A DNA stretch of 64,000 nucleotides from an uncultured Fidelibacterota bacterium. Lineage in GTDB: Bacteria; Fidelibacterota; Marinisomatia; Marinisomatales; Marinisomataceae. Positions within the stretch are counted from its first letter, which is position 1. Every line of letters starts with the position of its first letter. The position numbers were made by a program, and so were the translations under genes. The stretch spans positions 221,908-285,907 of the forward strand of contig CACBFQ010000002.1 in NCBI GenBank assembly GCA_902538565.1. The letters run 5' to 3'. The notes under the pieces are model-generated. The model was not told the DNA's origin, did not search any database, and was given only the letters and a program-made list of their open reading frames with translations. Of this stretch, positions 1 to 64,000 are shown in pieces.

Positions 1-152
1 ACATCATCACCCGGAACATATTCTCTCACTTCAGAAAAAGTCATACCTCTTCCTTTAAAATTTGAATGATAATCGCCGCCAAAGAAATCATTTACAACAT
101 TTTTTGTTCTTATTTCGATTTGACGAACTTTTTTAAGTATTTCTTTTGACAT
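1..152 (-). CDS. DUF58-family protein (MoxR-associated), 5' part only; runs off the window
   Basis: Hand translation from ATG at 152: MSKEILKKVRQIEIRTKNVVNDFFGGDYHSNFKGRGMTFSEVREYVPGDD. GxG..F.EVREY.PGDD is the DUF58 signature, and the gene starts 7 nt after the moxR stop. Not in the ORF track. Confidence 0.85.
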   Translation of the reverse strand, partial: MSKEILKKVRQIEIRTKNVVNDFFGGDYHSNFKGRGMTFSEVREYVPGDD

Positions 153-159
153 TACAAAA

Positions 160-1155
160 CTAAGGTACTGGTACTTCTTGAAGCAATTGATCAACTATAT
201 CTTCAGAAGTGATTTCTTCTGCCTCAGCCTCATATGAAAGCAAAATTCTGTGTCTTAAAATATCCTTTGCGACATATTTTACGTCTTCAGGTATAACATA
301 TCCTCTTCCATCAATAAATGATTTGGCTTTTGAAGCTAAAACTAAATTAATTGAAGCTCTTGGAGATGCACCAAAAGAAATTAAATCCGCTAATTTTGAT
401 AAATTAAACCGTTTAGGATCCCTAGTAGCAAAGACTATATTCAAAATATATTCTGAAATTTTAGAATCAATATATATATCATTTACAAGATTTTGAGCTT
501 CGAGAATTGTTTGCGCTTTCACTACTGATTTAATTTTTTTATCATTTTGAGTGTTAGCTTTATTAATAATCTCTTTTTCTTCATCTATTGAAGGATAATC
601 AACAATCACCTTCATCATAAATCTATCAACCTGAGCTTCTGGTAGTGGATAAGTACCTTCTTGTTCAATTGGATTCTGAGTGGCTAAAACTAAAAAAGGT
701 TTCGCCAGTTTAAAAGTATCGTCACCAATAGTCACTTGCTTTTCCTGCATTGATTCCAACAAGGCACTTTGTACTTTTGACGGAGCACGATTAATTTCAT
801 CTGCTAAAATTATATTTGAAAAAATTGGACCTTTTTTAGTGTTGAACTCACCGGTCTTTTGATTATAAATGAGAGTCCCTAATAAATCTGAGGGCAACAT
901 ATCAGGAGTGAACTGAATTCTCTTAAATTCTACATTAATTAAATTAGCTACAGTGTTAATAGTTAAAGTTTTAGCAAGTCCAGGTACTCCTTCTAAAAGT
1001 ATATGACCATTAGATATGATTGAAATAAGAATTTTATCAATTAGCTCATTTTGTCCAACAATGACCTCAGAGATGCTTTCTCTTAAAGATTCAACAAAAG
1101 TGGACTTTTGTTGGATCTTTGAGTTCAGTCTATCTAATTCATTTTTCTTCATCAA
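160..1155 (-). CDS. moxR: MoxR-family AAA+ ATPase
   Basis: Walker A GVPGLAKT, RIQFTPDMLPSD, LADEINRAPSKVQSALLE, ATQNPIEQEGTYPLPEAQ.DRF, GASPRA. Confidence 0.95.
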   Translation of the reverse strand: MMKKNELDRLNSKIQQKSTFVESLRESISEVIVGQNELIDKILISIISNGHILLEGVPGLAKTLTINTVANLINVEFKRIQFTPDMLPSDLLGTLIYNQKTGEFNTKKGPIFSNIILADEINRAPSKVQSALLESMQEKQVTIGDDTFKLAKPFLVLATQNPIEQEGTYPLPEAQVDRFMMKVIVDYPSIDEEKEIINKANTQNDKKIKSVVKAQTILEAQNLVNDIYIDSKISEYILNIVFATRDPKRFNLSKLADLISFGASPRASINLVLASKAKSFIDGRGYVIPEDVKYVAKDILRHRILLSYEAEAEEITSEDIVDQLLQEVPVP

Positions 1156-2338
1156 TATTTCTTATTCTATGTTTAGTCTCAAATTCTGTATCTACTAATG
1201 GAACTAAGAACCCATTACTTTTTTTAATTTTTAAAGAACCCTGTAAATCTAATACATTTTTACCAATTATTGAGACTGTTAAGTCAGTAACCCCATTTAA
1301 ATTTAAATTTTCAAGTTTAGCAAAATATATATCATAACCATTAACGATTAAATTAAGTTCAGGTTTCTGAATTTCTTCAAAATTTAAAGTACCTCCTATT
1401 TGAAGATTAGGTTCTGTTTGCAGACCTAAACTTTTTTTAGGATTATACAATGTTCCAACTAAGTTAGCTTGACCAACATTATCATTTATGTTTAAATCTA
1501 AATTTAATCTTCTTATTGGCTCAGGCTTTAACTGAACAGGAAATGTTTTTAATCTCATTGTTGTATTTCTAATCTGTATTACACCATTAAGCTTTTGAGA
1601 AATATCATCATTGCTTGCATATTCATCTTCAAACGTTAAATCAAAAGATATAGATTCCTTTTTATCTCCAATGCTTTCAACATCTTCAAAAAATTGAGCA
1701 ATATAACTTACAGGAAAATTTTGAGATGACTTTAAACGAAACTTGTACTTTTCTAGTGATGAATTTTCATAGTACTGATTAATATTTAGAAAAAAATCAA
1801 ACTGACCAATTTCAATATCACCATCAATTAAATTTCCGTTTTCAGCCTTTATTGTAACAGGAAAATATCTTTCACTTTTATTTATTTCTGCATCTTGATT
1901 TTCAATACTTGCAAGATCTAAAGTTGGATTTTTTAACTTGATGCTTACTGGATTTATCAAATTCAAGTCTGTATTGTTATTTAAAATAATTTCAAATACA
2001 AATTGTAGTGTTTTAGTAAAGTCTAAAGTGGTATTTAAAGTGATATTTTCTGAATTAATTAAAATTTTTCCCGATCGTTTAATAATGGCATTCTCAAGAG
2101 TAATATAGGTATTAATATTTTCTTCTCTTGCCTTGAAATAAATTGACGAATTCTTACTGAAGTCTAGTTCAAACCTATTTGTCAAACTATTTAAGGTTTG
2201 ATTTGATTTATTTAAATTGAACTCAACACCGTCTGATAGATAAAAATAAAAAGCTATTATAACAATGATAGTGAAACTGATAAATGCAAGAGAAACACTA
2301 GCAATAGTTTTTAGTATTTTTAAAACAGTGCTATTCAT
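1139..2338 (-). CDS. Hypothetical membrane-anchored beta-rich protein, weakly AsmA/TamB-like
   Basis: N-terminal hydrophobic anchor (IASVSLAFISFTIIVIIAFYFYL), then alternating-hydrophobic beta-strand patterns (LNLDLNINDN, LQIGGTLNF, LDLQGSLKI). Family call is pattern-based only. Confidence 0.45.
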   Translation of the reverse strand: MNSTVLKILKTIASVSLAFISFTIIVIIAFYFYLSDGVEFNLNKSNQTLNSLTNRFELDFSKNSSIYFKAREENINTYITLENAIIKRSGKILINSENITLNTTLDFTKTLQFVFEIILNNNTDLNLINPVSIKLKNPTLDLASIENQDAEINKSERYFPVTIKAENGNLIDGDIEIGQFDFFLNINQYYENSSLEKYKFRLKSSQNFPVSYIAQFFEDVESIGDKKESISFDLTFEDEYASNDDISQKLNGVIQIRNTTMRLKTFPVQLKPEPIRRLNLDLNINDNVGQANLVGTLYNPKKSLGLQTEPNLQIGGTLNFEEIQKPELNLIVNGYDIYFAKLENLNLNGVTDLTVSIIGKNVLDLQGSLKIKKSNGFLVPLVDTEFETKHRIRNIDEEK

Positions 2339-2381
2339 AGTTGAAAAGCTAAGTAATTATAGATTAATAAAGAATCTAAAA

Positions 2382-4289
2382 CTAGTCTTCAACTACTTCA
2401 AAATCAGCATCTTTAATCTTTTTATCATCTTTTGCTTCAGCACCGCCTGGTTCTGATTCTTGAACAGGAGGTTCTTGAGCACTAGCATTAGATGCATCAT
2501 ACATTGAAGAAGCTTTTGAACTCCAAACTGAATTTAAATTTTCCATTTCAGATTTTATATCATCAATGACGGAAGACTCATTTGCTTTTTTCAGCTTTTC
2601 TAGTGCATCATTCAGGTCATTTTTATCGTCGTCTGATAACTTATCATCTAAATCCTTCATTTGTTTTTCGGTTTGAAATACAAGTTGTTCAGCTTGATTC
2701 TTTGTATCAATCTCTTCTTTCTTAGCCTTATCTTCAGCTTCATGCTTTTTCGCGTCATTTACCATCTTTTCAATTTCTTGATCTGACAAGCCGCTTTGGG
2801 CTTCGATTCTAATACTTTGCTCTTTAGAAGTTGCTTTATCTACAGCTTTTACATTTAAAATTCCATCTGCATCCATATCAAAAGAAACTTCAATTTGAGG
2901 AGTTCCTCTAGGAGCAGGAGGAATACCATCTAAATGAAATCTTCCAAGGCTTTTGTTATCCTTTGCTAATGATCTTTCTCCTTGAACAACATGAATCTCA
3001 ACCATAGGTTGATTATCAGCAGCAGTAGAGAAAATTTGAGATTTCTGAGTTGGAATAGTCGTATTTTTCTCAATTAATGGGGTTGCTACACCACCCATTG
3101 TTTCAATTCCCAATGTAAGAGGAGTAACATCTAGTAAAAGCACATCATCAACATCCCCTGCTAGAACTCCACCTTGGATTGCAGCTCCTAAGGCAACAAC
3201 TTCGTCAGGATTAACACTCTGATTAGGTTCTTTACCAAAAATTTCTTTTACTTTTTCCTGGATTGCAGGAATTCGAGTTGATCCTCCAACGAGTATGACT
3301 TCATTAATATCTGATGGTGATAATTTTGCATCTTTTAAAGCTTGTTTACAAGGTGCTACCACTCTTTCAACTAAATCAGAAACTAATTGTTCAAAATTTG
3401 CTCTTGTTAAGGTCATATTTAAATGTTTGGGACCTGAAGAATCAGCAGTAATAAATGGAAGATTTATTTCTGTTTGTTTTGAAGATGATAATTCTTTTTT
3501 AGCATTCTCTGCTGATTCCTTCAATCTTTGTAAAGCCATAGGATCTTTTCTTAAATCAATGCCTTCATTTTTCTTGAACTCTTCAGAAAGCCAATCAACC
3601 ACTTTTTGGTCAAAGTCATCTCCACCTAACCTTCCATCACCATTGCTTGCATTTACTTCAATACTTTGGCCTTCATCATTCAATATGTCAAGAATAGAAA
3701 TATCAAATGTTCCACCACCAAGGTCGAATACAGCAACTTTTTCATCTTTTTTCTTATCAAAACCATAAGCTAAAGAAGCTGCGGTTGGTTCATTGATAAT
3801 TCTTTTAACATTTAAACCTGCAATTTTTCCAGCATCTTTTGTTGCTTTTCTTTGAGCATCATTAAAGTAAGCTGGAACCGTAATAACAGCATCAGAAACA
3901 GTAGTTCCAAGATATTGTTCAGCCATCTGTTTCATTTTTTGCAATACCATTGCGCTAATTTCTTGAGGTTGATATTTCTTACCATTAGCCTCAACATTGA
4001 TTTTTTTTCCATCAATGGACACTTCATATGGAACTTCTTCAATATCTTTTTTTATTTCAGCTGGGGTTCTACCCATAAATCTTTTAATTGAATAAATAGT
4101 ATTCTTTGGATTTGTTACAGCTTGCCTTTTTGCCGGATCGCCAACAAGTCTTTCTTTTTTTGTAAAACCAATTACAGAAGGAGTGGTTCTACCGCCTTCC
4201 GGACTTGTGATAACAGTTGGTTCTCCACCTTCCATTACAGCAACACAAGAGTTTGTTGTTCCTAAATCAATACCAATAATTTTACCCAT
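2382..4289 (-). CDS. dnaK: Chaperone DnaK (Hsp70)
   Basis: [49 protein letters not shown]; C-terminal DADFEVV. AAGGAG Shine-Dalgarno upstream. Confidence 0.99.
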
Positions 4290-4325
4290 TATTTTCTCCT
4301 TAAAATTAAATTATACCTTTATAGA

Positions 4326-4341
4326 TGCAAAGATGATGCCA
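4326..4341 (-). promoter_or_regulatory. Putative sigma54 (-24/-12) promoter of dnaK
   Basis: Minus strand reads TGGCATCATCTTTGCA, i.e. GG-N10-GC matching the TGGCAC-N5-TTGC consensus, ending 36 nt upstream of the dnaK ATG. Confidence 0.55.
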
Positions 4342-4389
4342 GAGAATAATATATGACATAATTGACAAATTATATGCCATTAAGTCATA

Positions 4390-5052
4390 CTAATGAACTA
4401 AATCAAGGCAACCGTCAACTAATTGATATTTTTTGTGACCGATATTAAAAACATCCTCATCATGCGTTGCGATAATTATTGTGAGTTTTTTTTCAGTATT
4501 CAATTTTTCAAAAAGAGACATCATTTTTAAAGCATTTTCCTTATCAAGATTTCCTGTTGGTTCATCTGCAATAATAATTGATGGATTATTAATAATAGCT
4601 CGCATCACTGCCACCCTTTGCTTTTCACCACCTGACAAATCATTTGGGAATGAATTCATTCTATCTCTTAGATCGAAGTACTCAAAAAGGTCAATTAACT
4701 CATCTTTATCCCATTGTTCTTTGGCTATCATTTTTGGAAGACTGACATTTTCTTCTAATGTTAGTTCTGAAATTAGATTATGAAATTGGAATACAAAACC
4801 TATACTCTTATTTCTTAGCTTATCAATATTGGTGTTTTCCTGAATACTAATTCCATTAATTAAAAGTTCTCCACTATCAGCATTGTCTAAGGTTCCGATA
4901 ATACTTAATAATGTTGATTTTCCAGATCCTGAAGGGCCTTTTATTGTTATGATGCTTTCTTCATCTATTTGAAGATTAATATCTTTTAAAACGTGAAGCT
5001 TTCTACTTCCATCTGAAAAAGTTTTTGTTAGTTTTTTTATATCAACTATCAT
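4390..5052 (-). CDS. lolD: Lipoprotein-release ABC transporter ATPase LolD
   Basis: GPSGSGKST, GFVFQFHNL, LSGGEKQRVA, IIADEPTGNLD; follows two LolC/E-type permeases. Confidence 0.85.
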   Translation of the reverse strand: MIVDIKKLTKTFSDGSRKLHVLKDINLQIDEESIITIKGPSGSGKSTLLSIIGTLDNADSGELLINGISIQENTNIDKLRNKSIGFVFQFHNLISELTLEENVSLPKMIAKEQWDKDELIDLFEYFDLRDRMNSFPNDLSGGEKQRVAVMRAIINNPSIIIADEPTGNLDKENALKMMSLFEKLNTEKKLTIIIATHDEDVFNIGHKKYQLVDGCLDLVH

Positions 5053-6179
5053 AATTGTTTATTAATTATTTTTACAGGACTCAAACTATTAATGAATCTC
5101 AAAGGAATATTTGTAAAAATCCCTATTAAAAAGACTGAACCCAATAAAAGTAGTACAATATCAAAAATAAATATCTGCATTGGTAAAGTATCAACTAAAT
5201 AAAACTCAGGAGATAATTTTATAAAGGATAATTTATTTTGTAATAAAATTACTAATAAAGCAAAAAGAATGCCTCCACATAATGCAGAAAGACCGATTAA
5301 ATAACTGTAAATGATAAATATTTTTTTAATATCATTTTTTTTCATACCAATAGATGAAAAAATTGCTAGATCCCTTATCTTATTTGATGAAATCTGCATG
5401 ATTGACGAGGACAGATTAAATGATGCAATTAAAACAATTAATAATAAAGTAAAAAAAGTTATTTTCTTCTCTATTTCAGTTGCTTCAAAAAGCTGACGAT
5501 TTCTATCTTCCCAAGATAAGAATGTTGTTGATGAATCTTTAATGCTTCCAATATCTCCATTTATCTCTGCAGAAAAATTTGCTTTTTTGAAGATTTCTTT
5601 ATTCACTCCAAATACTAGAAAATCATTAGCTCTTAAAATTCTATTTGAAAAAATATTTGCAACTCTGAACTCATAAATATCAGGAAGACTATAGGAATTA
5701 AGTTGAAAATCTTTAGATATTATTTGAATGCTATCTCCAATGTCAACGTTCAGTCGATTTGCAAGCAAATTACCAATTATCACCTCTTCTTTGGATAAAG
5801 CTTTGAAATTATTTTGCAGATCAAGTTCATAAAAATCATTCAAAGATTCATTAGATACAGATTTAAATTCAATTAGTTTCTGTTTTTTATTAGATACAAT
5901 TAGAAATTCATTTTCCTGAAAAATTGAATAATTTTCATTATCCTTATTCGAATCTTTTAAAAAGCTAGTATTGCTTATATCTTCAACCAAATAATCACCA
6001 TAAATTTTTTTAGCTTCAGTTTGTAAAATTCCTTGAAAACCATTAAGCACAGAAACAGATAACACTATTGCAGCAGCGCCAATGAAAAGACCAATAAATG
6101 ATATAAAATTAATTGTATTAGAGCAAAAATCATTTCTTGGAAACAAAAATCTTTTAGCAATTAATAAATAAATTTTCAT
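5049..6179 (-). CDS. LolC/LolE-family (MacB/FtsX-type) permease
   Basis: One N-terminal TM (SVLNGFQ follows), periplasmic domain with LA.RL.V..GD, three C-terminal TMs; EKKITFFTLLLIVLIASFN; YLVDTLP. Confidence 0.85.
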   Translation of the reverse strand: MKIYLLIAKRFLFPRNDFCSNTINFISFIGLFIGAAAIVLSVSVLNGFQGILQTEAKKIYGDYLVEDISNTSFLKDSNKDNENYSIFQENEFLIVSNKKQKLIEFKSVSNESLNDFYELDLQNNFKALSKEEVIIGNLLANRLNVDIGDSIQIISKDFQLNSYSLPDIYEFRVANIFSNRILRANDFLVFGVNKEIFKKANFSAEINGDIGSIKDSSTTFLSWEDRNRQLFEATEIEKKITFFTLLLIVLIASFNLSSSIMQISSNKIRDLAIFSSIGMKKNDIKKIFIIYSYLIGLSALCGGILFALLVILLQNKLSFIKLSPEFYLVDTLPMQIFIFDIVLLLLGSVFLIGIFTNIPLRFINSLSPVKIINKQL

Positions 6180-7324
6180 TTGCTCCTCAAAACATTCATT
6201 GGATTAAAGTAAGCAAATCTTTTTACAGATGAAGCGGATATTATAAAACTTAATATAACGCTTATGATGACAATTAAAAGTGAATTACTAAAATTAAATT
6301 CCATTGGGAGGTAATCAACAAAATAAATATTCTGCTCAATGCTTATTAATTTAAATTTATTCTGTAATTGAATAATAACATAGGATAACAATATACCAAT
6401 TGTTGATCCAATCGATGCAAGAATCATTGATTGAAAAATAAATATCTTTGAAATTGACTTGTGAGATAATCCATATACCTTAAGTATTGTAAAATCCATT
6501 TTCTTTTCATCAAATAAAATACTCAAAGAACTTAAAAGCCCAAAAAATGAAACTACTGCAATTAGACTAAAAATAAATAAAATTGGCCATTTTTGAGTAT
6601 TTATCCATTCAAAAAGACTCGAATACTTATCGTATATAGTCATTTCATAAAATGGATAATCTATAATGTCATCAATCGGGTCTATACTTATCCATCCCGA
6701 AATATAATTTTCAATACTATAAAACTTTTGAAGATTTTCTAAAGAAGTAAAAATATTTCTCTCTTCAAATTCAGGTATACCAGAATTATAAATATGGGCT
6801 ACCGTAAAGAAATCATATCTATTTTGGTTAGAAATATTTTCAAGCTTTTTGGGATTGAAAATAACTACCTGATCTCCAAGCTTAAGGTCTAGATTGTCTG
6901 CTAATCTTTTTCCAACAACAATTGATTCATTTTTTATTTTATTAGTATCAAATGATTTGAATAGTCTAATTTTATTAAAATCGTTAATTGGATATGCATT
7001 TATAATAATGCTCTTGGAATCACTTTTTGATTTTAATAATGCTACCTTTTCTAAATAAGGTACTTTATCTAATATAAATGGTTGATCAAATTCGTTTTGA
7101 ATGATTTCATCTTCAAATAAATGATTAATCGAACTATATCCATTCAAATTTGATAATTTTTTTGAAATTTCAGATTCGAAACCATCAATAGAGCTCATAA
7201 CAATGTTTAATGATGCAACACCCAATGAAAGACTAATTATGGTAACAAGGTTTGTAAGGCGAAAAACTAAACTACTATTTTTTGAAATAAATAATTTTTT
7301 AATTAAAAATAATACGAGCTTCAT
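6176..7324 (-). CDS. LolC/LolE-family (MacB/FtsX-type) permease
   Basis: Same 1+3 TM topology; LADNLDLKLGDQV, YNSGIPEFE, YFVDYLP; adjacent to its paralogue and lolD. Confidence 0.85.
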   Translation of the reverse strand: MKLVLFLIKKLFISKNSSLVFRLTNLVTIISLSLGVASLNIVMSSIDGFESEISKKLSNLNGYSSINHLFEDEIIQNEFDQPFILDKVPYLEKVALLKSKSDSKSIIINAYPINDFNKIRLFKSFDTNKIKNESIVVGKRLADNLDLKLGDQVVIFNPKKLENISNQNRYDFFTVAHIYNSGIPEFEERNIFTSLENLQKFYSIENYISGWISIDPIDDIIDYPFYEMTIYDKYSSLFEWINTQKWPILFIFSLIAVVSFFGLLSSLSILFDEKKMDFTILKVYGLSHKSISKIFIFQSMILASIGSTIGILLSYVIIQLQNKFKLISIEQNIYFVDYLPMEFNFSNSLLIVIISVILSFIISASSVKRFAYFNPMNVLRSK

Positions 7325-8796
7325 TTAAGGGATTTTAATGTAGGGAAAATTATGGCGTCTCTTATCCATCGAGTATCAATTAATAGCATAACTAATCTAT
7401 CAATTCCAATACCTACTCCTGCAGTAGGAGGCATTCCAATCTCAATCGCTTCAAGAAAGTTTTCATCAATTGGAAATGCTTCTTCATCTCCACCATCTTT
7501 CTTCCTTGATTGATCTTCAAATCTTTTTCTTTGATCAATTGGATCATTTAACTCTGAAAAACCATTTGCAAACTCCATTCCCGCAATAAATAATTCAAAT
7601 CTTTCTGTGAAATCTTTATCTCCGTCCCTATTCACTTTCGCTAACGGAGAAATTTCAACAGGGTGATTGACTACATATGTTGGTTGAATTAGATTTGGTT
7701 CAATTTTTCTTCTCATGATTTCATCTATTAAAGAAGCTAAGCTATCCTTTTTGCTAACTTCAAGCTTTAAATCTTTACAAACTTTATAAACGGCTGAATG
7801 ATCAGAGATATCAATATCATTTCCAGTATGATCCTTAATTAATTCTCCCATAGTTTTTCGTGCAAACTTTTTGCTAAAATCAATTTTATGGCCATCCCAT
7901 GATATTTTTTTCATATCAAGGTCCTTAACAACTTTTTTAAACATTTGTTCAACAAAATCCATCATAAAATTATAGTCAGAATAAGCTTGATAAAATTCTA
8001 GCATGGTAAATTCAGGATTATGACTCCTATCTATACCCTCGTTTCTAAAATCTTTAGAAAGTTCATAAACCTTTTCAAATCCACCTACAATTAATTGCTT
8101 TAAATATAACTCTGTTGCAATACGAAGATAAAAATCTTGATCTAATGCGTTATGGTGTGTTGTAAATGGCTTTGCATTTGCTCCTCCGTATATTGGTTGT
8201 AATACAGGTGTTTCTACCTCAATATATCCATGATCATTTAAAAACAATCTTATAGAGTTAATTATTTTAAATCTTTTTACGTAATTGTTTTTTGTTTCAG
8301 GATTAATAATTAAATCAAGAAACCTTTTTCTATATCTGAACTCTTTATCTGAAACTAAATTATATTTCTCTCCATCTTTTTCTTTAACATCAGGGATTGG
8401 CTTTATGTTTTTAGACAAGATTGTTAGATGGGAAACTTTAATAGTTAATGCATCTGTTTTAGTTTTAAAAACCTTACCCTCAATCCCAACAAAATCACCT
8501 ATATCCGTTAGTTTAAATAAATTATAATTATCTTCACCAACGTCGTCTCTTGCAATATAAAATTGGATGCGTCCTTCTTGGTCTTGAATATTAGCAAATG
8601 ATGCTTTACCCATTTTTCTAAGAGACATAACTCTTCCTGCTAAAGAAACCTTAGTATCAATTAACTTTTCATTTATTTCTGATGTGTGATGAGAGCTGTC
8701 ATAGTAATATGCGTAAGGCTCTATTCCTAATTCACGGATTTTTTTTAACTTTTCAAGTCGATTGTCTATAATTTGTTTTAAACTTTTATTTTCCAT
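7321..8796 (-). CDS. lysS: Lysine--tRNA ligase (class II)
   Basis: OB-fold (GRVMSLRKMGKASFA), RYRKRFLDL, YLRIATELYLK, FRNEGID..HNPEFT, EYGMPP-like GMPPTAGVGIGIDRL. Confidence 0.98.
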   Translation of the reverse strand: MENKSLKQIIDNRLEKLKKIRELGIEPYAYYYDSSHHTSEINEKLIDTKVSLAGRVMSLRKMGKASFANIQDQEGRIQFYIARDDVGEDNYNLFKLTDIGDFVGIEGKVFKTKTDALTIKVSHLTILSKNIKPIPDVKEKDGEKYNLVSDKEFRYRKRFLDLIINPETKNNYVKRFKIINSIRLFLNDHGYIEVETPVLQPIYGGANAKPFTTHHNALDQDFYLRIATELYLKQLIVGGFEKVYELSKDFRNEGIDRSHNPEFTMLEFYQAYSDYNFMMDFVEQMFKKVVKDLDMKKISWDGHKIDFSKKFARKTMGELIKDHTGNDIDISDHSAVYKVCKDLKLEVSKKDSLASLIDEIMRRKIEPNLIQPTYVVNHPVEISPLAKVNRDGDKDFTERFELFIAGMEFANGFSELNDPIDQRKRFEDQSRKKDGGDEEAFPIDENFLEAIEIGMPPTAGVGIGIDRLVMLLIDTRWIRDAIIFPTLKSLK

Positions 8797-8805
8797 TTCG
8801 AAAAC

Positions 8806-9901
8806 TTATTTATTTTTTTCCATTTTATCTAACAAATAACTATATATAAAATCATCAATATTACCGTCCATAACTGATTTTATATTTCCTACTTCATGTT
8901 TGGTTCTATGATCTTTAATCATGTTATAAGGATGAAAAACATAGGATCTAATTTGACTACCCCAACCAATATCTTTTTTCTCTCCTTCAAGCTCTTTTTT
9001 GTTTAAAAGCTGCTTTTCCATCTCTAATTGAAAAAGTTTTGATTTTAATACTTTTAATGCTTGTTCTTTGTTTTTGTGCTGAGATCTTTGCGTTTGACAT
9101 TGAGTGACAATACCTGATGGTATATGAGTTATTCTTATTGCTGAATCTGTTTTATTAACATGTTGACCGCCAGCACCGCTTGACCTAAACGTATCTATCC
9201 TTAAATCTTTTTGATTAATTTCAATATCAATATCCTCATTAACTGCTGGAGAAACTGACACTGAAGCGAATGAAGTATGTCTTCTACTGTTAGAGTCAAA
9301 TGGAGAAATTCTAACTAGTCTATGAATACCAATCTCAGCTTGCAATAAACCATAAGCATAATCACCAGAAATTTCCACTGTACAATCTTTTAATCCGGCC
9401 TCGTCACCGTTTTGAAAGTCAATAACATTAAATTTAAAACCTTTTGATTCAGCCCACATTGAATACATGCGATAAAGCATTTCAGCCCAATCTTGACTTT
9501 CTGTACCTCCTGCACCTGGGTGAATTGTAATTATAGCATCGTTACTATCATTATCACCATTTAATATAAGTTTTAATTCAAACTCCTTAAGAAGATTAGA
9601 AAAGGTATTAAGCTCTTTTTTAACTTCTTCTTCTTCAACTTGATTTTCATTTAAAAATTCAAAAAGTACTTCTACATCTTCAGCTTTTTGAACAAGATTT
9701 TTCCTTAAGGCAATATCTTTTTCAAGAAAAGATATTTTTTTCATTACAGAGGTAGATTCAGTATTATTTTCCCACATTGCGGGATCAGAAATTTGCTCTT
9801 TTAATTTTTGGAGATCAGAGGTCTTTGATTCAAGGTCAAAGATGCCTCCTAATTTGATTATATTTTTCTAAAAATAATGAATATGCTTCTTTTAAATCCA
9901 T
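8806..9901 (-). CDS. prfB: Peptide chain release factor 2, translated via programmed +1 frameshift (about 364 aa)
   Basis: ORF1 from ATG 9901: MDLKEAYSLFLEKYNQIRRHL, then CTT TGA C. The +1 frame continues DLESKTSDLQKLKEQISDPAMWENN into the tracked ORF, which has GGQ and the RF2 SPF motif (RISPFD). Confidence 0.97.
9835..9850 (-). promoter_or_regulatory. prfB +1 frameshift cassette (internal SD plus slippery CTT-TGA-C)
   Basis: Minus strand AGGAGG-CAT-CTT-TGA-C is the canonical RF2 autoregulatory frameshift site. Confidence 0.95.
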
Positions 9902-11367
9902 ACACTTAGTAATACTCCAATTGTTAATAGTACTCCAGTTAAAAAGTGAATTCCAATGGTTGATACATTAACAATTAATAGTTCATAAGGTAATTGCTGA
10001 AGATTAGCATCTTCTTTTTCCCATTCAACTAACCAATCAGAACCTTTCTTGGATGCATAATTGAAAATAAGTAATGGAATCAATGCTATTAATGTAAAAT
10101 AATTTTGTGCATAAACTGATGCTGCAACAATCAAAATAAATGATATAACCATTAAACTTTTCCAAACTGAAAATGGTTTTTTATAATTAGCTTTTTCACC
10201 TGGACCAGCCAATTTTACAACCCAGCTATTTTTATTTGCAGCCTTATCAGCATTATAATCTTGAAAACAATTTATAAAAAGGACCAAGGCAATAAATATT
10301 CCAACAGGAGCTGAGTAAAATAATGTAACTATTGGATCAATTGATTGAGTTGGCGCTACTGCTAAGTTTTGCATCAAAGCCGCGCCATACACCATTAGAG
10401 GACCAAAACCAATAAATACTGCTAAATCGCCAAGACCATTGTATGCAAGTTTAAAAAATCCAGTATACATCACTCCCAAAAATACACCCAAATATCCTAG
10501 ATACATTAAGACTGAATCAATCCTTCCGTCAAAGAAGAGGTTGTTTAGATTAAGACCAACTAGGATTGTACATGAAAAAAAGAAAATTGAAAGCAAAAGC
10601 ATATTTGTAGGGGTAATTAATCCAGATTGAATGGCTCTTGATCCGCCATTAAATGGACTAGCCAACTTATTCATTTCATCATTTCTAGATTTATGATCAA
10701 AATAATCATTAATATTATTTGTGCCAATTTGAGCACAAACAGCGCCAAATAGTACCATCCAAAATATCGACCAATCAAAGACCCCAAACTGTTTATATGC
10801 AATAGCAGAACCAAGCATGATTGGAGCAATGGTAGCTGTTAAAAAAGGTGCTCTTACGACACTAATCCAATATTTTAATGTATTCAGTATATTATTTCTT
10901 ACTTCTTTAAATAATCCAATTCTATTTTCAGGAACTTCCATCCATTCAAATTGTTTTTCAGCAAAAAAATCAACATATTTTATTGTTGTTGGCTGAATCT
11001 TGTAGTACCCTATCACATCATTGGTAATCAAAAAATCATCATGCATATATTCTGAAAAAGCTTCAGTGACATTAAGAATTGCTTTTTTGGCTTTTTCAAC
11101 TTCATCCTCATCTGTTACTTTTGAAGCATATGCATCAATTTGCAACTCCTTAATACCATCTTCACCGTCAGGTCTAATAACACATTGAACTTTAGGGTTC
11201 ATAGAAATTTGTACAGCTTTTCTAGATGGATTGAAAGTGAAAAAATATATATCTAATCCATCGTTTGCAAAATAAACATTTGCTGCAGAAGAATTGCCAG
11301 CAACACTTGTTGATAAAGTCATAAAATTTGATCGGTTTAATAAATCTAAAATCTTGTTTTTTAACAT
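9892..11367 (-). CDS. menA: Fusion: N-terminal pyridoxamine-5'-phosphate-oxidase-like FMN split barrel plus MenA-type (UbiA family) prenyltransferase
   Basis: aa ~1-146: MTLSTS, SRKAVQISMNPKV, LQIDAYA (split-barrel pattern). aa ~165-491: RAPFL, NINDYFD, GGSRAI, YNGLGDL, NCFQDYNAD, multiple TMs (MenA). Confidence 0.75.
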   Translation of the reverse strand: MLKNKILDLLNRSNFMTLSTSVAGNSSAANVYFANDGLDIYFFTFNPSRKAVQISMNPKVQCVIRPDGEDGIKELQIDAYASKVTDEDEVEKAKKAILNVTEAFSEYMHDDFLITNDVIGYYKIQPTTIKYVDFFAEKQFEWMEVPENRIGLFKEVRNNILNTLKYWISVVRAPFLTATIAPIMLGSAIAYKQFGVFDWSIFWMVLFGAVCAQIGTNNINDYFDHKSRNDEMNKLASPFNGGSRAIQSGLITPTNMLLLSIFFFSCTILVGLNLNNLFFDGRIDSVLMYLGYLGVFLGVMYTGFFKLAYNGLGDLAVFIGFGPLMVYGAALMQNLAVAPTQSIDPIVTLFYSAPVGIFIALVLFINCFQDYNADKAANKNSWVVKLAGPGEKANYKKPFSVWKSLMVISFILIVAASVYAQNYFTLIALIPLLIFNYASKKGSDWLVEWEKEDANLQQLPYELLIVNVSTIGIHFLTGVLLTIGVLLSVWI

Positions 11368-11369
11368 TC

Positions 11370-12149
11370 CTAATTTTCCTCAATAAATTCGTTCATCTTT
11401 TCTTTTAGAATCTTACCTAATTCATCCAAAGAGAGGGCTGAACTTATAAAATATCCATTCTCAGCAACAGAAATTTTTCCACTTTCTTCTGAAATAACAA
11501 CTGCCAAGGCATCACTCTCTTCTGAAATTCCAAGTGCTGCTCGATGCCTAGTTCCCATTTCAGGATTTAAAGTTTTGCTCTCCGTCAGAGGCAAAATACA
11601 TGCTGCTGCTTCAATTAAATTATTATGAATTACTACAGCTCCGTCATGCAAAGGAGAAGATGGATTAAAAATTGATACTAAAAGCTCAGGGCTGAATGAA
11701 GCATGCATTGGAACAGCATCAGAAACTACATTTTTTAAGGAATTTTCACGTTCAAAAACAAGTAAAGCACCCCACTTGTTCTTTTTTATTTCTTCAATGC
11801 TGAAAAGTATATCTTCTTGAATAGCCGTTTTTTCAATTTGAAAAAGCTTTCTTAAAATTCGATTCTGTCCAACAGAAGTTAAAAGTCTTCTGATTTCAGG
11901 TTGGAATAGAATTACAAAAACTACGACCCAAACAGTTTGAAAAAGATTTAAAAGCCAAGATGTAGCCTTAAATCCGAGAATATTAATTATAAATCCAGCA
12001 AAAAATATAATTAATAAACCAATTAACATTTGACCACCTCGAGTACCTCTAAAGTAAGAATAGGCATAAGAAAAAATGAATGTAACCAAGATCAAATCAA
12101 ACAGATCAGTTAGTGTAAACTTTAAAAAACTTATCTCAAAAAGGTTCAT
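11370..12149 (-). CDS. cdaA: Diadenylate cyclase CdaA (3 TM + DisA_N)
   Basis: Three N-terminal TMs, ILFQPEIRR, LHDGAVVI (DGA) and GTRHRAALG (RHR) catalytic motifs, SEESGKIS. Confidence 0.93.
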   Translation of the reverse strand: MNLFEISFLKFTLTDLFDLILVTFIFSYAYSYFRGTRGGQMLIGLLIIFFAGFIINILGFKATSWLLNLFQTVWVVVFVILFQPEIRRLLTSVGQNRILRKLFQIEKTAIQEDILFSIEEIKKNKWGALLVFERENSLKNVVSDAVPMHASFSPELLVSIFNPSSPLHDGAVVIHNNLIEAAACILPLTESKTLNPEMGTRHRAALGISEESDALAVVISEESGKISVAENGYFISSALSLDELGKILKEKMNEFIEEN

Positions 12150-12157
12150 ATAATAAT

Positions 12158-13009
12158 TTAGCTAATTAAATGGTTTGAATTAAAAATTTTATTTGCAATT
12201 AAAAGGGCTTTATTAGTTTCAGAAACATCATGAACCCTGAAAATCTTTATACCTTTTTGTAATCCAATAACGTTAGCTGCTAATGAACCTTCTAACCTAT
12301 CATTTTCAGGAAGATTTAAAGATATTCCAATAAAGGATTTTCTTGATGCGCCTAGCAAAACTGGAAAATTCAATTCAACGAAGTGATTTAAATTATTTAT
12401 GATTTCAAAATTATTTTCTACAGTTTTACCAAAACCAATTCCGGGATCAATTATAATTTTTTTTTGATTTACTCCTTTAGAAATAGCAAAATCTATTCTC
12501 TCAACAAGATAATCTTTGATATCCGGTATTAGAGATTTATACTGGGGATTATCTTGCATATTCTTAGGAGTTCCTTTCATATGCATTATAATTAAGGGAC
12601 AATCGAATTTTACTGCAACATCAGCCATTAGCGGATCAATCTCCATAGCACTAATATCATTTATTATTGAAGCACCAACATCAAGAGCCTTGCTTGCTAC
12701 AATTGATTTAGTAGTATCAATTGATATACAAACATCAGATTTTTTTCTTATACCTTCAATGACAGGTATCACTCTTGAAATTTCTTCATCTAAACTTACT
12801 GGATCTGAGAATGGCCTTGTTGATTCACCGCCTATATCAATTATATCTGCACCATTCTTGACCATCTCTAATGCATGCTCAATAGCATTATTTTTTTTAA
12901 AGTATTGTCCTCCATCTGAAAAAGAATCGGGAGTGACATTTAAAATTCCCATGATTAATGACTGCTTATCTTCACTTGTAAGCCAATCATTGAATTGTTT
13001 GATATTCAT
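12158..13009 (-). CDS. folP: Dihydropteroate synthase
   Basis: MGILNVTPDSFSDGG, DIGGESTRP, IDPGIGFGK, GASRKSFI, RVHDV. Confidence 0.97.
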   Translation of the reverse strand: MNIKQFNDWLTSEDKQSLIMGILNVTPDSFSDGGQYFKKNNAIEHALEMVKNGADIIDIGGESTRPFSDPVSLDEEISRVIPVIEGIRKKSDVCISIDTTKSIVASKALDVGASIINDISAMEIDPLMADVAVKFDCPLIIMHMKGTPKNMQDNPQYKSLIPDIKDYLVERIDFAISKGVNQKKIIIDPGIGFGKTVENNFEIINNLNHFVELNFPVLLGASRKSFIGISLNLPENDRLEGSLAANVIGLQKGIKIFRVHDVSETNKALLIANKIFNSNHLIS

Positions 13010-13012
13010 GTA

Positions 13013-14908
13013 TTATTTTTTTGAGATTTTTTTACCTGATAGCATGACTTTAATATCTGATTCATCTATTGTTTCATGTTCAAGTAATTCTTCAGCCATT
13101 AAATGCAGTAGATCAATTTTTTCTTCAAGAATTTTTCTTGCAGTGTCTTGTGCATTTTTAATAATTGATACAACTTCATGATCAATCATCTGAGCAGTTT
13201 CTTCACTGTAGTCTCTATGAGATTGTATTTCTCTTCCTAAGAAAATTTCTTCATTCTTTTTTCCAAAAGCCATTGGGCCCATCTTGTCACTCATTCCCCA
13301 CTCACAAACCATTCTTCTAGCAATACTTGTTGCTCTTTCAATATCGTTTGATGCGCCAGTAGTGATTTCATTTAATATTAAATCTTCCGCAGCTCTTCCT
13401 CCCATCATTACAGCTAATCTGCTTAAAATATATGTTTTTGAATAACCGTGTTTTTCATCAATTGGCAGCTGCATTGTTACTCCTAATGCTCTTCCTCTGG
13501 GAATAATTGTAACTTTATGGACAGGATCTGCTTCTGGAGAAAATATTGCTACTACTGCATGCCCTGCTTCATGATAAGCTGTTACTTTCTTTTCATGATC
13601 CGAAAGCACCATACTTTTTCTTTGGACACCCATTAAAACTTTATCTTGAGCTTCTTGAAAATCAGCATTATCAACTGTTGCTTTTCTTTTTCTAGAAGCA
13701 AGTAATGCAGCTTCATTTACAAGATTAGCTAAATCAGCTCCAACCATTCCAGGTGTTCCTTTGGCAATATCTAATAAATTTACTGATTTAGGTTTAATTT
13801 TAATTTTCTTTGTATGAATCTTTAAAATATCATGCCTACCATTTAGGTCGGGAACATCAACTACAACCTGACGGTCAAATCTTCCGGGCCTTAACAATGC
13901 TGAGTCCAACACATCTGGCCTATTTGTTGCTCCCATTACAATAACACTGCTAGAATTATCAAATCCATCAAGTTCTACTAACAGCTGATTTAGTGTTTGT
14001 TCTCTTTCATCATGTCCACCACCTAATCCAGCTCCGCGTTGACGACCTACCGCATCAAGCTCATCAATAAAAACAATCGCAGGTGCATTTTTATTTGCCT
14101 GTTCAAACAAATCTCTCACACGCGATGCTCCAACTCCCACAAACATTTCGACAAAGTCTGCTCCACTTATACTAAAAAAAGGAACATTAGATTCACCAGC
14201 TACAGCTCTAGCTAATAATGTCTTTCCAGTTCCCGGAGGACCAACTAATAAAACACCTCTTGGAATTTTTCCTCCAAGCTTTTCAAATTTTTTAGGACTT
14301 TTTAAATATGCTATAACTTCTTCAAGCTCTTCCTTGGCTTCAACACATCCAGCAACATCCTTGAACTTTACTTTCTTCTGGTTACCAGAAAAAATCTTAG
14401 CTTTACTTTTACCAAAGCTAAATACATTATTCATTCCATTACCCGAACCTTGCATTCTTCTTATTAGAAATAACCAAAAAGCTATTAATAATAGCCAGGG
14501 AGCAAAACCAAGCAACCAACTAGTCCAATCAATTTTCTCACCTTCAAAATTGTATTCAATATTTTTTTCATCCCATAAAGCTATTTGATCAGAATAATCA
14601 GATGGCAAGTAAACAACAAATAAGGTTCTATCTTCGAACGATGCGCCATGCTTGTTGATTAAAGTTTCAGGATTAAAAAGTTCTCCATGAAAAGAATTAT
14701 CGTTCTCAATAGATGCTTCTTTAATTTTGTTTTCAGCTAATAATTCTTTGTAAGTGTTGTAAGATACTTCAACTTCACTTGCTGATTCATCTGGAAGAAA
14801 AGCAAAAGAAGCTATTATGAACAAAATTATTGATGCCCAAATAAGTAATGAGCTAGGCCCTGATTGAGCTTTTTTTGGATTTGGTTTCTTATTTGTCTGA
14901 TTTTTCAT
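13013..14908 (-). CDS. ftsH: ATP-dependent zinc metalloprotease FtsH
   Basis: Two TMs, [32 protein letters not shown] zinc motif. Confidence 0.99.
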
Positions 14909-14943
14909 GGAGAAGAATTTAATAAAAATGTATAATAAAAAAA

Positions 14944-16269
14944 CTAATTTCTAGAGAAATTTAGTTTTGCAATTTTAGCTGAATTTTTATGAATTTTATA
15001 TTTTTCACTTAATTGATAACCGGCAACCCAAATAATTTCATCTTGGTTACATACTACTAACGATTCTTTCCTCTTTAAGAACGATAAATTTTTGTCTTTT
15101 AAGAATTTTGCAACTTTCTTATTGCCGCTCATTCCCAATGGCAAAAAACTATCATGATCTCTAACTGACCTTATAACTAAGTTGTCAGTAATCTTTGATG
15201 CGTCAATAAATTCAATCTCATTATCATTATTAAAAGTCTTAGGTGCTTTATTAAAATCCCAGGAAAAAGTAAAATCTTTTCCTTTGAATTCTTTTCCAGC
15301 TTCAACATTTATAAAAATGTCATCTTTCATATTTTTATAAATAATTAATGAATTTCTATCTATTAAAATTGTTTTATCATTTACTCTTTTTGAACTACCT
15401 GTAAGATTTTTTCTTAATAAATCTTTTATTTCTCTTACATCAGTTTTTGAAAATGAATTTTTAGTATCAATGCATTGATTTGAGATTATTTTTAGCTGAA
15501 CAAGAAAAGGAAGGTTATAAAAATCCGATTTGTTTATTTCAATATTATTATCATTTGCTATATAGCTGTCTGAATTACAAAAATTCTGCACATTAAATAC
15601 AATTAAATCATGCACCTCATCAATTCGATCAGTAAAATTATTGAAAGGAATATGAATATCATTTTTAATTTTTTTCAATTCAGGTATCACATTCATCCTC
15701 AAAAAATTTCTAGTAAACGTGTTATCAGAATTTGTTGGATCATCAATATATTTAACATTATTTAAAGAAGCATAATCACTAATTTCGCTTTTTGAAATAT
15801 TATACATAGGTCTGATAATATTTTGTTTTAATTTTCTCAATCCTTGAAGTCCATCTAAGCCAGAGGAATTCATAATTTTCATCAAAATAGTTTCTACTTG
15901 ATCATCCGCATGGTGAGCAGTAAGAATAAAATCAGCTTTAATTTCTGTTCTAATTTCTTCTAATTTACTATATCTCATATTTCTAAAATTTGATTCAATA
16001 TTAGAATTAACTCCTTTTAAAAAAATGTTTTCAATAACTAAATCATTATTCATTTTAGTACATTGATCTTGTACTAAATGTTCCATCTTTTTAGCATCGG
16101 AGTGATAATTATGATTAATATGGGCTACAGAAAACTTATAGGATTCATGGTTTTTTTGAAAAAACTTTAAAAGAACCATTGAATCTATACCACCAGATAC
16201 TGCCAGTAAAAAATGAGGCTTTTCATTTTCAATTAATGAATCAAGATTTGATATAATTTTATTTTGCAT
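14944..16269 (-). CDS. tilS: tRNA(Ile)-lysidine synthetase
   Basis: PP-loop AVSGGIDSMVL, AHINH, TAHHADDQVET, DPTN, RNFLR; C-terminal TilS_C-like region (GMSGNKKVAKFL); tilS-ftsH synteny. Confidence 0.95.
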   Translation of the reverse strand: MQNKIISNLDSLIENEKPHFLLAVSGGIDSMVLLKFFQKNHESYKFSVAHINHNYHSDAKKMEHLVQDQCTKMNNDLVIENIFLKGVNSNIESNFRNMRYSKLEEIRTEIKADFILTAHHADDQVETILMKIMNSSGLDGLQGLRKLKQNIIRPMYNISKSEISDYASLNNVKYIDDPTNSDNTFTRNFLRMNVIPELKKIKNDIHIPFNNFTDRIDEVHDLIVFNVQNFCNSDSYIANDNNIEINKSDFYNLPFLVQLKIISNQCIDTKNSFSKTDVREIKDLLRKNLTGSSKRVNDKTILIDRNSLIIYKNMKDDIFINVEAGKEFKGKDFTFSWDFNKAPKTFNNDNEIEFIDASKITDNLVIRSVRDHDSFLPLGMSGNKKVAKFLKDKNLSFLKRKESLVVCNQDEIIWVAGYQLSEKYKIHKNSAKIAKLNFSRN

Positions 16270-16891
16270 ATTTCACTAAAAATGGATTTGTTTTTAATTC
16301 ATAATCTAATGTTGTTATTTCACGATGCCCGGGGAGCAAGGTTGAATTCACATCAAATGAATTTACAAACATTTCTAATGATTTTTCCATATGAGCTGGA
16401 TTTGATGTTTGAAGATCAGTTCTACCAATTGATCCCTTAAATATTAAATCTCCACAAAAGATAAGTGAGTCTATTTCAAAACTCATACATCCCGGAGAAT
16501 GTCCAGGATTGTAATTAACATTAAATTCAAATGAACCAACTGTTAATTTTTTATCTGTGTCTTCAATCCAATGACTAACTTGTGGTTTTTCTGAATCAAT
16601 ATGCATATATCCCTTCATGACATCATAATGATCAAGCATGATGCTATTTCCTCTACAAATATAAAATGGTATGTTGTAATTTTTTATACAATCACTGGCA
16701 GAAGCAATATGATCAATATGAGCATGAGTAGCCAAAACAGCTATTGGGGATAAATTTTCAGATTTAAGATAGCCATCAATTAAATCAAATCCTAAACCAG
16801 GATCAATTATTATAGCTTCTTTATTATCATTTGATAAAATATAGATATTTTGATCAAGCAGTCTCGAAATAATCTTTTTGTAATTCAACAT
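16259..16891 (-). CDS. MBL-fold metallohydrolase (glyoxalase II/YcbL-like)
   Basis: IIDPG, THAHIDH, PGHSPG, FCGDLIF, SIGRTDL, PGH. Confidence 0.9.
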   Translation of the reverse strand: MLNYKKIISRLLDQNIYILSNDNKEAIIIDPGLGFDLIDGYLKSENLSPIAVLATHAHIDHIASASDCIKNYNIPFYICRGNSIMLDHYDVMKGYMHIDSEKPQVSHWIEDTDKKLTVGSFEFNVNYNPGHSPGCMSFEIDSLIFCGDLIFKGSIGRTDLQTSNPAHMEKSLEMFVNSFDVNSTLLPGHREITTLDYELKTNPFLVKYAK

Positions 16892-17955
16892 TATACTCTG
16901 TCAAAGAAAAATCCACCCAAAGAATTAATTTTATCTTGGTAGGAATGTGGATTCAAAAATCTAACAGTTGCAGCAATACTTGAAAGTATTGAGTTTCCAT
17001 CTTGAGGAGTGAAACAAAATCCAGAAACTTCGTGATCATTACGCACATTAATAGAATCTTCAACAATGACAGTTTGATTTAAAATTCTTCCATATAATCC
17101 TTGGTCTCTTCCAAATGAAAATACCTCATTTGCTGAATGATGCTCTGTTAATGACACTCTATCATTGCTTGCAAGCAAATCAATAACTTTTTGTTTTGAA
17201 GTTGGCTCCTTAAGCTTCAAATTAAACCATACAGTATGCATATATTGGGAATTAACCTTCATTGCTGAAGAAAATAAATCAAGATCAAGGTTCATTGTTT
17301 TAAATAATCCTGCTGCATCTTCTGCATGATGAGTCCCGTAAACCGGATTCCCATGGTCATTAACTGTTGGAGCAGGAACAAAACTATCTGTTTGACTTAT
17401 ATCATTACTTCTTCTTATACAAACAAATTTTCCATTAATCAAGTTATCTGGAGATATACTTAATGCTATTGTATTAACTAAACATGCAATATTGTGGGTA
17501 TTGCAAGAAACAACTTGTAAAAATTGATCTTCTGAATTGATAACATGATCATTAATTCCTCGAGCATATTTTTTTCCAAAACCGTCTTCACTGCCTTGAG
17601 CTAGAAATCCTTTAACTTTATCAGCATATTTTTCATAAAAATCTACTTTATTTTGGTGACCAAAACCCTTAGGAGTACAATCAATTACGACTGAACTTCT
17701 AGAAACAGCTTCTTGCATAGTAAATTCAGGTTCTAAACCAATTTCTTTAAAACTTTCTACTCTATCCTCACGAACTGCAAGCCTAGCACCTTTCGCTATT
17801 AAGTTTTTAATCTTAGGAGAATCCTTAGTTAAAGGGGATTGTTTATGAAATGTAACCTCATCAATTCCTAAGTTACTTTTTTGCTCACAAAGAATACCTA
17901 TCAGCGGTTCTCCAATAGTTCCAGTTCCTACAACATGTACAATTTTTCGTTCCAT
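16891..17955 (-). CDS. Class II (archaeal-type) glyceraldehyde-3-phosphate dehydrogenase homologue
   Basis: VVGTGTIG dinucleotide loop, VIDCTP, QGSE, catalytic VVSCNT, IRRSND, HHAED, YMHTV. These match the archaeal GAPDH motif series, not class I (no ASCTTNC). Confidence 0.75.
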   Translation of the reverse strand: MERKIVHVVGTGTIGEPLIGILCEQKSNLGIDEVTFHKQSPLTKDSPKIKNLIAKGARLAVREDRVESFKEIGLEPEFTMQEAVSRSSVVIDCTPKGFGHQNKVDFYEKYADKVKGFLAQGSEDGFGKKYARGINDHVINSEDQFLQVVSCNTHNIACLVNTIALSISPDNLINGKFVCIRRSNDISQTDSFVPAPTVNDHGNPVYGTHHAEDAAGLFKTMNLDLDLFSSAMKVNSQYMHTVWFNLKLKEPTSKQKVIDLLASNDRVSLTEHHSANEVFSFGRDQGLYGRILNQTVIVEDSINVRNDHEVSGFCFTPQDGNSILSSIAATVRFLNPHSYQDKINSLGGFFFDRV

Positions 17956-17973
17956 GATTCAAATTTCCCCTAA

Positions 17974-18072
17974 TTAATTTCTATATTTTTTTACGTTAAT
18001 AATAAACCAGGTTAAAATAGTAATAAAAACAACAAAAAGTGCTGACAAAAAATATGATAAATAATTAAACAT
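17974..18072 (-). CDS. Putative heme exporter subunit CcmD (32-aa single-TM protein)
   Basis: Hand translation MFNYLSYFLSALFVVFITILTWFIINVKKYRN*. The ATG overlaps the ccmC 3' end; hydrophobic N-terminus and basic C-terminus; canonical ccmD position. Not in the ORF track. Confidence 0.6.
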   Translation of the reverse strand: MFNYLSYFLSALFVVFITILTWFIINVKKYRN

Positions 18073-18712
18073 ATCTATCCTCAATATCTTTCTTTTTCAA
18101 AACTTCTATTTTTAATAATAGCATTAAAATCATCAAAGAAGTAAATGATAACAATGAAAATAAAAATGGATTTAAAATCCCAGACGGCTGCTTATTCATG
18201 CCTAACTGAGGATGAGACTGAATTTCAGCTGCCCAAAAATTAACTGATGCAAAAATTATTGGAATGTCTAAAAATGCAATAATTCCAATAATGGAACATA
18301 CAAGTGCTGCTCTTTGACGATATAGCCCAATATTTCTCATAATAAAATATCCTACATAAATCAGAAATAGTACTAGAGTAGTAATTAATCTAGGTTCCCA
18401 TACCCAAGGCTGACCCCAAATTGGTGTTGCCCAAATAGGCCCTGTAATTAAGACTAAAGAAGTAAAAATAGTCCCTATTTCAGCAGACGCAAAGCCAATT
18501 CTGTCATATTTAAGATTTTTTGTATAGAGATAAAAAATTCCACTTACCATCACAATGAAATAAGCTAAAAATCCAGACCACGCTATTGGAACATGGAGAT
18601 AAAATATTTTTTGCGCCCATTCTTGATTGGGAACCATTGGAGTAAAGAAAATTATCCAAACTAAATTTGAGATCATTAAGAAAATGGTAATAATAAAAAA
18701 AGTTAAGTTCAT
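18065..18712 (-). CDS. ccmC: Heme chaperone/export protein CcmC
   Basis: IFYLHVP, WWD-domain WATPIWGQPWVWEPRL, second His in SHP; follows ccmAB. Confidence 0.9.
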   Translation of the reverse strand: MNLTFFIITIFLMISNLVWIIFFTPMVPNQEWAQKIFYLHVPIAWSGFLAYFIVMVSGIFYLYTKNLKYDRIGFASAEIGTIFTSLVLITGPIWATPIWGQPWVWEPRLITTLVLFLIYVGYFIMRNIGLYRQRAALVCSIIGIIAFLDIPIIFASVNFWAAEIQSHPQLGMNKQPSGILNPFLFSLLSFTSLMILMLLLKIEVLKKKDIEDRYV

Positions 18713-19371
18713 TATTGTTTAATTAGTCTTTCAAATAAATTTATCCCTAGAAGGATTCCAATTAAGGCAAAAGTTAATAATATCAACCAAGATTCAATAT
18801 ATAAAGATGACATTTCTCCAATAATAATACCAAAAAGAATATTTGATGCATTTATAAGAATTGGAACTATTAAAGGGAAAAACATAACTGGAAATAAGAA
18901 GCTTTTAGAAGTATTTGTATTAGTTAATAAAAAAATCAATATACCAAAAGATAATAATCCAAAGTTTGTAACGATACTTAGTAAAATAAGATTTGATATA
19001 ATTTCAAAACTCAAATCAGATAAAATCATATAGCTAAAAAATATTATAAATTGAACCCCTAAAAGAATTAAACTGAGTGATAATATTTTAGCAAAATAAA
19101 TCTTTGTCAAATCAATTGAGGATGAATAAATAAGATCATAAATATTATAATCTTTTTCTCTAGCAAAAGAATTTTCAATAAGCTTGATTGTTGAAAGCGA
19201 TATAATAATCCAAAAGAATCCAGAAAACACTGTTGAATCATAAATTTTTGATAAAGGAAAAGAAAAGAGCAAAAACATTAAACATGAAATTGCAAAGAAA
19301 GATATGTATAGCAAATTAAATGATGACTTTCTTTCTAAATAAAACTCATTTATTATTAGTCTTGCAATCAT
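18712..19371 (-). CDS. ccmB: Heme exporter permease CcmB
   Basis: Six-TM protein, SFAREKD, IYFAK, LFPVMFFPLIVP; lies between ccmA and ccmC. Confidence 0.8.
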   Translation of the reverse strand: MIARLIINEFYLERKSSFNLLYISFFAISCLMFLLFSFPLSKIYDSTVFSGFFWIIISLSTIKLIENSFAREKDYNIYDLIYSSSIDLTKIYFAKILSLSLILLGVQFIIFFSYMILSDLSFEIISNLILLSIVTNFGLLSFGILIFLLTNTNTSKSFLFPVMFFPLIVPILINASNILFGIIIGEMSSLYIESWLILLTFALIGILLGINLFERLIKQ

Positions 19372-19967
19372 TTGAAAGCCCTGAAGTCTTCTATTGAAAT
19401 TACTTTATCATAAAGCGATTCTTGATTATCCTGATGCGTGGAATAAATGATAGACTTATTATCAGATTTAAAATTATTAAAAATATCTCTAAAAATTTTA
19501 ACTCCTTCTGCGTCTAAATTGCTAAATGGTTCATCAATTAACAAATAGTCCCAATTTAGATTCATTGCTATGCAAAGCTTATTTCGTTGGATGTTCCCTC
19601 TTGATAAGAATTTTAATGGCATATCTTTGAACTGTTCAATATTGAGCATTGTAAGAGAATCATTAAAAACAATCCTATTATAATTTTGATCATGATAAGT
19701 AGAAATTACTTTTAGGTTCTCTTCAATAGTCAAATCACCAAAAATGTTTAGCTTGTCACTTAAGAAAAGATGGCCATTAGCAGAATTAAATTCTATTGAT
19801 CCAGCCTCAAAGTTCATTAGTCCTGAAAGGCATTTAAGAAAGGTAGTCTTTCCAGAACCATTATTTCCTACAATTGCACAAATTTTTCCTAACTTTAAAG
19901 AAAAATTCACATCATTTAATATTGGTGTATTGGAAAAAGATTTAGAAAGATTTTTTATCTGTAACAT
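19368..19967 (-). CDS. ccmA: Heme ABC exporter ATPase CcmA
   Basis: GNNGSGKTT, LSRG signature, LLIDEPFSNLD, STH; located in the ccm cluster. Confidence 0.8.
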   Translation of the reverse strand: MLQIKNLSKSFSNTPILNDVNFSLKLGKICAIVGNNGSGKTTFLKCLSGLMNFEAGSIEFNSANGHLFLSDKLNIFGDLTIEENLKVISTYHDQNYNRIVFNDSLTMLNIEQFKDMPLKFLSRGNIQRNKLCIAMNLNWDYLLIDEPFSNLDAEGVKIFRDIFNNFKSDNKSIIYSTHQDNQESLYDKVISIEDFRAFK

Positions 19968-20056
19968 TACTTCATTTGCTTAATTATTGGCCAAAAAACA
20001 TAAAAAATTACAATCATAAGGAAGAAAAATATAAATAACTGATTAAACATTTCCAT
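19967..20056 (-). CDS. 29-aa single-TM microprotein in the ccm operon
   Basis: Hand translation MEMFNQLFIFFFLMIVIFYVFWPIIKQMK*. Its ATG directly follows the ccmF TAA, and its TAA overlaps the ccmA ATG (TAATG). Not in the ORF track. Confidence 0.6.
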   Translation of the reverse strand: MEMFNQLFIFFFLMIVIFYVFWPIIKQMK

Positions 20057-22027
20057 TTAATTATCTCTCCTTGACGGCCAGAAAGCAAACAAGGAACCAA
20101 TCACCATTAATACTCCACCAATCCATACCCAATTTACTAAGGGGTTAATCATAATTTTAAAGTAACCGATATTCTTCTGTGCATCATAGCCAGAAAAAAT
20201 GGAATAAATATCCTTTTGAATGGTGCTATAGATATCCAATTCGCTATGAGGTTGTCTTTTTTCTGGATCTGAATTCCAATAAAAGTAGATTCTTTTTTCA
20301 GGTTTTAAATTAACAAGCAATTGATTTGTGCTACTGTCTACAACATCAATTTCACTTAAAAAAGCATAATGATTATCTCGAGCTTCACTTTTAATACTAT
20401 TTAACTTGAAAACATAATTAGAAAAATAAATTTGTTCACCTGGAGATAAGCTAAATTCTTTTTCAACCTCAAAAGCTCTTCCGATAAATCCAATGAATAA
20501 TAATACAATTCCAATATGAACTATATAACCTCCATTTTTATGTCTGTTGCTTAAAAACATCTTACCTAATGAGTGTATAAAATTTGACGCCTTCTTTTGT
20601 TTTTTATAAGACTTATAAAATTCACCTAAAATTGAGCTTAGGGTAAAAGAAACACCCATTATAGCAACAAAAACATATATTTGAAATGAGCTTGAAAATA
20701 TCATATATCCTATTCCAGATAAAAAACTTATACTTAATGGCAATTTAAATCTATTTAGCAAAATGCTTTTAGAAGTATAGTTCCAAGAAAGTAATGGTCC
20801 AATTCCCATTAAAAATAATAATACAAGTCCTATTGGAATATTTAATTGGTTAAAATAAGAAGCTCCCACATAAATCTTATTACCATCCCATGCCTCAGAT
20901 AAAATCGGAAATAGAGTTCCCCACATAATTGTGAAACACATTAAAATGAGAATTAGATTATTATACAAAAATCCACCTTCTCTTGATGTAAAAGAATCAA
21001 TTTTATCTGGAGTATCTAAATAAGATTTTCTCTTAAAAAACCAGAAAACAGTATAGAGAATTAGTATTGCTAAAAATGCAAAAAACATTGGACCAAGATT
21101 TTCAGCTGTAAATGAATGGACGGATGAGATTACTCCACTTCTGGTAATAAATGTTCCAAGAATAACAAGTATATAAGTTGAGGTAGCAAGTAGAAAATTC
21201 CATTTCTTTAACATTCCTCTCTTTTCTTGAATCATTGATGAATGAATGAAAGCTGTTAATGTAAGCCATGGCATTAATGATGAATTTTCAACTGGATCCC
21301 AAGCCCAATATCCTCCCCATCCTAGCTCGTTATATGCCCAATATCCTCCAAGAATGATACCTGCAGATAAAAATGTCCATACAAATAAAGACCATCTTCT
21401 AATAGATTGAACCCACTCAAAAGAAATATCTTTTGAAATAGATGCTGCAAGCGCCATAATAAAAATAATTGCTGAACCAGTAAATCCAACATAAAGTATT
21501 GGAGGGTGAATTGCCATAAAGAAATTTTGTAATAATGGATTTAGACCGTTTCCATTTTGAACAATAATATCAGAAGAAACAGGTTCAAATGGATTTGCAA
21601 TAAAATTTGAAAGGAGAATAAAAAAAGAAAAAATAAAAGATAAAATTAAATAAGAGTGGAATTTTAATGTTTTCAATTTTTCTAAAGTTGTAAAAATATA
21701 TGTAACTGCAAAAAAAGCAGTTATAAAAGACCAAAACAATAATGAGCCAGCTTGTCCTGCCCATAGTGCAGTAATCTTATAAAAGACAGGGGTTTCATAA
21801 CTAGTATATTGAGCTACATATTGTAAATTAAAATTGCTAATTAATAATTCATTTAATAGACAAAAAAATGCTAAAAAAATACAATAAGAAGTTGCTAGAA
21901 TTGCTCTTTCAGCAACCTGTAAATATGTTTGATTCTTAAATTTTTTGAATAAACCTAAAAATATGAATGAAGAAAAAATTAATCCTCCAGCAAGGCTGAT
22001 TGCAATACTACCAATTTGAGAAATCAT
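20057..22027 (-). CDS. ccmF: Cytochrome c heme lyase CcmF
   Basis: LWAGQAGSLL, LNPLLQ, IHPP, WAYNELGWGGYWAWDPVEN, TRSG.ISSVHSF, NPLVNWVWIGG. Confidence 0.95.
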   Translation of the reverse strand: MISQIGSIAISLAGGLIFSSFIFLGLFKKFKNQTYLQVAERAILATSYCIFLAFFCLLNELLISNFNLQYVAQYTSYETPVFYKITALWAGQAGSLLFWSFITAFFAVTYIFTTLEKLKTLKFHSYLILSFIFSFFILLSNFIANPFEPVSSDIIVQNGNGLNPLLQNFFMAIHPPILYVGFTGSAIIFIMALAASISKDISFEWVQSIRRWSLFVWTFLSAGIILGGYWAYNELGWGGYWAWDPVENSSLMPWLTLTAFIHSSMIQEKRGMLKKWNFLLATSTYILVILGTFITRSGVISSVHSFTAENLGPMFFAFLAILILYTVFWFFKRKSYLDTPDKIDSFTSREGGFLYNNLILILMCFTIMWGTLFPILSEAWDGNKIYVGASYFNQLNIPIGLVLLFLMGIGPLLSWNYTSKSILLNRFKLPLSISFLSGIGYMIFSSSFQIYVFVAIMGVSFTLSSILGEFYKSYKKQKKASNFIHSLGKMFLSNRHKNGGYIVHIGIVLLFIGFIGRAFEVEKEFSLSPGEQIYFSNYVFKLNSIKSEARDNHYAFLSEIDVVDSSTNQLLVNLKPEKRIYFYWNSDPEKRQPHSELDIYSTIQKDIYSIFSGYDAQKNIGYFKIMINPLVNWVWIGGVLMVIGSLFAFWPSRRDN

Positions 22028-22434
22028 TATATTTTTTCTATGTTTTTAAGATCGCCTTCATATCTGGAGGCACATTTAGTTTGCAATTCTGTGGCTGAAA
22101 TAAGGTTATTAGCATATGAACCAGATACTACAACCTCAGCATCATCTTTAAAGAGGTCTGGTCTAATTCCATAATAGGTTACCTTTACACTATCATTATT
22201 CTGATATACGAAAAAAGAAGCTTCAAGTTGATCATTTTCCGAGATATCAATTGAATTTGGTTTTATGTAACCACCAACTTTTATTTTTTTGATATCATTT
22301 GATTCACTAGCTAGTTCAGAAATAGAATAATATCTCACAGTTAATGAATCATCTTTCTTAATATTCGTTAGATAAAATACCCAACCAGCAATTAAGACAA
22401 AAATAATAAGAGTTGATGTAGTGACTTTATTCAT
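22027..22434 (-). CDS. ccmE: Heme chaperone CcmE, CxxxY variant
   Basis: N-terminal TM, V.Y.GIRPDLFKDD..VVVSG OB-fold, and KCASRY in place of the HxxxY motif. Confidence 0.9.
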   Translation of the reverse strand: MNKVTTSTLIIFVLIAGWVFYLTNIKKDDSLTVRYYSISELASESNDIKKIKVGGYIKPNSIDISENDQLEASFFVYQNNDSVKVTYYGIRPDLFKDDAEVVVSGSYANNLISATELQTKCASRYEGDLKNIEKI

Positions 22435-22437
22435 AAT

Positions 22438-24033
22438 TTATATTCCAAAAGATTCTTCCCATTCACCATAAACTTTTTTCATTACTTCTACGATTTCGCC
22501 TACAGTACCACCTTGTTCTGCAACCTCTATCAAAAAAGGAACTAAATTTAAATCTTTTTTACAAGCATCGCTTAGTTTTTTCATCTTTTCTTGAAATTTT
22601 TTTTCATCTCGACTTTTTCTAAGAGTTTTTATTTTGTTTTCTTGAGTATCTTGAGCATCTCTTGAAATTTTGAGAATCTCTATATCTAACTCTTCGTCTT
22701 CCTCAATAAAATCATTTACTCCAACAATTATTCTTTCTTTTGAATCAACTGATTCTTGATAAATAGATGCAGATTCAGCTATTTTTTTTTGAAAATAACC
22801 ATCCTCAATAGCTTGTACTGTTCCGCCCATCTCTTGAATTTCTTCAAAGTACTTAATAGCTTGTTTTTCAAGTTTGTCAGTCAATTCTTCAATATACCAT
22901 GATCCACCAAGAGGATCAGCTACATTAGATACTCCAGTTTCAAAAGCTAGAATTTGCTGTGTTCTAAGCGCTATTTTTGCAGCTTTTTCAGAAGGTAATG
23001 CTAAAGTTTCATCCAATGAATTTGTATGAAGTGAATTTGTTCCACCTAACACTGCTGACATTGCTTCAAAGGCTGTTCGAACAATATTATTTTCTGGCTG
23101 TTGAGCTGTTAATGAACATCCTGCTGTTTGAGAATGAAATTTAAGTTTTAATGAACTTTCATTTTTAGCGCCATATTTATCTTTTAATCTATTTGCCCAA
23201 ATTCTGCGAGCAGCTCTATACTTAGCAATTTCTTCAAAAAAGTCCATATGAGCATTAAAGAAAAAAGATAATCTATGGGCAAAATCATCTATTTTTAATC
23301 CTCTTTCTAAACACTCTTCAATATATGCAAATCCATTATTGAGTGTAAAAGCAAGCTCTTGTGCAGCAGTAGATCCAGCTTCTCTAATATGATATCCGCT
23401 GACTGATACAGGGTTGTATAATGGCATGTTTTCAGAACAGTATTCAATGATATCAACAACAAGTTTAACAGATGGTTCAGGAGGAAAAATCCACTCTTTT
23501 TGAGCCATGTATTCTTTTAATGCATCATTTTGTAAGGTTCCTCTCAATTTACTGACATCTATTCCATTTTTCTTAGCAAGTGCTACATAAAATGCAAAAA
23601 GAATAATTGCAGGACCATTTATTGTCTGTGATACTGAAATTTTTTCAAGGTCTATTCCATCAAAAAGAATTTCCATATCCTTTAAGGAAGCTACATTTAC
23701 ACCACAGACACCAACCTCTCCTGAAGATAACTCGTGATCTGGATCATAACCCATTAAAGTTGGCATATCATAAGCTACAGATAAGCCAGTTTGACCATTT
23801 TTAAGTAAATATTTGTATCGTTCATTAGTTTTTTCTGGTGTACTAAATCCTGAAAATTGTCTCATGGTCCATAATTTTCCTCTATACATATTCTTATGAA
23901 TACCTCTAGTATATGGGAAACTTCCTGGATCAATATTATAGTTTTTTTCATTATTGGATGATGAGTAGAAGTCCTTCAATTCATCGCCACTAATGCTTTT
24001 AAAACTATCTTTTCTTTCAACTTTTTTACTCAT
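22438..24033 (-). CDS. B12-dependent acyl-CoA mutase, substrate-binding (large) subunit; isobutyryl-CoA-mutase-like
   Basis: FPYTRGIH, WTMRQFSGF, GQTGLSVAYD, SVSGYHIREAG, NSLDET; no C-terminal DxHxxG B12-binding domain; specificity residues F60 and Q178. Confidence 0.85.
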   Translation of the reverse strand: MSKKVERKDSFKSISGDELKDFYSSSNNEKNYNIDPGSFPYTRGIHKNMYRGKLWTMRQFSGFSTPEKTNERYKYLLKNGQTGLSVAYDMPTLMGYDPDHELSSGEVGVCGVNVASLKDMEILFDGIDLEKISVSQTINGPAIILFAFYVALAKKNGIDVSKLRGTLQNDALKEYMAQKEWIFPPEPSVKLVVDIIEYCSENMPLYNPVSVSGYHIREAGSTAAQELAFTLNNGFAYIEECLERGLKIDDFAHRLSFFFNAHMDFFEEIAKYRAARRIWANRLKDKYGAKNESSLKLKFHSQTAGCSLTAQQPENNIVRTAFEAMSAVLGGTNSLHTNSLDETLALPSEKAAKIALRTQQILAFETGVSNVADPLGGSWYIEELTDKLEKQAIKYFEEIQEMGGTVQAIEDGYFQKKIAESASIYQESVDSKERIIVGVNDFIEEDEELDIEILKISRDAQDTQENKIKTLRKSRDEKKFQEKMKKLSDACKKDLNLVPFLIEVAEQGGTVGEIVEVMKKVYGEWEESFGI

Positions 24034-25897
24034 TTGATTTCCTTGAAAAATTATAAATCTTTTCGAATAAAGTCATTGAATCTAACCCTATTTCTTCTAA
24101 TAAAATATTTCTTGGTCCATGATCTACAAACCTGTTTGGAACACCTAATGTTAAAATAGAATTTTCAATATTCTTTTTATTTGACCAGTTTATAACTCCT
24201 TCACCAAATCCACCATCTGTAACACCTTCTTCAATTGTAACAACTAATTTATATTTTGGTAAAGATTCATTTAAATAATTTTCATCCATAGGTTTGATAA
24301 ATCTACAGTTAACCACCTCAGAGGAAATACCTTTTTCCATTAGCCTACTATATACTTCTAAGCTCTTACTTACCATTGACCCGACTGCTAAAATAAGTAC
24401 ATCACTTCCTTCTGTTATTACCTCCCATGAGCCTATTTCAATTTTTTGTGGAGATTTTTCTTCAAATTTTACTGACTGTTCTTTAGGGTATCTTATGGTA
24501 AATGGTTTAGTTGTATTTAAAGTTGCAGTATAAAGCAAATCTCTTAACTCATTTCCATCTTTTGGTGCTGAAATAATAATATTTTGAATACATCGTAAAT
24601 AAGAAATATCTAAAACACCGTGATGAGTTGCACCATCCTCACCAACCAAACCAGAACGATCCATACAAAAAATGACAGGTAAATTTTGTAAAGCAATATC
24701 ATGGATTATATGATCAAAGGCTCTTTGAAGAAAGGTTGAATAAATTGCGACTACAGGAATTTTTCCTTCCGTTGATAACCCGCCACTAAAAGTTACTGCA
24801 TGACCTTCAGCGATACCAACATCATAGAATCTTTCCGGAAATCTTGAAGAATATTCAACTAATCCAGTCCCTTCTCTCATTGCAGCAGTTATTGCAACTA
24901 TATTTTTATTTTCTTCTGCTAAATCGCATATTACTTCTCCAAAAACATTCTGATATATTGGAGCTTGCACTTTAGAAATTGTACCATCTTTTTTCTTTTC
25001 TTTAACTCCATGATATTTGATTGGATCATCCTCAGCGTAATCAAGGCCCTTTCCTTTTTGTGTAATTGTATGCAACACAACAGGGCTATCATAATTTTTT
25101 ATATTTTCCAAAATCTCTACCATTTCTTCGATATTGTGACCATCAACTGGACCAAAATATCTAAAACCTAGATCTTCAAAAACTGTTGTAGGTAAAAAAA
25201 AATTTTTAGCACTTGATTCAGCTTTTCTTAAAAGAGTTTCTACGACTTTCAAACTATTTGGAAGTTTTTTTATAGTTCGATAAATCCATCTTCTCAATCT
25301 ATTATATTGTTTATTGGTCGCAATTTTAACAAGATAGTTTCTAAACGCACCTACATTAGGACTAATAGACATATCATTATCATTAACAATAACAAGCATT
25401 TGCTTTCTTATATTCCCAGCATTATTAAGGGCTTCAAAAGCAAGACCACCAGATAAGGCTCCATCACCAATAATACTTACAACTTTAAAGTCATCATTCT
25501 CTAAATTTCTACTAACAGCCATTCCTAAACCAGCTGAAATTGCTGTTGATGCATGACCAGCACCAAAAACATCATATTCACTTTCAGATCGCTTTAAAAA
25601 ACCACTTAACCCTTTATATCTTCTGATAGTTGGGAATTGACTATATCTACCTGTAAGAACTTTATGAGCATATGCCTGATGACCGGTATCCCATACAATT
25701 TTGTCTCTTGGAGCATCGAAAACATAATGAACAGCAGTTGTTATTTCAACTGCGCCAAGAGTTGGAGCTAAATGTCCTCCTATTTCATTAATTGTATCAA
25801 TAATATAAGTGCGAAGCTCTTTGCATACTTCTCCTAATTCCTCTTTTGGAATATTTTTTAAATCTTTTGGAGAATTAATCTTATCTAGATATTTCAT
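24026..25897 (-). CDS. dxs: 1-deoxy-D-xylulose-5-phosphate synthase
   Basis: WDTGHQAY.HK, FGAGHASTAISA, IGDGALSGG, YFGPVDGH, DVGIAEGHAV. Start moved to ATG 25897 (MKYLDKI); the track start is 25921. Confidence 0.97.
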   Translation of the reverse strand: MKYLDKINSPKDLKNIPKEELGEVCKELRTYIIDTINEIGGHLAPTLGAVEITTAVHYVFDAPRDKIVWDTGHQAYAHKVLTGRYSQFPTIRRYKGLSGFLKRSESEYDVFGAGHASTAISAGLGMAVSRNLENDDFKVVSIIGDGALSGGLAFEALNNAGNIRKQMLVIVNDNDMSISPNVGAFRNYLVKIATNKQYNRLRRWIYRTIKKLPNSLKVVETLLRKAESSAKNFFLPTTVFEDLGFRYFGPVDGHNIEEMVEILENIKNYDSPVVLHTITQKGKGLDYAEDDPIKYHGVKEKKKDGTISKVQAPIYQNVFGEVICDLAEENKNIVAITAAMREGTGLVEYSSRFPERFYDVGIAEGHAVTFSGGLSTEGKIPVVAIYSTFLQRAFDHIIHDIALQNLPVIFCMDRSGLVGEDGATHHGVLDISYLRCIQNIIISAPKDGNELRDLLYTATLNTTKPFTIRYPKEQSVKFEEKSPQKIEIGSWEVITEGSDVLILAVGSMVSKSLEVYSRLMEKGISSEVVNCRFIKPMDENYLNESLPKYKLVVTIEEGVTDGGFGEGVINWSNKKNIENSILTLGVPNRFVDHGPRNILLEEIGLDSMTLFEKIYNFSRKSNE

Positions 25898-26459
25898 ATT
25901 TTCCTTTGAAACAAATTTCATGTATTAAAGTTTCATTCAATAGTTCAGGATGACAAGAAATTCCAATATGTATTCCTTGCTTTACTGCAACTACTTCTTC
26001 CTGAAAGGTTGCTAAAACTTCAACATCGTTATTTATTTTATCTATTTTTGGAGCTCTAATAAATAATACATCAATATCAGAACTAATTGAGCCATCTGTA
26101 ACATTAATTTTAGCTTCAAAAGAATGAACTTGTCTTCCATAAGCATTTCTGCTTGTTATTACATCTAAAAAAGCAAAGTTATGTACCCTTGAGTCGTTAG
26201 ATTCTTTAGACATTAAAATAAGTCCAGCACATGAACCTAAAATTGGCTTTTTCTTAGAAAGCTTATTAATACCATCCATCAAGCTCTGATTCTTTCTCAA
26301 GAGATTAGTTATTGTTGTAGATTCTCCCCCAGGAATTATAAGACCATCAACAGAACTTAGATCATCGCTCGTTTTAACTAGCTTATGTTTTAAGTTAATT
26401 TTTTTAAGAATTTTAATATGAGAATCAAAATTTCCTTGAAGTGCAAGGACACCAATCAC
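25881..26459 (-). CDS. pdxT: PLP synthase glutaminase subunit PdxT
   Basis: IGVLALQG, IPGGESTT, GSCAG (Cys), RNAYGRQ, FIRAP, CHPE (His-x-Glu). Confidence 0.96.
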   Translation of the reverse strand: MIGVLALQGNFDSHIKILKKINLKHKLVKTSDDLSSVDGLIIPGGESTTITNLLRKNQSLMDGINKLSKKKPILGSCAGLILMSKESNDSRVHNFAFLDVITSRNAYGRQVHSFEAKINVTDGSISSDIDVLFIRAPKIDKINNDVEVLATFQEEVVAVKQGIHIGISCHPELLNETLIHEICFKGKYEISR

Positions 26460-26461
26460 AA

Positions 26462-27334
26462 TTAGTCGCCTCTATTTGAAAATTTTTCATCTTCAGGAAT
26501 GTCAGACATTAAAATTCCCTTCATTGCGTCTTTTAAATCATAAGAAGCAGTTAAAACATCTTTTGCACTCTTAAAATGTGTAACAGCTTTAACAATTGCA
26601 TGAGCTCTTTCAGATGGATCTTGGCTTTTAAAAATACCAGAACCAACAAAAACTGTTTCAGCGCCCAGTTGCATCATTAAAGAAGCATCTGCAGGAGTAG
26701 CAATTCCTCCAGCAGCAAAATTAGGAACCGTTAGTTTTTGATTTTTAGCCACCTCTTCTACTAAATCTAAAGGAACTCTAAATTCTTCTGCCTTTTTCGA
26801 TAAATCAGCATCTTGTAGATCAATAATTTGTGAAGTAATCATTTTCATATGCCTTACAGCTTCAACAATATTTCCACTACCAGCTTCTCCTTTAGTTCTA
26901 ATCAATGCAGCCCCTTCATTTATTCTTCTTAGGGCTTCACCTAAGTCTCTTGCTCCACATACAAATGGAACCTTAAAAGGATGTTTATCAACATGAGCAT
27001 GTTCGTCAGCCGTTGTAAGCACTTCACTTTCATCAATGAAGTCAACTTCTAAGGCCTCTAAAATTTGTGCTTCAGCAAAATGACCAATTCTACATTTTGC
27101 CATAACTGGTATTGAAACATTATCCTGTATTTCTTTAATCATGTGAGGGTTGCTCATTCTTGCAACACCACCATCTTTTCTAATATCCGATGGAATTCGC
27201 TCTAAAGCCATAACAGAAACTGCTCCTGCATCTTCTGCAATTTTAGCTTGTTCTAAATTAGTAACGTCCATAATTACCCCACCTTTTAGCATCTCTGCTA
27301 AACCGACTTTAACTTTGAAAGACTCTTTACTCAT
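26462..27334 (-). CDS. pdxS: PLP synthase lyase subunit PdxS
   Basis: [48 protein letters not shown]. Confidence 0.98.
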
Positions 27335-28193
27335 GAATTATTTCCTTTTCTTGTGTATTTGTTATTTCTTTGACTTTTTTAATTACTGATTCGATTATCC
27401 AGTCTGGAGTTGAAGCTCCGGCGGATATTCCTACAGAATTTACATCATCTTTAAACCAAGATGAATCAATTTCTGCAGCACAAGTCACCTGAAATGTATT
27501 TTCATTCCTTTTTGAGCTCAATTCAGCTAGACGTTTGGAATTAGCGCTTGTAAATGATCCAATAATAATCATTAAGTCAGTTACTTCAGACAACTCTTTA
27601 ATTTGTTCTTGATTTCTTTTGGTTGGAAAGCAAATTGTATTAACAAATCTTAAATCAAATACTTTTGTCATTAAAACGTTTATAATATCTTGCACGTTTT
27701 CGATTGTTTGGGTTGATTGAGTTACAACTCCAGCTTTCTTTGTTTTTCTAAGTGCTTCAGCTTCTTCTACTGAAGCAACAATCACTGGATCTGGTATTTG
27801 ACTAGCAATTCCAATTACTTCATCGTGACCATGGTCTCCAATAATGATAATTTTTCTTCCTTCTTTATGTAATGCTTTTACTTCATGATGTATTTCATGA
27901 ACTAAAGGGCATGTAGCATCGATAATATTCATTTTTTTATCTTCAGCTTTTTTCCAGACCTCTTTTGCAGTACCGTGAGCTCTGAAAAGAACAGGTTTGT
28001 CTTTTGGAATCTGATCAAGTTTCTCAACAACTTTTACACCTTCTTTTTCTAAATCACTTACGACACTTTCATTATGAACAATATCTCCCAACATATAGAC
28101 TTCTCCATATTTTTTGCTCATTTCGTAAGCGCTATTTACAGCATCTCTTACTCCAAAACAATATCCAGCATCTTTAGCTAAAATTATCTTCAT
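27327..28193 (-). CDS. ispH: 4-hydroxy-3-methylbut-2-enyl diphosphate reductase
   Basis: Three Fe-S Cys ([20 protein letters not shown]), [24 protein letters not shown]. Confidence 0.96.
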
Positions 28194-29172
28194 TAAATTT
28201 GCTTATATATGTTGACATTAAATTTAAAACTGTTGATTTGACATCTGAAAATTCACCTTCTACTAGTGCTGCAGCTGCAAAAGGATGTCCACCTCCACCC
28301 ATTTTTTTAGCGATCTCGCTAACTTTGTACTTTCCCTTTGATCTAAAGCTTAATCTAACTTTTCCTCCAAGGTCATAAAGCATTAAGGAAACTTCAACTC
28401 CCTTAATTCCTCGAAAAAAATCTGTAAACCCGTCAAAATCTTGATTTGAGCCATTGACCTCTTTAATCATGTCATGATTCAAAGAAAACCAGACTATTTC
28501 ACCATCGCAATCATAATTTAATTTTTGAATCACGTTTCCTAAGAGCTTCATTCTGCTTATCGAAGAATTTTCATAAATGTTTTGATAGACTTTAGAGATA
28601 TCTAATCCCATTTGAATGGCATCAACGGCAACTTGATGACAAAGATCAGTTGTGTTACTATGTCTAAATGAACCGGTGTCTGTTAAGACAGCAACATAAA
28701 TACCTAACATCATTTCATCTGAAATTTTTTGATCAATCTCTTTAAAAAATGAATATAAAATTTCACCTACGGATGAGGCTTTGACATCGATGTATTCATT
28801 CTTAAATAGATCATTATCAGATTTTGCGTGATGATCAATGCTTAACGTTTCAATATCATTTTCTTCAACTAAAAATGCCAAATCTCCCAATCTATAAAAA
28901 TCTCCTATATCTAATATCAATCCTAGATCTGCTTTTTTAATAAATGATGCTGAATCTCCATCGAGCTCTTGAAAAATATTATCCTCATTCAAAAAATTAT
29001 ATACTTCTGGTATTGGAGAGTGATTAACGATAATACAATCCTTGCCAATTGAATCTAAATATTTGTACATAGTGTAAGCAGAACCTAAGCTATCTCCATC
29101 TGGATTTATATGAGATGAAATAAAGATTTTATCGTGTTTATCGATAATGGATTTTATTAGATGAAAATCCAT
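28174..29172 (-). CDS. nrnA: DHH/DHHA1 phosphoesterase (NrnA/Pde2-like)
   Basis: SHINPDGDSLGS, IDHH, TDTGSF, LSFRSK, GGGGHPFAA. Confidence 0.9.
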   Translation of the reverse strand: MDFHLIKSIIDKHDKIFISSHINPDGDSLGSAYTMYKYLDSIGKDCIIVNHSPIPEVYNFLNEDNIFQELDGDSASFIKKADLGLILDIGDFYRLGDLAFLVEENDIETLSIDHHAKSDNDLFKNEYIDVKASSVGEILYSFFKEIDQKISDEMMLGIYVAVLTDTGSFRHSNTTDLCHQVAVDAIQMGLDISKVYQNIYENSSISRMKLLGNVIQKLNYDCDGEIVWFSLNHDMIKEVNGSNQDFDGFTDFFRGIKGVEVSLMLYDLGGKVRLSFRSKGKYKVSEIAKKMGGGGHPFAAAALVEGEFSDVKSTVLNLMSTYISKFNEDNFS

Positions 29173-29175
29173 ATT

Positions 29176-29715
29176 TTACCTCTGCCAAGTATTTTCAGGA
29201 ATATTATTTTGTTTATTATGATATCTTGAAAGAACAAAGAAATAATCTGATAAACGATTTAAATACATTATTACGGGATTATTATCCAAAGAATTATTGT
29301 ATAATGTTACAGCCGATCTTTCAGCTCTTCTAGTAATTGCTCTAGCAACATGTAAATTTGATGAAAAATGATCTCCGCTTGGTAAAATAAATTCTTTTAG
29401 AGGTTCTAAGTCTTGGTTAAGATAATTTATTTGATCGTCTAAATCTGAAATCATGTTTTCATTTATGATAGAATTATCTTCAAGATTCATTGAAATATGT
29501 CCACCTATATCGAATAAATTATTCTGAATTTTTTTTAAGAACTCTGTTATATCTGAGTTTTGGCTAAATGATAAGCAAACTCCAATGATACTACTTAATT
29601 CATCTACCTCTCCAAGACAATGAATAATATTATTAGACTTAAGGACTGATTCTCCTTTGGCTAAGTTTGTTTTACCGCTATCTCCATTTCTTGTAGTAAC
29701 TTTTGTAATTCTCAT
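29176..29715 (-). CDS. pduO: PduO-type ATP:cob(I)alamin adenosyltransferase
   Basis: MRITKVTTRNGDSGKT, GEVDELSS, QNNLFDIG, LKEFILP, RAITRRAER, YLNRLSDYFF. Start moved to ATG 29715, which overlaps the nhaD TAA. Confidence 0.92.
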   Translation of the reverse strand: MRITKVTTRNGDSGKTNLAKGESVLKSNNIIHCLGEVDELSSIIGVCLSFSQNSDITEFLKKIQNNLFDIGGHISMNLEDNSIINENMISDLDDQINYLNQDLEPLKEFILPSGDHFSSNLHVARAITRRAERSAVTLYNNSLDNNPVIMYLNRLSDYFFVLSRYHNKQNNIPENTWQR

Positions 29716-31028
29716 TACATCATACCTGACAGCCATAGATGGGTTAGAATGCTGAAAACATATCCAATGAAAATTACTCCAGTCCATCTAAGATGACTTG
29801 AAAATGTATAAATTCCCTTTGCTTGACCCATCAAAGCAACACCAGGTGCAGAACCAATTGAAAGCAAACTTCCACCAACTCCTGCGGTAAGAGTAATTAA
29901 AAGCCACTGATTTAAGTCCATGGTAGTAGTATCATGCATTTGAATCACAGAAAACATGACAGGTATGTTATCAATTAATGCAGATATAATTCCCATCAAA
30001 GAGTTTGCAATAGTAAAACCAAGACCATCGTAAAGTGTAGTATTTATCAGTGCCAAATAACCAATTTTTGAAAGTCCAGCTACACAAAGTATTACTCCAT
30101 AGAAAAATAATAAGGTATCCCACTCAGCTTGAGCAATTTGCTTAAATACTCCAAATGGTTGATCTGAGCCATCACGAGAAATTTTGCTCTCTGCAGAATA
30201 AGTTCTTTTCAAATAATAACCAAAAAGTTGCAAAAGACTCAATCCAAACATCATACCAAATACTGGAGGAAGCTTAAGGAATTGTTTAAAGGAAATTGCC
30301 ATCATAATTGTAACAAGGAATAAACAGCTAATAGTCACAGCACCTCGTTTTAACAACACAGGAGGATTTTCAACTTCATCCGCAGAACCATCAATGAAAA
30401 AACTCATAATAAATGCCGGAATAATAAAATTTACTAATGAAGGTAAAAAGAGTTTGAAAAATTGCAAAAATTCAACGTAACCAGCCTGCCAAACCATTAG
30501 TGTTGTTATATCTCCAAAAGGACTAAAAGCACCACCAGCATTAGCAGCTACAACAATATTGACACAACTTATACTTGTAAAATTTTTATTGCCTTTTCCC
30601 ACAGCTAATACCACTGCACACATTGTAAGTGCAGTTGTTAAGTTATCCGCTATAGGTGATAAGAAAAATGAAATAAACCCAGTAATCCAAAATAATTTTT
30701 TATAACTAAAATTTTGATTTAGAAGAATAGAACGCAATTTTTCGAAAACATTTCTCTCAGTCATTGAATTTATATAAGTCATCGCCACTAAAAGGAAGAG
30801 CATCAACTGATTAAATTCATCAAAAGCATGCATCAATTCTTTTTTGACAGCATAAGAATCTCCTGTTTGCACTCCTACCCAAGCGATCATTGCCCAAATA
30901 ATTCCTGCAGCAAAAAGCACGGGCTTAGACTTCCTTAAGTGCGTAACCTCCTCTGTCATCACAAAAGCATATGCAATGATAAAAAGGACTATCGATATAA
31001 TTCCAACTGGATGATTCAATAATTCCAT
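29715..31028 (-). CDS. nhaD: Na+/H+ antiporter NhaD
   Basis: EEVTHLRKSKP, LLVAMTYIN, SPIADNLTT, AANAGGAFSPFGDITT, IDNIP, GGSLLSIGSAPG. Confidence 0.92.
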   Translation of the reverse strand: MELLNHPVGIISIVLFIIAYAFVMTEEVTHLRKSKPVLFAAGIIWAMIAWVGVQTGDSYAVKKELMHAFDEFNQLMLFLLVAMTYINSMTERNVFEKLRSILLNQNFSYKKLFWITGFISFFLSPIADNLTTALTMCAVVLAVGKGNKNFTSISCVNIVVAANAGGAFSPFGDITTLMVWQAGYVEFLQFFKLFLPSLVNFIIPAFIMSFFIDGSADEVENPPVLLKRGAVTISCLFLVTIMMAISFKQFLKLPPVFGMMFGLSLLQLFGYYLKRTYSAESKISRDGSDQPFGVFKQIAQAEWDTLLFFYGVILCVAGLSKIGYLALINTTLYDGLGFTIANSLMGIISALIDNIPVMFSVIQMHDTTTMDLNQWLLITLTAGVGGSLLSIGSAPGVALMGQAKGIYTFSSHLRWTGVIFIGYVFSILTHLWLSGMM

Positions 31029-31096
31029 AGGCGGTAATTTAAATAAAAAGAAATGAAAAAATTATTAAAATCGTATTAATTATTTTATATTTTGAA

Positions 31097-31261
31097 ATGG
31101 AAAATTTATTATCTGTTTTACTCATTATTGGGCTATCAATGTTAGCGATGAACTTGGGACTGATTTTTAAAAATAAACCACTCAGAAAAGCTTGTGGTGA
31201 TTCACCTGACGGATGTGAAATTTGTGGTGGCGATCAAGATAAATGTGATAGCAATGCTTAA
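31097..31261 (+). CDS. nqrM: Na+-NQR maturation protein NqrM (DUF539 family), 54 aa
   Basis: Hand translation MENLLSVLLIIGLSMLAMNLGLIFKNKPLRKACGDSPDGCEICGGDQDKCDSNA*: one TM, then KPL..C.G and four Cys; abuts apbE. Not in the ORF track. Confidence 0.85.
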   Translation: MENLLSVLLIIGLSMLAMNLGLIFKNKPLRKACGDSPDGCEICGGDQDKCDSNA

Positions 31262-32253
31262 TTCTTTGGAAATCCAGTTGAAAAAACCTTTGTAAAAGAT
31301 TTATCCTCATTTAAGAGTATTGAAAAAGATTCAATACCTTTTAAGTTTTCTACAATATCAAAATTATCGATTGTATAAAACATTGTAGATAGTGCATCGG
31401 CATCTAAGCATGATTTGTCAGAAATAATCGAAACTGAACCCAAGTTAGAAGAAATTGGATACCCAGTTTTTGGATTTATTTCATGATGATAAAATTTGTC
31501 ATCAATTATATAAAAATTTCGGTAATTACCTGAAGTTGCAATTGAAAGATTGTTAAGGGAAATAACCAGCTCAATATCATTTTTAAAATTTGTAATTGAT
31601 GGAGTATTAATTCCTATTTTCCAATCTTTACTTTTTGATCTGGTCCTGATTTCACCTCCTATTTCTATAAAAAGATCTTCATATTCAATTAAAGAATTAA
31701 AAATTTTATCAACTGCATAACCTTTCGCAATTGAGCTTAAGTCAATTTGAACTCTTGAATCTTTCTTACGTATTTTTTCTTTATCAACTTCAATTAGATC
31801 TTGGCCAATGAAAGCTTTAACACTGTCAATCGTTGTTTCTGAAGGTGGAGATTCAAAAATATCAGGACCAAATCCCCATAAATTGACTAAAGGCATGATT
31901 GTTATATCATATTGACCATTTGATAAATCATAATATTTAAATGAACGTTCTAAAACCTTATAAAAATCTTCAGATATAAAAAACCAATCAGTTGATTCAG
32001 ATTGATTGAAAGTTGAAATTTCACTTGATGGTATATAGGTTGACATTTGTTGATTAATATCTTTTAATATTTTTTCAATAAGTATATAATTTTCTTCAAT
32101 TTCTACTGGGTTATTTGTTTTTGGAAAAAACTTTACAGTATATGTTGTTCCCATAGTATTACCATTGATAGTAACAAGATTTTTTTCAGGAGAACTACAA
32201 CTAAGTAATAAAAGAATTATTAATGAAGCTAGTCTATTAGCCAAAGTCATCAT
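31258..32253 (-). CDS. apbE: FAD:protein FMN transferase ApbE (lipoprotein)
   Basis: Lipobox LLSC, GNTMGTTY, MSTYIPSSEIS, DLSSIAKGYAVD, EIGGE, ATSGNYR, ADALST; directly after nqrF. Confidence 0.95.
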   Translation of the reverse strand: MMTLANRLASLIILLLLSCSSPEKNLVTINGNTMGTTYTVKFFPKTNNPVEIEENYILIEKILKDINQQMSTYIPSSEISTFNQSESTDWFFISEDFYKVLERSFKYYDLSNGQYDITIMPLVNLWGFGPDIFESPPSETTIDSVKAFIGQDLIEVDKEKIRKKDSRVQIDLSSIAKGYAVDKIFNSLIEYEDLFIEIGGEIRTRSKSKDWKIGINTPSITNFKNDIELVISLNNLSIATSGNYRNFYIIDDKFYHHEINPKTGYPISSNLGSVSIISDKSCLDADALSTMFYTIDNFDIVENLKGIESFSILLNEDKSFTKVFSTGFPKN

Positions 32254-33463
32254 AAGCGATCATATCTTCTTCAACGCCTAAGTCCCAGAGCATTTTTTGA
32301 ACAGCACTAATCATCATTGGAGGACCACATAAATAATACTCACATTCAGTAGGATCTTCATGATCTCTCAATAGCATGTCATGTGCAACCTGATGAATGA
32401 ATCCTGTCGGACCTTCCCAGTTATCTTCCGGCAGTGGATCGGATAGAGCAACATGATAACTAAAATTATCAAATTCTTCTGCTAGAGCTTTGAATTCATC
32501 ATCATAAAACATTTCTTTTTCTGATCTAGCACCATACCAAAATGAAATTTTTCGTTTAGATTTTTCAGTTTTAAGTAAATGAAAAATATGAGATCTTAAT
32601 GGAGCCATTCCAGCACCACCTCCGATGTAAACCATTTCACGCTCGGTATCTTTAATAAAGAATTCACCGTAAGGTCCGGATACAGTTACCTTATCTCCTT
32701 CTTTGAGATCAAAAACATATGAAGAAGCTATTCCTGGAGGTGCAGATGGGTTATCTGGTGGAGGACTAGCAATTCTAATATTTAACATAATCATGTTACC
32801 CTCTGCAGGATGATTTGCCATTGAATAAGCTCTGAAAACTGGCTCTTTATTTTCTGCAACATATTGCCAAATATCAAATTTATCCCAGTCACTAGTATAC
32901 AAGTCTTGAATTTCGAAATCTTTATATTCTAATCCTTTATATTCTGGTACATCAATTTGTATGTAGCCACCAGATTCAAACTGGATTGGATCGTCTTCTG
33001 GTAGTTCTAAAATTAATTCTTTAATAAAAGTAGCTACATTATCATTTGATTTAACAACAGCATCCCATTTTCGAATGCTAAAGATTTCATCAGGTACTTT
33101 TATTTTCATATCATTTCTAATCTTTACTTGACAGCCTAATCTCCAATTATCTTTTTGGTCTGAACGAGAAATATATGCTTCTTCGGTAGGTAAAATATCT
33201 CCTCCACCTTCGGTAACCTGGCATTTACATTGTGCACAAGTTCCTTGTCCTCCACAAGCGGATGGCAAATAAACGTTTTGTGCTGCTAAGGCCGAAAGGA
33301 CTGTACCTCCAGTTTGAACGTTAATAGATTTATCTACATCATCATTTATCAGTAACGTAACTTCTCCTTGTGGAAGAAGAATATCTCCTAAAACATTAAG
33401 AATTATAACCAACAAAAGTATTACTGATGAAAAAACAATTACTCCTAATAAAATATCACTCAT
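32237..33463 (-). CDS. nqrF: Na+-NQR subunit F
   Basis: 2Fe-2S motif SACGGQGTCAQC...RLGCQ, RAYSMAN, GGGAGMAP, YLCGPP, terminal DDFG. Confidence 0.98.
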   Translation of the reverse strand: MSDILLGVIVFSSVILLLVIILNVLGDILLPQGEVTLLINDDVDKSINVQTGGTVLSALAAQNVYLPSACGGQGTCAQCKCQVTEGGGDILPTEEAYISRSDQKDNWRLGCQVKIRNDMKIKVPDEIFSIRKWDAVVKSNDNVATFIKELILELPEDDPIQFESGGYIQIDVPEYKGLEYKDFEIQDLYTSDWDKFDIWQYVAENKEPVFRAYSMANHPAEGNMIMLNIRIASPPPDNPSAPPGIASSYVFDLKEGDKVTVSGPYGEFFIKDTEREMVYIGGGAGMAPLRSHIFHLLKTEKSKRKISFWYGARSEKEMFYDDEFKALAEEFDNFSYHVALSDPLPEDNWEGPTGFIHQVAHDMLLRDHEDPTECEYYLCGPPMMISAVQKMLWDLGVEEDMIAYDDFG

Positions 33464-34086
33464 TATAAATCGATCCCCGAAAATGCCATAAAGGCCATTG
33501 ATAATAATCCTGTTAATAACATTGCCATTCCAACTCCTCTCAACCTAGGAGGAATGTTGGAATACCTTATTCTATATCTAATTGATGCTAAAGCTACAAT
33601 TGCTAAGAAGAAACCAACACCTGAACCAAAACCATAAACTACGGTTTCAGAAATAGTATATTCTCTTTCTACCATAAATAATGATCCACCTAAAATTGAA
33701 CAATTGACAGCAATCAACGGAAGAAAAATTCCAAGACTATTATACAAAGATTGTGAAAATCTTTCCATAAACATTTCAACTAACTGAACCATTGCAGCAA
33801 TAACAGATATAAAAACAATTAATTTTAAAAAACCTAAATCAGTATCTTGAAAATCTGAACTAATCCAAACCAAAGCACCTTTATCAAGTAAGAATTCCCA
33901 AAGAAACCAGTTTATAGGTGCTGTAATTGTTAATACAACTATTACAGCCAATCCTATTCCAACAGATGCGTCAATCTTTTTTGAAATAGCTAAAAATGAG
34001 CAGAGACCTAAGAAATAAGCTAAAACAATATTTTCAATGAATACTGCTTTTGTAAAAATACTGAGATAATGTTCAATACCAGTCAT
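33463..34086 (-). CDS. nqrE: Na+-NQR subunit E
   Basis: FIENIVLAYFLGLCSFLAIS, LGIFLPLIAVNCSILG, AFMAFSGI. Confidence 0.97.
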   Translation of the reverse strand: MTGIEHYLSIFTKAVFIENIVLAYFLGLCSFLAISKKIDASVGIGLAVIVVLTITAPINWFLWEFLLDKGALVWISSDFQDTDLGFLKLIVFISVIAAMVQLVEMFMERFSQSLYNSLGIFLPLIAVNCSILGGSLFMVEREYTISETVVYGFGSGVGFFLAIVALASIRYRIRYSNIPPRLRGVGMAMLLTGLLSMAFMAFSGIDL

Positions 34087-34739
34087 TACGCATCCTCCTC
34101 AACACCCGCAAATTCTCTTTGAATCCATATTACTAAACCTAAAATGATAAATGCCCCAGGAGATAAAACTAACAAACCGATATTTTCATATCCAGCTGCA
34201 TACCATGATTCAGGAATACTCCAAAGTACATAACCTGCACCCCCATCTGGGAGTGTGATTGTTCCAGCTCCAAAAAGTTCTCTAAAGAAAGAAACAACAA
34301 TAATTATTAGTCCATAACCCATACTATTTCCTAAACCATCTAAAAACGCTTTGGATGGTCCATGCTTTAGAGCAAAAGCCTCAGCACGACCCATAATGAT
34401 ACAATTTGTAATAATTAATCCAACAAAAACTGAAAGTTGTTTACTCATATCATATAAATATGCTTTTAATAATTCATCAACAACTGAAACCAAAGATGCA
34501 ATCACTGATAGCATTATAACAATCCTAACACGAGCAGGAATGTAATTTCTAATTAAAGAAAGTATAACATTTGATGAACATAAAACAAAAACAACAGCAA
34601 GCGTCATAATTATAGCTTGATCTAGTCTAATTGTAACAGCTAAAGCGGAGCAAATTCCTAGAACCTGTAATGAAATTGGATTATTTACATTTATAGGATC
34701 GCTAACAATTTTTTTTGATTCAGAATTAAATAGTTCCAT
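34086..34739 (-). CDS. nqrD: Na+-NQR subunit D
   Basis: NNPISLQVLGICSALAVT, VFVGLIITNCIIMGRAEAFA, PGAF. Confidence 0.97.
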   Translation of the reverse strand: MELFNSESKKIVSDPINVNNPISLQVLGICSALAVTIRLDQAIIMTLAVVFVLCSSNVILSLIRNYIPARVRIVIMLSVIASLVSVVDELLKAYLYDMSKQLSVFVGLIITNCIIMGRAEAFALKHGPSKAFLDGLGNSMGYGLIIIVVSFFRELFGAGTITLPDGGAGYVLWSIPESWYAAGYENIGLLVLSPGAFIILGLVIWIQREFAGVEEDA

Positions 34740-35481
34740 AATCTCTTATTTTGTCTAAAGTTTTCTCATATCTTAGTAAATCTTCTAGCAAAAAGTCAGT
34801 AACACCATCTGCAGTAACTGTAGCTCCTGAAATACCATCTACTTGATGAATTGAAGAAGTATTTGATTCAGAATAATCAACTCCGCCTTTAACAACTTTA
34901 ATACTAACAATTTTTCCAGATTTATCGCGGATTTTTTTTGGCATATATTGTATTTCTCCATTTGGTTGCTTTAAGGGATGATTTACAAAATTATCAGTAA
35001 ACCATTTTTTTTCAACTTCACCACCTAAGCCAGGAGTCTCGCCATGTTTATAAAATTGAATACCTAAAACAGAATCTGTATCAGGATTTAAAGCGATGTA
35101 TCCAAAAATTGTAGACCACAAGCCTTTTCCGGCTATTGGGAGAGCAATTCCTTGAACTTCATCATTGTCCATTCTTATGTAAATTGGTAAAGTATCTTCA
35201 TTTTTTTCAATATCAACTTCTTCAATATTACAATCTACAATCTCACCTTCAACATTTACACATTTAGCATCAATAGAACTCTTAAATGTTTCCTCGATAC
35301 TTTCATTAGTAAGCAATAAACTTTCGTCAAAGTTTAACGATCTTAGAATGGTTTTTTGGACATCAGCTTTAAGATTTTGATCCTGCAAATCTTTAACACT
35401 ATCCTTTGTAAATGAAAGCATTGTTCCTAAAACAACAGTGACGATAAAAACGAAAAAAAGAGTATAATTATTACTATGCAT
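34726..35481 (-). CDS. nqrC: Na+-NQR subunit C
   Basis: GKGLWSTIFG, HGETPGLGGE, FMN attachment motif DGISGATVT. Confidence 0.96.
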   Translation of the reverse strand: MHSNNYTLFFVFIVTVVLGTMLSFTKDSVKDLQDQNLKADVQKTILRSLNFDESLLLTNESIEETFKSSIDAKCVNVEGEIVDCNIEEVDIEKNEDTLPIYIRMDNDEVQGIALPIAGKGLWSTIFGYIALNPDTDSVLGIQFYKHGETPGLGGEVEKKWFTDNFVNHPLKQPNGEIQYMPKKIRDKSGKIVSIKVVKGGVDYSESNTSSIHQVDGISGATVTADGVTDFLLEDLLRYEKTLDKIRDYGTI

Positions 35482-36679
35482 TTCTTGCTAACCTCATTTT
35501 TATGTTCGCTTGAACTACATAATAATCTATTAATGGAGCAAACATATTCATAATTAATATTGCTAAAAATACACCTTCAGGATATGCTGGATTTATTGAA
35601 CGAATTATGATAGTTAATACTCCAATCAAAAAGCCGTAAATCCATCTTCCTTTGTTAGTATGAGATGAAGTGACAGGCTCAGTGGCCATAAAAACAGTAC
35701 CAAATAAGAAACTACCAATCAGAATGTGCTGCAAAGGAGTAATCGTTAACATTGCATTTGGAAAACCACCAGCTTGCATTATGCCATCAACAGTTAAATA
35801 GTTTAATAAATTAAAAAGTAGTGAAGTAAAGACTAAGCCCAAAACAGAAGAAACCATAATTCTCCATGATGCTATACCGCAATAAATAAGGAAGAAGGCA
35901 CCTAATAATATTAATAGCTTATTTGTCTCTCCAATAGATCCTGGAATTAAACCCCAAAACATATTTAAAGTCGAGTAATCAAATTGTGTGTTGGCTGCAA
36001 AAAGATTTGAAGCAGTATCGTATTCTACTGGATTTGCTGGAATTGCTAATGCAGTAGCTCCACTATATCCATCAGGACCTACAGCCCATACTTTATCCCC
36101 AGATATCTTTGTAGGAAAAGCAAAATACATAAATGCTCTTGATGTCAAAGCAGGATTAAAAATGTTTGTTCCGACTCCACCAAAAATTTCTTTTCCAATA
36201 ATTATTCCAAAACTTGTTCCAATAAATACTTGCCATAAAGGAACATCTGGTGGCATAGTGAGTGGTATTAATGCACAACTAACTAAGAAACCTTCATTGA
36301 CTTCATGCTTCCTGATTATTGCAAATGTTAACTCGCATATTGCACCTGCAACAAAGGTTGCAATTAAAATTGGAATGACATAGGTGAATCCAAAAATAGT
36401 ATTTCCAACAATACCTCTTTCAATTTCCATGGCGAGGGCATTTAAGTAGCCAATATTATAAGCTCCAAATACATAACAAGGAATAAGAGCTATCACAACA
36501 AAGAACATAGTTCTTTTGATATCCATATTATCTCTAATATGAGGACCCTTACTTGTTTGTTTATTAGTGGAAAAGAAAATAGTATCTGCAGCTTCCCAAA
36601 CAGGATAAGCCCAAGATAGAGGCTTACCTTTTTCTACAAGTTTTCCAGTTTCTTCAAATATTTTTCTTAAAAAATTCAT
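35474..36679 (-). CDS. nqrB: Na+-NQR subunit B
   Basis: HIRDNMDIKR, EGFLVS, FGGVGTNIFNPAL, FMN motif SGAT, GSIGET, FMATEPV. Confidence 0.97.
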   Translation of the reverse strand: MNFLRKIFEETGKLVEKGKPLSWAYPVWEAADTIFFSTNKQTSKGPHIRDNMDIKRTMFFVVIALIPCYVFGAYNIGYLNALAMEIERGIVGNTIFGFTYVIPILIATFVAGAICELTFAIIRKHEVNEGFLVSCALIPLTMPPDVPLWQVFIGTSFGIIIGKEIFGGVGTNIFNPALTSRAFMYFAFPTKISGDKVWAVGPDGYSGATALAIPANPVEYDTASNLFAANTQFDYSTLNMFWGLIPGSIGETNKLLILLGAFFLIYCGIASWRIMVSSVLGLVFTSLLFNLLNYLTVDGIMQAGGFPNAMLTITPLQHILIGSFLFGTVFMATEPVTSSHTNKGRWIYGFLIGVLTIIIRSINPAYPEGVFLAILIMNMFAPLIDYYVVQANIKMRLARNA

Positions 36680-36681
36680 AA

Positions 36682-38016
36682 TTACTTATCAAAATAGATT
36701 GTATCTAAACCTTTCCTTATAATTGCACCTACATCAGACTTACTTGGGCATACAAAAGAACATAATGCAACATCTTCTTCATCGCACTCATAAATACCGA
36801 GCTGCTCCATCTCATCAATATCATTTGCTTCAATACTTCTGGCTAATGCATTAATAAAAATATCCATTGGAAAAACTTTCTCCCATGCATCAACAGGAAC
36901 AAATGCTCTGTTACTTCCATTTTGTAATGTGGTAAAATCAAAACTTTTTTTATTTGATCCTAGATAAGCATTGAAAACACTATATTTTGATTTTCCACCT
37001 GGATGTAACCAACCAATAAAAGGTCTTTCGAATGATTCTTCAATGACAGAAAAAGATGAATGATAAAATCCTAAGAAGCCATCAATATCAACTTGTTTCC
37101 CTGTCAATACATTACCAGATATAATTCTAACATTTTCCATCAATAAAGAATTTTTATATAAATCAAATCTAGCGCCAATTCGAGATTTGATATACGAAGG
37201 CTTTACAGCAGGTCCTCCAATAGAAATATTTAAAGAAAAGTCGATAATACCTTTGGAAAATAGCTTTCCTAAAACTGGTAAGTGACTTCCTTGTACAGTC
37301 CAAACAACTTCATTCTGGTTCAAAGGATTTACTTTATTTAGAATAACACCAACATTACCAGATGGGTGTGGTCCCTCAACTTGAATCAAGTTGATAAAAT
37401 CATAATCAGACAAAAATGAAAAGTTATTGCCCCTAACAGCAACATACAAGTGTCCATCAGTAAGTTTTTTAAGATTAGACAGTGCAGAAATGATGTATTC
37501 TTTATTTTCAGCTAATGAAAAAGATAAATCATTTGCCAATGGCGAAGAATCAGCAAGACTTACTACAATACATTTAGGGCTATCACTAGGATTAACAACT
37601 TTGTTAAAAGGTCTTTGTGTAAAAAAAGGCCAAAAATTATGTTTTTGAATGAACTCCTTTACATTATCTTTTGATGAAAGATTGATTTGTTTATCAGATT
37701 CAATATTTTTTTCTTTTTCTTCATCTACTTCAATAATGATGTCAAGTACTGCTCTTCTTTCTCCATAAACAATTTTAGAAATAGTTCCGGAAGCAATTGA
37801 TGGCCATTTGACCTCAGGATTTATCTTGTCAAAAAATAAAGCATCACCTACAGAAACTTGATCACCCTCTTTAACTAAAAGCTTTGGCTTGATGTAATTA
37901 AAATCTTGAGGAGATATTGATACAAACTTTTGTGCAGGCGCGTTAGAAAATTCTCTGGGAGCAAACCCAGAAATGTTAATATTATGCCCCTTTTTAATCG
38001 TAATTTTTTGCATCAA
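36682..38016 (-). CDS. nqrA: Na+-NQR subunit A
   Basis: IKKGHNINISG, KPKLLVKEGD, GPHPSGN, ISGNVLTG, C-terminal CSFVCPSK. Confidence 0.96.
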   Translation of the reverse strand: MMQKITIKKGHNINISGFAPREFSNAPAQKFVSISPQDFNYIKPKLLVKEGDQVSVGDALFFDKINPEVKWPSIASGTISKIVYGERRAVLDIIIEVDEEKEKNIESDKQINLSSKDNVKEFIQKHNFWPFFTQRPFNKVVNPSDSPKCIVVSLADSSPLANDLSFSLAENKEYIISALSNLKKLTDGHLYVAVRGNNFSFLSDYDFINLIQVEGPHPSGNVGVILNKVNPLNQNEVVWTVQGSHLPVLGKLFSKGIIDFSLNISIGGPAVKPSYIKSRIGARFDLYKNSLLMENVRIISGNVLTGKQVDIDGFLGFYHSSFSVIEESFERPFIGWLHPGGKSKYSVFNAYLGSNKKSFDFTTLQNGSNRAFVPVDAWEKVFPMDIFINALARSIEANDIDEMEQLGIYECDEEDVALCSFVCPSKSDVGAIIRKGLDTIYFDK

Positions 38017-38102
38017 CTCTTAGGATTGTTTTAAATGCTTTAATTTGACAAGTGAAAGTACTAAAAAAGATTGTTGAGTTCTATAAAATTATTGCAAAAA
38101 AA

Positions 38103-39311
38103 TTATTTTTTTGCTTTCCATTCAAAATAATTTCCATTATAGGAAGATTTTGACTGCCATTCTTTAACTTTTGAATCAATATTATCAATTACATCTTGAC
38201 CAATATCATGAATTAAATCAATTGTTAAATCTCCAACAGTTTTAGCGCTAACTCTCGATGCCTTAATATTACCTTTACCTGTAATTGCATTACCCATCCC
38301 GTGCACTTTTTCTAATTCATCAAACTTTCCAGAGTCTTCATCAGCAATATTATAAGTTGATCCATCCATTGGAATTCCTTGTATTGGTTCAGGCAAACTA
38401 CCAATTGAACTTATAAAGGTATTTCCATGAAGAATTTTATTGGAATTTTCTTTTGCAATTAATTTGCCATCAATAATTTTATTCTCAATGACTTCAATTC
38501 CATTTAAAATATTATCTTCATAGGATAGTCCAACTGGCTGAGTACACTCAGCAACTTTAAATAAAAATTTATCTAACGTATTGTTTAAAATTTTTCTTCG
38601 AGCAAGTTTTCTTTTTTCAACCATTTCCGGAGTAGCATCTTCAGGAATAGTGGTTAAAGGCATATTTTCTATACTTCTTCTATAGACTAGGGTCGTTCCA
38701 TTTATACCTAAATCTTCATACTTCATATCATACTGTTCTAAATATTTTGGTATACCTTTATGCTCCATTTCAATGATATCGAAATTTTCAATTTTAGATT
38801 CAACTTTCTGTCTAACAAGTTCTAATTGAGTAATCTTACAAACATCAATTGATGCTAATCCACCTCCAATAACAATTGCATCATCTTTAATATCCACTTT
38901 AGGACCATTATAAGATGGCTCATGATAATGGTTGAACCAATAGACAAAAGGATTTTGGTAATAAAAATTATCAAAACCTTCAATTTCTTTTATAGGAAAA
39001 GATCTATCTTTCCATGCTCCATTAGCAAAGTAAATACAGCTCCATCCCATATTATAGATTTCTTCAAAAGATACATCTTTACCAATCCTGGTTAATGGAA
39101 CGAAATCAACTAATTCGTTAGAGATGATATCATCAATCTTAAAGTATTCATTAATACGTTGTTTTTCATGCCATCTAGGAAGACCGTCTTCAATTTTTCC
39201 ATATGGCATTCTATTTTGTTCAACAACAACGCATCGAATTCCTTCATCGGTAAGTTTCTTTACCGCAGTTGAACCAGAAACTGCACCACCAATTATTAAT
39301 ACTACTTTCAT
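38103..39311 (-). CDS. FAD-dependent oxidoreductase, adrenodoxin-reductase/FprA-like
   Basis: IIGGAVSG FAD loop; PYGKIEDGLPRWH (cf. PxGLVRxGVAPDH); FVYWFN (cf. FVGWYN); VIGGGLASIDV second Rossmann fold; YRR; no Fe-S Cys clusters. Confidence 0.6.
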   Translation of the reverse strand: MKVVLIIGGAVSGSTAVKKLTDEGIRCVVVEQNRMPYGKIEDGLPRWHEKQRINEYFKIDDIISNELVDFVPLTRIGKDVSFEEIYNMGWSCIYFANGAWKDRSFPIKEIEGFDNFYYQNPFVYWFNHYHEPSYNGPKVDIKDDAIVIGGGLASIDVCKITQLELVRQKVESKIENFDIIEMEHKGIPKYLEQYDMKYEDLGINGTTLVYRRSIENMPLTTIPEDATPEMVEKRKLARRKILNNTLDKFLFKVAECTQPVGLSYEDNILNGIEVIENKIIDGKLIAKENSNKILHGNTFISSIGSLPEPIQGIPMDGSTYNIADEDSGKFDELEKVHGMGNAITGKGNIKASRVSAKTVGDLTIDLIHDIGQDVIDNIDSKVKEWQSKSSYNGNYFEWKAKK

Positions 39312-39341
39312 TATTTTGTTTATTTATTAAATTTATAAAGC

Positions 39342-40256
39342 ATGAAGTTAATAAATAATTTAATAATTCAAATCATTCCTTTTTTACCAAAGTTTTTTGT
39401 AAAAATTGTAGCCTCTCCTTATATAGCTGGAATTACTGATGAAGAAATGCTAAAAAACGTTCAAAAGCTAAATAACAAAGGATTTAAAGTTGCGATAGAT
39501 ATTTTAGGAGAACATGTTGAAACGGAGAAAGAGGCAGATGAAATCACCCAAAGATATATATCAATTTATGATGAAATATCTAAAAGAAACCTATCTGCAA
39601 ATATTTCCATAAAACTAACTCACATTGGACAAGATTTAGGACTAGATATTGTTAAGAATAATCTTACTCAACTTGTACAAGCAGCTAAAAAGAATAATAA
39701 TTTTCTTAGACTAGATATGGAAAATATCCCTTATACATCAGAAACAATTCAACTATATAAGGAAATTTTTGAGCATTATGATCAAATAGGTATTGTGATT
39801 CAGGCCTATCTTCACAGATCTTTAGATGATATTAAATCACTTAGTGATAAAAAATTTAATGTTCGAATATGTAAAGGCATTTATGTTGAAGACCCTAAAT
39901 TGGTATTAAAGGACTTTAATGATATTAGAGAAAATTACATAAGACTTGTAAAAGAGGCTTTAAATAAAGGCTCGTATGTTGGTATTGCTACTCATGATGA
40001 GTTTTTAATTGATAATATTTATTCATGGATAATTGAAAATAATATTTCTAAAGATCAGTATGAATTTCAGGTACTACATGGTGTTCCAATGCAAAAAAAG
40101 TTAGAAATGTTGATGAATGATGGAAACACAGTTAGAGTATATCTTCCATATGGGGACAATTGGTACGATTATTCGGTTAGGAGATTAAAAGAGAATCCTA
40201 AAATGGCAGGATACATAATTAAAAATTTATTCTTATCAATTTTTAGAATTAAGTGA
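39342..40256 (+). CDS. Monofunctional proline dehydrogenase
   Basis: YIAG, DILGE, SIKLTHIG, RLDME, VIQAYLHRS, RICKGIY, IATHD, EFQVLHG, VYLPYG..WYDYSVRRLKENP. Confidence 0.93.
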   Translation: MKLINNLIIQIIPFLPKFFVKIVASPYIAGITDEEMLKNVQKLNNKGFKVAIDILGEHVETEKEADEITQRYISIYDEISKRNLSANISIKLTHIGQDLGLDIVKNNLTQLVQAAKKNNNFLRLDMENIPYTSETIQLYKEIFEHYDQIGIVIQAYLHRSLDDIKSLSDKKFNVRICKGIYVEDPKLVLKDFNDIRENYIRLVKEALNKGSYVGIATHDEFLIDNIYSWIIENNISKDQYEFQVLHGVPMQKKLEMLMNDGNTVRVYLPYGDNWYDYSVRRLKENPKMAGYIIKNLFLSIFRIK

Positions 40257-40718
40257 TTGCCTGAACCTGTAAATAAAAAGAAGTATAAGACCAGCAAGAT
40301 TTGGAAACCAAACTTCCGGATTTGACCATGGTATACCATCAAAAGAAAAGTCAGATACAGGCCAAATAATTTTTGTGGGAAAATATTCTTTTGAGTGAAA
40401 TGGAAAATCTAAAATTATATGAAAGGGCCATGCAAGCATTGGAAATGCTAATGGTCTTTTATAATAGTAGACAAAACCAATAACAACAAAAGCAGGAACG
40501 AAACTGTGAAATAAATCATAGTTGAAAAATAACCATCCAGGGATTGAATCTAAGCTTGGAGGCCCATTATAATTATAATCGCCCTGAAATAGTCGTACAA
40601 TAATTAATAATCCAAATGAAAATAAATCTGGCATTGCACCAAAAAAAATAGCCAATTTTGAATAGCCTGAATAACCAAACAGGCCTTTACCCCATAAAGC
40701 ATGACTTAAAGTATCCAT
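40236..40718 (-). CDS. Membrane metal-dependent hydrolase-like protein (YdjM/DUF457-like)
   Basis: SHALW, AMPDL, HSF, HIILD, WP motifs in a 4-TM protein. Confidence 0.6.
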   Translation of the reverse strand: MDTLSHALWGKGLFGYSGYSKLAIFFGAMPDLFSFGLLIIVRLFQGDYNYNGPPSLDSIPGWLFFNYDLFHSFVPAFVVIGFVYYYKRPLAFPMLAWPFHIILDFPFHSKEYFPTKIIWPVSDFSFDGIPWSNPEVWFPNLAGLILLFIYRFRQSLNSKN

Positions 40719-42062
40719 TTATTTTGCTAGGGCACCCATAGGGTCCCAAGGCTTTAATGGAACAGCCTCAGCATTTTGAAAAATATCATTTAATTCATCA
40801 GATAAATAATCTTTATGAACAACTACTTCATAATTATACTCGTCAAACCAATCATCAGACATAATATGGTATCCTTTATTACCTCCTTTATCTCCCCAGC
40901 TATTTTCAACTCTCCATTGTATTGATTTTCCATTATCATCTAAGTCAACACCAGTAAATAGCATAGCATGGGTCATTTGGCTCTGACCATATTCTAATCT
41001 TTCTGCTTTATTCATTTTAAAGTCAGTATTATAAAACATTTTGTAGTCAAATAAATCAGTGTCCATAACGCCTAAATCTCTATGAAAATGTTTACCAACA
41101 TCACAACCAAACCACACAGGATGATCATCTTTAATTGATTTTATGCTCGCGTCTTTCATTACGTCACTTTCAACATTTAAATATCTAATAGGACTTCCTT
41201 CAATGACATTTCCTAAATGTTCTACAGTATAAACTTTATTATACTCTTTATTACTCATTGGGCAATTAATTAAACAGACATAATCATCGATATTTAATCC
41301 AACATGATCTTCATAAAAAGATTGAGGAGTTAAATTTTCGTATCTACTAAATTTTTTGTCTTTATCTCTTACTTGCCAATTAAAACTTTTTGGAGGAGTG
41401 CCTAAATGCATCGATAGCATTTTAAAAATTTCTTCAATCATAGAATTTTTTAGCTTGTTTAATTCTTCATTTGATGCACCTTTTGAAAACTCTTTGCGAA
41501 GATCATGAGCATTTTCTCTTAGCTTTCTTGCAAGCATTTTATTCATTTCAGCTGATTGACTTGAAGAAAAAGATTCGGACATTTCTGCCTGTGGAATAAC
41601 ACCATATTTCTTAATTAGGTTTTTCCACATATCCCATTGTCCTCCATCTTCTGTTGGAGTTTGTAGTAAATGCATAACGATTCTACTATCAAAATTCTCT
41701 TCAACAGTTGATAAAATTGATTCTAAGAAATAATTAGATTTTTCTAGCTTATCCCAAAACATAAAATAGCTTTGTGAGAACTGAAAATCTTTAAGGTTAT
41801 GTTTTCTACCAAGGTAAACCCTAAAAAGATTGAGACCTGCAAATCCCCAGCATCTACCGCTTGATTTTTGATTGGTGGCTGGCATTTCTCCTGAAATAAC
41901 ATGGGAAAATGAATGATCTATTTTACGATATTTTTCCCAATCCATTGAAAGTTCATTAGAGTTTGTTTTGATCATTGCATTTCTAACAACCTTTACATGA
42001 TTATCAGATGAATATTTTTCTCTTAATTGTTGAATTTGATTTTGTGATATTTTTTTTGACAT
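40719..42062 (-). CDS. pepC: Aminopeptidase C / bleomycin hydrolase (peptidase C1B)
   Basis: QKSSGRCW (Gln/Cys), FWDKLEK, DGGQWDM, THAM (His), VENSWG (Asn), WDPMGALA C-terminus. Confidence 0.96.
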   Translation of the reverse strand: MSKKISQNQIQQLREKYSSDNHVKVVRNAMIKTNSNELSMDWEKYRKIDHSFSHVISGEMPATNQKSSGRCWGFAGLNLFRVYLGRKHNLKDFQFSQSYFMFWDKLEKSNYFLESILSTVEENFDSRIVMHLLQTPTEDGGQWDMWKNLIKKYGVIPQAEMSESFSSSQSAEMNKMLARKLRENAHDLRKEFSKGASNEELNKLKNSMIEEIFKMLSMHLGTPPKSFNWQVRDKDKKFSRYENLTPQSFYEDHVGLNIDDYVCLINCPMSNKEYNKVYTVEHLGNVIEGSPIRYLNVESDVMKDASIKSIKDDHPVWFGCDVGKHFHRDLGVMDTDLFDYKMFYNTDFKMNKAERLEYGQSQMTHAMLFTGVDLDDNGKSIQWRVENSWGDKGGNKGYHIMSDDWFDEYNYEVVVHKDYLSDELNDIFQNAEAVPLKPWDPMGALAK

Positions 42063-42075
42063 GTGAATTCCTTCT

Positions 42076-42939
42076 TTATGAACCTCGTTTACCCCAAATC
42101 ATTTTATTTTTAAGGGTTTCGTAATAATTATAATCTTTAAAAGTAATAAATTTTAAATGATGGTTAGCTTTAGATAATTTTACTGTTGAAGTTTTAGTGA
42201 AATTAATAATATTCTGTCCATCAATAATTAGCTTCAAATCATTTTCAGACTCTTTGCTAAACCTAAATTCCACTTCCACGTCAGATGGTAAAACTAAAGG
42301 TCTTGATGTTAATGAATGGGGAGCGATAGGTGTTATAACTATTGAAAAAACGTCGGGCTGAACAATTGGACCACCTGATGATAATGAATAGGCAGTTGAT
42401 CCTGTTGGCGTACTAATGATTATACCGTCCGACTTATAATCACTTACATGCTGATTATCTATAAATAATGATAATGAAGTAACTCTGAATGAAGTTTCAT
42501 TCTGAACAACAAAATCATTAACAGCATAATATGAATCTTCATTACCAGAAATTTTTGCGGATAAGACTAATCTATCCTGAATCTTAAACTCATTCTTTTT
42601 AACAGATTCAAGCTTATCTACAAGTACCTCAGGAGTAATTTGGGCTAAAAATCCTAATCCCCCTAAATGAACACCTAAAACTGGTACAGATGTGTCTGAG
42701 AAAATTCTAACTCCGGAAATGAGTGTACCATCTCCTCCAAAACAAAGAAGAAAATCAACTTCGGGAGGATTTTGTGAAGAAAAGTATGAGACCTCTGAAT
42801 CAACATCTATACTTTTTAATCGGTCGGCTAAATAAACTTCAAGATTGTTGTCATTTGCCCACTTTATAGTACTTTGGACTAATGCTGGAACTTGTTTTTT
42901 TTCAGCATTAGCCCATATTGCAAAACTTTTGACTTGCAT
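42076..42939 (-). CDS. nadK: NAD kinase
   Basis: GGDGT, GGLGFL, AVND, DGIIISTPTGSTAYSLSSGGP, PHSLTSRP. Confidence 0.96.
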   Translation of the reverse strand: MQVKSFAIWANAEKKQVPALVQSTIKWANDNNLEVYLADRLKSIDVDSEVSYFSSQNPPEVDFLLCFGGDGTLISGVRIFSDTSVPVLGVHLGGLGFLAQITPEVLVDKLESVKKNEFKIQDRLVLSAKISGNEDSYYAVNDFVVQNETSFRVTSLSLFIDNQHVSDYKSDGIIISTPTGSTAYSLSSGGPIVQPDVFSIVITPIAPHSLTSRPLVLPSDVEVEFRFSKESENDLKLIIDGQNIINFTKTSTVKLSKANHHLKFITFKDYNYYETLKNKMIWGKRGS

Positions 42940-42944
42940 TTTAC

Positions 42945-43040
42945 TTATCTATTTTTTTTCTTATGTCTATCTGCTCTTAAACGCTTTTTACGTTTATGAG
43001 TGTTCATTTTTCTTTTTTTTCTTTTTTTACCGCAAGGCAT
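42945..43040 (-). CDS. Small ribosomal protein bS22 (mS38/AURKAIP1-COX24-like), 31 aa
   Basis: Hand translation MPCGKKRKKRKMNTHKRKKRLRADRHKKKNR*. Follows the MP.GKKRK..K..THKRKKR.R..RHKKK pattern of Bacteroidota bS22; GGAG SD 6 nt upstream. Not in the ORF track. Confidence 0.85.
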   Translation of the reverse strand: MPCGKKRKKRKMNTHKRKKRLRADRHKKKNR

Positions 43041-43049
43041 TTATTACTC

Positions 43050-43340
43050 CTAATATTCGATTAATTTTTCATTTACTGTTTTTTTCATCAATTTTGATGG
43101 TTTAAAAACAGGTACATATCTTTCAGGTAGAAATATTGGATCACCAGTTTTTGGATTTCGTGCTTTTTTTGGTAATCTATGTTTTGCACTAAATGTTCCA
43201 AATCCTCTTAATTCTATTTTTTCATTATTGCTCAATGCTTTAATTATTTCGCTAAATGACTCATTTAGAACAGCTTCAACCTCAACCTTTGTTAGGCCAG
43301 TGGCATTAGCAACATTATCTACTATATCTTGTTTTATCAT
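43050..43340 (-). CDS. HU/IHF-family DNA-binding protein
   Basis: IELRGFGTF, KARNPKTG, VPVFKPSK. Confidence 0.95.
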   Translation of the reverse strand: MIKQDIVDNVANATGLTKVEVEAVLNESFSEIIKALSNNEKIELRGFGTFSAKHRLPKKARNPKTGDPIFLPERYVPVFKPSKLMKKTVNEKLIEY

Positions 43341-43347
43341 TCTCTAA

Positions 43348-45093
43348 TTACTTAAAATAAATTGTTAGTTTTTGACCTGGATAAATTGTAGAAGATTTCA
43401 TACTATTCCAACTCTTTATTTTTGAAACAGTCGTATCATTATTTTTAGCAATCGTACTCAAATTATCCCCGACTTTAACAATATAAACATTTTTCTTTGG
43501 AGTATCCTTAACTGGTTGACCTTTAACAAATAATGTTAATTTTTGCCCGGGATAAATATTTGAACTAGATCCCATGTTATTCCACTTTCTAATCTCACTA
43601 GCTCTTGTATTGTAGTCTTCTGCAATATGTCCGAGAGTATCACCCTTCTTAACAGTATAAATTTTCTTTTCAGGGTAGTTTGAATACAGGCCACCTTTAA
43701 CTGGAATTTTAAGTCTCTGTCCTACAGATAGTTTATTAATATTTGAAATATTATTTATTGTCTGCAGGTCTGCAACTAATACTCTATATTTTGAGGCTAC
43801 TGAAATAAGGTTCTCCCCTTTTTGAACTCTATGTTCTACTTTTTGAACTGCAAACTTTTCATCATCTGGTATCGCATTAAATTGTTTATAAAAAGATTCT
43901 TTTTTACCAAATGGAATATTTAAAGAATAAGAACCATTATTTGGAGTAGCTGGCTGTCTCAGCTCAGGATTCAGTTTTTTAATTGTACTAACTTTTGTAC
44001 CTGCTGCTTTTGCTATTACATTTAGATCAGAACTCTTTTCAATTTTGACTTCATCATACTTTAAAGGGTTATTTTTAGGAATTTTAAAACCATATTTTTC
44101 AGGATTTTGTAAAATTATGGCTGATGAAAGATAGTATGGGATATAATTCTTTGTATCTTTCGGTAAGGAGTATAATTGCCAATAATCTGAAGTTTCATGA
44201 AGTTTTAAAGCTCTATTTACTCTTCCAGGACCAGTATTATATGCTGCAAGAACTAAATACCAATCTTCAAACTCTTCATATAAATCTCTAAAATATTTAG
44301 CTGCAGCATGAGTTGATTTTATTGGGTCTTGTCTTTCATCAATATACCAATTTCTATTTAATCCATATTGCTTTCCTGTTGAGTACATGAATTGCCATAA
44401 ACCAACCGCTTTAGCCCTGGAAATAGCTTTAGGATCAAAGCCAGATTCAATCATTGAAACAACAATTAACTCTTCAGGTAAATCATACTGTTCTAAGATT
44501 GGTAACATTAAATCTTTGTACTGGACATATCTTCTGAGCCATATGTTAAATCCTTTTCGGCCTTTACCTTGAAAATACCTTATATAACTTTCAACTTGTG
44601 AATTTGTAACTAATGGTATATGTCCTTCTCTATCATCAATAATAGTAAATTTTGTCATACCCATTTCAATTGATTCATTTTCAGATGTCAATTCAGCTAT
44701 ATCTTTTCTTATTAAATCAGCTGTTAATATCTGAGTAGAACTATCAATGGTATTTAATCTGGTTGTATAAATTTTAACAAAATCATCTTGAAATTTTTCA
44801 AATTCAATTTTATCTAATTCTTCTCTAACACCTATTTGTTCAACATCAGATAATAGATCAAAAACCTTTTTAATATTATACACAACTTCAACAGTATCTG
44901 AATTGACATCAGCAATAATTGCATCTGATAAAAATTGCTTTGCTTCGTCCAAAATTGAAGTAATTCTATTTGATGTTCCTAAAAAAGAAATATCATCGGT
45001 ATTCATGAATGGTTTTCTAGGTTTTTCTGAAAGATTTTGTCCAAAAATTATTGAGGACATAATTATGGCAAATATTATTCTATTGTTTATCAT
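43348..45093 (-). CDS. mltD: Lytic transglycosylase with LysM repeats (MltD-like)
   Basis: SLT motifs IESGF, AVGLWQFM, AAYNTG; three C-terminal LysM repeats (HRVQKGENL, YTVKKGDTL, YIVKVGDNL). Confidence 0.9.
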   Translation of the reverse strand: MINNRIIFAIIMSSIIFGQNLSEKPRKPFMNTDDISFLGTSNRITSILDEAKQFLSDAIIADVNSDTVEVVYNIKKVFDLLSDVEQIGVREELDKIEFEKFQDDFVKIYTTRLNTIDSSTQILTADLIRKDIAELTSENESIEMGMTKFTIIDDREGHIPLVTNSQVESYIRYFQGKGRKGFNIWLRRYVQYKDLMLPILEQYDLPEELIVVSMIESGFDPKAISRAKAVGLWQFMYSTGKQYGLNRNWYIDERQDPIKSTHAAAKYFRDLYEEFEDWYLVLAAYNTGPGRVNRALKLHETSDYWQLYSLPKDTKNYIPYYLSSAIILQNPEKYGFKIPKNNPLKYDEVKIEKSSDLNVIAKAAGTKVSTIKKLNPELRQPATPNNGSYSLNIPFGKKESFYKQFNAIPDDEKFAVQKVEHRVQKGENLISVASKYRVLVADLQTINNISNINKLSVGQRLKIPVKGGLYSNYPEKKIYTVKKGDTLGHIAEDYNTRASEIRKWNNMGSSSNIYPGQKLTLFVKGQPVKDTPKKNVYIVKVGDNLSTIAKNNDTTVSKIKSWNSMKSSTIYPGQKLTIYFK

Positions 45094-45132
45094 AAAGTTG
45101 TGAAATTATCTGAATTAGTTTGGATAAGCAAG

Positions 45133-45606
45133 CTAGCGTTTTTTTATTTTATTAATATAATTTGTACTACTATAGCCACCATAAAAACTTAGGGTTTTTA
45201 CTTGACCTCCATTTTGCATTACTGTCTGGTAGCCAACAATATCTTCAATATTATAATCTCCTCCTTTGACAAGAATATCAGGTACTATGTCTTTTATTAA
45301 ATTTTCTGGAGTTTGTTCCTCAAACATTATAACTGAATCAACTGACTCTATTGCTGATAATAAAGTTGCTCTATCTTCAAAAGAATTTATGGGTCTATCT
45401 TCGCCCTTTAATTCTTTAACTGAACTATCTGAATTAAGACCAATAATTAAAAAATCTCCAAGTTTTTTTGCTTGAGCTAAATATCTTACGTGACCAACAT
45501 GCAATAGATCAAAGCAACCATTTGTGAAGACTATCTTCTTTCTTTCAGCCTTAATTCTATTAATAATTTCAATATTGTCTTCAAGTAGAAATCGCATTTT
45601 AATCAA
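45133..45606 (-). CDS. rfaE2: ADP-heptose synthase nucleotidyltransferase domain (RfaE2/HldE C-terminal)
   Basis: FTNGCFDLLHVGH, GLNSDSSV..LKG..RP, PDILVKGGDY, YSST. True start may be ATG 45597. Confidence 0.9.
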   Translation of the reverse strand: MIKMRFLLEDNIEIINRIKAERKKIVFTNGCFDLLHVGHVRYLAQAKKLGDFLIIGLNSDSSVKELKGEDRPINSFEDRATLLSAIESVDSVIMFEEQTPENLIKDIVPDILVKGGDYNIEDIVGYQTVMQNGGQVKTLSFYGGYSSTNYINKIKKR

Positions 45607-46297
45607 TCTTCATATTTTTAATGTTTGTTTTAATTTTTTCAGTCAAATAATCTCTATCATCAAAAGAATAATTTTCAGTAGTAATTGGTTCTCCAAGCTC
45701 AAAACTTATGACACTTTGCGATATATCAAATAATTTTTTTTTGGACCAACTGTAGGTTCCTGATATTGCAACAGGTACTACAGGAATATCTGTATTTATA
45801 GCAAAAATAGCTGCACCCTTCTTAAATGGTAAAAGATTCCCATCACTAGTTCTAGTTCCTTCTGGAAAAATAGCAACAGATCTTGGTATTTTTTTTATAT
45901 CTTCCATCAAATTATTCATCGATTTCACAGCGCTATCATTATTTTTTCTATCAACAAAAATGAAGCCTGCTCTATCTAAAATTGATTTAAAAATAGGTAT
46001 TTTGCTAAGTTCACTCTTTGCAATAAATACCGTATATCTGTTTACAGCAATTAATAAAAGAGGGATATCAATTAGGGAAGCGTGATTTGATGCAAAAACA
46101 TAATTCCTATTTTGAAGATTATGCTTTCCTTTTACTACTAATTTAATGTTAAAAATAAATGATAAAGTTTTTCCCCAAATTACTCCAAAAAACTTAAAAT
46201 TTTCTTTATTACCTGTTAATAAAATTGTGAAGAAAGAACTAAGACCAAATAATAATGTCCAAAAAATAAGATTTAAATAAATCCATATAATTCGCAA
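45599..46297 (-). CDS. plsC: 1-acyl-sn-glycerol-3-phosphate acyltransferase
   Basis: NHASLID (HX4D), FIAKSEL, FVDR, FPEGTR. Confidence 0.92.
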   Translation of the reverse strand: MRIIWIYLNLIFWTLLFGLSSFFTILLTGNKENFKFFGVIWGKTLSFIFNIKLVVKGKHNLQNRNYVFASNHASLIDIPLLLIAVNRYTVFIAKSELSKIPIFKSILDRAGFIFVDRKNNDSAVKSMNNLMEDIKKIPRSVAIFPEGTRTSDGNLLPFKKGAAIFAINTDIPVVPVAISGTYSWSKKKLFDISQSVISFELGEPITTENYSFDDRDYLTEKIKTNIKNMKID

Positions 46298-47563
46298 TTA
46301 TTTTATCTCCGAAATTTTCATGTAAGGCTGGAGACTTTTTGGAATACGAATACTTCCATCTTCTCTTTGGTGCGTTTCAATAAAAGCAGCAAAAATTCTT
46401 GGTGTTGCTAATCCTGATCCATTTAAAGTGTGTATAAAATCAGTATTACCATCAGAATTTTTAAACCTAATATTTCCTCTCCTTGCTTGAAAATCTTCAA
46501 AATTGCTGCATGATGACACCTCCAGCCATTTTTCTTCTCCAGGAGCCCATACTTCAAGATCAAAACACTTTGCAGCAGCAAAGCTCAAATCGCCAGTGCA
46601 TAATTCAATTAATCTGTAATCAAGCTCCAACAAATCAAGAATATTTGTTGCTTGCTTTACCAAAGTATCAAGTTCATCATAAGATTTTTCTGGTTCTACA
46701 AACTTTACTAATTCAACTTTATTAAACTGATGGACTCTTAGAAGACCTCTGGTATCTTTTCCATAAGATCCAGCTTCTCTTCTAAAGCATGCAGAGTATC
46801 CAAGGTAATATTTAGGCAAATTATCAAGAGATAAAATATCATCTTTATGAATATTTGTTAGTGAAACTTCTGCAGTTGGAATCAAAAAAAGATCATCTTT
46901 TTCAATATGATACATATCCTCTGAAAATTTTGGAAGTTGACCAGTAGTTAAAGCTGAATCTGGTTTTACTAAGAAAGGAGTAAAAAACTCCGTATAGTTA
47001 AAGTTTTTAAGATGATAATCAATCATGAAATTAATTAATGCTCTTTCCAGCAATGCCCCTTTGCCTTTATAAAGAGGAAATCCACTACCAGACATTTTGG
47101 CAGCTACTTCAAAATCAAGTATATCTAACTGCTTGCAAATTTCTATATGATTTTTAACATCAAAGTTAAGTTCTTTATTAGTCTTTTTTTCAACAACAAC
47201 CACATTATCTTTTTCTGAAGAACCTTGAGGACATGATGAATGAGGTAAATTAGGTATTTCTAATAATGCATCTTTTAAGGATGATGACAACTCTTTTTGT
47301 TCTTTTTCAAGCTCTTTAATTTTGTCAGAAAGAATTTTTAAATCAGTAAAAATATCTTCAGCAGATTCTCCTTTAGATTTCAATATTCCGACTTCTTTAG
47401 ATTTGATATTTTGATCTGCTTGCAATTCATTAAGTTTTGTGGTTAGTGTTTTTAGACTATCGTCTAACTTTAAAATATTATCAAGGGAAATATTCTTATC
47501 TTTTTTTGCTAAAGACTGTAAAATTTTATCTGAATTGTTTCTTATTTTTTTTATGTCCAGCAT
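46298..47563 (-). CDS. serS: Serine--tRNA ligase
   Basis: MLDIK, IPNLPH, LIPTAEV, FRREAGSYGKDTRGLLRVHQF.KVE, EVSSCS, TLNGSGLA. Confidence 0.98.
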   Translation of the reverse strand: MLDIKKIRNNSDKILQSLAKKDKNISLDNILKLDDSLKTLTTKLNELQADQNIKSKEVGILKSKGESAEDIFTDLKILSDKIKELEKEQKELSSSLKDALLEIPNLPHSSCPQGSSEKDNVVVVEKKTNKELNFDVKNHIEICKQLDILDFEVAAKMSGSGFPLYKGKGALLERALINFMIDYHLKNFNYTEFFTPFLVKPDSALTTGQLPKFSEDMYHIEKDDLFLIPTAEVSLTNIHKDDILSLDNLPKYYLGYSACFRREAGSYGKDTRGLLRVHQFNKVELVKFVEPEKSYDELDTLVKQATNILDLLELDYRLIELCTGDLSFAAAKCFDLEVWAPGEEKWLEVSSCSNFEDFQARRGNIRFKNSDGNTDFIHTLNGSGLATPRIFAAFIETHQREDGSIRIPKSLQPYMKISEIK

Positions 47564-47571
47564 GAGACAAT

Positions 47572-48765
47572 TTACTCATATATATTTACATTTATAGTAT
47601 CAATTAATTTCTTATTGTTCTGAATATTAAAAACATAACTACCCAATGTATCAGGTTCAAACTGACTGAAATAATATCCAGAAATAGGATTATATAATAG
47701 CTTAATTGTACTTATTACTTCATCATTCATTAAAACTTCAGCTTGAAGATTTTTTACTTTTGAATCTACCACATTTGAGTAACCATAAATAAATATAGGC
47801 TCGTTAAGCTTACTGTATTTATTTGCAATGTGAAATGAGTATTGAATATCAGTATCAAGTAAAATCCAATCAATTATTTCATTTAATTCTGAAATATAAT
47901 TTTTTGAAATGTTAAATATATCATTTATAGCAATGAATGATGATTTGAATGAGCCATTTTGGTTTCTAGAAAAATTATTAAAACCATTTAAATTTATATC
48001 TTCATCATATTTAATATTGAAGATAGGGAAAAAATCTTTTAAGACTTTGGCATCTTGATCTGATCGAGAATTCATAACTAAAGAACTGTTCTCAGAAATG
48101 ATTTTTTTTAAAAATAATTTAAGCCATTTATCTGAAACTGGTTTTGAGGGAAAATTATCAAGCAAAATAATATCATAATTTGTAAACCAAAAATCTGTGA
48201 TATCAAGATTTCCATCTATTGGGCTTGGATAAAAATGGTCATAGTCAGCATTTAAATTATTTATAATGTGAGGAGTATTAAAATTTAATTTACCAGATAA
48301 GATAGCAATTTTAGGTTTTTCAATCTTTAAACTACTTTTGAAAATATGTTTGTTGTTTGAGATATTTGTTTCGCCATTTAAAGCTGAAATGCCAATTTCA
48401 AAATTTTTTTCGTAATCAACTTCTCCACCAATCATAAATGATTGAAAATAATTTTTTTCATTTGATAATACTGTAATTGGATTGGAAGCAACTAATCTTT
48501 TATCATTTAAAAGCGCTATTTGAACCTCTCCATCTCCTCCATTGATACTTAAAATTTCAACATCAATATAAATTGAGTTTTTATCAAATTGATTCGGGTA
48601 AATAAGAATATTTTTAATAGATAAGTCTAAAGGTTCATCAATTATTGATTCATTGACGTTTATAGATAAGTTATTTTCTATAATGGTACTTTCTTTATCC
48701 TTTGAACAAGATACTAAAGTGATAAAAAAAATTAAGCTTGCTATGAAGAAATTATAATATTTCAT
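47572..48765 (-). CDS. Hypothetical lipoprotein
   Basis: Signal peptide with lipobox LVSC; Ig-like beta region; YDIILLDNFP segment reminiscent of GATase-like domains; no confident family. Confidence 0.5.
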   Translation of the reverse strand: MKYYNFFIASLIFFITLVSCSKDKESTIIENNLSINVNESIIDEPLDLSIKNILIYPNQFDKNSIYIDVEILSINGGDGEVQIALLNDKRLVASNPITVLSNEKNYFQSFMIGGEVDYEKNFEIGISALNGETNISNNKHIFKSSLKIEKPKIAILSGKLNFNTPHIINNLNADYDHFYPSPIDGNLDITDFWFTNYDIILLDNFPSKPVSDKWLKLFLKKIISENSSLVMNSRSDQDAKVLKDFFPIFNIKYDEDINLNGFNNFSRNQNGSFKSSFIAINDIFNISKNYISELNEIIDWILLDTDIQYSFHIANKYSKLNEPIFIYGYSNVVDSKVKNLQAEVLMNDEVISTIKLLYNPISGYYFSQFEPDTLGSYVFNIQNNKKLIDTINVNIYE

Positions 48766-49739
48766 TAAACAATCATTCCTCGTGAGTAAGCACTAAAATC
48801 TTTATCAAAATCTATTTTATTATTATTGACTTTATGTAATGCTAAAAATGCAATCATATCTGCATTGTCAGTACAATACTTCATTGATGGATAAATAATC
48901 TTCTGATCTAATTTATCTAATTTATCTCTCAATCTCTTATTTGCAGCAACACCTCCACAAATAATTCCAGAGTTTGCAGAGTATTGGTTCATTGCTTTTT
49001 CAAACTTACTAATTAAAGTATCTACAATAGCTTCTTGATAACTTGCAGCTATATCTTCATAACTATATTTATTTTCATTTACACAATTAATTAATGCAGT
49101 TTTTAACCCACTGAAACTAAAATTAAATGTATTATCATTAATCATTGGCCTTGGAAAATTAATTAGATTCATATTACCATTTTTGGCAAGTTTTTCAATT
49201 TCTGGTCCACCTGGATAATTTAAATTCATTTTTTTTGCACCTTTATCAAAGGCTTCACCACATGCATCATCTAAAGTCTCACCAAGAAGTTCATATTCAA
49301 ACATATTTTTTACTAACCATAGTTGAGTATGACCTCCTGAAACTAAAAGATTAATAAATGGTGCTTCAAGTTCAGCATGTTCAATAAAAACAGAATTTAA
49401 GTGAGCTTCTAAATGATTAATTGGAATAATTGGAATATTTAATGCTTGAGAAATTCCTTTCGCAAAACTAATTCCTGATAAAAGTGATCCCATTAAACCA
49501 GGACCATTTGTTACGGCAATTGCATCTATATCTTTGAAAGATTTATTTGCATCTTCCAGAACTTTTTTTGTAATACTTGGTAAATATTTTTCATGCTCTC
49601 TTGAAGCAATTTCAGGAACAACCCCTCCGTATTGCTGGTGAATAGACTGAGTTTTTGTGAAACTAGATAAAATTTTGAAATCACTGCAAAGAGCAACTCC
49701 AGTTTCATCACATGATGTTTCTATGCCAAGGATAATCAA
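48765..49739 (-). CDS. tsaD: tRNA N6-adenosine threonylcarbamoyltransferase TsaD
   Basis: LGIETSCDET, YGGVVPEIASREH, GPGL, HLEAH, LVSGGHT, DDACGEAFDK, FSFSGLK, CTDNA. Confidence 0.98.
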   Translation of the reverse strand: MIILGIETSCDETGVALCSDFKILSSFTKTQSIHQQYGGVVPEIASREHEKYLPSITKKVLEDANKSFKDIDAIAVTNGPGLMGSLLSGISFAKGISQALNIPIIPINHLEAHLNSVFIEHAELEAPFINLLVSGGHTQLWLVKNMFEYELLGETLDDACGEAFDKGAKKMNLNYPGGPEIEKLAKNGNMNLINFPRPMINDNTFNFSFSGLKTALINCVNENKYSYEDIAASYQEAIVDTLISKFEKAMNQYSANSGIICGGVAANKRLRDKLDKLDQKIIYPSMKYCTDNADMIAFLALHKVNNNKIDFDKDFSAYSRGMIV

Positions 49740-50710
49740 TTAATTTCTTTAATTACTAAAATTTCTAAATTATTCGGAGATAAATCTTTCCACTCGATTA
49801 AGTAATCTGGTAATTTAATTGTAGGCGAATAAAATTGTTTCTCTGAATTCCATAAATCAAAATCAATAATTACATCAATATCTTCTGGAAGAATATTAGT
49901 AATTTGATTCAGACCTCCAACGATAGTTAATGATACAGTGGCAGGATTAACAAAAACATTTACATCATTAGGCTTATTGATCAACTCAACAGGGATTCCA
50001 GTAACAATTGTTTCACTTATTGGCTGTACGTCAATTAATGCATCTACTTTTTTTGGATCAAAACTGACAAGTTTATTAGGATTTAATATTGACCAATTTC
50101 CATTTACTGAAGCAATTAAATCCAATAAAGTATCTTTTTCTGTAAAAACAAAATCAATTTCATTTACAGCTTCTTCAGGTCCTCCAATACTAATCGAATC
50201 TGGTGAAAATTGTCCTTCAAGAGCAATATATCCAGGCTCTGTAGATACTAAAATTTGCGACTCAATAGGAACTTTTTTAACCAGATATCTTTGCAATTTT
50301 ATTTGAACATTTCTGGGATTTAAAACTTCTACAAATTGCAAATCAAGAGAGGATGGTAAAACTATTTTTTCAGGATTTTCTTTAAAATATGAATCTAGTT
50401 CAAAGTTATATTCATCAGTGATACTGCTTAAATCAATTACAGCTTTAAAATCATCTCTATAAAGATTATTAAGGACTCTTAGCCATATAAAAGATCTACC
50501 TGTGCCTTTTAAGGTTGCGAAAATACTTTCGGGAACCTCTTCCTTATATGTCTTTTGTTCTTGAAGATTTCTGGCTACTAATGGAATATCTAAATTAACA
50601 GTGTATGAATCTTCACTTTTAATAAAAAACCAAAAAACAAAAGCAATAACAAAAGAATAAGCAATTCTTTTAAATTTAGTTGTATTAATCGCCAACATTT
50701 GTTTCATCAA
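49736..50710 (-). CDS. CdaR/YbbR-like protein
   Basis: N-terminal TM ending FWFFI, then two YbbR-like repeats (V.G...P.SISIGGP; VNPATVSLTIVGG...I.V.ID; LSPNNLEI). Confidence 0.75.
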   Translation of the reverse strand: MMKQMLAINTTKFKRIAYSFVIAFVFWFFIKSEDSYTVNLDIPLVARNLQEQKTYKEEVPESIFATLKGTGRSFIWLRVLNNLYRDDFKAVIDLSSITDEYNFELDSYFKENPEKIVLPSSLDLQFVEVLNPRNVQIKLQRYLVKKVPIESQILVSTEPGYIALEGQFSPDSISIGGPEEAVNEIDFVFTEKDTLLDLIASVNGNWSILNPNKLVSFDPKKVDALIDVQPISETIVTGIPVELINKPNDVNVFVNPATVSLTIVGGLNQITNILPEDIDVIIDFDLWNSEKQFYSPTIKLPDYLIEWKDLSPNNLEILVIKEIN

Positions 50711-52487
50711 GCATTAAGATAATATTTTTATCGTCTGATTTAATATCTACTACAATTAAATCTAAAGCATCACCCTCGTTTAGCGAGCTAACAACATTCT
50801 TTTTTTGATCTTTAGATATATTATTCATAGGTATTAAACCTTCAATTTCATTATCTAATTTAATAATAATGCCTGAATCATTCATCTTTTCGAATGAACC
50901 TTTTATTTTATCTCCAGAATTAAATTTAGCTTCAATACCTTCCCAAGGATTTTCAGCCAAATCTTTAATACTTAATAAAACTTTTCTTTCTTTCTCAAGT
51001 ATCTCTAGGACAATATAGTCTATTTTATCTCCTTCATTGACAAACTCTTTCGGATGTGAAGGATTTTTAGTCCAATGAAAATCAGTTGTTCTAACAAATC
51101 CTTCTAATTCGTCTGTCAAAGAAACAAAGGCTCCAAACTTAGTCACTTTATTTACTGTGCCAGAATTTTTGTCACCAACTTTAACAAGATCACTGATTTT
51201 TTCCCATGGATCATCAGAAAGTTGTTTTATTCCTAAGCTAATTTTTTGCTCATTTGAATCAACAAATAAAACTTTCGAATCAAGAGTATCTCCAACTTTG
51301 AAAGTATCTTGCAGATTCTGAACATTTTTAGTCCATGATACTTCAGATATATGAATTAAGCCTTCGATACCTTTTTCAAGTTCAATAAAGATACCGTAAT
51401 TCATAATACTAACAATATTACCTTTAACAACATCTCCGACTTTATATTTTTCAGGGATAGTTTTCCAAGGATTATCAACTAATTGTTTTAGTCCAAGTGA
51501 AATTCTAGAAGTTTCTTTATTAAAATCAATTACTTGGACTGTAATTTCTTGACCAATTTCTACAATCTCGGATGGATGATTGATTCTTCCCCATGAAAAA
51601 TCAGTAATATGAATTAATCCATCTACTCCTCCAAGATCAACAAAAGCACCAAAATCAGTTATATTTTTTACAACTCCTTGCAGCTCTGCACCAATCTCAA
51701 TTTTTGTCATCAGTTCTTGTCTTTTTTCGTTGAGTGATTCTTCAAGAATAGCTTTTCTTGAAACAACAAGATTTTTTCTCATTTCGTCGACTTTTACGAT
51801 TTGGAAATCAAATTCTTTTCCAATTAGATCATCGAAATTTTTGATTGGCTGTACATCAGCTTGAGAACCTGGTAAGAAAGCTTGAATTACTCCCAAGTCT
51901 ACGACCAATCCACCTTTTACTCTCTTGACAATTTTACCATTAACAGGTTCACCGCTGTCACAGAAATGTTTTAATTCATCCCATCTCTTAATAAAATCGG
52001 CTTTATATTTTGATAAAGTGATATTACCATCAGTGTCTTCAAATTTTTCCAAAAATATATCAATATTTGAACCAATTTCAGGCAAGTCTTTATTATCAAA
52101 TTCAGAACGATTAATTAAACCTTCGGATTTAAAGCCAATGTCTACCATTACATCGCTATCACTTATACCAATAACTTTAGCAGATATAATTTGATTTTCA
52201 GATATATCATTAAATGTTCCTTGATATTCCTCAGATAAAGCTTGATGCTTATCATCTTCTGATGGTTTATCACCAGTAAATGATATTCTTTTTATATCTG
52301 CAAATAAATCTTTACTTAAATAATCTTTAATACTTTTTTTATTATCTGTTGAAGATTTTTTTTCTTCATTTTTTTGTTCAGATGCTTCAGCAGTTACTTC
52401 TTCAACTAAAGCTTCCTCTTTATTTGATTCAACAGCAGTTAATTTGTTATCATTTTCTTTAATTTCTTTATTTAGTTTATCGTTCAT
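50685..52487 (-). CDS. rpsA: 30S ribosomal protein S1
   Basis: Six S1 repeats (DIGFKSEG, AFLPGSQ, FGAFVDLGGVDGLIH, GLIHISE ...); follows cmk; acidic N-terminal extension. Confidence 0.96.
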   Translation of the reverse strand: MNDKLNKEIKENDNKLTAVESNKEEALVEEVTAEASEQKNEEKKSSTDNKKSIKDYLSKDLFADIKRISFTGDKPSEDDKHQALSEEYQGTFNDISENQIISAKVIGISDSDVMVDIGFKSEGLINRSEFDNKDLPEIGSNIDIFLEKFEDTDGNITLSKYKADFIKRWDELKHFCDSGEPVNGKIVKRVKGGLVVDLGVIQAFLPGSQADVQPIKNFDDLIGKEFDFQIVKVDEMRKNLVVSRKAILEESLNEKRQELMTKIEIGAELQGVVKNITDFGAFVDLGGVDGLIHITDFSWGRINHPSEIVEIGQEITVQVIDFNKETSRISLGLKQLVDNPWKTIPEKYKVGDVVKGNIVSIMNYGIFIELEKGIEGLIHISEVSWTKNVQNLQDTFKVGDTLDSKVLFVDSNEQKISLGIKQLSDDPWEKISDLVKVGDKNSGTVNKVTKFGAFVSLTDELEGFVRTTDFHWTKNPSHPKEFVNEGDKIDYIVLEILEKERKVLLSIKDLAENPWEGIEAKFNSGDKIKGSFEKMNDSGIIIKLDNEIEGLIPMNNISKDQKKNVVSSLNEGDALDLIVVDIKSDDKNIILMLDETNVGD

Positions 52488-52488
52488 G

Positions 52489-53154
52489 TTATTTCTCTAT
52501 ATGTTTTAAAATTTGGTTAACCTGTTCTTCAAAAGAACAAAGAGTAGTATCAATTATAATTGCATCTACTGGTTTTTTTAATGGAGATAGTTTACGTGTG
52601 CTATCGTACTTATCTCTAGTTTCCAAATCCTCTTTAATTTCGTTAATATTCTTGGCTTCATTAATTTTCTCAAAATCAGCCAACCTTCTTTTAGCTCTAA
52701 TATCATAGTCTGCTTGAAGATAAAATTTATATTTTGCATCAGGAAATACAACTGTGCCAATGTCTCTACCTTCAACAACAAAGTTACCTTTTTTAGTAAA
52801 AGATCTTTGAATTTGAACCATCATTTCTCTTACTTCTTTAATTGCACTTACTGCACTAACCTTACTAGTAACTTCTTGACTACGAATTTTCAAACTAATA
52901 TCATCTTCATCTAAAAAAATTCTCATATCACTTTCAGACGAAAAATCTATACGCAATTTTATGGATTTGAGTGAATTATCCACCTCACTCTCTGATGTTA
53001 AATCAACATTCTGATTAATAAAAAAGAATGTTACTGCCCGATACATAGCACCTGTGTCAAAGTACTGGTATCCTAGCCTTTTTGCTAACTCTTTTGCAGT
53101 AGATGTTTTACCAACTCCTGCCGCACCATCAATTGTAATTACCATAAATGCCAC
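52489..53154 (-). CDS. cmk: Cytidylate kinase
   Basis: ITIDGAAGVGKT, DTGAMYR, VEGRDIGTVVFPDA, RD..D..R..SPL. Alternative start ATG 53145. Confidence 0.96.
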   Translation of the reverse strand: MAFMVITIDGAAGVGKTSTAKELAKRLGYQYFDTGAMYRAVTFFFINQNVDLTSESEVDNSLKSIKLRIDFSSESDMRIFLDEDDISLKIRSQEVTSKVSAVSAIKEVREMMVQIQRSFTKKGNFVVEGRDIGTVVFPDAKYKFYLQADYDIRAKRRLADFEKINEAKNINEIKEDLETRDKYDSTRKLSPLKKPVDAIIIDTTLCSFEEQVNQILKHIEK

Positions 53155-53204
53155 GAAAGTTAGTTTTTCTTTATAAAAATACCAAGATGTTTAGTTTTTA
53201 CGAC

Positions 53205-53912
53205 TTATGACTGAATTTTAATTAAAAAACTTAATTCTTTTTTTGTTAGAGGTCTCCAACTTCCGATAGCCAGGTTTGAAAGTTTAATTTCTCCTATTCG
53301 AACTCTTTTTAAAGATAAAAGGTTCAAATCAAGAAATTTAAAAATTCTTCTTATTTCATTCTTTTTACCCTGCTTCAAAATCATTGTAACTTCAATACGA
53401 CCTTTTTTTAGTTCTTGTAAAACGATTTTAGCCCTGCCTTTTTCATTTGATCCAATGAAAATTCCTTTACGGAGCTTATTAATATTTTTTTCACTGATAT
53501 ATTTATCAGTAATGGCAATATATTCTTTTTCTATCTTGTTCTTAGGATGCATTAAATATTGAGAAAGATTACCGTCATTTGTAAGCAAAATAGCTCCGGT
53601 GGTATCTTTGTCTAACCTCCCAACATGATTTAAGGGAGGATTTTTTGGAATTAATTCAAAAATAGTTTTCCTACCTTTTTCATCTGACTTTGTTGATATA
53701 TAACCTTTAGGCTTGTTAAGCAATATAGTAGCTAAATCAGTTTTATAATTTATTTTTTTTTGATCAAGTCTAATATCATCCTTAGCTTCAATATCAATGA
53801 ACGGGTCAAGTATAAGTTTTCCATTAACCGTAACCATCGCTTCTTGAATTGCATCAATTGATTTTCTTCTTGATAGTTCTCCAGATGAAGATATAACCTT
53901 AAAAAGTTTCAT
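53205..53912 (-). CDS. rluB: rRNA pseudouridine synthase (RluB/RsuA family)
   Basis: S4 domain (SRRK), LNKPKG, VGRLDKDTTG (catalytic Asp), GKKNEIRR; scpB-rluB synteny. Confidence 0.88.
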   Translation of the reverse strand: MKLFKVISSSGELSRRKSIDAIQEAMVTVNGKLILDPFIDIEAKDDIRLDQKKINYKTDLATILLNKPKGYISTKSDEKGRKTIFELIPKNPPLNHVGRLDKDTTGAILLTNDGNLSQYLMHPKNKIEKEYIAITDKYISEKNINKLRKGIFIGSNEKGRAKIVLQELKKGRIEVTMILKQGKKNEIRRIFKFLDLNLLSLKRVRIGEIKLSNLAIGSWRPLTKKELSFLIKIQS

Positions 53913-54442
53913 TATGATAAATCTTCAGATTCAACAAGCTCTGTAACTTCATCTGGTGTCGGCATTTCATTAAGATTGCTAATACCAAAATGTTTCAAAT
54001 AATCGTCGGTTGTTTTGTATAGAAGGGCTTTTCCGATTGAATCATCTCTTCCTTGAATCTTAATTAGACTTTTTGACAACAAATTTTTTAAAACCCCCTT
54101 ACAGTCAACTCCTCTTATTGTTTCAATATCAATTCTTGATATTGGTTGCTTATAAGCAATGATCGCTAATACCTCAAGCGCTGCATTTGAAAGCATTAAT
54201 TTTTTTGAGGGAATAAGCTTGGAGATGTATGGTTCAAAATCTTTCTTACTAACCATCATAAATCCATCACCGATGGGTTTTATATAAAAAGAGCTTTCTT
54301 CATATAAATTATTAAGATTTGAAACTTCTTTTTCTAAATCTGGTGCATTTTCTTTGCCAAAAACTTTAATTATATCTTTTTGAACTAATGGAACAGTAGA
54401 TACAAAAAAAAGTGATTCTAAAATTTTTTGATTTTCAGTCAT
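53912..54442 (-). CDS. scpB: SMC-Scp complex subunit ScpB
   Basis: LSNAALEVLAIIAYKQPI.R..IE.IRGV, LYKTT..YLKHFG. Confidence 0.95.
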   Translation of the reverse strand: MTENQKILESLFFVSTVPLVQKDIIKVFGKENAPDLEKEVSNLNNLYEESSFYIKPIGDGFMMVSKKDFEPYISKLIPSKKLMLSNAALEVLAIIAYKQPISRIDIETIRGVDCKGVLKNLLSKSLIKIQGRDDSIGKALLYKTTDDYLKHFGISNLNEMPTPDEVTELVESEDLS

Positions 54443-55161
54443 GCTTCAGCAATAATTAGTTTTATTTCAATGTCTTTAAAGTTTTCTTTCTGTGAACAAA
54501 TAATTTCAGACTGTTTTATCATATCTAATAATGCAAGAAATGTAACGATAATTTCAATTTTTGTTTCCAGTTTTTTAACAAGTTTTTTTAAAGATATTAT
54601 TTTATTAGTTTTGAATTGTTGTAAAATAAAATTTTTCTTCTCCTTCAAAGAAACAATTTCTCGATAAATTTCAAATGTGTCTTGAGTTGGAGCATTATCA
54701 ACTGCATCTTTAAAAATTTTTGATATATCAAATAAAGTTACTTCATTTAAAAAATCAGATACATCAGGAGATTGATCATAAACTACTTTTGATGAAGACC
54801 TAAAAAATGAATCTTTATTTTCAAAATGTAAATTTTTTAACTTGTGAGCTATATTTTTGTATTTCTTATATTCAAGTAGTTGGGCTACAAGGTCAATTCT
54901 TGGATCATCAATATCCAAAGATTCTTCATCTATCTGTCTAGGTAAAAGCATTTGAGTTTTGATTCTTAATAGCATAGAAGCCATAAATAAGAATTCTCCA
55001 GCAATCGAAACATCTAGTTTTTCCGCTTCATCAATAACTGCAATATATTTATTAGTAATTTGTGTTATTGGGATGTCATAGATATCAATTTTATCTCTTT
55101 TAATAAAATATAAAAGTAAATCTAATGGTCCTTCGAAGTTCTCTAGCTTTATATTAAACAT
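54439..55161 (-). CDS. scpA: Segregation and condensation protein ScpA
   Basis: FEGPLDLLLYFI, IDIYDIPI, AGEFL.MA..L..IKTQMLLP, VTFLALLDM. Confidence 0.95.
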   Translation of the reverse strand: MFNIKLENFEGPLDLLLYFIKRDKIDIYDIPITQITNKYIAVIDEAEKLDVSIAGEFLFMASMLLRIKTQMLLPRQIDEESLDIDDPRIDLVAQLLEYKKYKNIAHKLKNLHFENKDSFFRSSSKVVYDQSPDVSDFLNEVTLFDISKIFKDAVDNAPTQDTFEIYREIVSLKEKKNFILQQFKTNKIISLKKLVKKLETKIEIIVTFLALLDMIKQSEIICSQKENFKDIEIKLIIAEA

Positions 55162-56127
55162 TTATAGTAAACCAGTTGCACTTTTAACTTCTTGAAGTGT
55201 CTTTTGAGCAATTTTCTTTGCTTTATTTTGTCCCAAAATCATTTTTTGATTTACCTCATCAGGGTTTGCGAACAGTTGCTCTCTTTTTGATCTTTGCAAC
55301 TCAAAGAAAGAAATAATAGTCTCGATTAGTTCATTTTTAATGTCCATATATTTTAAACCGGGAGTATCGTACCTTTCTGCAAGCTCTTTTTTAGATTCAT
55401 CATTTAGAAATAATGAGTAAATCTTGAATAAAATTGTATTTTTATCTTTGGGTTCATTCAATCCAGCAGAATCAGTAACAATATTCATTACTTGATTTTT
55501 TATAGTGTCATTATCAGCAAAAATAGGAATAGTATTATTATATGATTTACTCATTTTTTGATTATCTACTCCAATTACAACCTCATTACTTTTATCTATT
55601 TCTATTTCAGGGATCGTGAAAATTTCTCCGAATGAGTTGTTAAATTTGATGGCAATATCTCTTGTCATTTCTAGATGTTGCTTTTGATCTTTACCAACAG
55701 GTACAATCTCAGATTGAAATAATAAAATATCGGATGCCATTAGAATTGGGTATGAAAATAGACCCATATTTGGCTTCAAGCCATTAGCTATTTTGTCTTT
55801 ATAAGAGGTTGATCTCTGCATCAAACCTACTGATGCAAAGTTTGACAAAATCCAAGCTAGCTCCGTTACTTCAGGGACGTGTGATTGAACCCAAAATGTC
55901 GATTGATCTGGGTCAATTCCAAGAGCTAAGAGGTCAATAAATGCTTCTCGAGTATTTGCTTCAAGTTTGACTTTATCATTAATTGAAGTCATTGAATGAT
56001 AATTTGCTACAAAGCAGAATAATTCTGATTCATTTTGAAATTGAATCATCCTTTCTATCATTCCAAAATAATTTCCAATATGAAGTTGCCCTGAAGGCTG
56101 TGCACCGCTTAAAATTCTTTTTTTCAT
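55162..56127 (-). CDS. trpS: Tryptophan--tRNA ligase
   Basis: SGAQPSGQLHIGNY, YPILMASDIL, VGKDQKQH, KMSKS. Confidence 0.98.
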   Translation of the reverse strand: MKKRILSGAQPSGQLHIGNYFGMIERMIQFQNESELFCFVANYHSMTSINDKVKLEANTREAFIDLLALGIDPDQSTFWVQSHVPEVTELAWILSNFASVGLMQRSTSYKDKIANGLKPNMGLFSYPILMASDILLFQSEIVPVGKDQKQHLEMTRDIAIKFNNSFGEIFTIPEIEIDKSNEVVIGVDNQKMSKSYNNTIPIFADNDTIKNQVMNIVTDSAGLNEPKDKNTILFKIYSLFLNDESKKELAERYDTPGLKYMDIKNELIETIISFFELQRSKREQLFANPDEVNQKMILGQNKAKKIAQKTLQEVKSATGLL

Positions 56128-56130
56128 AAA

Positions 56131-56658
56131 CTAATTTTTACTTTGAAAAAGGTATTCTTTCCATCCCTCATTCTCTTGATTAATATATTGATTAAAATAC
56201 ATAAATCTATTCGGTTTTTTTGGAACTTTCATCAGTTTCATATTTGCCTCAACAAGAGTTCTATTACCCTTCCTTGAATTACAAGGAGAGCAAGCAATAA
56301 TCAAATTTTCCCAAGAGTCTTTTCCACCTTTTTGTTTAGGTATGATATGATCAATAGTTAAGTTTGATTTTGAGCCACAATACTGACAGGAAGAATGATC
56401 TCTCATTAGCAAGTTTTTTCGGTTTAAAACAACATCTAAGCTATTAAAAGAGACATACTTCTTTAATTTAACAACACTCGGAACTTTCATTTGCATTGAG
56501 GGAGAATGAATATGATGATCATAATTCATTAAGATATCTACTTTATCTAAAAAATATAAACAAATTGCACGCTTAGAATTACATACGCCTAAAGGTAAAT
56601 AACTTGCATTTAATATTAGTGTTAAGTTATTAAGGTGACTGATATCATGTTTAGACAT
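56131..56658 (-). CDS. HNH endonuclease (McrA-like, zinc-binding)
   Basis: LILNASY.PL, RD..CQYCG, LTIDHIIP..KGG..SWEN...AC..CN..KG. Confidence 0.92.
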   Translation of the reverse strand: MSKHDISHLNNLTLILNASYLPLGVCNSKRAICLYFLDKVDILMNYDHHIHSPSMQMKVPSVVKLKKYVSFNSLDVVLNRKNLLMRDHSSCQYCGSKSNLTIDHIIPKQKGGKDSWENLIIACSPCNSRKGNRTLVEANMKLMKVPKKPNRFMYFNQYINQENEGWKEYLFQSKN

Positions 56659-56691
56659 ACAACAATTTATAAATAATCATTTACATTGTAC

Positions 56692-56877
56692 AAAATAAAG
56701 TTTAAAGTTTTATAGCAATTGTAGGGAATAAAGTGAAAAACTTTAGCAGTCCCCGCTACTGTAATTACTGAGATTTAATAATAGCCATTCAACATTGTTG
56801 GAGAAGGAATTAAATCATTTTAGGTATAAGCCAGGAGACCTTATTTGCAAAAATATTAATAAACTTCGGAGGAAAGT
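56692..56877 (+). ncRNA. Cobalamin (AdoCbl-class) riboswitch
   Basis: AGGGAA, P4 aaag-tgaaaaa-cttt, GCAGTCCCCGCTACTGT, extension gatttaat/attaaatc with GCCATT...GAAGG, B12 box AAGCCAGGAGACC; immediately upstream of a TonB-dependent receptor. The 5' boundary is approximate. Confidence 0.92.
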
Positions 56878-58938
56878 ATGATGAAAAAATCATATATATT
56901 ACTAATAGTATTAATATCAAATCTGTTTGGACAAACTTTTACTGGTAATGTTAAGGACGTATCTGGAACTGAAATATCTTATGTTGTAATTGAAGAATTA
57001 AATTCAGAGTCACAAGAAAGAAATTGGACAATTTCAGATGAGAGTGGTGGTTTCTCAATCAATATCAATAGTGAATCAGATGTTTTATTTCAAAGAATAG
57101 GATTTAAAGATGTCGTTGTAAAACCAGACCAATTCGGTAAATCTATAATTATGGTCAAAGAAGATATATCACTTGAAGAAGTTGATGTGTATGGTAAGAA
57201 AAAAGAGGTATATCTTAAAAATAAGACTTTATTAAATAATTTAGGAATTTATTCAAGAGGTGGATCTCTTAATCAAATTCCTTCTCTAGAAATGAGGACC
57301 TATGGTGGATATGCTGGAGTCACCTCCGCATCTTTTGACGGTGGATATGCTAGACATACAAAAGTTCTTTACAATGGAATTGATTTGACTGATGCAATGA
57401 ATGGTCAGGTTGATCTTTCTACTCTACCTTCTTTCGCTCTCCAATCTGTTAATTACAGATTAAATTCTGGAACAAAATTTGGTTCTGGCTCTATTGATGG
57501 TTCACTAAACATTAATAATAATATTTTAAATAATAATGTATTCTTTAGTGTAGGAGATTTTGGATTTTCACAGTACGGAGCTAATTATTCTATAAACAGA
57601 AAAACTTCAAAAAGAAATATTTCATTTGGTAAAACCTCATATGATGGAGATTATAAATATTCTGATTCCTCAGGAAATAAGGTTAAACGATTAAATAATT
57701 ATTTAGATCAATTTTTTCTTTCTGTTGATAGACAATTTCTTATCAGAGAAGACTTTCTACTAAATATATTTACACTGGTAACTGAGAATGTTAGAGGAGC
57801 ATCAGGGAGTACAAGTTTTCCATCACCGAATGCCACAAGAACGGATGACTTTGAATTATTTGCTTTATCCTTCAATAAGTTTTTTGAAAATGGTTCACTT
57901 GATTTGTATATGAATAGATCAAATAATTACCAAGAATTTGATGATTCAGAAGGATCTTTCCCAATTTATAGTGAACACGCACTTGACTATTCAGCTTTTG
58001 GGTTCAAAGGAAATCAAACAATAAATCCGTCTTTTAATTATGAAGCTGTTTTCAATATAAAATCTGAACGAGTTGACAGCACTGAATTACAAAAAGAAGA
58101 GTTGGAAACAACGTCATTTTCGTTTGTTGGTAATTATGTTAATTCTGACTACGACTTCAAGGTTTCTCCTTCAATGCGCTACGATTCAAGGGAAGAAAAT
58201 AACAAAACAACTTATAATTTAGGGTTTGAAGCAATAAATCAATTTGTTGATTCTGGTAGTTCATTTGACTTTAACCTAGATATAGGTTCATCATTTCAAT
58301 TTCCTACAATGAATGATTTATTTTGGCCAGATGGTTTATATAGTGGAGGCAATCCTAATTTAAAACCTGAAGAAAGTGAATACATTGCACTATCCATCTC
58401 AAATGAATCTTTGATTGGAAAAATAAAAGTAACTGCATCTTTTAAAGATTATGAAAATTTAATATTATGGCAGCCCAACGAATCTTTTAAATATATACCT
58501 ATAAATGTTTCCTCAGCTGAAAGAACGTCTTATAATTTTCAATACTTAAAAGATTTTTCAGACTTACATATGCAATTAACATATAATGTATATGACACTC
58601 TTGATAAAGACGTAGATGAAAAGCTATTATATGTACCTGATAGCTCTGCTAGCTTACTTCTTATATACAAATTAAATAATTTAACTCATTATTCATTAAA
58701 CTATAAGTTAGTTGGCGACAGGATTTTGCAATATCAGTCCTCATTTGCTGAACAAGTAAATGATAAATCATATGGATTACTTAGTCTTGGAGTGTCAAAT
58801 GTTTTTAATTGGGTGGATGAAAATTCAATAGTGCTTAATATGACTGTAGATAATCTTTTAGATGAAGAATATATTTCTACTATTGGTTACCCAGAACCTG
58901 GAAGAAGTATAAATTTAACTTTAGAATATAGGCTTTAG
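56878..58938 (+). CDS. btuB: TonB-dependent cobalamin receptor (BtuB-like)
   Basis: Signal peptide, N-terminal carboxypeptidase-regulatory-like domain, plug (HTKVLYNGI), NPNLKPEES, DNLLDEEY, GYPEPGRS C-terminus. B12 specificity is inferred from the riboswitch. Confidence 0.8.
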   Translation: MMKKSYILLIVLISNLFGQTFTGNVKDVSGTEISYVVIEELNSESQERNWTISDESGGFSININSESDVLFQRIGFKDVVVKPDQFGKSIIMVKEDISLEEVDVYGKKKEVYLKNKTLLNNLGIYSRGGSLNQIPSLEMRTYGGYAGVTSASFDGGYARHTKVLYNGIDLTDAMNGQVDLSTLPSFALQSVNYRLNSGTKFGSGSIDGSLNINNNILNNNVFFSVGDFGFSQYGANYSINRKTSKRNISFGKTSYDGDYKYSDSSGNKVKRLNNYLDQFFLSVDRQFLIREDFLLNIFTLVTENVRGASGSTSFPSPNATRTDDFELFALSFNKFFENGSLDLYMNRSNNYQEFDDSEGSFPIYSEHALDYSAFGFKGNQTINPSFNYEAVFNIKSERVDSTELQKEELETTSFSFVGNYVNSDYDFKVSPSMRYDSREENNKTTYNLGFEAINQFVDSGSSFDFNLDIGSSFQFPTMNDLFWPDGLYSGGNPNLKPEESEYIALSISNESLIGKIKVTASFKDYENLILWQPNESFKYIPINVSSAERTSYNFQYLKDFSDLHMQLTYNVYDTLDKDVDEKLLYVPDSSASLLLIYKLNNLTHYSLNYKLVGDRILQYQSSFAEQVNDKSYGLLSLGVSNVFNWVDENSIVLNMTVDNLLDEEYISTIGYPEPGRSINLTLEYRL

Positions 58939-60533
58939 TCATCAAATTCCCAGATAATTCCAAATGTTAATAAGCTACTCATCGGATTAAAAAATTCATG
59001 ATTTCTTAATGAATAATCTTCAGTATCATTAAACTTGTTTAAGGCATTATTTAGTCCAATTGTCAATAGTACATCGGATATGGCAATCTCTGTACTAATA
59101 GAGATATTTAAATAATCGTCAGAATTAGTACTATTTTTCCTTTGAGGCATATTTCTAAAATAATTAAAACTATATTCAGAATTATTTTTTGACATGTATT
59201 GCAAACTGAGTTTTCCCTTAATTCCCAAATTGTTATCAATAAATGATAAACCAAAAAGATAATCAAAAGCAAAAATATGAGGTCTATTTGAGCTAATTAA
59301 ACTATCATAAAAGTTGTAGGAGTGATTCAGATTGAATAAACCGTATTTAAATGGGATTGAAAATTTAGTTTGAAGGGACATCATTTGATCATCTTCAAAT
59401 TGATACCTTTCAGCCTCAGGAATAAATACATCTCCTAAATCATTTGGAATAACAAAATTAGTAGCACGAACGTATTTTAAAGTAGTAGATAAATCAATCT
59501 TTTGACTTAAAACATATGATGTTGAAATAGTTTGCCAGGTTTCTATATCCTTGCCTTCAAACTGCCCTGTATGGTTAAAATCATATGAATCTATCACCAC
59601 CATTGATGCTTGGTTTTTTATTTCATAAGAAATGCTTAATGAGCGGAAAATATTTCTATAGATAAAGTTTGGTTTGATTTTATCTTCTATAAAATCTATT
59701 CCATAAATGAAATTTCCAAAACTAAAATTATTAGCATTTGTTATTACAAATGAATTTCTTGAAAAACCTGTATTTAATCTTTCATTTTTGTAATGCTTAT
59801 TATCGAGTGCAATTTTTAAAGAAATAAAATTTCCATTATGTATGTGAGTACTTATTCTATTTCTATCTAAATCATACTTATTGTTTAAAGAATATTGAGA
59901 AATTTGAGATGACTCATATTTACTGAGGTGGTTTAATCTGATATCAAAATGATAGTCTCTTTTTACAAAACTATTTCCAATAGTTAGAGAAATAAAGTCT
60001 GAAAATTCACTATTTGAAGATGAATCCATGTCTGATGGTAAATTAAAATAAAATCCTGATTCTTCTCTAAAATATCCAAGAGTGGAATACATTTTATTAT
60101 TTTTAAAATTTCTAGAATAATTAAATTTGTAAAATAAGCTTAATGGCGGTTTTTCAGAATCAGCAAATTCAGAGTATTGTCCAAAAAAACTTTTCTTTTG
60201 TCCTTTAAATTGAAAAATTTCATCTTTAGAATTCTTTTTTAAACCTATACTAAGCTTATCAAAACCATAGTCACCAAATTCATAAATAAATTTGCTTTTA
60301 ACGTATGAAGAGTCTTCAGGAAGTTCTTCAAAAGTTAAATTTGTAAATTTATTTCTAAAGTTTTTTGAGGATCTGTCAATTAATAATTTTTCAAAAGACT
60401 GGTCTGAATTCCAAATTAATTGATTGTTATCTAGGATAACCGCAAAATGTTTTGATACATCAAATGGTATTTCTTCTTGTGATAAAAGGATAGATGATAA
60501 AAAATAAATTGATAAAAAATTTTTACAACTCAT
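58935..60533 (-). CDS. Hypothetical exported protein, probable outer-membrane beta-barrel (putative porin)
   Basis: Signal-like N-terminus, aromatic-rich amphipathic strands, terminal strand FGIIWEFDD. Confidence 0.45.
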   Translation of the reverse strand: MSCKNFLSIYFLSSILLSQEEIPFDVSKHFAVILDNNQLIWNSDQSFEKLLIDRSSKNFRNKFTNLTFEELPEDSSYVKSKFIYEFGDYGFDKLSIGLKKNSKDEIFQFKGQKKSFFGQYSEFADSEKPPLSLFYKFNYSRNFKNNKMYSTLGYFREESGFYFNLPSDMDSSSNSEFSDFISLTIGNSFVKRDYHFDIRLNHLSKYESSQISQYSLNNKYDLDRNRISTHIHNGNFISLKIALDNKHYKNERLNTGFSRNSFVITNANNFSFGNFIYGIDFIEDKIKPNFIYRNIFRSLSISYEIKNQASMVVIDSYDFNHTGQFEGKDIETWQTISTSYVLSQKIDLSTTLKYVRATNFVIPNDLGDVFIPEAERYQFEDDQMMSLQTKFSIPFKYGLFNLNHSYNFYDSLISSNRPHIFAFDYLFGLSFIDNNLGIKGKLSLQYMSKNNSEYSFNYFRNMPQRKNSTNSDDYLNISISTEIAISDVLLTIGLNNALNKFNDTEDYSLRNHEFFNPMSSLLTFGIIWEFDD

Positions 60534-61404
60534 CTCTTCTCATAAAATTAATTTTAGAATCTATAAAATTGATAGAATGTAATAATATTGCTTCAAGCGT
60601 TTGAGGCTCTACAGGGCTTTGCCACTCTTTTCTTCCTTGATACGATAAAATTAAATGTTCTAAACTAAGCTTATCATCATCTGGAAAATTTTTAACTTCA
60701 CAAATATATTTATTAACAATGTCTCTTGAAAGGATAGCATTTCCAACTAAAGATTTATGATTCGATTTAGAGATTGAAGAACCAAGATTAATAGAATAAA
60801 GCTTACCAATCTGATGAAGGCATACTCCAGATATTAATAAATCTATATCAATATTATAATGTGAACCGACCTGCTTTGCAATTTTTAAAAGTGATACTGT
60901 TTGCTCCATTAAACCATTTTGATAATTGTAATGATATGAGATGCTAGCAGGATAAACTTTAAACTTTTCCTTATGGTCTCTTAAGATATTTTTTGTGACT
61001 TTTTTCAAATGTTTCTTTGAAATTAAGTTTACTTCTTTAGTCAATTCTTTCCATAGTTCACTTGGATTTTTTTTAGAAGTTGGAATCAAGTCAGATGCTT
61101 CGAATCCATATTTTTTATATTTTTTCTCATTAGCGCGAGAAATATTATCAATTTTGATTAATACATTTTCTCCATATTGATATGTTACACCTTTTACAGC
61201 TACGGGATCTCCATTACTAAACTTTTTAGAAAGTTTTTGAACATTATCCCATATTCTTGCTCTAATTAAACCCGACTTATCTTGTAAAAGTAAATTTAAA
61301 TAGGTTGAACCGTCTTTTTTCTTCAGTGATTTTTTTTCTAAACATAAATAGAATCCTTGGAGCTTCATATCAGCAACCATATTTGAAATAAGAATGGATT
61401 TCAT
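60523..61404 (-). CDS. YhaM/Cbf1-like OB-fold + HD-domain protein with degenerate HD site
   Basis: OB-fold (YLNLLLQDKSGLIRARIWD), YPA, LLISGVCLHQIGK, HLILSYQG, EW.SP..P.TLEAILLH. Start set at ATG 61404, just after the fur stop; the track start is 61428. Confidence 0.85.
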   Translation of the reverse strand: MKSILISNMVADMKLQGFYLCLEKKSLKKKDGSTYLNLLLQDKSGLIRARIWDNVQKLSKKFSNGDPVAVKGVTYQYGENVLIKIDNISRANEKKYKKYGFEASDLIPTSKKNPSELWKELTKEVNLISKKHLKKVTKNILRDHKEKFKVYPASISYHYNYQNGLMEQTVSLLKIAKQVGSHYNIDIDLLISGVCLHQIGKLYSINLGSSISKSNHKSLVGNAILSRDIVNKYICEVKNFPDDDKLSLEHLILSYQGRKEWQSPVEPQTLEAILLHSINFIDSKINFMRRDEL

Positions 61405-61408
61405 CTTA

Positions 61409-61873
61409 TTAACTTTTTGAATGTGCACAATTGCTATCTTTGCAAGTACCGGATAATTGATGTACGCGTTTTGTAAGGCTCATATTTAAGTCATCAGCAA
61501 TTTTCTTTTCGATTGAGGGAATTTTATTGTCATAAAATTCAAATATTTCTCCGCAATCTTCGCAGACAATGTGATCATGATTTGGAGTAATTGTTTTTTT
61601 ATTGTGCTCATAAAGAAATTTTCCGCTATCTAAAGTTATTTTCTTTAAAAGATTATGTTTTACAAATACATCAATTGTTCTATATAATGTGGCTCTTGAA
61701 ACATTAATTTTCTTTTTTTTGAGATCGCTAAGAATGGTTTCAGTATCACGATGACTATCTGTAGAACAAAGCTCATCCCAAATGTCAAGCCTTTGTTTAG
61801 TAGCTCTCAATCCTTCACTTTTGAGGACTGCCTCAACTTCTATATGAAATCTACATGGTATTAAATTCTGCAT
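61409..61873 (-). CDS. fur: Fur-family transcriptional regulator
   Basis: LRATKQR, SRATLYRT, HDHIVCEDCG, C-terminal GTCKDSNC. The metal specificity (Fur/Zur/PerR) is not resolved. Confidence 0.9.
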   Translation of the reverse strand: MQNLIPCRFHIEVEAVLKSEGLRATKQRLDIWDELCSTDSHRDTETILSDLKKKKINVSRATLYRTIDVFVKHNLLKKITLDSGKFLYEHNKKTITPNHDHIVCEDCGEIFEFYDNKIPSIEKKIADDLNMSLTKRVHQLSGTCKDSNCAHSKS

Positions 61874-61899
61874 ACATCAAATTACACTAAATTGATTTT

Positions 61900-64000
61900 T
61901 TAATCTATTTTTTTTAAACGAGCGTACTTCACAATTAATTTTTTTCTTAAACCACCATCAAATTCAACACCAACTTTTTGATTTTCCCCCGTACCACTCA
62001 AAACAAGAATAGTGCCTATTCCAAAGAGATTATGTTGAACTTGATCTCCAATTTTAAAGTCATCAAACTCTGTAACTGTTCTTGAAATTTGAATTTTTTT
62101 CTGTTCTCCAGTACCAACAATTCTTCGAGTATAAACTAATTTATAAGATTTAACTTTTATAACATCTTCATCAATTTCATTTAAAAAATCTGATTGAACA
62201 AATGATGTGGTATTCATAGCTCCAAATCTTCTTCTGTATTTTGCATTTAAAAGGTATACTTGATCCATAGCTCTTGTCACTGCGACATAAAACAATCTTC
62301 TTTCTTCTTCCATTTGATCGGGTCCATCATCAATTCTTACTAGTGGAAATAGTCCTTGTTCAAGTCCAGCGATAAATACGGTCGGAAATTCAAGACCTTT
62401 TGCTGCATGTACAGTCATTAGTGTAATAGAATTATCTTTATCATCCCATTCATCAATATCTGTAAACAGTGAAATTTCTTGAAGAAAGTCTCTTAAATTT
62501 CCACCAACTTGATCAGAGAACTTATCAACAGATGCTTTAAGCTCTTGAATATTATCATATCGATCTTGTTCAACAGGATTATTTTTATAATAATTTTCAA
62601 TATTAAACTCTTCTAATAAAGTTCTTAATAACTCTTTAGGGTCAAGAGTTTCTAGCAAACTGCTAAATTTCTTGATTGATGCATGAAAACTTTCAATTGA
62701 ATCTTGCTGCTTTCCTCTTAATTTCAAATCTCTACAAAATTCAAGACTATCAAAAAGTGAAATTTTCTTTTTGGATGCTAACTCAACAAACATTTTTATT
62801 GATTTTTCTCCGATGCCTCTTACAGGAAAATTAATGATACGCCTAAGAGCTACATCATCATTACTATTTGCCACCAAAGTTAAATATGCTAACACATCTT
62901 TAATCTCTTTCCTATCATAGAATTTTGTCCCACCTACAATATTATATGGAATTCCTTCTTTTACCATCGCTTGCTCAATAGATCTTGACTGTGCATTTGT
63001 TCTGTATAAAACTGCAAAATCTTTAAAAGTACTTTTATTAAGTTTTATTTCAGTCTTAATTGCATCACATATAGCATTTGATTCTTCTTCATCACTTCCA
63101 GTAGAAATCAGTGAAATCTTTTCTCCTTTTCCTCGTGTTGCTTCCAACTTCTTTTCAGCTCTATTTTTATTATTAGAAACAACAGACCAAGCTCCATCAA
63201 GAATACGTTGAGTTGATCTATAATTTTTTTCAAGCTTAATCTCAATGTTTTTTGAAAATGTGTCCTGAAAGTTGGTAAGGATGTTATCAATATTAGCTCC
63301 TCTCCAACCATAAATGGATTGGTCATCATCGCCAACTACAGTAATATTTTGATGTTTTCCAGCTAGTAAAGATACAATTTCAAATTGTGGTGAATTGGTA
63401 TCTTGAAATTCATCAACTAATACATATTTCCATGTGCTTTGATAAAAATTTAAAATTTTAGCATTTTCTTTTAACAGTCGAATTGGGAGCAGAATTAAAT
63501 CATTAAAATCTAGTGCATTGTTTGATTTTAATTTTTCACAATATGCCTTAAAAACCTCAACAATTTTTTCATCTTCAAATGTTTGAGCTTTGGATTCTAC
63601 ATCTACAATTGAAAGATTATCATTTTTAAACTTATCAATTTGAACTTTCAAGAAACCAACGTTGAGCTCTTTAAATTCAGAAAGATTCAAATTTTCAACA
63701 ACCTCTTTAATAACAGATTTTTGATCGGAAGTATCGTAAATAGTAAAACTAGAATTATATCCTTCATCCAATGTTGAGATGTGCATTCTTAACATGCGAG
63801 CACCTATTGAATGAAATGTTCCAACATTTACTCCATCACAAGATATGCTTTCTTGAATTCTTAATTTCATTTCTGCAGCGGCTTTATTGGTGAAGGTTAA
63901 TGCTAATATTTCTTCTGGTTTAAAAAGCTTTTCTTTGATTAAATGCCAAACTTTATAAGTAAGTACTCTTGTTTTTCCACTTCCTGCTCCTGCAAACACT
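61900..64000 (-). CDS. uvrD: UvrD/PcrA superfamily 1 helicase, 5' end outside the window
   Basis: AGAGSGKT, TFTNKAA, VDEFQDTN, VGDDDQSIYGWRGA, NYRST, YRTNAQSR, HAAKGLEF, EERRLFYVAVTRA, C-terminal Tudor-like domain. Confidence 0.96.
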   Translation of the reverse strand, partial: VFAGAGSGKTRVLTYKVWHLIKEKLFKPEEILALTFTNKAAAEMKLRIQESISCDGVNVGTFHSIGARMLRMHISTLDEGYNSSFTIYDTSDQKSVIKEVVENLNLSEFKELNVGFLKVQIDKFKNDNLSIVDVESKAQTFEDEKIVEVFKAYCEKLKSNNALDFNDLILLPIRLLKENAKILNFYQSTWKYVLVDEFQDTNSPQFEIVSLLAGKHQNITVVGDDDQSIYGWRGANIDNILTNFQDTFSKNIEIKLEKNYRSTQRILDGAWSVVSNNKNRAEKKLEATRGKGEKISLISTGSDEEESNAICDAIKTEIKLNKSTFKDFAVLYRTNAQSRSIEQAMVKEGIPYNIVGGTKFYDRKEIKDVLAYLTLVANSNDDVALRRIINFPVRGIGEKSIKMFVELASKKKISLFDSLEFCRDLKLRGKQQDSIESFHASIKKFSSLLETLDPKELLRTLLEEFNIENYYKNNPVEQDRYDNIQELKASVDKFSDQVGGNLRDFLQEISLFTDIDEWDDKDNSITLMTVHAAKGLEFPTVFIAGLEQGLFPLVRIDDGPDQMEEERRLFYVAVTRAMDQVYLLNAKYRRRFGAMNTTSFVQSDFLNEIDEDVIKVKSYKLVYTRRIVGTGEQKKIQISRTVTEFDDFKIGDQVQHNLFGIGTILVLSGTGENQKVGVEFDGGLRKKLIVKYARLKKID

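Follow-up and report, generated by a model that had tools for sequence, protein, structure and literature searches.

Does a marine bacterium rely, for its triose-phosphate step, on a glyceraldehyde-3-phosphate dehydrogenase (GAPDH) of the kind held to be archaeal? GAPDH is a textbook marker of the divide between bacteria and archaea, class I being the enzyme of bacteria and eukaryotes and class II that of archaea, and few bacterial phyla are as abundant in the dark ocean as SAR406 (Marinimicrobia). The phylum has a cultured member with a complete genome, Fidelibacter multiformis IA91T (AP035449). The question is raised by a gene in the stretch of 64,000 nucleotides of SAR406 DNA analyzed here (the window), which a first-pass annotation had described as an archaeal-type GAPDH in a bacterial housekeeping operon. 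Our reading, to which we give a probability of roughly 60%, is that this gene encodes a catalytically competent, phosphorylating GAPDH-type enzyme from a hitherto unnamed lineage of bacteria and phages, the sister group of archaeal class II.

The open reading frame proposed in the annotation proved exact and lies on the minus strand. The gene, its downstream neighbor and the gap upstream of it are as follows.

16891..17955, minus strand: coding sequence of the class II-like GAPDH homologue, 354 aa, an ATG-to-TAA open reading frame
16259..16891, minus strand: MBL-fold (glyoxalase II-like) hydrolase gene, 210 aa, with weak GloB-like and MBL matches
17956..18064, minus strand: upstream intergenic region with a ribosome-binding site, AGGGGA (17966-17971), as read from the sequence

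The gene had been placed, with tight spacing, between ccm genes and tilS-ftsH. This is correct on the ccm side, where ccmC lies 109 nt upstream, but not for a direct adjacency to tilS, as the 210-aa MBL-fold hydrolase gene intervenes. In the profile search, this hydrolase gave a GloB-like match of 70.7 bits against a cutoff of 200.8; its gene starts on the stop codon of the GAPDH-like gene, in a TAATG overlap, and is probably translationally coupled to it. The neighbors present in the window include ccm, tilS, ftsH, folP, cdaA, dxs and pdxST, and no phage genes were found beside the GAPDH-like gene. The GC content of its region is 0.305, as compared with 0.27-0.34 elsewhere in the window.

Type II GAPDH HMMs are the sole substantial profile matches of the 354-aa protein. 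The NCBIfam model NF003251 matches residues 6-323 with an E-value of 1.4e-31 and 109.8 bits, which is 60% of its cutoff of 185, and TIGR01546 gives 82.4 bits, or 35% of its cutoff of 232.9; ten other members of the family score 27-91 bits on the type II models or have no match at all. With the protein as query, archaeal GAPDH chains in the PDB were matched at E-values of 1e-11 to 1e-14, so that chance similarity can be dismissed, and a profile built from the family matched archaeal GAPDHs at 1e-33 to 1e-40, against 1e-7 for class I GAPDH and erythrose-4-phosphate (E4P) dehydrogenase. The AF2 model of the protein has a pLDDT of 97.3, and its top six Foldseek matches are archaeal GAPDHs (2YYY, 2CZC, 1CF2 and 1B7G) with TM-scores of 0.81-0.88 and rmsd of 2.5-2.9 Å, as against TM-scores of 0.60-0.69 for class I enzymes. 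The best HMM, profile and fold matches are therefore all archaeal class II GAPDHs, in agreement with the first assignment of the protein to class II rather than class I. A class I identity was rejected: the Pfam search found no Gp_dh_N (PF00044) match in the protein, Gp_dh_C (PF02800) reached 16.7 bits against a gathering score of 24.4, and the class I signatures SCTTNC and GAAKA are absent, as had been claimed. The annotation had stated what would speak against its proposal, namely that some other family (for instance aspartate-semialdehyde dehydrogenase, ASADH) matched the protein better. We looked for such a match and found none, the ASADH model NF011456 giving 12.7 bits against a cutoff of 223 and no ASADH occurring in the 45 profile matches or the top 50 fold matches. 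E4P dehydrogenase was likewise discarded as a better match, since archaeal class II GAPDHs outrank class I GAPDH and E4P dehydrogenase in both profile and fold searches.

The label "archaeal-type" is nevertheless too loose, since the protein falls below both curated cutoffs and groups with a bacterial and phage sister family in a limited neighbor-joining (NJ) tree (78% bootstrap). This tree, built by a distance method with 60 bootstraps from 123 bacterial and viral family sequences and only four archaeal ones, separates the archaeal sequences (n = 4, 77%) from the bacterial-plus-viral family (n = 123, 78%) as sister groups. Within the family in the same NJ tree, the SAR406 copies form one clade (95%) to which one viral copy is sister (80%), and the deeper nodes, which relate SAR406, phages and other bacteria, have bootstraps near 0. 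The SAR406 protein shares about 21-23% identity with archaeal enzymes and about 48% with viral copies. Judged from sequence, the protein thus lies outside the archaeal type II GAPDH family by the curated criteria and is assigned to a separate sister family. The entire family is annotated by NCBI as "hypothetical protein", a consequence of scores below the type II cutoffs and of a Gp_dh_C score below gathering.

Examination of the active site region was in line with what had been listed from the sequence. All the motifs named are present, once each and in the order given, namely GTGTIG (residue 10), VIDCTP (90), QGSE (120), VVSCNT (148), RRSND (181), HHAED (209) and MH (239), and the two departures from the archaeal consensus, GSE for GGE and RRSND, are also correct. 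The codons of the residues discussed below are located as follows.

17911..17928, minus strand: GTGTIG, residues 10-15, dinucleotide-binding glycine motif matching the archaeal GxGxxG
17842..17844, minus strand: Lys38, at the alignment position of Lys33 in M. fervidus GAPDH and of the Asp that determines NAD use in E. coli GapA
17503..17505, minus strand: Cys151 (in SCNT), predicted catalytic nucleophile, equivalent by alignment to M. fervidus Cys140
17410..17415, minus strand: Arg181-Arg182 (RR motif), lined up with the archaeal RR and predicted to belong to a phosphate/anion site
17326..17331, minus strand: His209-His210 (HH motif), lined up with the archaeal SHH and predicted to belong to an anion site
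17236..17238, minus strand: His240 (MH motif), predicted catalytic base, equivalent by alignment to M. fervidus His219

Cys151, His240, Arg181/182, His209/210, Asp185 and Lys38 do not vary among the SAR406 (16/16) and viral (38/38) sequences and align with the catalytic, RR/HH and Lys33 positions of the M. fervidus enzyme; the Lys at position 38 is shared, furthermore, by 4/4 archaeal sequences. In the wider family alignment, Gly10, Gly12 and Gly15 are at least 97% conserved, Arg181 is found in 69 and Arg182 in 73 of 74 sequences, and His209 in 67/74, position 210 being occupied by His (44/74) or Gln (27/74). The RR and HH residues reportedly form the phosphate (Ps/Pi) sites of archaeal GAPDH, a finding ascribed to Isupov (1999) and Charron (2000), and the same motifs are predicted to make up the two anion (Ps/Pi) sites of the SAR406 protein. 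On the other hand, the family has invariant residues that set it apart from the archaeal enzymes: His154 (Thr in archaea), Ser122 (Gly), Phe126-Gly127, Gly207 (Pro), Gly289-Arg290, Pro317 (the His of archaeal HQES) and Asn321. These lie at or near the active site, His154 coming directly after SCNT, and in the C-terminal domain, and they could alter the substrate.

The substrate, cofactor and direction of the reaction are inferred, with a mechanism modeled on that of the archaeal enzymes. Cys151 would attack the aldehyde of glyceraldehyde 3-phosphate (GAP) to give a thiohemiacetal, with His240 acting as the base, and the N-terminal Rossmann domain would hold the NAD(P)+ that accepts the hydride. 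Lys38 would stand in place of the NADP-excluding Asp of class I, so that NADP(H) is probably accepted or preferred; the archaeal Lys at this position is said, in work attributed to Charron et al. (2000), to bind the 2'-phosphate of NADP. Phosphate held by Arg181/Arg182 and His209/His210 would then cleave the thioester to 1,3-bisphosphoglycerate. In the cell, the reaction would run mainly in reverse, in the gluconeogenic direction: in SAR406, a heterotroph that uses peptides and amino acids, the enzyme would supply GAP for Dxs, PdxS and sugar synthesis. The window encodes Dxs and PdxS/PdxT, which represent a demand for GAP.

The gene is a core trait of its phylum, which extends the first-pass suggestion of a bacterial clade that uses such an enzyme. 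Indeed, it is found in 143 species-level Marinimicrobia genomes with conserved synteny, occupying the same position in 44-73 of the 80 genomes compared, and the synteny is held in a non-marine member (L174) whose protein is about 45% identical. Its median identity (65.2%) is that of FtsH (64.8%) rather than that of tilS (32%), and its dN/dS is about 0.09. The gene is under strong purifying selection in SAR406 and has been inherited vertically across the phylum. The MBL-fold hydrolase gene is its conserved partner within Marinimicrobia, being present in 63/80 SAR406 loci and adjoining the GAPDH-like gene in the non-marine member as well; the partner is absent from the other phyla sampled. The GAPDH-like gene is transcribed in situ, at a depth several-fold above that of ccmC, the MBL-fold hydrolase gene and tilS in four marine metatranscriptome runs. 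A near-monocistronic metatranscriptome contig (X1 record 5) covers 16849-18031 and begins inside the upstream intergenic region, where the gene probably has its own promoter (17956..18064). A scan for sigma-70 promoters and terminators around the gene gave fewer matches than shuffled sequence and none on the minus (coding) strand of this gap; for a bacterium of the FCB group such a scan is not informative.

The family also occurs in a few other bacterial phyla. In the delta proteobacterium MLS_D, the homologue has the TIM gene on one flank and the genes for FBPase, FBP aldolase and class I GAPDH on the other, and in a second bacterium the gene directly upstream of it encodes class I GAPDH. Since the family and class I gap occur together in these two bacteria, the presence of the gene alone does not mean that class I has been replaced. 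Most other gene contexts were uninformative (Leptospiraceae, a Deltaproteobacteria MAG, Parcubacteria and further lineages). Furthermore, a search of IMG/VR with the back-translated FTPQDGN motif identified at least 76 contigs resembling large marine phages that carry intact copies, as single inserted metabolic genes beside PhoH and replication genes; examples are IMGVR_UViG_3300003690_000002 (186 kb) and IMGVR_UViG_3300030419_008158 (284 kb). Much of the family is phage-borne, which could not be seen in the first-pass annotation. No homologue was found in GenBank phages by tblastn or among BFVD structures, and we found no GAPDH auxiliary metabolic gene of this type in the literature. The copy in the window was considered as a phage auxiliary metabolic gene itself and rejected, given that it is chromosomal with phylum-conserved neighbors; the phage-like contigs carry relatives at about 48% identity.

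A stronger form of our main explanation is that SAR406 has no other GAPDH, this enzyme having displaced class I gap non-orthologously throughout the phylum. This we put forward tentatively, and we lean against it. The gene is phylum-wide, syntenic and conserved like FtsH in a cell that needs GAP, and it is retained in a Fidelibacterota assembly (L018, "chromosome 1") of 0.97 Mb, where redundancy is unlikely. No class I gap was matched by tblastn, with an E. coli GapA query, in the 64-kb window or in the gene neighborhoods of 80 Marinimicrobia loci (about 10 kb round the gene, about 1.36 Mb in all; roughly 1.3 Mb of it flanking DNA). The DNA searched is, however, the neighborhood of the GAPDH-like gene alone, and the family coexists with class I gap in other phyla. 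Neither the literature on SAR406 glycolysis and GAPDH nor the supplements of Hawley et al. 2017 contained a statement on the type of GAPDH of this phylum.

Alternatively, the protein may be a paralogous dehydrogenase or reductase, in line with the diverged dehydrogenase that the first-pass annotation gave as its second option, and may apply the same fold and the same thioester and phosphorolysis chemistry to another substrate, a phosphorylated aldehyde or acyl-phosphate (e.g., erythrose-4-phosphate or another sugar-phosphate aldehyde), perhaps together with the MBL-fold hydrolase. We regard this as rather improbable but still as a serious rival, and several observations point to it: the scores below equivalog cutoffs, the invariant His154, Phe126-Gly127, Arg290, Pro317 and Asn321 near the catalytic Cys or in the C-terminal domain, the tight and ancient pairing with the hydrolase in Marinimicrobia, and the position next to a genuine class I gene in two genomes, which suggests non-redundancy. 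Another bacterial type II GAPDH, moreover, showed no activity on GAP (PMC6543838). Against this, the RR, HH and catalytic pair are exactly those of the GAP-specific archaeal enzymes, the only informative neighborhoods hold triose-phosphate and gluconeogenesis genes, and the spread of the family through several phyla and many phages, as a stand-alone gene without a constant partner, is easier to reconcile with a universal substrate than with a specialized pathway. Paired GAPDHs are common in bacteria, and an E4P dehydrogenase is not needed in SAR406, which makes PLP via PdxS/PdxT.

That the protein is catalytically dead or moonlighting, and kept for a non-enzymatic role, is very unlikely. While non-metabolic roles were proposed for the bacterial type II GAPDH that showed no activity (PMC6543838), no catalytic, cofactor-binding or anion-site position varies among the SAR406 and phage copies; together with a dN/dS of about 0.09, this indicates selection on catalysis. 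Recent acquisition from archaea or phages, or else mis-assembly or contamination, is hardly credible and effectively refuted by composition, synteny and phylogeny: although class II GAPDH is regarded as archaeal (PMC6543838, PMC12525153) and close relatives are phage-borne, one viral copy even being sister to the SAR406 clade, the GC content matches the window, the position is shared by most genomes and by a non-marine lineage, the SAR406 copies form one clade and share only about 23% identity with archaeal enzymes and about 48% with viral ones, and phage genes are absent from the flanks of the gene in the window. An ancient transfer, at the root of the phylum, may have occurred.

The gene represents a deep, coherent sister lineage of the archaeal enzyme, with a fully intact active site, and belongs to the expressed core of a whole marine phylum that is abundant. 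Where the metabolism of SAR406 is reconstructed from the "hypothetical protein" label, this step may be missing falsely or be filled for the wrong reason. In addition, the dozens of large marine phage contigs that carry this lineage, with none in reference phage collections, point to an unrecognized auxiliary metabolic gene of central carbon metabolism. The most far-reaching combination is that SAR406 depends wholly, for its triose-phosphate step, on a GAPDH that is class II-like, uses NADP(H) and comes from a lineage that is neither the bacterial class I nor the archaeal class II, and that the same lineage is a widespread, unrecognized auxiliary metabolic gene by which marine phages of about 175-195 kb redirect host carbon and NADPH. 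We consider this unlikely as a whole; if true, the major GAPDH lineages would number three, the third having an ecology of its own and passing between phage and host.

Among known systems, the closest are the archaeal class II GAPDHs (EC 1.2.1.59) of M. fervidus (1CF2), S. solfataricus (1B7G), P. horikoshii (2CZC) and M. jannaschii (2YYY). The SAR406 protein shares with them the two-domain fold and a collinear alignment with small indels only, as well as the Cys of SCNT, the His of MH at its class II position, the RR and HH pairs, the Lys after strand beta-2 and the QG.E and DCTP motifs. It differs in that its family is found in bacteria and phages and forms a separate clade at about 21-23% identity. 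Archaeal GAPDH is described as NADP-dependent and anabolic (PMC12525153), in favor of the cofactor and direction proposed here.

A second comparison is with CDQ83_07070 of Pseudoclostridium thermosuccinogenes, a type II GAPDH homologue whose host possesses class I enzymes as well (PMC6543838). It is the sole bacterial type II GAPDH tested and showed no GAP oxidation with NAD+ or NADP+, the assay covering the oxidative direction only, and its authors stated that there is no functional evidence for type II GAPDH in bacteria and suggested non-metabolic roles (PMC6543838). Both are class II-type homologues in bacteria. While CDQ83_07070 is sporadic and not kept in close relatives, the SAR406 gene is phylum-wide. 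Furthermore, the former is named type II GAPDH by NCBI, which suggests that it passes the curated model that the SAR406 family fails, a contrast drawn from annotation.

The class I GAPDHs (GapA/GapB) and E. coli Epd belong to the same superfamily, use the same covalent-thioester chemistry and are distant fold matches (TM 0.60-0.69), but their catalytic His lies elsewhere in the sequence, and the SAR406 family has a Lys for the NAD-determining Asp. Bacteria commonly keep two GAPDHs that differ in cofactor use or direction, such as GapA and GapB of B. subtilis. By analogy with such pairs, wherever the family lies beside class I gap, it may serve as the anabolic partner that uses NADP. Finally, the phage relatives of the SAR406 gene show the pattern typical of cyanophage auxiliary metabolic genes such as talC, zwf, gnd and CP12. 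The known cyanophage genes act on host GAPDH indirectly, via CP12; following the same analogy, the phage copies described here could plausibly provide a route to NADPH or reroute carbon during infection.

The class II-like GAPDH homologue of this SAR406 (Marinimicrobia, Neomarinimicrobiota, Fidelibacterota) bacterium is encoded by an ATG-to-TAA open reading frame with a ribosome-binding site of good quality (AGGGGA, 10 nt 5' of the start), in a window whose GC content is about 30% throughout. Its stop codon overlaps, in the sequence TAATG, the start codon of the following gene, which by this arrangement is probably translationally coupled to it:

16891-17955, minus strand: GAPDH-like coding sequence, 354 aa
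16259-16891, minus strand: short MBL-fold, glyoxalase II-like hydrolase, 210 aa, between the GAPDH-like gene and tilS

The first-pass annotation had placed the gene between ccm genes and tilS-ftsH. Both sides are as described (ccmF, ccmA, a ccmB-like gene and ccmC upstream; tilS, ftsH, folP and cdaA downstream), but tilS is not adjacent, as the MBL gene intervenes. The motifs listed for the protein are each present once and in the order claimed (GTGTIG at 10, VIDCTP at 90, QGSE at 120, VVSCNT at 148, RRSND at 181, HHAED at 209, and MH at 239), and neither class I signature, SCTTNC or GAAKA, occurs in the 354 residues.

Transcription of the gene is clear, and a promoter of its own is probable. 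Its region is present in marine metatranscriptomes, where a 1,183-nt contig of run X1 spans 16849-18031, covering the reading frame and 76 nt of the gap upstream, and in all four runs compared the gene is covered several-fold more deeply than ccmC, the MBL gene, and tilS, contig depth being a crude measure. In run X5, one contig fuses 16321 to 18682 and omits 2,360 nt (most of the MBL gene, the GAPDH-like gene, and ccmC); this junction may be an assembly chimera, its shorter side having only 21 nt, or may represent a strain variant without the segment.

A possible better match to another protein family, envisaged in the first-pass annotation, was sought by HMM, profile, and fold comparison, and archaeal class II GAPDHs ranked top everywhere. 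In NCBIfam, the only substantial matches are the two type II (archaeal) GAPDH models, both far under their curated equivalog cutoffs (NF003251, 109.8 versus 185; TIGR01546, 82.4 versus 232.9), and the aspartate-semialdehyde dehydrogenase model is negligible (12.7 versus 223). The sole Pfam match is a sub-threshold Gp_dh_C (16.7 versus 24.4 bits), and a PDB sequence search matched four archaeal GAPDHs and no others. A profile of the family, meaning the class II-like homologues of SAR406, other bacteria, and phage-like contigs, matches archaeal GAPDHs at E = 1e-33 to 1e-40 and class I GAPDH and E4PDH at about 1e-7. Furthermore, AlphaFold2, run on an alignment of 74 sequences, gave a model of very high confidence (pLDDT 97.3, pTM 0.94), whose top six Foldseek matches are archaeal (2YYY, 2CZC, 1CF2, 1B7G; TM 0.81-0.88, rmsd ~2.6 Å, ~21% identity), followed by class I GAPDHs and Epd (TM 0.60-0.69). 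Because HMM, PDB, profile, and Foldseek searches all put archaeal GAPDHs first, no other family matches better. By every sequence and structure criterion tested, the protein resembles a working class II GAPDH.

Judged from its sequence, the protein lies outside the curated archaeal family, in a distinct sister lineage. Among 1.84 billion cluster representatives, searched exhaustively, there were 751 matches at E<=1e-3 (132 at E<=1e-30), many of them full-length proteins with 28-50% identity. Named sources are Marinimicrobia, Myxococcota and other 'Deltaproteobacteria', Leptospiraceae, Parcubacteria, and one Pseudomonadota MAG; NCBI calls every named member a 'hypothetical protein', JGI names some 'GAPDH (NAD(P))' or 'type II', and none of the wider-family members scored reached the type II GAPDH cutoffs. 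In a neighbor-joining tree, the family (123 sequences, 78% bootstrap) is sister to the four archaeal enzymes (77%), with SAR406 monophyletic (95%) and the deeper branches of the family without resolution.

Alignment with four archaeal sequences is collinear, and a check against 1CF2 numbering showed that the aligned residues are Cys140, His219, and Lys33 of the Methanothermus fervidus enzyme, which we take to be its nucleophile, its base, and its ligand of the NADP 2'-phosphate, respectively (Charron et al. 2000; Talfournier et al.). The corresponding predictions are:

Cys151, equivalent to Cys140: predicted nucleophile
His240, equivalent to His219: predicted base
Lys38, equivalent to Lys33: predicted NADP 2'-phosphate ligand
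Arg181/Arg182, archaeal RR motif: predicted anion site
His209/His210, archaeal HH motif: predicted anion site

All are invariant in the 16 non-redundant SAR406 and the 38 non-redundant viral sequences, and Lys38 is aligned opposite the Asp that confers NAD specificity on E. coli GapA. In contrast to the archaeal enzymes, the family has an invariant Ser122 (Gly in archaea), His154 directly after SCNT (Thr), Gly207 (Pro), and Pro317 (the His of archaeal HQES); Phe126-Gly127, Gly289-Arg290, and Asn321 are likewise invariant in the family and different in archaea.

Within SAR406, this is an old, vertically inherited, and strongly constrained core gene. When one genome per GTDB species was scanned, 143 contained relatives; the 80 best of these (98-60% identity) are all from Marinimicrobia bar a few evidently mis-binned MAGs. 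Among these 80 loci, tilS is kept in 73, the MBL gene in 63, ftsH in 63, and ccmC in 61. The order gene-MBL-tilS-ftsH-folP-cdaA is retained even in a non-marine Marinimicrobia locus, L174, whose protein is only ~45% identical (MBL partner at L174:11081-11713); the MBL pairing thus spans Marinimicrobia to ~45% identity and is absent in the other phyla and phages sampled. In the 44 genomes carrying the full neighbor set, median identity is 65.2%, close to FtsH (64.8%) and far above tilS (32%) and the MBL gene (36.5%), and dN/dS is ~0.09, with dS close to saturation. The gene is not a recent transfer.

The gene is also present, with 83% identity, in an assembly of less than 1 Mb (OZ243041.1, 'Fidelibacterota bacterium chromosome 1', 969,550 bp). 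SAR406-type copies with 60-62% identity to the window protein occur in MAGs labelled Thaumarchaeota archaeon SAT137 (PAWD01000039.1) and Winogradskyella sp. (a flavobacterium; CAXRJK010000092.1). Contaminated bins are the probable cause, and could yield false records of the gene in other taxa.

Family members also occur in phage-like contexts. Two Logan contigs, from SRR17165176 (75 kb) and SRR19040530 (52 kb), carry one within long co-directional arrays encoding RecA, DnaB, primase, Pol III alpha, SSB, dNMP kinase, a sigma-70 region-4 protein, IF3, and DnaJ, with many ORFs matching neither Pfam nor PHROG; they could derive from a large phage or from an episymbiont-like genome. Scanning IMG/VR with a back-translation of the family motif FTPQDGN gave 82 contigs; a family member, usually of full length, is encoded by 76 of the 80 tested, and the viral contigs with intact copies number at least 76. 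Examples are:

L102:4661-5767, minus strand: viral family copy
L121:10260-11348, plus strand: viral family copy
L162:3352-4419, minus strand: viral family copy
L109:2857-3969, plus strand: viral copy on IMGVR_UViG_3300045738_002037 (157 kb, 34% GC)

The contigs with a family member measure 4-284 kb, the longest clustering at 175-196 kb; GC is 31-48%, and none carries the SAR406 neighbor genes. Recurrent neighbors encode PIN-PhoH (phrog_2765), a PD-(D/E)XK exonuclease (phrog_69), glycosyltransferases (phrog_2170), and a trypsin-like peptidase, and the large subunit of a T4-type topoisomerase II (E=3e-187), a phage GroEL, or phage-only PHROG families are found on single contigs. Their viral status rests on IMG/VR and these markers, since no capsid, portal, or terminase gene was seen in the retrieved pieces of up to 15 kb. 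The L109 copy (~58% identity) groups as sister to SAR406 with 80% bootstrap and lacks the SAR406 neighbors, making this contig a candidate SAR406-infecting phage that swapped the gene with its host. No homologue was found in GenBank phage genomes or BFVD, and a literature search found no publication reporting one in phages; among large marine phages, the family seems to be a central-carbon auxiliary metabolic gene that has gone unrecognised.

According to published work, few bacteria carry an 'archaeal' type II GAPDH, and functional evidence for it in bacteria is lacking; the only one tested, CDQ83_07070 of P. thermosuccinogenes, did not oxidize GAP with NAD+ or NADP+ (PMC6543838). We favor, with a probability of roughly 0.6, a phosphorylating GAPDH that accepts NADP(H) and serves a central, probably gluconeogenic, function in SAR406. 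The principal rival, identical chemistry on another phosphorylated substrate, appears rather unlikely to us; it draws on the family-specific residues close to the active site, the occurrence of the family together with class I gap, and the ancient, unexplained coupling to the MBL-fold hydrolase.

Elsewhere in the window, a cobalamin riboswitch (72.6 bits; 56723-56841, plus strand) precedes a 686-aa ORF (56878-58938, plus strand), among the few plus-strand genes, which has no Pfam match at E<=1e-6 and is possibly a divergent B12 uptake protein. A MenA-like prenyltransferase (491 aa; 9892-11367, minus strand), matched by MenA models from about residue 162 on and below all cutoffs, has an unexplained N-terminal extension of ~160 aa.

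As regards the gluconeogenic role, the window encodes the GAP-consuming enzymes Dxs and PdxS/PdxT. Its genes for proline dehydrogenase, aminopeptidase C, methylmalonyl-CoA mutase, and NAD kinase fit a heterotroph that uses peptides and needs gluconeogenesis for triose phosphates. Most family neighborhoods outside SAR406 are uninformative, and two link the family to triose-phosphate and gluconeogenic metabolism. In delta proteobacterium MLS_D (L088:6181-12526), FBPase, FBP aldolase, and class I GAPDH lie on one side of the homologue and triose-phosphate isomerase on the other; in another bacterium (L089:6716-9193), the homologue is immediately 3' of class I GAPDH on the same strand. Since both loci hold the two GAPDH types side by side, the family and class I gap can coexist, clustered, in some bacteria. 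This co-occurrence resembles the bacterial NAD/NADP or catabolic/anabolic GAPDH pairs, of which GapA/GapB of B. subtilis is an example. Archaeal GAPDH has been described as NADP-dependent and anabolic (PMC12525153), which both contexts also fit.

Follow-up and report, generated by a model that had tools for sequence, protein, structure and literature searches.

The stretch of DNA analysed here (the window, 64 kb from an uncultured member of the Marinimicrobia, SAR406) carries on its minus strand, at positions 22438-24033, an open reading frame that runs from an ATG start to a TAA stop. Its product of 531 aa is predicted to be the large subunit of an IcmA-like acyl-CoA mutase of the F/A/Q type, so called here after three residues at its specificity positions. 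The ATG is preceded by an AAGGA ribosome-binding site; the start of the mutase gene and the stop of dxs overlap by 8 nt, and ccmE begins 4 nt past the mutase stop. The genes around it are of the housekeeping kind (dxs, ccmE/F, pdxS/T, ispH) and give no clue to the substrate of the mutase. Residues 15-523 match positions 4-512 of the 512 in the PF01642 profile (E 4e-217; 722 bits against a cut-off of 22.1), and TIGR00641 scores 712 bits against 303.8; the Pfam scan of the protein found no B12-binding domain. With this evidence the fold can be regarded as already settled, and the protein would be the substrate-binding TIM-barrel domain only, that is, a stand-alone large subunit. The initial annotation had claimed both the missing B12-binding domain and the stand-alone IcmA-like character; the first is borne out, PF01642 being the sole Pfam domain, and the second is supported by this single domain together with the residues described below. 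It had also predicted that automatic pipelines would call the gene methylmalonyl-CoA mutase (MCM), and the public names of close homologues are indeed [quoted passage not shown].

To place the specificity residues, we mapped the protein onto solved structures with HMMER alignments. Phe60 (codon TTT, 23854-23856, minus strand), in the motif RQFSGF, falls under the Tyr of RQY in the human and M. tuberculosis MCMs, under position 89 of the P. shermanii MCM and under Ile90 of the 2-hydroxyisobutyryl-CoA mutase (HCM) subunit HcmA; the P. shermanii entry 5REQ, which we take to be the Y89F mutant, likewise has F at that position. Gln178 (codon CAA, 23500-23502, minus strand), in YMAQKEWIF, falls under the Arg of M-V-R-N-T-Y in the MCMs (Arg207) and under Gln208 of HcmA. 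The motifs, the codons and the spacing of 118 residues between Phe60 and Gln178 are all confirmed in the translation as first reported, and both residues sit on the Y89/R207 positions to which they had been assigned. The third residue, Ala87 (codon GCT, 23773-23775, minus strand), occupies the site of the hydroxyl-binding Asp117 in HcmA, where the MCMs also have Ala. The core residues are shared with MCM: Y214/H215 correspond to Y243/H244, and the Q168 and R58 motifs are present as well. Among 150 diverse representatives of the family, 69 have Y..R at the two specificity positions and 20 the full F-A-Q, several further Q-bearing sequences being fragments; Y..Q occurs in none (0/150) and F..R in only one natural sequence. 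Since the two positions co-vary in this manner, the F/Q pairing is not due to chance.

The same pair is reported for the characterised Streptomyces IcmA and for IcmF (Ratnatilleke 1999; Cracan 2010; Jost 2015). The IcmA proteins of Streptomyces cinnamonensis and of split ICM clusters such as Slip_0757-0760 of Syntrophothermus lipocalidus resemble the SAR406 mutase in being stand-alone, about 530-570 aa long and devoid of a B12 domain, and they are reported to carry Phe and Gln with the identical 118-residue spacing (F80/Q198 in IcmA numbering). We consider it likely that the SAR406 mutase is the large subunit, the one that binds the substrate, of a split AdoCbl-dependent isobutyryl-CoA mutase (ICM) of the IcmA type. 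Such an enzyme would interconvert isobutyryl-CoA and n-butyryl-CoA through a radical 1,2-shift of the thioester carbon, with Gln and Phe, in place of the carboxylate-binding Arg and Tyr of MCM, forming a non-polar pocket for an uncharged C4 acyl group. It would pair with a B12-binding subunit of about 135 aa that is the product of another gene, and a MeaB-type GTPase chaperone would probably join the two. As to the substrate, the direction in which carbon flows and the presence of partner subunits in the organism's own genome, this reading is an inference.

The database names would instead make the protein the large subunit of an ordinary split MCM, a reading favoured by the TIGR00641 and PF01642 matches and by the 51% identity to the genuine split enzyme of Ilyobacter. 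The protein has its fold in common with the known MCMs (human MMUT, 2XIJ; P. shermanii MutB, 1REQ; Ilyobacter polytropus split MCM; 44-52% identity). Overall identity does not discriminate in this family, as the mutase is 46-64% (mean 58%) identical to those F/A/Q orthologues of the tree set that come from outside the Marinimicrobia, 51% to the Ilyobacter MCM and about 49% to HcmA. The residues do separate them, for the MCMs have Tyr and Arg where the mutase has Phe and Gln, so that equivalents of both Tyr89 and Arg207 are missing, and the Y/R pair is found in 0 of the best 80 orthologues. The equivalog NF006944 gives 612 bits against a cut-off of 876, a shortfall to be read with the fact that this model describes a fused enzyme of 721 positions and the mutase lacks the B12 domain. 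Moreover, a genuine Y/A/R paralogue and an F/A/Q gene can occupy one and the same locus: in three loci from Zixibacteria and Ignavibacteriales (L026, L049, L055) the cluster order is meaB, F/A/Q mutase, small subunit, pccB, pccA, Y/A/R mutase, with the Y/A/R paralogue beside the propionyl-CoA carboxylase genes. The presence of both types as separate genes within these loci suggests that they are distinct enzymes. MCM loci are otherwise marked by an epimerase plus carboxylase or decarboxylase genes. With this balance of evidence, we give the split MCM almost no credence. An ethylmalonyl-CoA mutase is likewise unlikely, because a dicarboxylic substrate would ill fit a pocket that has no Arg.

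The closest solved structure is HcmA of Aquincola tertiaricarbonis (PDB 4R3U; 548 bits, E 1.4e-163, about 49% identity), the top PDB match, and the two proteins are both split enzymes with Gln at the Arg207 position (208 in HcmA). It could therefore be proposed that the SAR406 protein is a 2-hydroxyisobutyryl-CoA mutase of the HCM/RCM type. HcmA and its Xanthobacter orthologue Xaut_5021, however, read I/D/Q at the three positions and the mutase F/A/Q; with Phe60 and Ala87 in place of Ile90 and Asp117, it has neither the hydroxyl-binding Asp nor the smaller Ile. In our neighbour-joining trees the two HCM sequences also form a clade with 100% support from which the mutase is excluded, and we regard this identity as extremely improbable.

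The function of ICM is established (PMC2847961). The fused form, IcmF of Cupriavidus metallidurans (PDB 4XC6), has a substrate domain of the same superfamily (304 bits, eighth in the PDB search), but it joins a B12 domain, a MeaB-like GTPase and a mutase in one polypeptide of 1,100 aa, whereas the SAR406 protein is a single domain of 531 aa. The latter scores 375 bits against the 1500-bit cut-off of the IcmF equivalog NF045497 and is far closer to HcmA or MCM than to IcmF. IcmF reportedly combines the F/Q specificity pair with the isobutyryl-CoA mutase reaction.

The F/A/Q signature is present in all of the best 80 genomic relatives, which come from about 15 phyla, and in 86/86 when other close relatives are added; the orthologue family includes archaeal MAGs. 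Within the Marinimicrobia, Phe60, Ala87 and Gln178 are invariant in 121/121 homologues, as are Y214/H215 and other core residues. Across these 121 homologues (79-100% identity), 300 of the 531 positions are invariant, including all of the active-site positions that were checked.

Considering the gene neighbourhoods of the orthologues, the F/A/Q family is repeatedly linked with the small B12 subunit, with MeaB and with genes for butyryl-CoA oxidation. Among 78 orthologue loci, a small B12-binding subunit is close to the mutase in 48 and MeaB in about 22. Context clustering of the 78 loci found an acyl-CoA dehydrogenase in 26, ETF-QO in 14, ETF beta in 12 and ETF alpha in 8, an enoyl-CoA hydratase in 12, a thiolase in 10, a 3-hydroxyacyl-CoA dehydrogenase in 6 and a Glu/Leu/Phe/Val dehydrogenase in 5. 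One candidate small subunit, the gene that follows the mutase in the closest non-Marinimicrobia representative (L004:2581-2970), had no Pfam match and was rejected. Split ICM clusters carrying MeaB and an adenosyltransferase were already known (PMC5017805), and orthologues of the SAR406 mutase have these two and the small subunit as partners.

These neighbourhoods also bear on the possibility that the main substrate of this F/Q-type mutase is some other uncharged acyl-CoA (isovaleryl-CoA, pivalyl-CoA or another branched C5 compound), butyryl- and isobutyryl-CoA being a side activity. The F/Q-bearing IcmF isomerises isovaleryl- and pivalyl-CoA too (Cracan and Banerjee 2012, as cited in PMC10481361), the 150 family representatives contain many unexplored residue combinations, and the window has no catabolic context around the mutase. 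On the other hand, the genes that dominate the orthologue loci belong to C4 beta-oxidation (short-chain-type acyl-CoA dehydrogenase, crotonase, 3-hydroxyacyl-CoA dehydrogenase, thiolase), and the mutase has kept the bulky Phe. The divergent Xanthobacter mutase Xaut_5043, which we take to be the native pivalyl-CoA mutase of that organism, is only 36% identical and reads L/L/N against F/A/Q, so that all three pocket residues differ. A C5 specialist thus seems improbable to us, and the C4 substrate of an isobutyryl-CoA mutase is preferred.

The trees were made by neighbour joining with bootstrap on a curated set of 48 sequences, which replaced an earlier neighbour-joining tree of 118 metagenome representatives in which fragments and chimeras produced noise. 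The mutase groups with a multi-phylum F/A/Q clade having ICM operon-like loci (bootstrap 54-72%). Monophyly of the stand-alone F/A/Q sequences is recovered in 54% of the bootstraps, in 72.5% when one rogue sequence is removed and in 62% with the signature columns masked; the support for this clade is only moderate.

With respect to the partner genes of the SAR406 lineage itself, a scan for DxHxxG and P-loop motifs in all window ORFs of at least 100 aa, and tblastn of the window with two Ilyobacter queries, the small subunit and MeaB, found neither protein in the 64 kb, and neither a B12-binding subunit nor MeaB was seen on the syntenic contigs of relatives. An AT-biased DNA pattern for GLDGHDRGAK recovered 120 loci from the JGI metagenomes, with no small subunit traced to SAR406. 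Tetranucleotide likeness to the window failed to discriminate among the small-subunit loci, and the one with the top score (L104) was rejected as belonging to the Promethearchaeota. Profile and single-sequence searches for a SAR406 small subunit returned matches from Ignavibacteria, while look-ups of small-subunit clusters led to Ignavibacteria, Caldisericia, Melioribacteraceae and Asgard archaea, with no SAR406 copy among them. The P0474 contig, considered as a source of the lineage's small subunit, has low identity to the window genes. Marine metagenome contigs searched with three small-subunit probes yielded only AT-rich B12 domains of the fused-MCM type and one 367-nt fragment of the stand-alone type. 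The SAR406 locus accordingly differs from the IcmA systems in that the partner genes are not nearby, the mutase lying in the housekeeping string dxs, mutase, ccmE. In Streptomyces cinnamonensis, the classical arrangement, icmA and icmB are unlinked.

The failure to find the small subunit and MeaB in the 64 kb or in metagenomes would suit an orphan large subunit, left without a B12-binding partner in a streamlined genome and either inactive or moonlighting. Such a fate fits poorly with the strong conservation of the protein, with a synteny of the locus that is kept among Marinimicrobia orthologues only 62-64% identical, or with the retention of an AdoCbl-forming adenosyltransferase and B12 uptake. 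Furthermore, in four marine metatranscriptome runs, contigs that are at least 99% alike span the mutase gene at a depth similar to that of its neighbours, although the depth of such contigs gauges expression poorly and DNA carry-over is possible. An orphan is, in our judgement, very unlikely, and a functional split isobutyryl-CoA mutase remains the preferred reading. A more elaborate version, which we put forward as a rather speculative proposal with the odds against it, is either that the IcmA-type subunit shares a single B12-binding subunit and MeaB with a second, MCM-type large subunit, in a combinatorial two-enzyme system whose cofactor module is exchanged, or that ICM is the sole acyl-CoA mutase of the lineage, where it would handle valine carbon in place of the methylmalonyl route and account for part of the B12 demand. 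The shared small subunit was conceived because the Zixibacteria and Ignavibacteriales clusters described above suggest such sharing.

Among the uncultured heterotrophs of the dark and low-oxygen ocean, the Marinimicrobia rank with the most abundant, and metabolic reconstructions usually list this gene as mcmA, implying propionate/succinate metabolism. As an isobutyryl-CoA mutase, it would probably convert isobutyryl-CoA derived from valine or isobutyrate to butyryl-CoA for beta-oxidation to two acetyl-CoA, thereby shifting the predicted fate of this carbon. The host also differs from those of the known IcmA systems (an antibiotic producer and a syntroph) in being an aerobic or microaerobic marine oligotroph. 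The finding corrects an annotation and brings neither a new kind of enzyme nor new chemistry; misannotation of ICM as MCM is already documented in a passage of PMC7764203 (citing Cracan 2010). The correction would extend to the large F/A/Q orthologue family, with its roughly 15 phyla and archaeal MAGs, and the ecological interest of an ICM-type subunit in SAR406 is modest.

Finally, the window appears to encode cofactor supply, with BtuB-like uptake under riboswitch control and a PduO adenosyltransferase that makes AdoCbl, and the ICM reading would place one concrete AdoCbl-dependent reaction behind the B12 uptake machinery of SAR406. A cobalamin riboswitch aptamer lies at 56723-56841 on the plus strand, where Rfam RF00174 matches with 72.6 bits (gathering score 31.5; E 5.9e-16). 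Directly 3' of it, at 56878-58938 on the same strand, is a TonB-dependent outer-membrane receptor with a weak Plug-domain match and weak structure matches (E 1e-8 to 1e-10) both to unnamed TonB-dependent receptors (8P97, 8BMX) and to proteins named as vitamin B12 transporters (BtuB, 8P98; BtuB1, 8BLW); it is probably a BtuB-like cobalamin importer. The PduO-type ATP:cob(I)alamin adenosyltransferase is at 29176-29787 on the minus strand (TIGR00636, E 1.1e-53, matched from residue 31 onwards), and PF01923 is found in its syntenic orthologue. Translation of this protein probably starts in fact at Met25 (about 29715), which would make it 179 aa long, the length of the L001 orthologue.

The mutase gene occupies 22438-24033 on the minus strand (531 aa, ATG to TAA), with an AAGGA ribosome-binding site just 5' of its ATG; its start overlaps the dxs stop by 8 nt and the ccmE start comes 4 nt past its own stop. 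On translation, the residues from which the initial annotation had argued for an isobutyryl-CoA mutase (ICM) are all present: Phe60 in RQFSGF (codon TTT, 23854-23856, minus strand) and Gln178 in YMAQKEWIF (codon CAA, 23500-23502, minus strand), 118 residues apart. The protein was also said to be a stand-alone subunit, and Pfam indeed finds in it the single domain MM_CoA_mutase (residues 15-523, E 4e-217) and no B12-binding domain. Its NCBIfam match is TIGR00641, "methylmalonyl-CoA mutase N-terminal domain", and it falls under the cut-offs of both the fused methylmalonyl-CoA mutase (MCM) equivalog (612 versus 876 bits) and that of the fused ICM, IcmF (375 versus 1500 bits). This protein forms the barrel that binds the substrate in an AdoCbl-dependent acyl-CoA mutase.

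When the protein is aligned to solved structures with HMMER, F60 falls on the Tyr of "RQY" in the human and M. tuberculosis MCMs, on position 89 of P. shermanii MCM and on Ile90 of HcmA, the 2-hydroxyisobutyryl-CoA mutase (HCM) large subunit; Q178 aligns with the Arg of "MVRNTY" in MCMs and with Gln208 of HcmA. The assignment of both residues to the Y89/R207 specificity positions is thereby upheld. Ala87 lies at the position of HcmA Asp117, the residue that binds the substrate hydroxyl, and MCM has Ala there too. The signature of the mutase is therefore F/A/Q, whereas that of MCM is Y/A/R and that of HcmA and its Xanthobacter orthologue Xaut_5021 is I/D/Q. In this pocket a non-polar Phe/Gln pair replaces the carboxylate-binding Tyr/Arg, and the hydroxy-acyl-specific Asp is missing. 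That the enzyme is an HCM, as the structure scores might invite (HcmA is best at 548 bits, then human MCM at 474 and IcmF at 304) and as Ala87 speaks against, is highly improbable. We give equally little credence to its being an MCM, a reading that has the database family name on its side and the Phe/Gln pair against it. Among 150 representatives of the whole family (50% clustering), Y/A/R occurs in 69 and complete F/A/Q in 20, Y..Q in none and F..R in one natural sequence only; with such strong covariation, the F/Q pairing is a real class marker and not a coincidence. Dozens of other triplets occupy the three positions among the representatives P0121-P0270 (for example V/V/V, L/I/V, I/V/L, V/V/R, Q/D/H and N/V/S), many of them in stand-alone large subunits of full length, a sign that uncharacterised substrate classes may exist.

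Across 121 Marinimicrobia homologues, 300 of the 531 positions are invariant, including F60, A87 and Q178, Y214/H215 (MCM Y243/H244) and every further core position examined. The simple neighbor-joining tree of 48 curated sequences recovers a Marinimicrobia clade in 97.5% of bootstraps and the HcmA/Xaut_5021 clade in 100%. The F/A/Q proteins of stand-alone type, 28 in all, group as one clade in 54%, in 72.5% once one long-branch metagenome sequence is left out and in 62% with the signature columns masked, so that phylogenetic support for a stand-alone F/A/Q clade may be called moderate. F/A/Q is present in each of the 80 best genomic relatives, which span Marinimicrobia, Ignavibacteria, Bacteroidota, Chlorobiota, Calditrichia, Zixibacteria, Cloacimonadota, Planctomycetota, Actinomycetota, Acidobacteriota, Deinococcus, Bacillota and others; some are Methanobacteriota and Promethearchaeota MAGs. 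Two loci from such archaeal (Promethearchaeota/Asgard and Methanobacteriota) MAGs have clusters that join a large subunit of F/A/Q type to a small subunit and MeaB (L104:9859-12712 and L050:8001-10938; the L104 small subunit is that of locus L195), 56-57% identical to bacterial ones, so the ICM-type enzyme either extends beyond bacteria or was acquired by transfer.

At 48 of 78 loci of such relatives a small B12-binding subunit (~135 aa) is encoded no more than a few kb away, and at about 22 a MeaB GTPase is nearby. Other recurrent neighbors, from clusters of the ORFs on either side with Pfam checks of representatives, are acyl-CoA dehydrogenase (26 loci), ETF-QO (14), ETF beta (12), ETF alpha (8), enoyl-CoA hydratase (12), thiolase (10) and 3-hydroxyacyl-CoA dehydrogenase (6), a butyryl-CoA oxidation set, joined in five loci by an amino-acid dehydrogenase of the Glu/Leu/Phe/Val family. 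We consider it probable, taken as a whole, that the mutase is a split ICM large subunit which would act together with MeaB and a distinct B12-binding subunit, interconvert isobutyryl-CoA and n-butyryl-CoA, and so feed valine- or isobutyrate-derived carbon into beta-oxidation. The main rival, another uncharged acyl-CoA as principal substrate, would suit the same non-polar pocket and fit less well with the butyryl-CoA neighbors; it is unlikely. The closest non-Marinimicrobia representative, P0122 (56% identity, F/A/Q), has a thiolase gene directly 5' and no adjoining small subunit (L004:1-2568).

Three F/A/Q loci from Zixibacteria/Ignavibacteriales-type MAGs (L026, Zixibacteria, 6123-17315; L049, Ignavibacteriales, 6768-16527; L055, 7035-16572) contain a second, Y/A/R large subunit, in the order meaB, F/A/Q mutase, small B12 subunit, propionyl-CoA carboxylase beta and alpha, Y/A/R mutase. 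The two types thus exist side by side as separate genes, which points to separate enzymes. Per pair of large subunits a single small subunit and a single MeaB are visible, a hint of a common cofactor module, though each locus stops shortly past the second mutase and another small subunit may lie further on. The genuine split MCM of Ilyobacter, Y/A/R and beside an epimerase and methylmalonyl-CoA decarboxylase, is still 51% identical to our mutase, so overall identity does not separate the classes; the signature does. Fused F/A/Q mutases of 887-913 aa also exist: P0148 has the order mutase, B12 domain, MeaB-like GTPase (PDB matches at residues 18-660 and 683-907), whereas IcmF has B12, GTPase, mutase, and P0184 resembles P0148 in length and placement. 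P0166 and P0237 (F/A/Q, 677-683 aa) are long enough for mutase plus B12 domain.

The initial annotation proposed looking for the small subunit and MeaB elsewhere in the genome. Neither is found in the 64-kb window or in syntenic contigs of relatives, and a codon-biased pattern scan of metagenomes, two homologue searches, and cluster look-ups with contig context led for the small subunit to other taxa only; small-subunit probes against marine metagenome contigs gave nothing traceable to the lineage. An orphan or inactive subunit would accord with this and sits poorly with the invariant core; we regard it as very improbable. In Streptomyces cinnamonensis unlinked icmA and icmB are the classical arrangement, and the lack of a linked partner within 64 kb therefore does not count against function. 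With probes L166/L127, AT-rich contigs of marine metagenome runs X1, X3-X5 and X7 gave fused-MCM-type B12 domains (...GRRPR...GHDRGAK-LIATAFSDLG...), and one 367-nt contig of X4 a stand-alone-type small subunit (...PGLDGHDRGI...MIVSAALQED...); either could derive from SAR406.

The window does hold cobalamin functions. A PduO-type ATP:cob(I)alamin adenosyltransferase (29176-29787, minus strand; TIGR00636, E 1e-53) lies five genes upstream of the mutase; its listed start overlaps the CitMHS gene, and since residue 31 is the first in the family match and the orthologue of locus L001 is 179 aa long, the true start is likely Met25, ~29715. The sole Rfam element in the 64 kb is a cobalamin riboswitch (56723-56841, plus strand; RF00174, 72.6 bits), 36 nt downstream of which begins a 686-aa TonB-dependent receptor (within 56723-58938, plus strand). 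The latter matches PDB entries weakly (E 1e-8 to 1e-10; two named vitamin B12 transporter BtuB/BtuB1) and Pfam barely recognizes it (Plug domain only, E 3e-5), hence probably a divergent BtuB-like importer. Judged from these sequences, the organism senses and probably imports cobalamin, and can adenosylate it.

The nearest homologues are marine-metagenome proteins (79-98% identity), those with names being "Candidatus Neomarinimicrobiota/Marinimicrobia"; a genome scan gave 98% identity in SAG AH-736-N04 and MAG CM1_5m.P33. As predicted for automatic pipelines, source names of homologues read "methylmalonyl-CoA mutase", "...family protein" or "...N-terminal domain/subunit". The IcmA-like reading stands as regards residues, stand-alone subunit and F/A/Q family, and concerns a known kind of enzyme: the description of ICM dates back decades (PMC2847961 and its references), split clusters with adenosyltransferase and MeaB are recognized in syntrophs and "other prokaryotes" (PMC5017805), and the literature already warns that ICM and IcmF get misannotated as MCM (PMC7764203, citing Cracan 2010), with MAG papers still entering such genes as mcmA (PMC8359207). 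None of the papers searched names both "isobutyryl-CoA mutase" and "Marinimicrobia". The result is therefore a re-annotation within a known class, correct and useful for an ecologically important lineage.

In this window of 30% G+C the order nqr, apbE, CitMHS, PduO adenosyltransferase, DHH, ispH, pdxS, pdxT, dxs, mutase, ccmE, ccmF is retained from nqr to ccmF in relatives of 80% identity; its ispH/pdxS/dxs/mutase portion recurs in the Marinimicrobia orthologue locus L010 (64% identity), and ORF sizes point to the same in L011 and L012. The mutase is directly 3' of dxs (window 24026-28193; L010:3893-9596, in one string with ispH (lytB)), and a Calditrichaceae MAG orthologue (L014:5559-9506) is near ispG (gcpE); this proximity to MEP-pathway genes recurs, though compact genomes may produce such synteny by chance. 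In four marine metatranscriptome runs, contigs of 99% or higher similarity span the mutase gene at a word depth similar to that of dxs, pdxS and ccmF, which suggests transcription, contig depth being a crude measure and DNA carry-over possible. The population is widespread, given that DNA runs of many marine studies contain 92-96% of the words of this locus.

Follow-up and report, generated by a model that had tools for sequence, protein, structure and literature searches.

The YhaM proteins of B. subtilis, S. aureus (where the enzyme is called Cbf1) and S. pyogenes are Mn/Co-dependent 3'-5' exo(deoxy)ribonucleases whose structural characterization is only recent. In other families, degenerate HD domains such as HDOD (PF08668) and the non-catalytic HD-GYP variants (e.g. 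YN-GYP) are used for regulation, and nuclease homologues that have no catalytic activity but bind RNA or channel it are known from the RNase-PH-like ring of the eukaryotic exosome core and from Exuperantia. In the dark ocean few uncultured bacterial groups are as abundant as SAR406 (Marinimicrobia), to which our locus belongs. Cryo-EM of B. subtilis YhaM placed the metal ligands at H163, H193, D194, H250, H251 and D274 (PMC12107432), and the HD sites of the family were called invariant (PMC11347170). The S. aureus mutants D193A and H192A/D193A are inactive yet bind RNA, with trace activity of D193A left at high concentration (PMC11347170), and B. subtilis H193A/D194A is inactive and remains dimeric, with stronger ssDNA binding (PMC12107432). 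B. subtilis YhaM also acts in ssDNA uptake (PMC12107432). Our literature search returned no paper linking YhaM with Marinimicrobia or SAR406, and none describing a natural YhaM without its ligands.

The initial annotation had placed a YhaM homologue at 60523-61404 of the window, i.e. the whole 64-kb stretch of DNA that was analysed, downstream of uvrD and fur. The open reading frame is indeed present at this position, on the minus strand, which had been left unstated, and its surroundings are as described. We refer to the gene as yhaM', and the array with its domains reads as follows:

61900..63999, minus strand: PcrA/UvrD-type helicase gene, first in the array, 5' end beyond the window (TIGR01073 pcrA, E 2.3e-216)
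61409..61873, minus strand: Fur-family regulator gene, directly upstream of yhaM', 4 nt from its stop to the yhaM' start (PF01475, E 8.8e-28)
60523..61404, minus strand: yhaM', YhaM-like coding sequence, 293 aa plus stop, YhaM/Cbf1 homologue whose HD pocket is remodelled
61135..61365, minus strand: N-terminal OB fold of yhaM', about residues 14-90, aromatic residues W52 and Y77 retained
60529..61065, minus strand: C-terminal all-helical HD-fold domain of yhaM', about residues 114-292, without the metal-ligand set
58935..60533, minus strand: 532-aa gene, downstream, 11-nt overlap with yhaM'; signal peptide, then a putative all-beta, TonB-dependent-transporter-like barrel

We compared the yhaM' product with the YhaM family defined as OB plus HD 3'-5' exonucleases (NF010007 / COG3481). 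Homology to characterised YhaM is full-length: the NF010007 profile matches residues 16-290 (E 1.5e-42), and HMMER alignments link the protein to B. subtilis YhaM (PDB 9h3f, E 3e-35) and S. aureus Cbf1/YhaM (PDB 9o7t, E 1.2e-31), with about 31% identity to YhaM/Cbf1 and the same OB plus HD architecture. The product scores 145.8 bits against a curated NF010007 equivalog cut-off of 460 bits, and near-canonical Marinimicrobia orthologues also fall below it (172.8 and 210 bits), so that this cut-off splits Firmicutes YhaM from that of distant phyla and does not divide active from inactive proteins. The AF2 model had a pLDDT of 92.3 and an intact fold, and its top Foldseek match in the PDB was 9h3f_A (E 4.5e-12, TM (target) 0.80, rmsd 2.3 A, 183 columns); model and match together give the C-terminal HD-domain fold of YhaM. 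The N-terminal OB fold was recognized by PF01336 (E 8.9e-7, 29.2 bits against a cut-off of 27) and forms a five-strand barrel in the model (strands 14-28, 34-42, 45-51, 67-77 and 80-90), for which Foldseek returned RPA/SSB OB domains. In the alignment W52 and Y77 stand opposite W51 and Y76 of B. subtilis, so the OB fold carries the conserved Trp and Tyr of YhaM; within the query clade 100% of sequences have W52 and 96% have Y77. The scaffold motifs said to be intact (YPA, HLILS, EWxSP, EAxLLH) are all there, and among the elements shared with YhaM/Cbf1 are PA, GLxE, DLL, LHxxGK, HLILS, ExxSP, EAxLLH and the D that follows. A C-terminal tail of about 28 residues, present in other homologues, is absent.

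The H...HD...HH...D metal-ligand motif is what the protein lacks. It had been claimed that nearly all HD metal ligands are replaced, and the alignments to 9h3f and 9o7t reproduced every listed substitution (HY, GLMEQ, LHQIGK, GN, SYQG and HSIN): five of the six published ligands are changed, B. subtilis H163, D194, H250, H251 and D274 corresponding to Q168, Q198, Y255, Q256 and N279, and H193 (H197 here) is the sole survivor. The altered codons are these:

60928..60930, minus strand: codon Y159, second His of 'HH' replaced (SYHYNY); 92% H in canonical sequences, TAT/TAC in orthologues
60901..60903, minus strand: codon Q168, ligand H163 replaced (GLxxH to GLMEQ)
60811..60816, minus strand: codons H197-Q198, CAT CAG as claimed; His of the HD dyad kept, Asp D194 changed to Gln
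60739..60741, minus strand: codon N222, 'GH' His replaced (GH to GN); 100% H in canonical sequences
60637..60642, minus strand: codons Y255-Q256, ligands H250 and H251 replaced (SHHG to SYQG)
60568..60570, minus strand: codon N279, ligand D274 replaced (HxID to HSIN)

PMC12107432 does not list the histidines of 'HH' and 'GH' among the ligands; they are 92-100% conserved among 122 canonical representatives. Six positions that are 100% conserved in these 122 representatives are altered in the query (H168Q, D198Q, G217K, H222N, H255Y and D279N), more than chance would give, and the departures from the canonical consensus further include Y159, E204S and G262Q. LHQIGK, in place of the canonical LHDxGK, was found in 121 of 121 sequences. 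The surrounding scaffold residues H197, K201, E167, H250, E271 and D282 (query numbering) are retained. A Pfam search at E<=1 gave no HD (PF01966) match, a domain carried by many sister orthologues, and the TIGR00277 HDIG profile reached 13.2 bits against a cut-off of 27.6. Neither HDOD (PF08668) nor HD-GYP was among the Pfam matches at E<=1, which rules out these other degenerate HD families as the identity of yhaM'.

The orthologue alignment that had been suggested as a check showed the substitutions fixed in every orthologue found. From 120 database (metagenome) clusters and 25 full-length genome loci we obtained 141 unique orthologues of 60-100% identity, all Marinimicrobia, with identical residues at every substituted ligand position; 123 of 293 columns are invariant overall. 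The substituted codons vary synonymously only (TAT/TAC, CAA/CAG, AAT/AAC) and their amino acids are constant. Wherever dS is defined, dN/dS was 0.04-0.18 for the whole gene and 0.02-0.17 for the HD part, so that yhaM', HD half included, is under strong purifying selection. The start codon (ATG 61404, MKS...) is the same in 25 of 25 full-length orthologous loci.

Elsewhere in Marinimicrobia, near-canonical or partly degenerate YhaM genes occupy the same syntenic position, and yhaM' is thus their positional orthologue. A paralogue was ruled out by the common neighbourhood of P0121, P0127, P0271 (P0122 cluster), P0300 (P0128 cluster) and P0138, which consists of HNH-TrpRS-ScpAB and/or YceG-UvrD-Fur. 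Identity to the nearest canonical relatives, which occupy this chromosomal position in other lineages, does not exceed 41%, and no close relative with an intact HD motif was found among the orthologues; the combination of intact close relatives and relaxed selection that would have spoken for an incipient pseudogene was therefore not seen. A tblastn search of the 64-kb window with five canonical or near-canonical homologues returned no second YhaM copy. Metal-site loss at the syntenic locus occurred in the query clade, in the P0138 lineage, in P0127 (D194G) and, as a polymorphism, in the P0122 lineage, and is independent in several sister lineages. In one sister lineage the replacements at these ligand positions are scattered and follow no consistent pattern.

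The adjacency of fur and yhaM' is kept in 25 of 25 full-length genome loci. The best NCBIfam matches of the fur product were PerR and Fur, all under their cut-offs. RNA-derived contigs from four metatranscriptomes cover yhaM', and one of 2.7 kb spans 60520-62530 (yhaM'-fur-uvrD), with the caveat that DNA carry-over is possible in such contigs. A promoter and terminator scan of 56000-64000 gave counts at or under the shuffled expectation; it found no minus-strand terminator inside the array, which fits an operon and is otherwise uninformative. A BtuB-like receptor under cobalamin-riboswitch control lies convergent to the operon. Downstream, the 532-aa product has no Pfam or NCBIfam match and its only homologues are 'hypothetical' Marinimicrobia proteins. 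Its AF2 model is of low confidence (pLDDT 53) with Cir, ZnuD, PfeA and BtuB as best folds (TM 0.5-0.57), and we tentatively regard it as a TonB-dependent-transporter-like barrel. Phylum-wide, an S-component-like membrane protein comes after the YhaM orthologue and a signal-peptide protein of 530-600 aa comes next, the genes overlapping by 4-14 nt or lying 16 nt apart; the S-component gene is lost from the query clade. In sister lineages feoAB or an iron-transport gene stands beside the YhaM orthologue.

With its catalytic and ligand residues replaced, under purifying selection and covered by transcripts, yhaM' has the marks of a pseudoenzyme, and we think it probable that its product is a selected, non-catalytic nucleic-acid binder, in other words a pseudo-nuclease, derived from the Mn/Co-dependent 3'-5' exonuclease YhaM. 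This supports the earlier proposal of a catalytically dead homologue kept for nucleic-acid binding or as a scaffold, the loss of activity being suggested by ligand loss and the published mutants. A pocket without both Asp and three of the four His ligands would be unable to hold two divalent cations, and with the two-cation site phosphodiester hydrolysis would be lost. The metal-dependent hexamer would probably not form either, leaving a dimer, as ligand loss and the published mutants suggest. Single-stranded nucleic acid would still be bound through W52 and Y77 of the OB fold, and the polar pocket of H197, K201, Q168, Q198, N222, Y255, Q256, N279 and D282 may hold a 3' end or phosphate by hydrogen bonds and leave it uncleaved. 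In that case the protein, co-expressed with the PcrA/UvrD helicase and the Fur-family regulator, could serve as a factor that binds, protects or scaffolds.

The pseudo-nuclease reading fits the engineered YhaM mutants, which have lost the HD Asp and bind ssRNA or ssDNA with neither cleavage nor a metal-dependent hexamer (PMC12107432, PMC11347170). Those mutants carry one or two alanine changes made in the laboratory, whereas here nearly the whole site has been turned into conserved polar residues that selection has kept across a deep clade. As in YhaM/Cbf1 the gene adjoins DNA-repair genes, but the host is a Gram-negative of the FCB group, and fur and the gene of a putative outer-membrane barrel are part of the operon. 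The likeness to the HDOD and HD-GYP variants lies in an HD fold that survives ligand loss and is kept for a non-hydrolytic role; the query differs in having no match to their profiles, an OB fold instead of signalling domains as partner and its origin in another HD subfamily. The exosome core and Exuperantia similarly keep an exonuclease fold as a nucleic-acid-binding scaffold after catalysis was lost, though their folds and lineages are unrelated and their partners are established. The label 'exoribonuclease' may be too narrow for the ancestral activity, since B. subtilis YhaM is also a 3'-deoxyribonuclease, and automated annotation such as the IMG '3'-5' exoribonuclease' probably over-calls RNA- or DNA-degrading activity in SAR406 genomes.

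We thus have a natural, deeply conserved YhaM lineage without the HD site that was described as invariant across homologues, and it appears that the YhaM scaffold has a selectable function free of hydrolysis. The protein offers a ready-made system in which YhaM binding and assembly can be told apart from catalysis, and the stepwise ligand loss seen across positional orthologues of one phylum is a clean case study of the passage from enzyme to pseudoenzyme. Some points speak against a pseudo-nuclease. Weak or altered activity is possible, since Gln, Asn and Tyr are able to serve as ligands to hard cations; the invariance could reflect structural packing, with a hydrogen-bond network in place of the metal cluster; and a simple nucleic-acid-binding role leaves the tight operon link to the outer-membrane barrel unexplained.

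In an alternative that we consider unlikely, the dead HD pocket has turned into a sensor of small molecules or cargo, is linked to transport across the envelope and handles an imported nucleotide-like substrate or DNA. The yhaM' product would be the cytoplasmic receptor or handler for the co-translated outer-membrane barrel and, in other Marinimicrobia, also for an ECF-S-component-like permease. The tight phylum-wide gene order and the 11-nt overlap in the window would suit such a coupling, as would the TonB-dependent-transporter-like model of the partner, the convergent BtuB-like receptor and the ssDNA-uptake role of B. subtilis YhaM (PMC12107432). Against it stand the loss of the S-component gene from the very clade in question, the low confidence of the barrel model and a ligand that we cannot name; moreover the phylum synteny extends over many unrelated housekeeping genes (e.g. 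YceG, UvrD, HNH, TrpRS, ScpAB), which makes adjacency weak evidence. That the metal site was lost more than once and independently at a single syntenic locus, where the gene stays throughout in a tight operon with envelope transport-like proteins, leads us to speculate further that in pelagic Marinimicrobia the conserved, selected job of the YhaM orthologue is non-catalytic, the invariant polar pocket of the query clade being a metal-free site that binds a 3' end or a nucleotide-like cargo and is coupled to uptake. We hold this to be improbable; if it were true, the OB-HD architecture would have a new, non-enzymatic function.

It is rather improbable that yhaM' encodes an enzyme with an altered site, where the change from His to the O-donors Gln, Asn and Tyr switches Mn/Co to a hard cation (Mg or Ca), leaves a mononuclear site or allows metal-independent chemistry, an adaptation that the scarcity of trace metals in the open ocean could have favoured. 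All replacements are polar, strictly conserved and potential ligands, the six scaffold residues named above remain, and metal homeostasis is represented nearby by fur here and by the iron-transport genes of sister lineages. Yet both carboxylate ligands (D194 and D274) are neutralised, removing the charge that holds two divalent cations, and mutation of S. aureus D193 alone or of B. subtilis H193/D194 already abolishes YhaM activity. In this gene of 28% GC a single AT-directed change of the ancestral codon gives most of the replacements, as expected from relaxed constraint and no pointer to redesign, and the scattered replacements of the sister lineage are inconsistent at the same positions.

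Finally, the loss of the catalytic residues and the apparent ongoing erosion at the same positions in a sister lineage might recall an incipient pseudogene or a sequencing or assembly artefact, a very improbable reading that the initial annotation had argued against and that is refuted by intact, equal-length frames that share one start across 25 independent genomes or MAGs and 120 metagenome clusters, by the low dN/dS and by the synonymous-only variation of codons for invariant residues. The same sequence was found in single-cell genomes, MAGs and metatranscriptomes, and the span of 60-99% identity among orthologues excludes one recent clone. The yhaM' protein does not diverge faster than its neighbours TrpRS, Fur and ScpA.

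The NCBIfam YhaM model aligned to residues 16-290 of the window protein, the product of the YhaM-like gene yhaM' (E 1.5e-42), with a score of 145.8 bits that lies far below the equivalog cut-off of 460 bits. Among solved structures the best matches were B. subtilis YhaM (PDB 9h3f, E 3e-35) and S. aureus Cbf1/YhaM (9o7t, E 1.2e-31). The N-terminal OB fold (PF01336) was the only Pfam match and no HD domain was found at E<=1. An AlphaFold2 model from a 142-sequence alignment (mean pLDDT 92.3, pTM 0.85) predicted an OB barrel of five strands and, C-terminal to it, an all-helical domain, and Foldseek again placed 9h3f at the top (target TM 0.80, rmsd 2.3 A, 183 columns) with RPA/SSB OB domains as the next matches. 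Both the Pfam match and the modelled barrel agree with the intact OB-fold described in the initial annotation. The two-metal ligands seen by cryo-EM in B. subtilis YhaM are H163, H193, D194, H250, H251 and D274 (PMC12107432). HMMER alignment of these to the window protein gave Q168, H197, Q198, Y255, Q256 and N279; five of the six are replaced, as expected from the earlier reading that nearly all HD metal ligands were gone, and its CAT CAG at 60811-60816 is confirmed when the minus strand is read. Two more near-invariant histidines are replaced (the second H of 'HH' by Y159, the H of 'GH' by N222), as are E204 (by S), G217 (by K) and G262 (by Q). Compared with 122 canonical representatives, the query clade (the window protein and its orthologues) departs from the canonical set at six of its fully (100%) conserved positions: H168Q, D198Q, G217K, H222N, H255Y and D279N. 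The OB aromatics W52 and Y77 are the same in both sets, as are the flanking scaffold motifs that had been reported as kept. A C-terminal tail of about 28 residues, common to other homologues, is absent from the window protein. It is a YhaM descendant of the same architecture, but without the defining metal-ligand motif or the Pfam HD profile; the family's HD motif has been termed invariant (PMC11347170). Degenerate HD domains (HDOD, non-catalytic HD-GYP) and inert exonuclease scaffolds resemble it in concept, although it is a member of none of these families.

The gene lies downstream of uvrD-fur, as first annotated, within the following arrangement.

61900 to window end, minus strand: PcrA/UvrD helicase gene, preceding fur
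61409-61873, minus strand: Fur-family regulator gene, directly upstream of yhaM' (4 nt from fur stop to yhaM' start)
60523-61404, minus strand: yhaM' ORF, 293 codons, ATG at 61404
58935-60533, minus strand: 532-aa ORF after yhaM', with which it shares 11 nt
56878-58938, plus strand: TonB-dependent receptor gene; best NCBIfam matches are BtuB models, far under cut-off
56723-56841, plus strand: cobalamin riboswitch RF00174 (72.6 bits), directly 5' of the receptor gene
56131-56658, minus strand: small HNH endonuclease gene, 175 aa (PF01844, E 2.8e-17)

The ATG and the MKS... start are common to 25/25 full-length orthologous loci retrieved, and a GTG 24 nt upstream is unused. Assembled contigs from four marine metatranscriptomes cover yhaM'; one of 2.7 kb extends from the yhaM' stop across fur and into uvrD, which is consistent with a polycistronic transcript, DNA carry-over being possible. 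Public annotations of the proteins read 'hypothetical', 'HD domain-containing protein' or '3'-5' exoribonuclease'.

The adjoining genes raise the idea that the window protein is tied to transport. The 532-aa operon partner carries a signal peptide and matched no family in Pfam or NCBIfam; its homologues are hypothetical proteins from Marinimicrobia only. Its low-confidence model (pLDDT 53, N-terminal 90 residues unmodelled) suggests a barrel of about 22 strands resembling the TonB-dependent transporters Cir, ZnuD, PfeA and BtuB (TM 0.5-0.57). The BtuB-like receptor gene is convergent to the yhaM' operon with a 4 nt overlap, and the riboswitch-receptor pair recurs in six loci from relatives (L001, L012, L013, L019, L027 and L031). 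In other Marinimicrobia an ECF-transporter S-component-like membrane protein (PF12822 just under cut-off; DUF6580) is encoded between yhaM and the 532-aa-type partner, at these locus coordinates.

L027, 6986-7498: S-component-like gene, 16-nt gap after yhaM
L031, 7953-8483: S-component-like gene, start overlaps yhaM stop
L033, 7957-8607: S-component-like gene, start overlaps yhaM stop
L034, 7953-8471: S-component-like gene, start overlaps yhaM stop

A solitary vitamin transporter is one possible role for its product. The gene is missing from the window and from the rest of the query clade, which has lost it. Adjacency is weak evidence here because synteny across the phylum is conserved over many unrelated genes, and we consider a transport link unlikely. 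The barrel and receptor genes (56878-60533) also behave as a hypervariable cassette when L001-L004, L006 and L013 are compared. Genomes with flanking genes 95-99% identical to the window share about 61% identity in the barrel and about 71% in the receptor, yet in L013 yhaM' is 86% identical while the barrel reaches 95% and the receptor 92%. One breakpoint is apparently at the extreme 3' end of yhaM', and the pattern suggests that surface-protein alleles are swapped by recombination among SAR406 strains.

A search over 5.8 billion proteins gave 218 matches. The best 120 are 66-96% identical to the window protein, with all organism-named entries from Candidatus Marinimicrobia or Neomarinimicrobiota (SAR406), and carry LHQIGK and GN in 120/120, SYQG in 119/120 and the N of HSIN in all. 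In 141 unique clade sequences, including the outlying cluster representative P0121 at 60% identity, the replaced residues show almost no variation or none (exceptions being one Q256 variant and one N279S), against only 123/293 invariant columns in the whole protein. Packing within the structure could explain this later invariance just as ligand binding could, and for most replacements a single AT-directed mutation separates the present codon from the ancestral one in this gene of 28% GC; both points temper the idea of a purposeful new pocket. That the protein is an enzyme with an altered metal was rated less likely, and we regard it as quite improbable. Scanning GTDB species representatives recovered 26 loci from SAR406 single-cell genomes and MAGs (69-99% identical); 25 are full-length with intact ORFs of 291-295 codons, and the 26th ends at a contig edge. 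Nei-Gojobori dN/dS against the window copy was 0.04-0.18 wherever dS was defined, with equal or lower values in the HD half, and the protein's rate of divergence is about that of the neighbouring TrpRS, Fur and ScpA. In the 26 coding sequences each substituted codon is found in both synonymous forms (TAT/TAC, CAA/CAG, AAT/AAC) with zero amino-acid changes, direct evidence of purifying selection at those positions. A decaying pseudogene is very hard to credit; the initial annotation had already argued against simple decay from the many separate, mostly size-conserving substitutions, and the fixation under purifying selection that it raised is borne out in the relatives.

HMMER, run exhaustively over 1.84 billion cluster representatives, identified 5847 family members at E<=0.001. 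Among the best 150 the canonical signature predominates, the query clade forms a single branch with a long stem, and its closest outside relatives are at most 41% identical. The nearest of these are Marinimicrobia or FCB-group proteins encoded, as in the window, upstream of HNH-TrpRS-ScpA-ScpB and/or downstream of YceG-UvrD-Fur. Because they occupy the same chromosomal neighbourhood, yhaM' is the positional orthologue of YhaM rather than an additional paralogue. Most Marinimicrobia orthologues have H251Q as the sole ligand change, the lineage of cluster representative P0127 has D194G, and H250Y and H251R occur in representative P0122 itself. In the P0138 lineage (148 cluster members, contigs up to 1.9 Mb; L034 7001-7963), H193T, GH to Y, H250S, H251Y and D274K are found at an unchanged syntenic position, a heavy loss independent of and different from that of the query clade. 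The P0122-like proteins, of the L031 and L032 locus type, comprise 43 cluster representatives with at least 80% identity to P0122, and each of the 11 YhaM active-site positions varies among them (D194 to N or K in 9/43, H250 to Y or N in 7), D194 being in the most variable 7% of columns and 55% of columns being invariant; catalysis loss looks to be under way in this sister lineage. Within the phylum the metal site has been lost repeatedly, and several pelagic lineages of Marinimicrobia therefore appear able to dispense with catalysis, the query clade representing the fixed end state.

In S. aureus, D193A and H192A/D193A abolish catalysis and impair assembly while RNA binding is kept (PMC11347170). 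In B. subtilis, H193A/D194A eliminates activity, leaves the protein a dimer and raises ssDNA binding above the wild-type level, and the Y76A change in the OB fold abolishes binding (PMC12107432). Much more of the site is missing from the window protein than from these mutants, both carboxylates included, but the OB residues are retained. Building on the homology, fold, ligand loss, selection, expression and orthology established here, we infer for this reason a non-catalytic single-stranded nucleic-acid binder, which would neither bind metal nor hydrolyse its substrate, would retain nucleic-acid binding and is probably a dimer. The initial proposal of a catalytically dead protein kept for nucleic-acid binding thus gains support from ligand loss and selection; catalysis loss and binding are read across from the published mutants.

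Pseudoenzymes are common. In the literature searched we found no paper linking YhaM to Marinimicrobia or describing a natural ligand-less YhaM. The yhaM' product offers a clean, ancient and ocean-abundant case, set within a phylum-wide series of independent ligand losses. In L027 (3868-5762), from the P0127 lineage, RtcB RNA ligase and archease take the place of uvrD-fur and adjoin the YhaM orthologue in divergent orientation; this RNA-repair setting may hint at a role connected with RNA ends. The 64 kb window yielded no tRNA genes. At 160-56658 the minus strand carries nearly all long ORFs, whose junctions are short or overlap, an extreme co-orientation over the first 56 kb that is typical of a streamlined genome. 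In all related loci of the phylum the HNH gene keeps its place between riboswitch and TrpRS, and its product looks like a stable housekeeping protein and not a mobile one.
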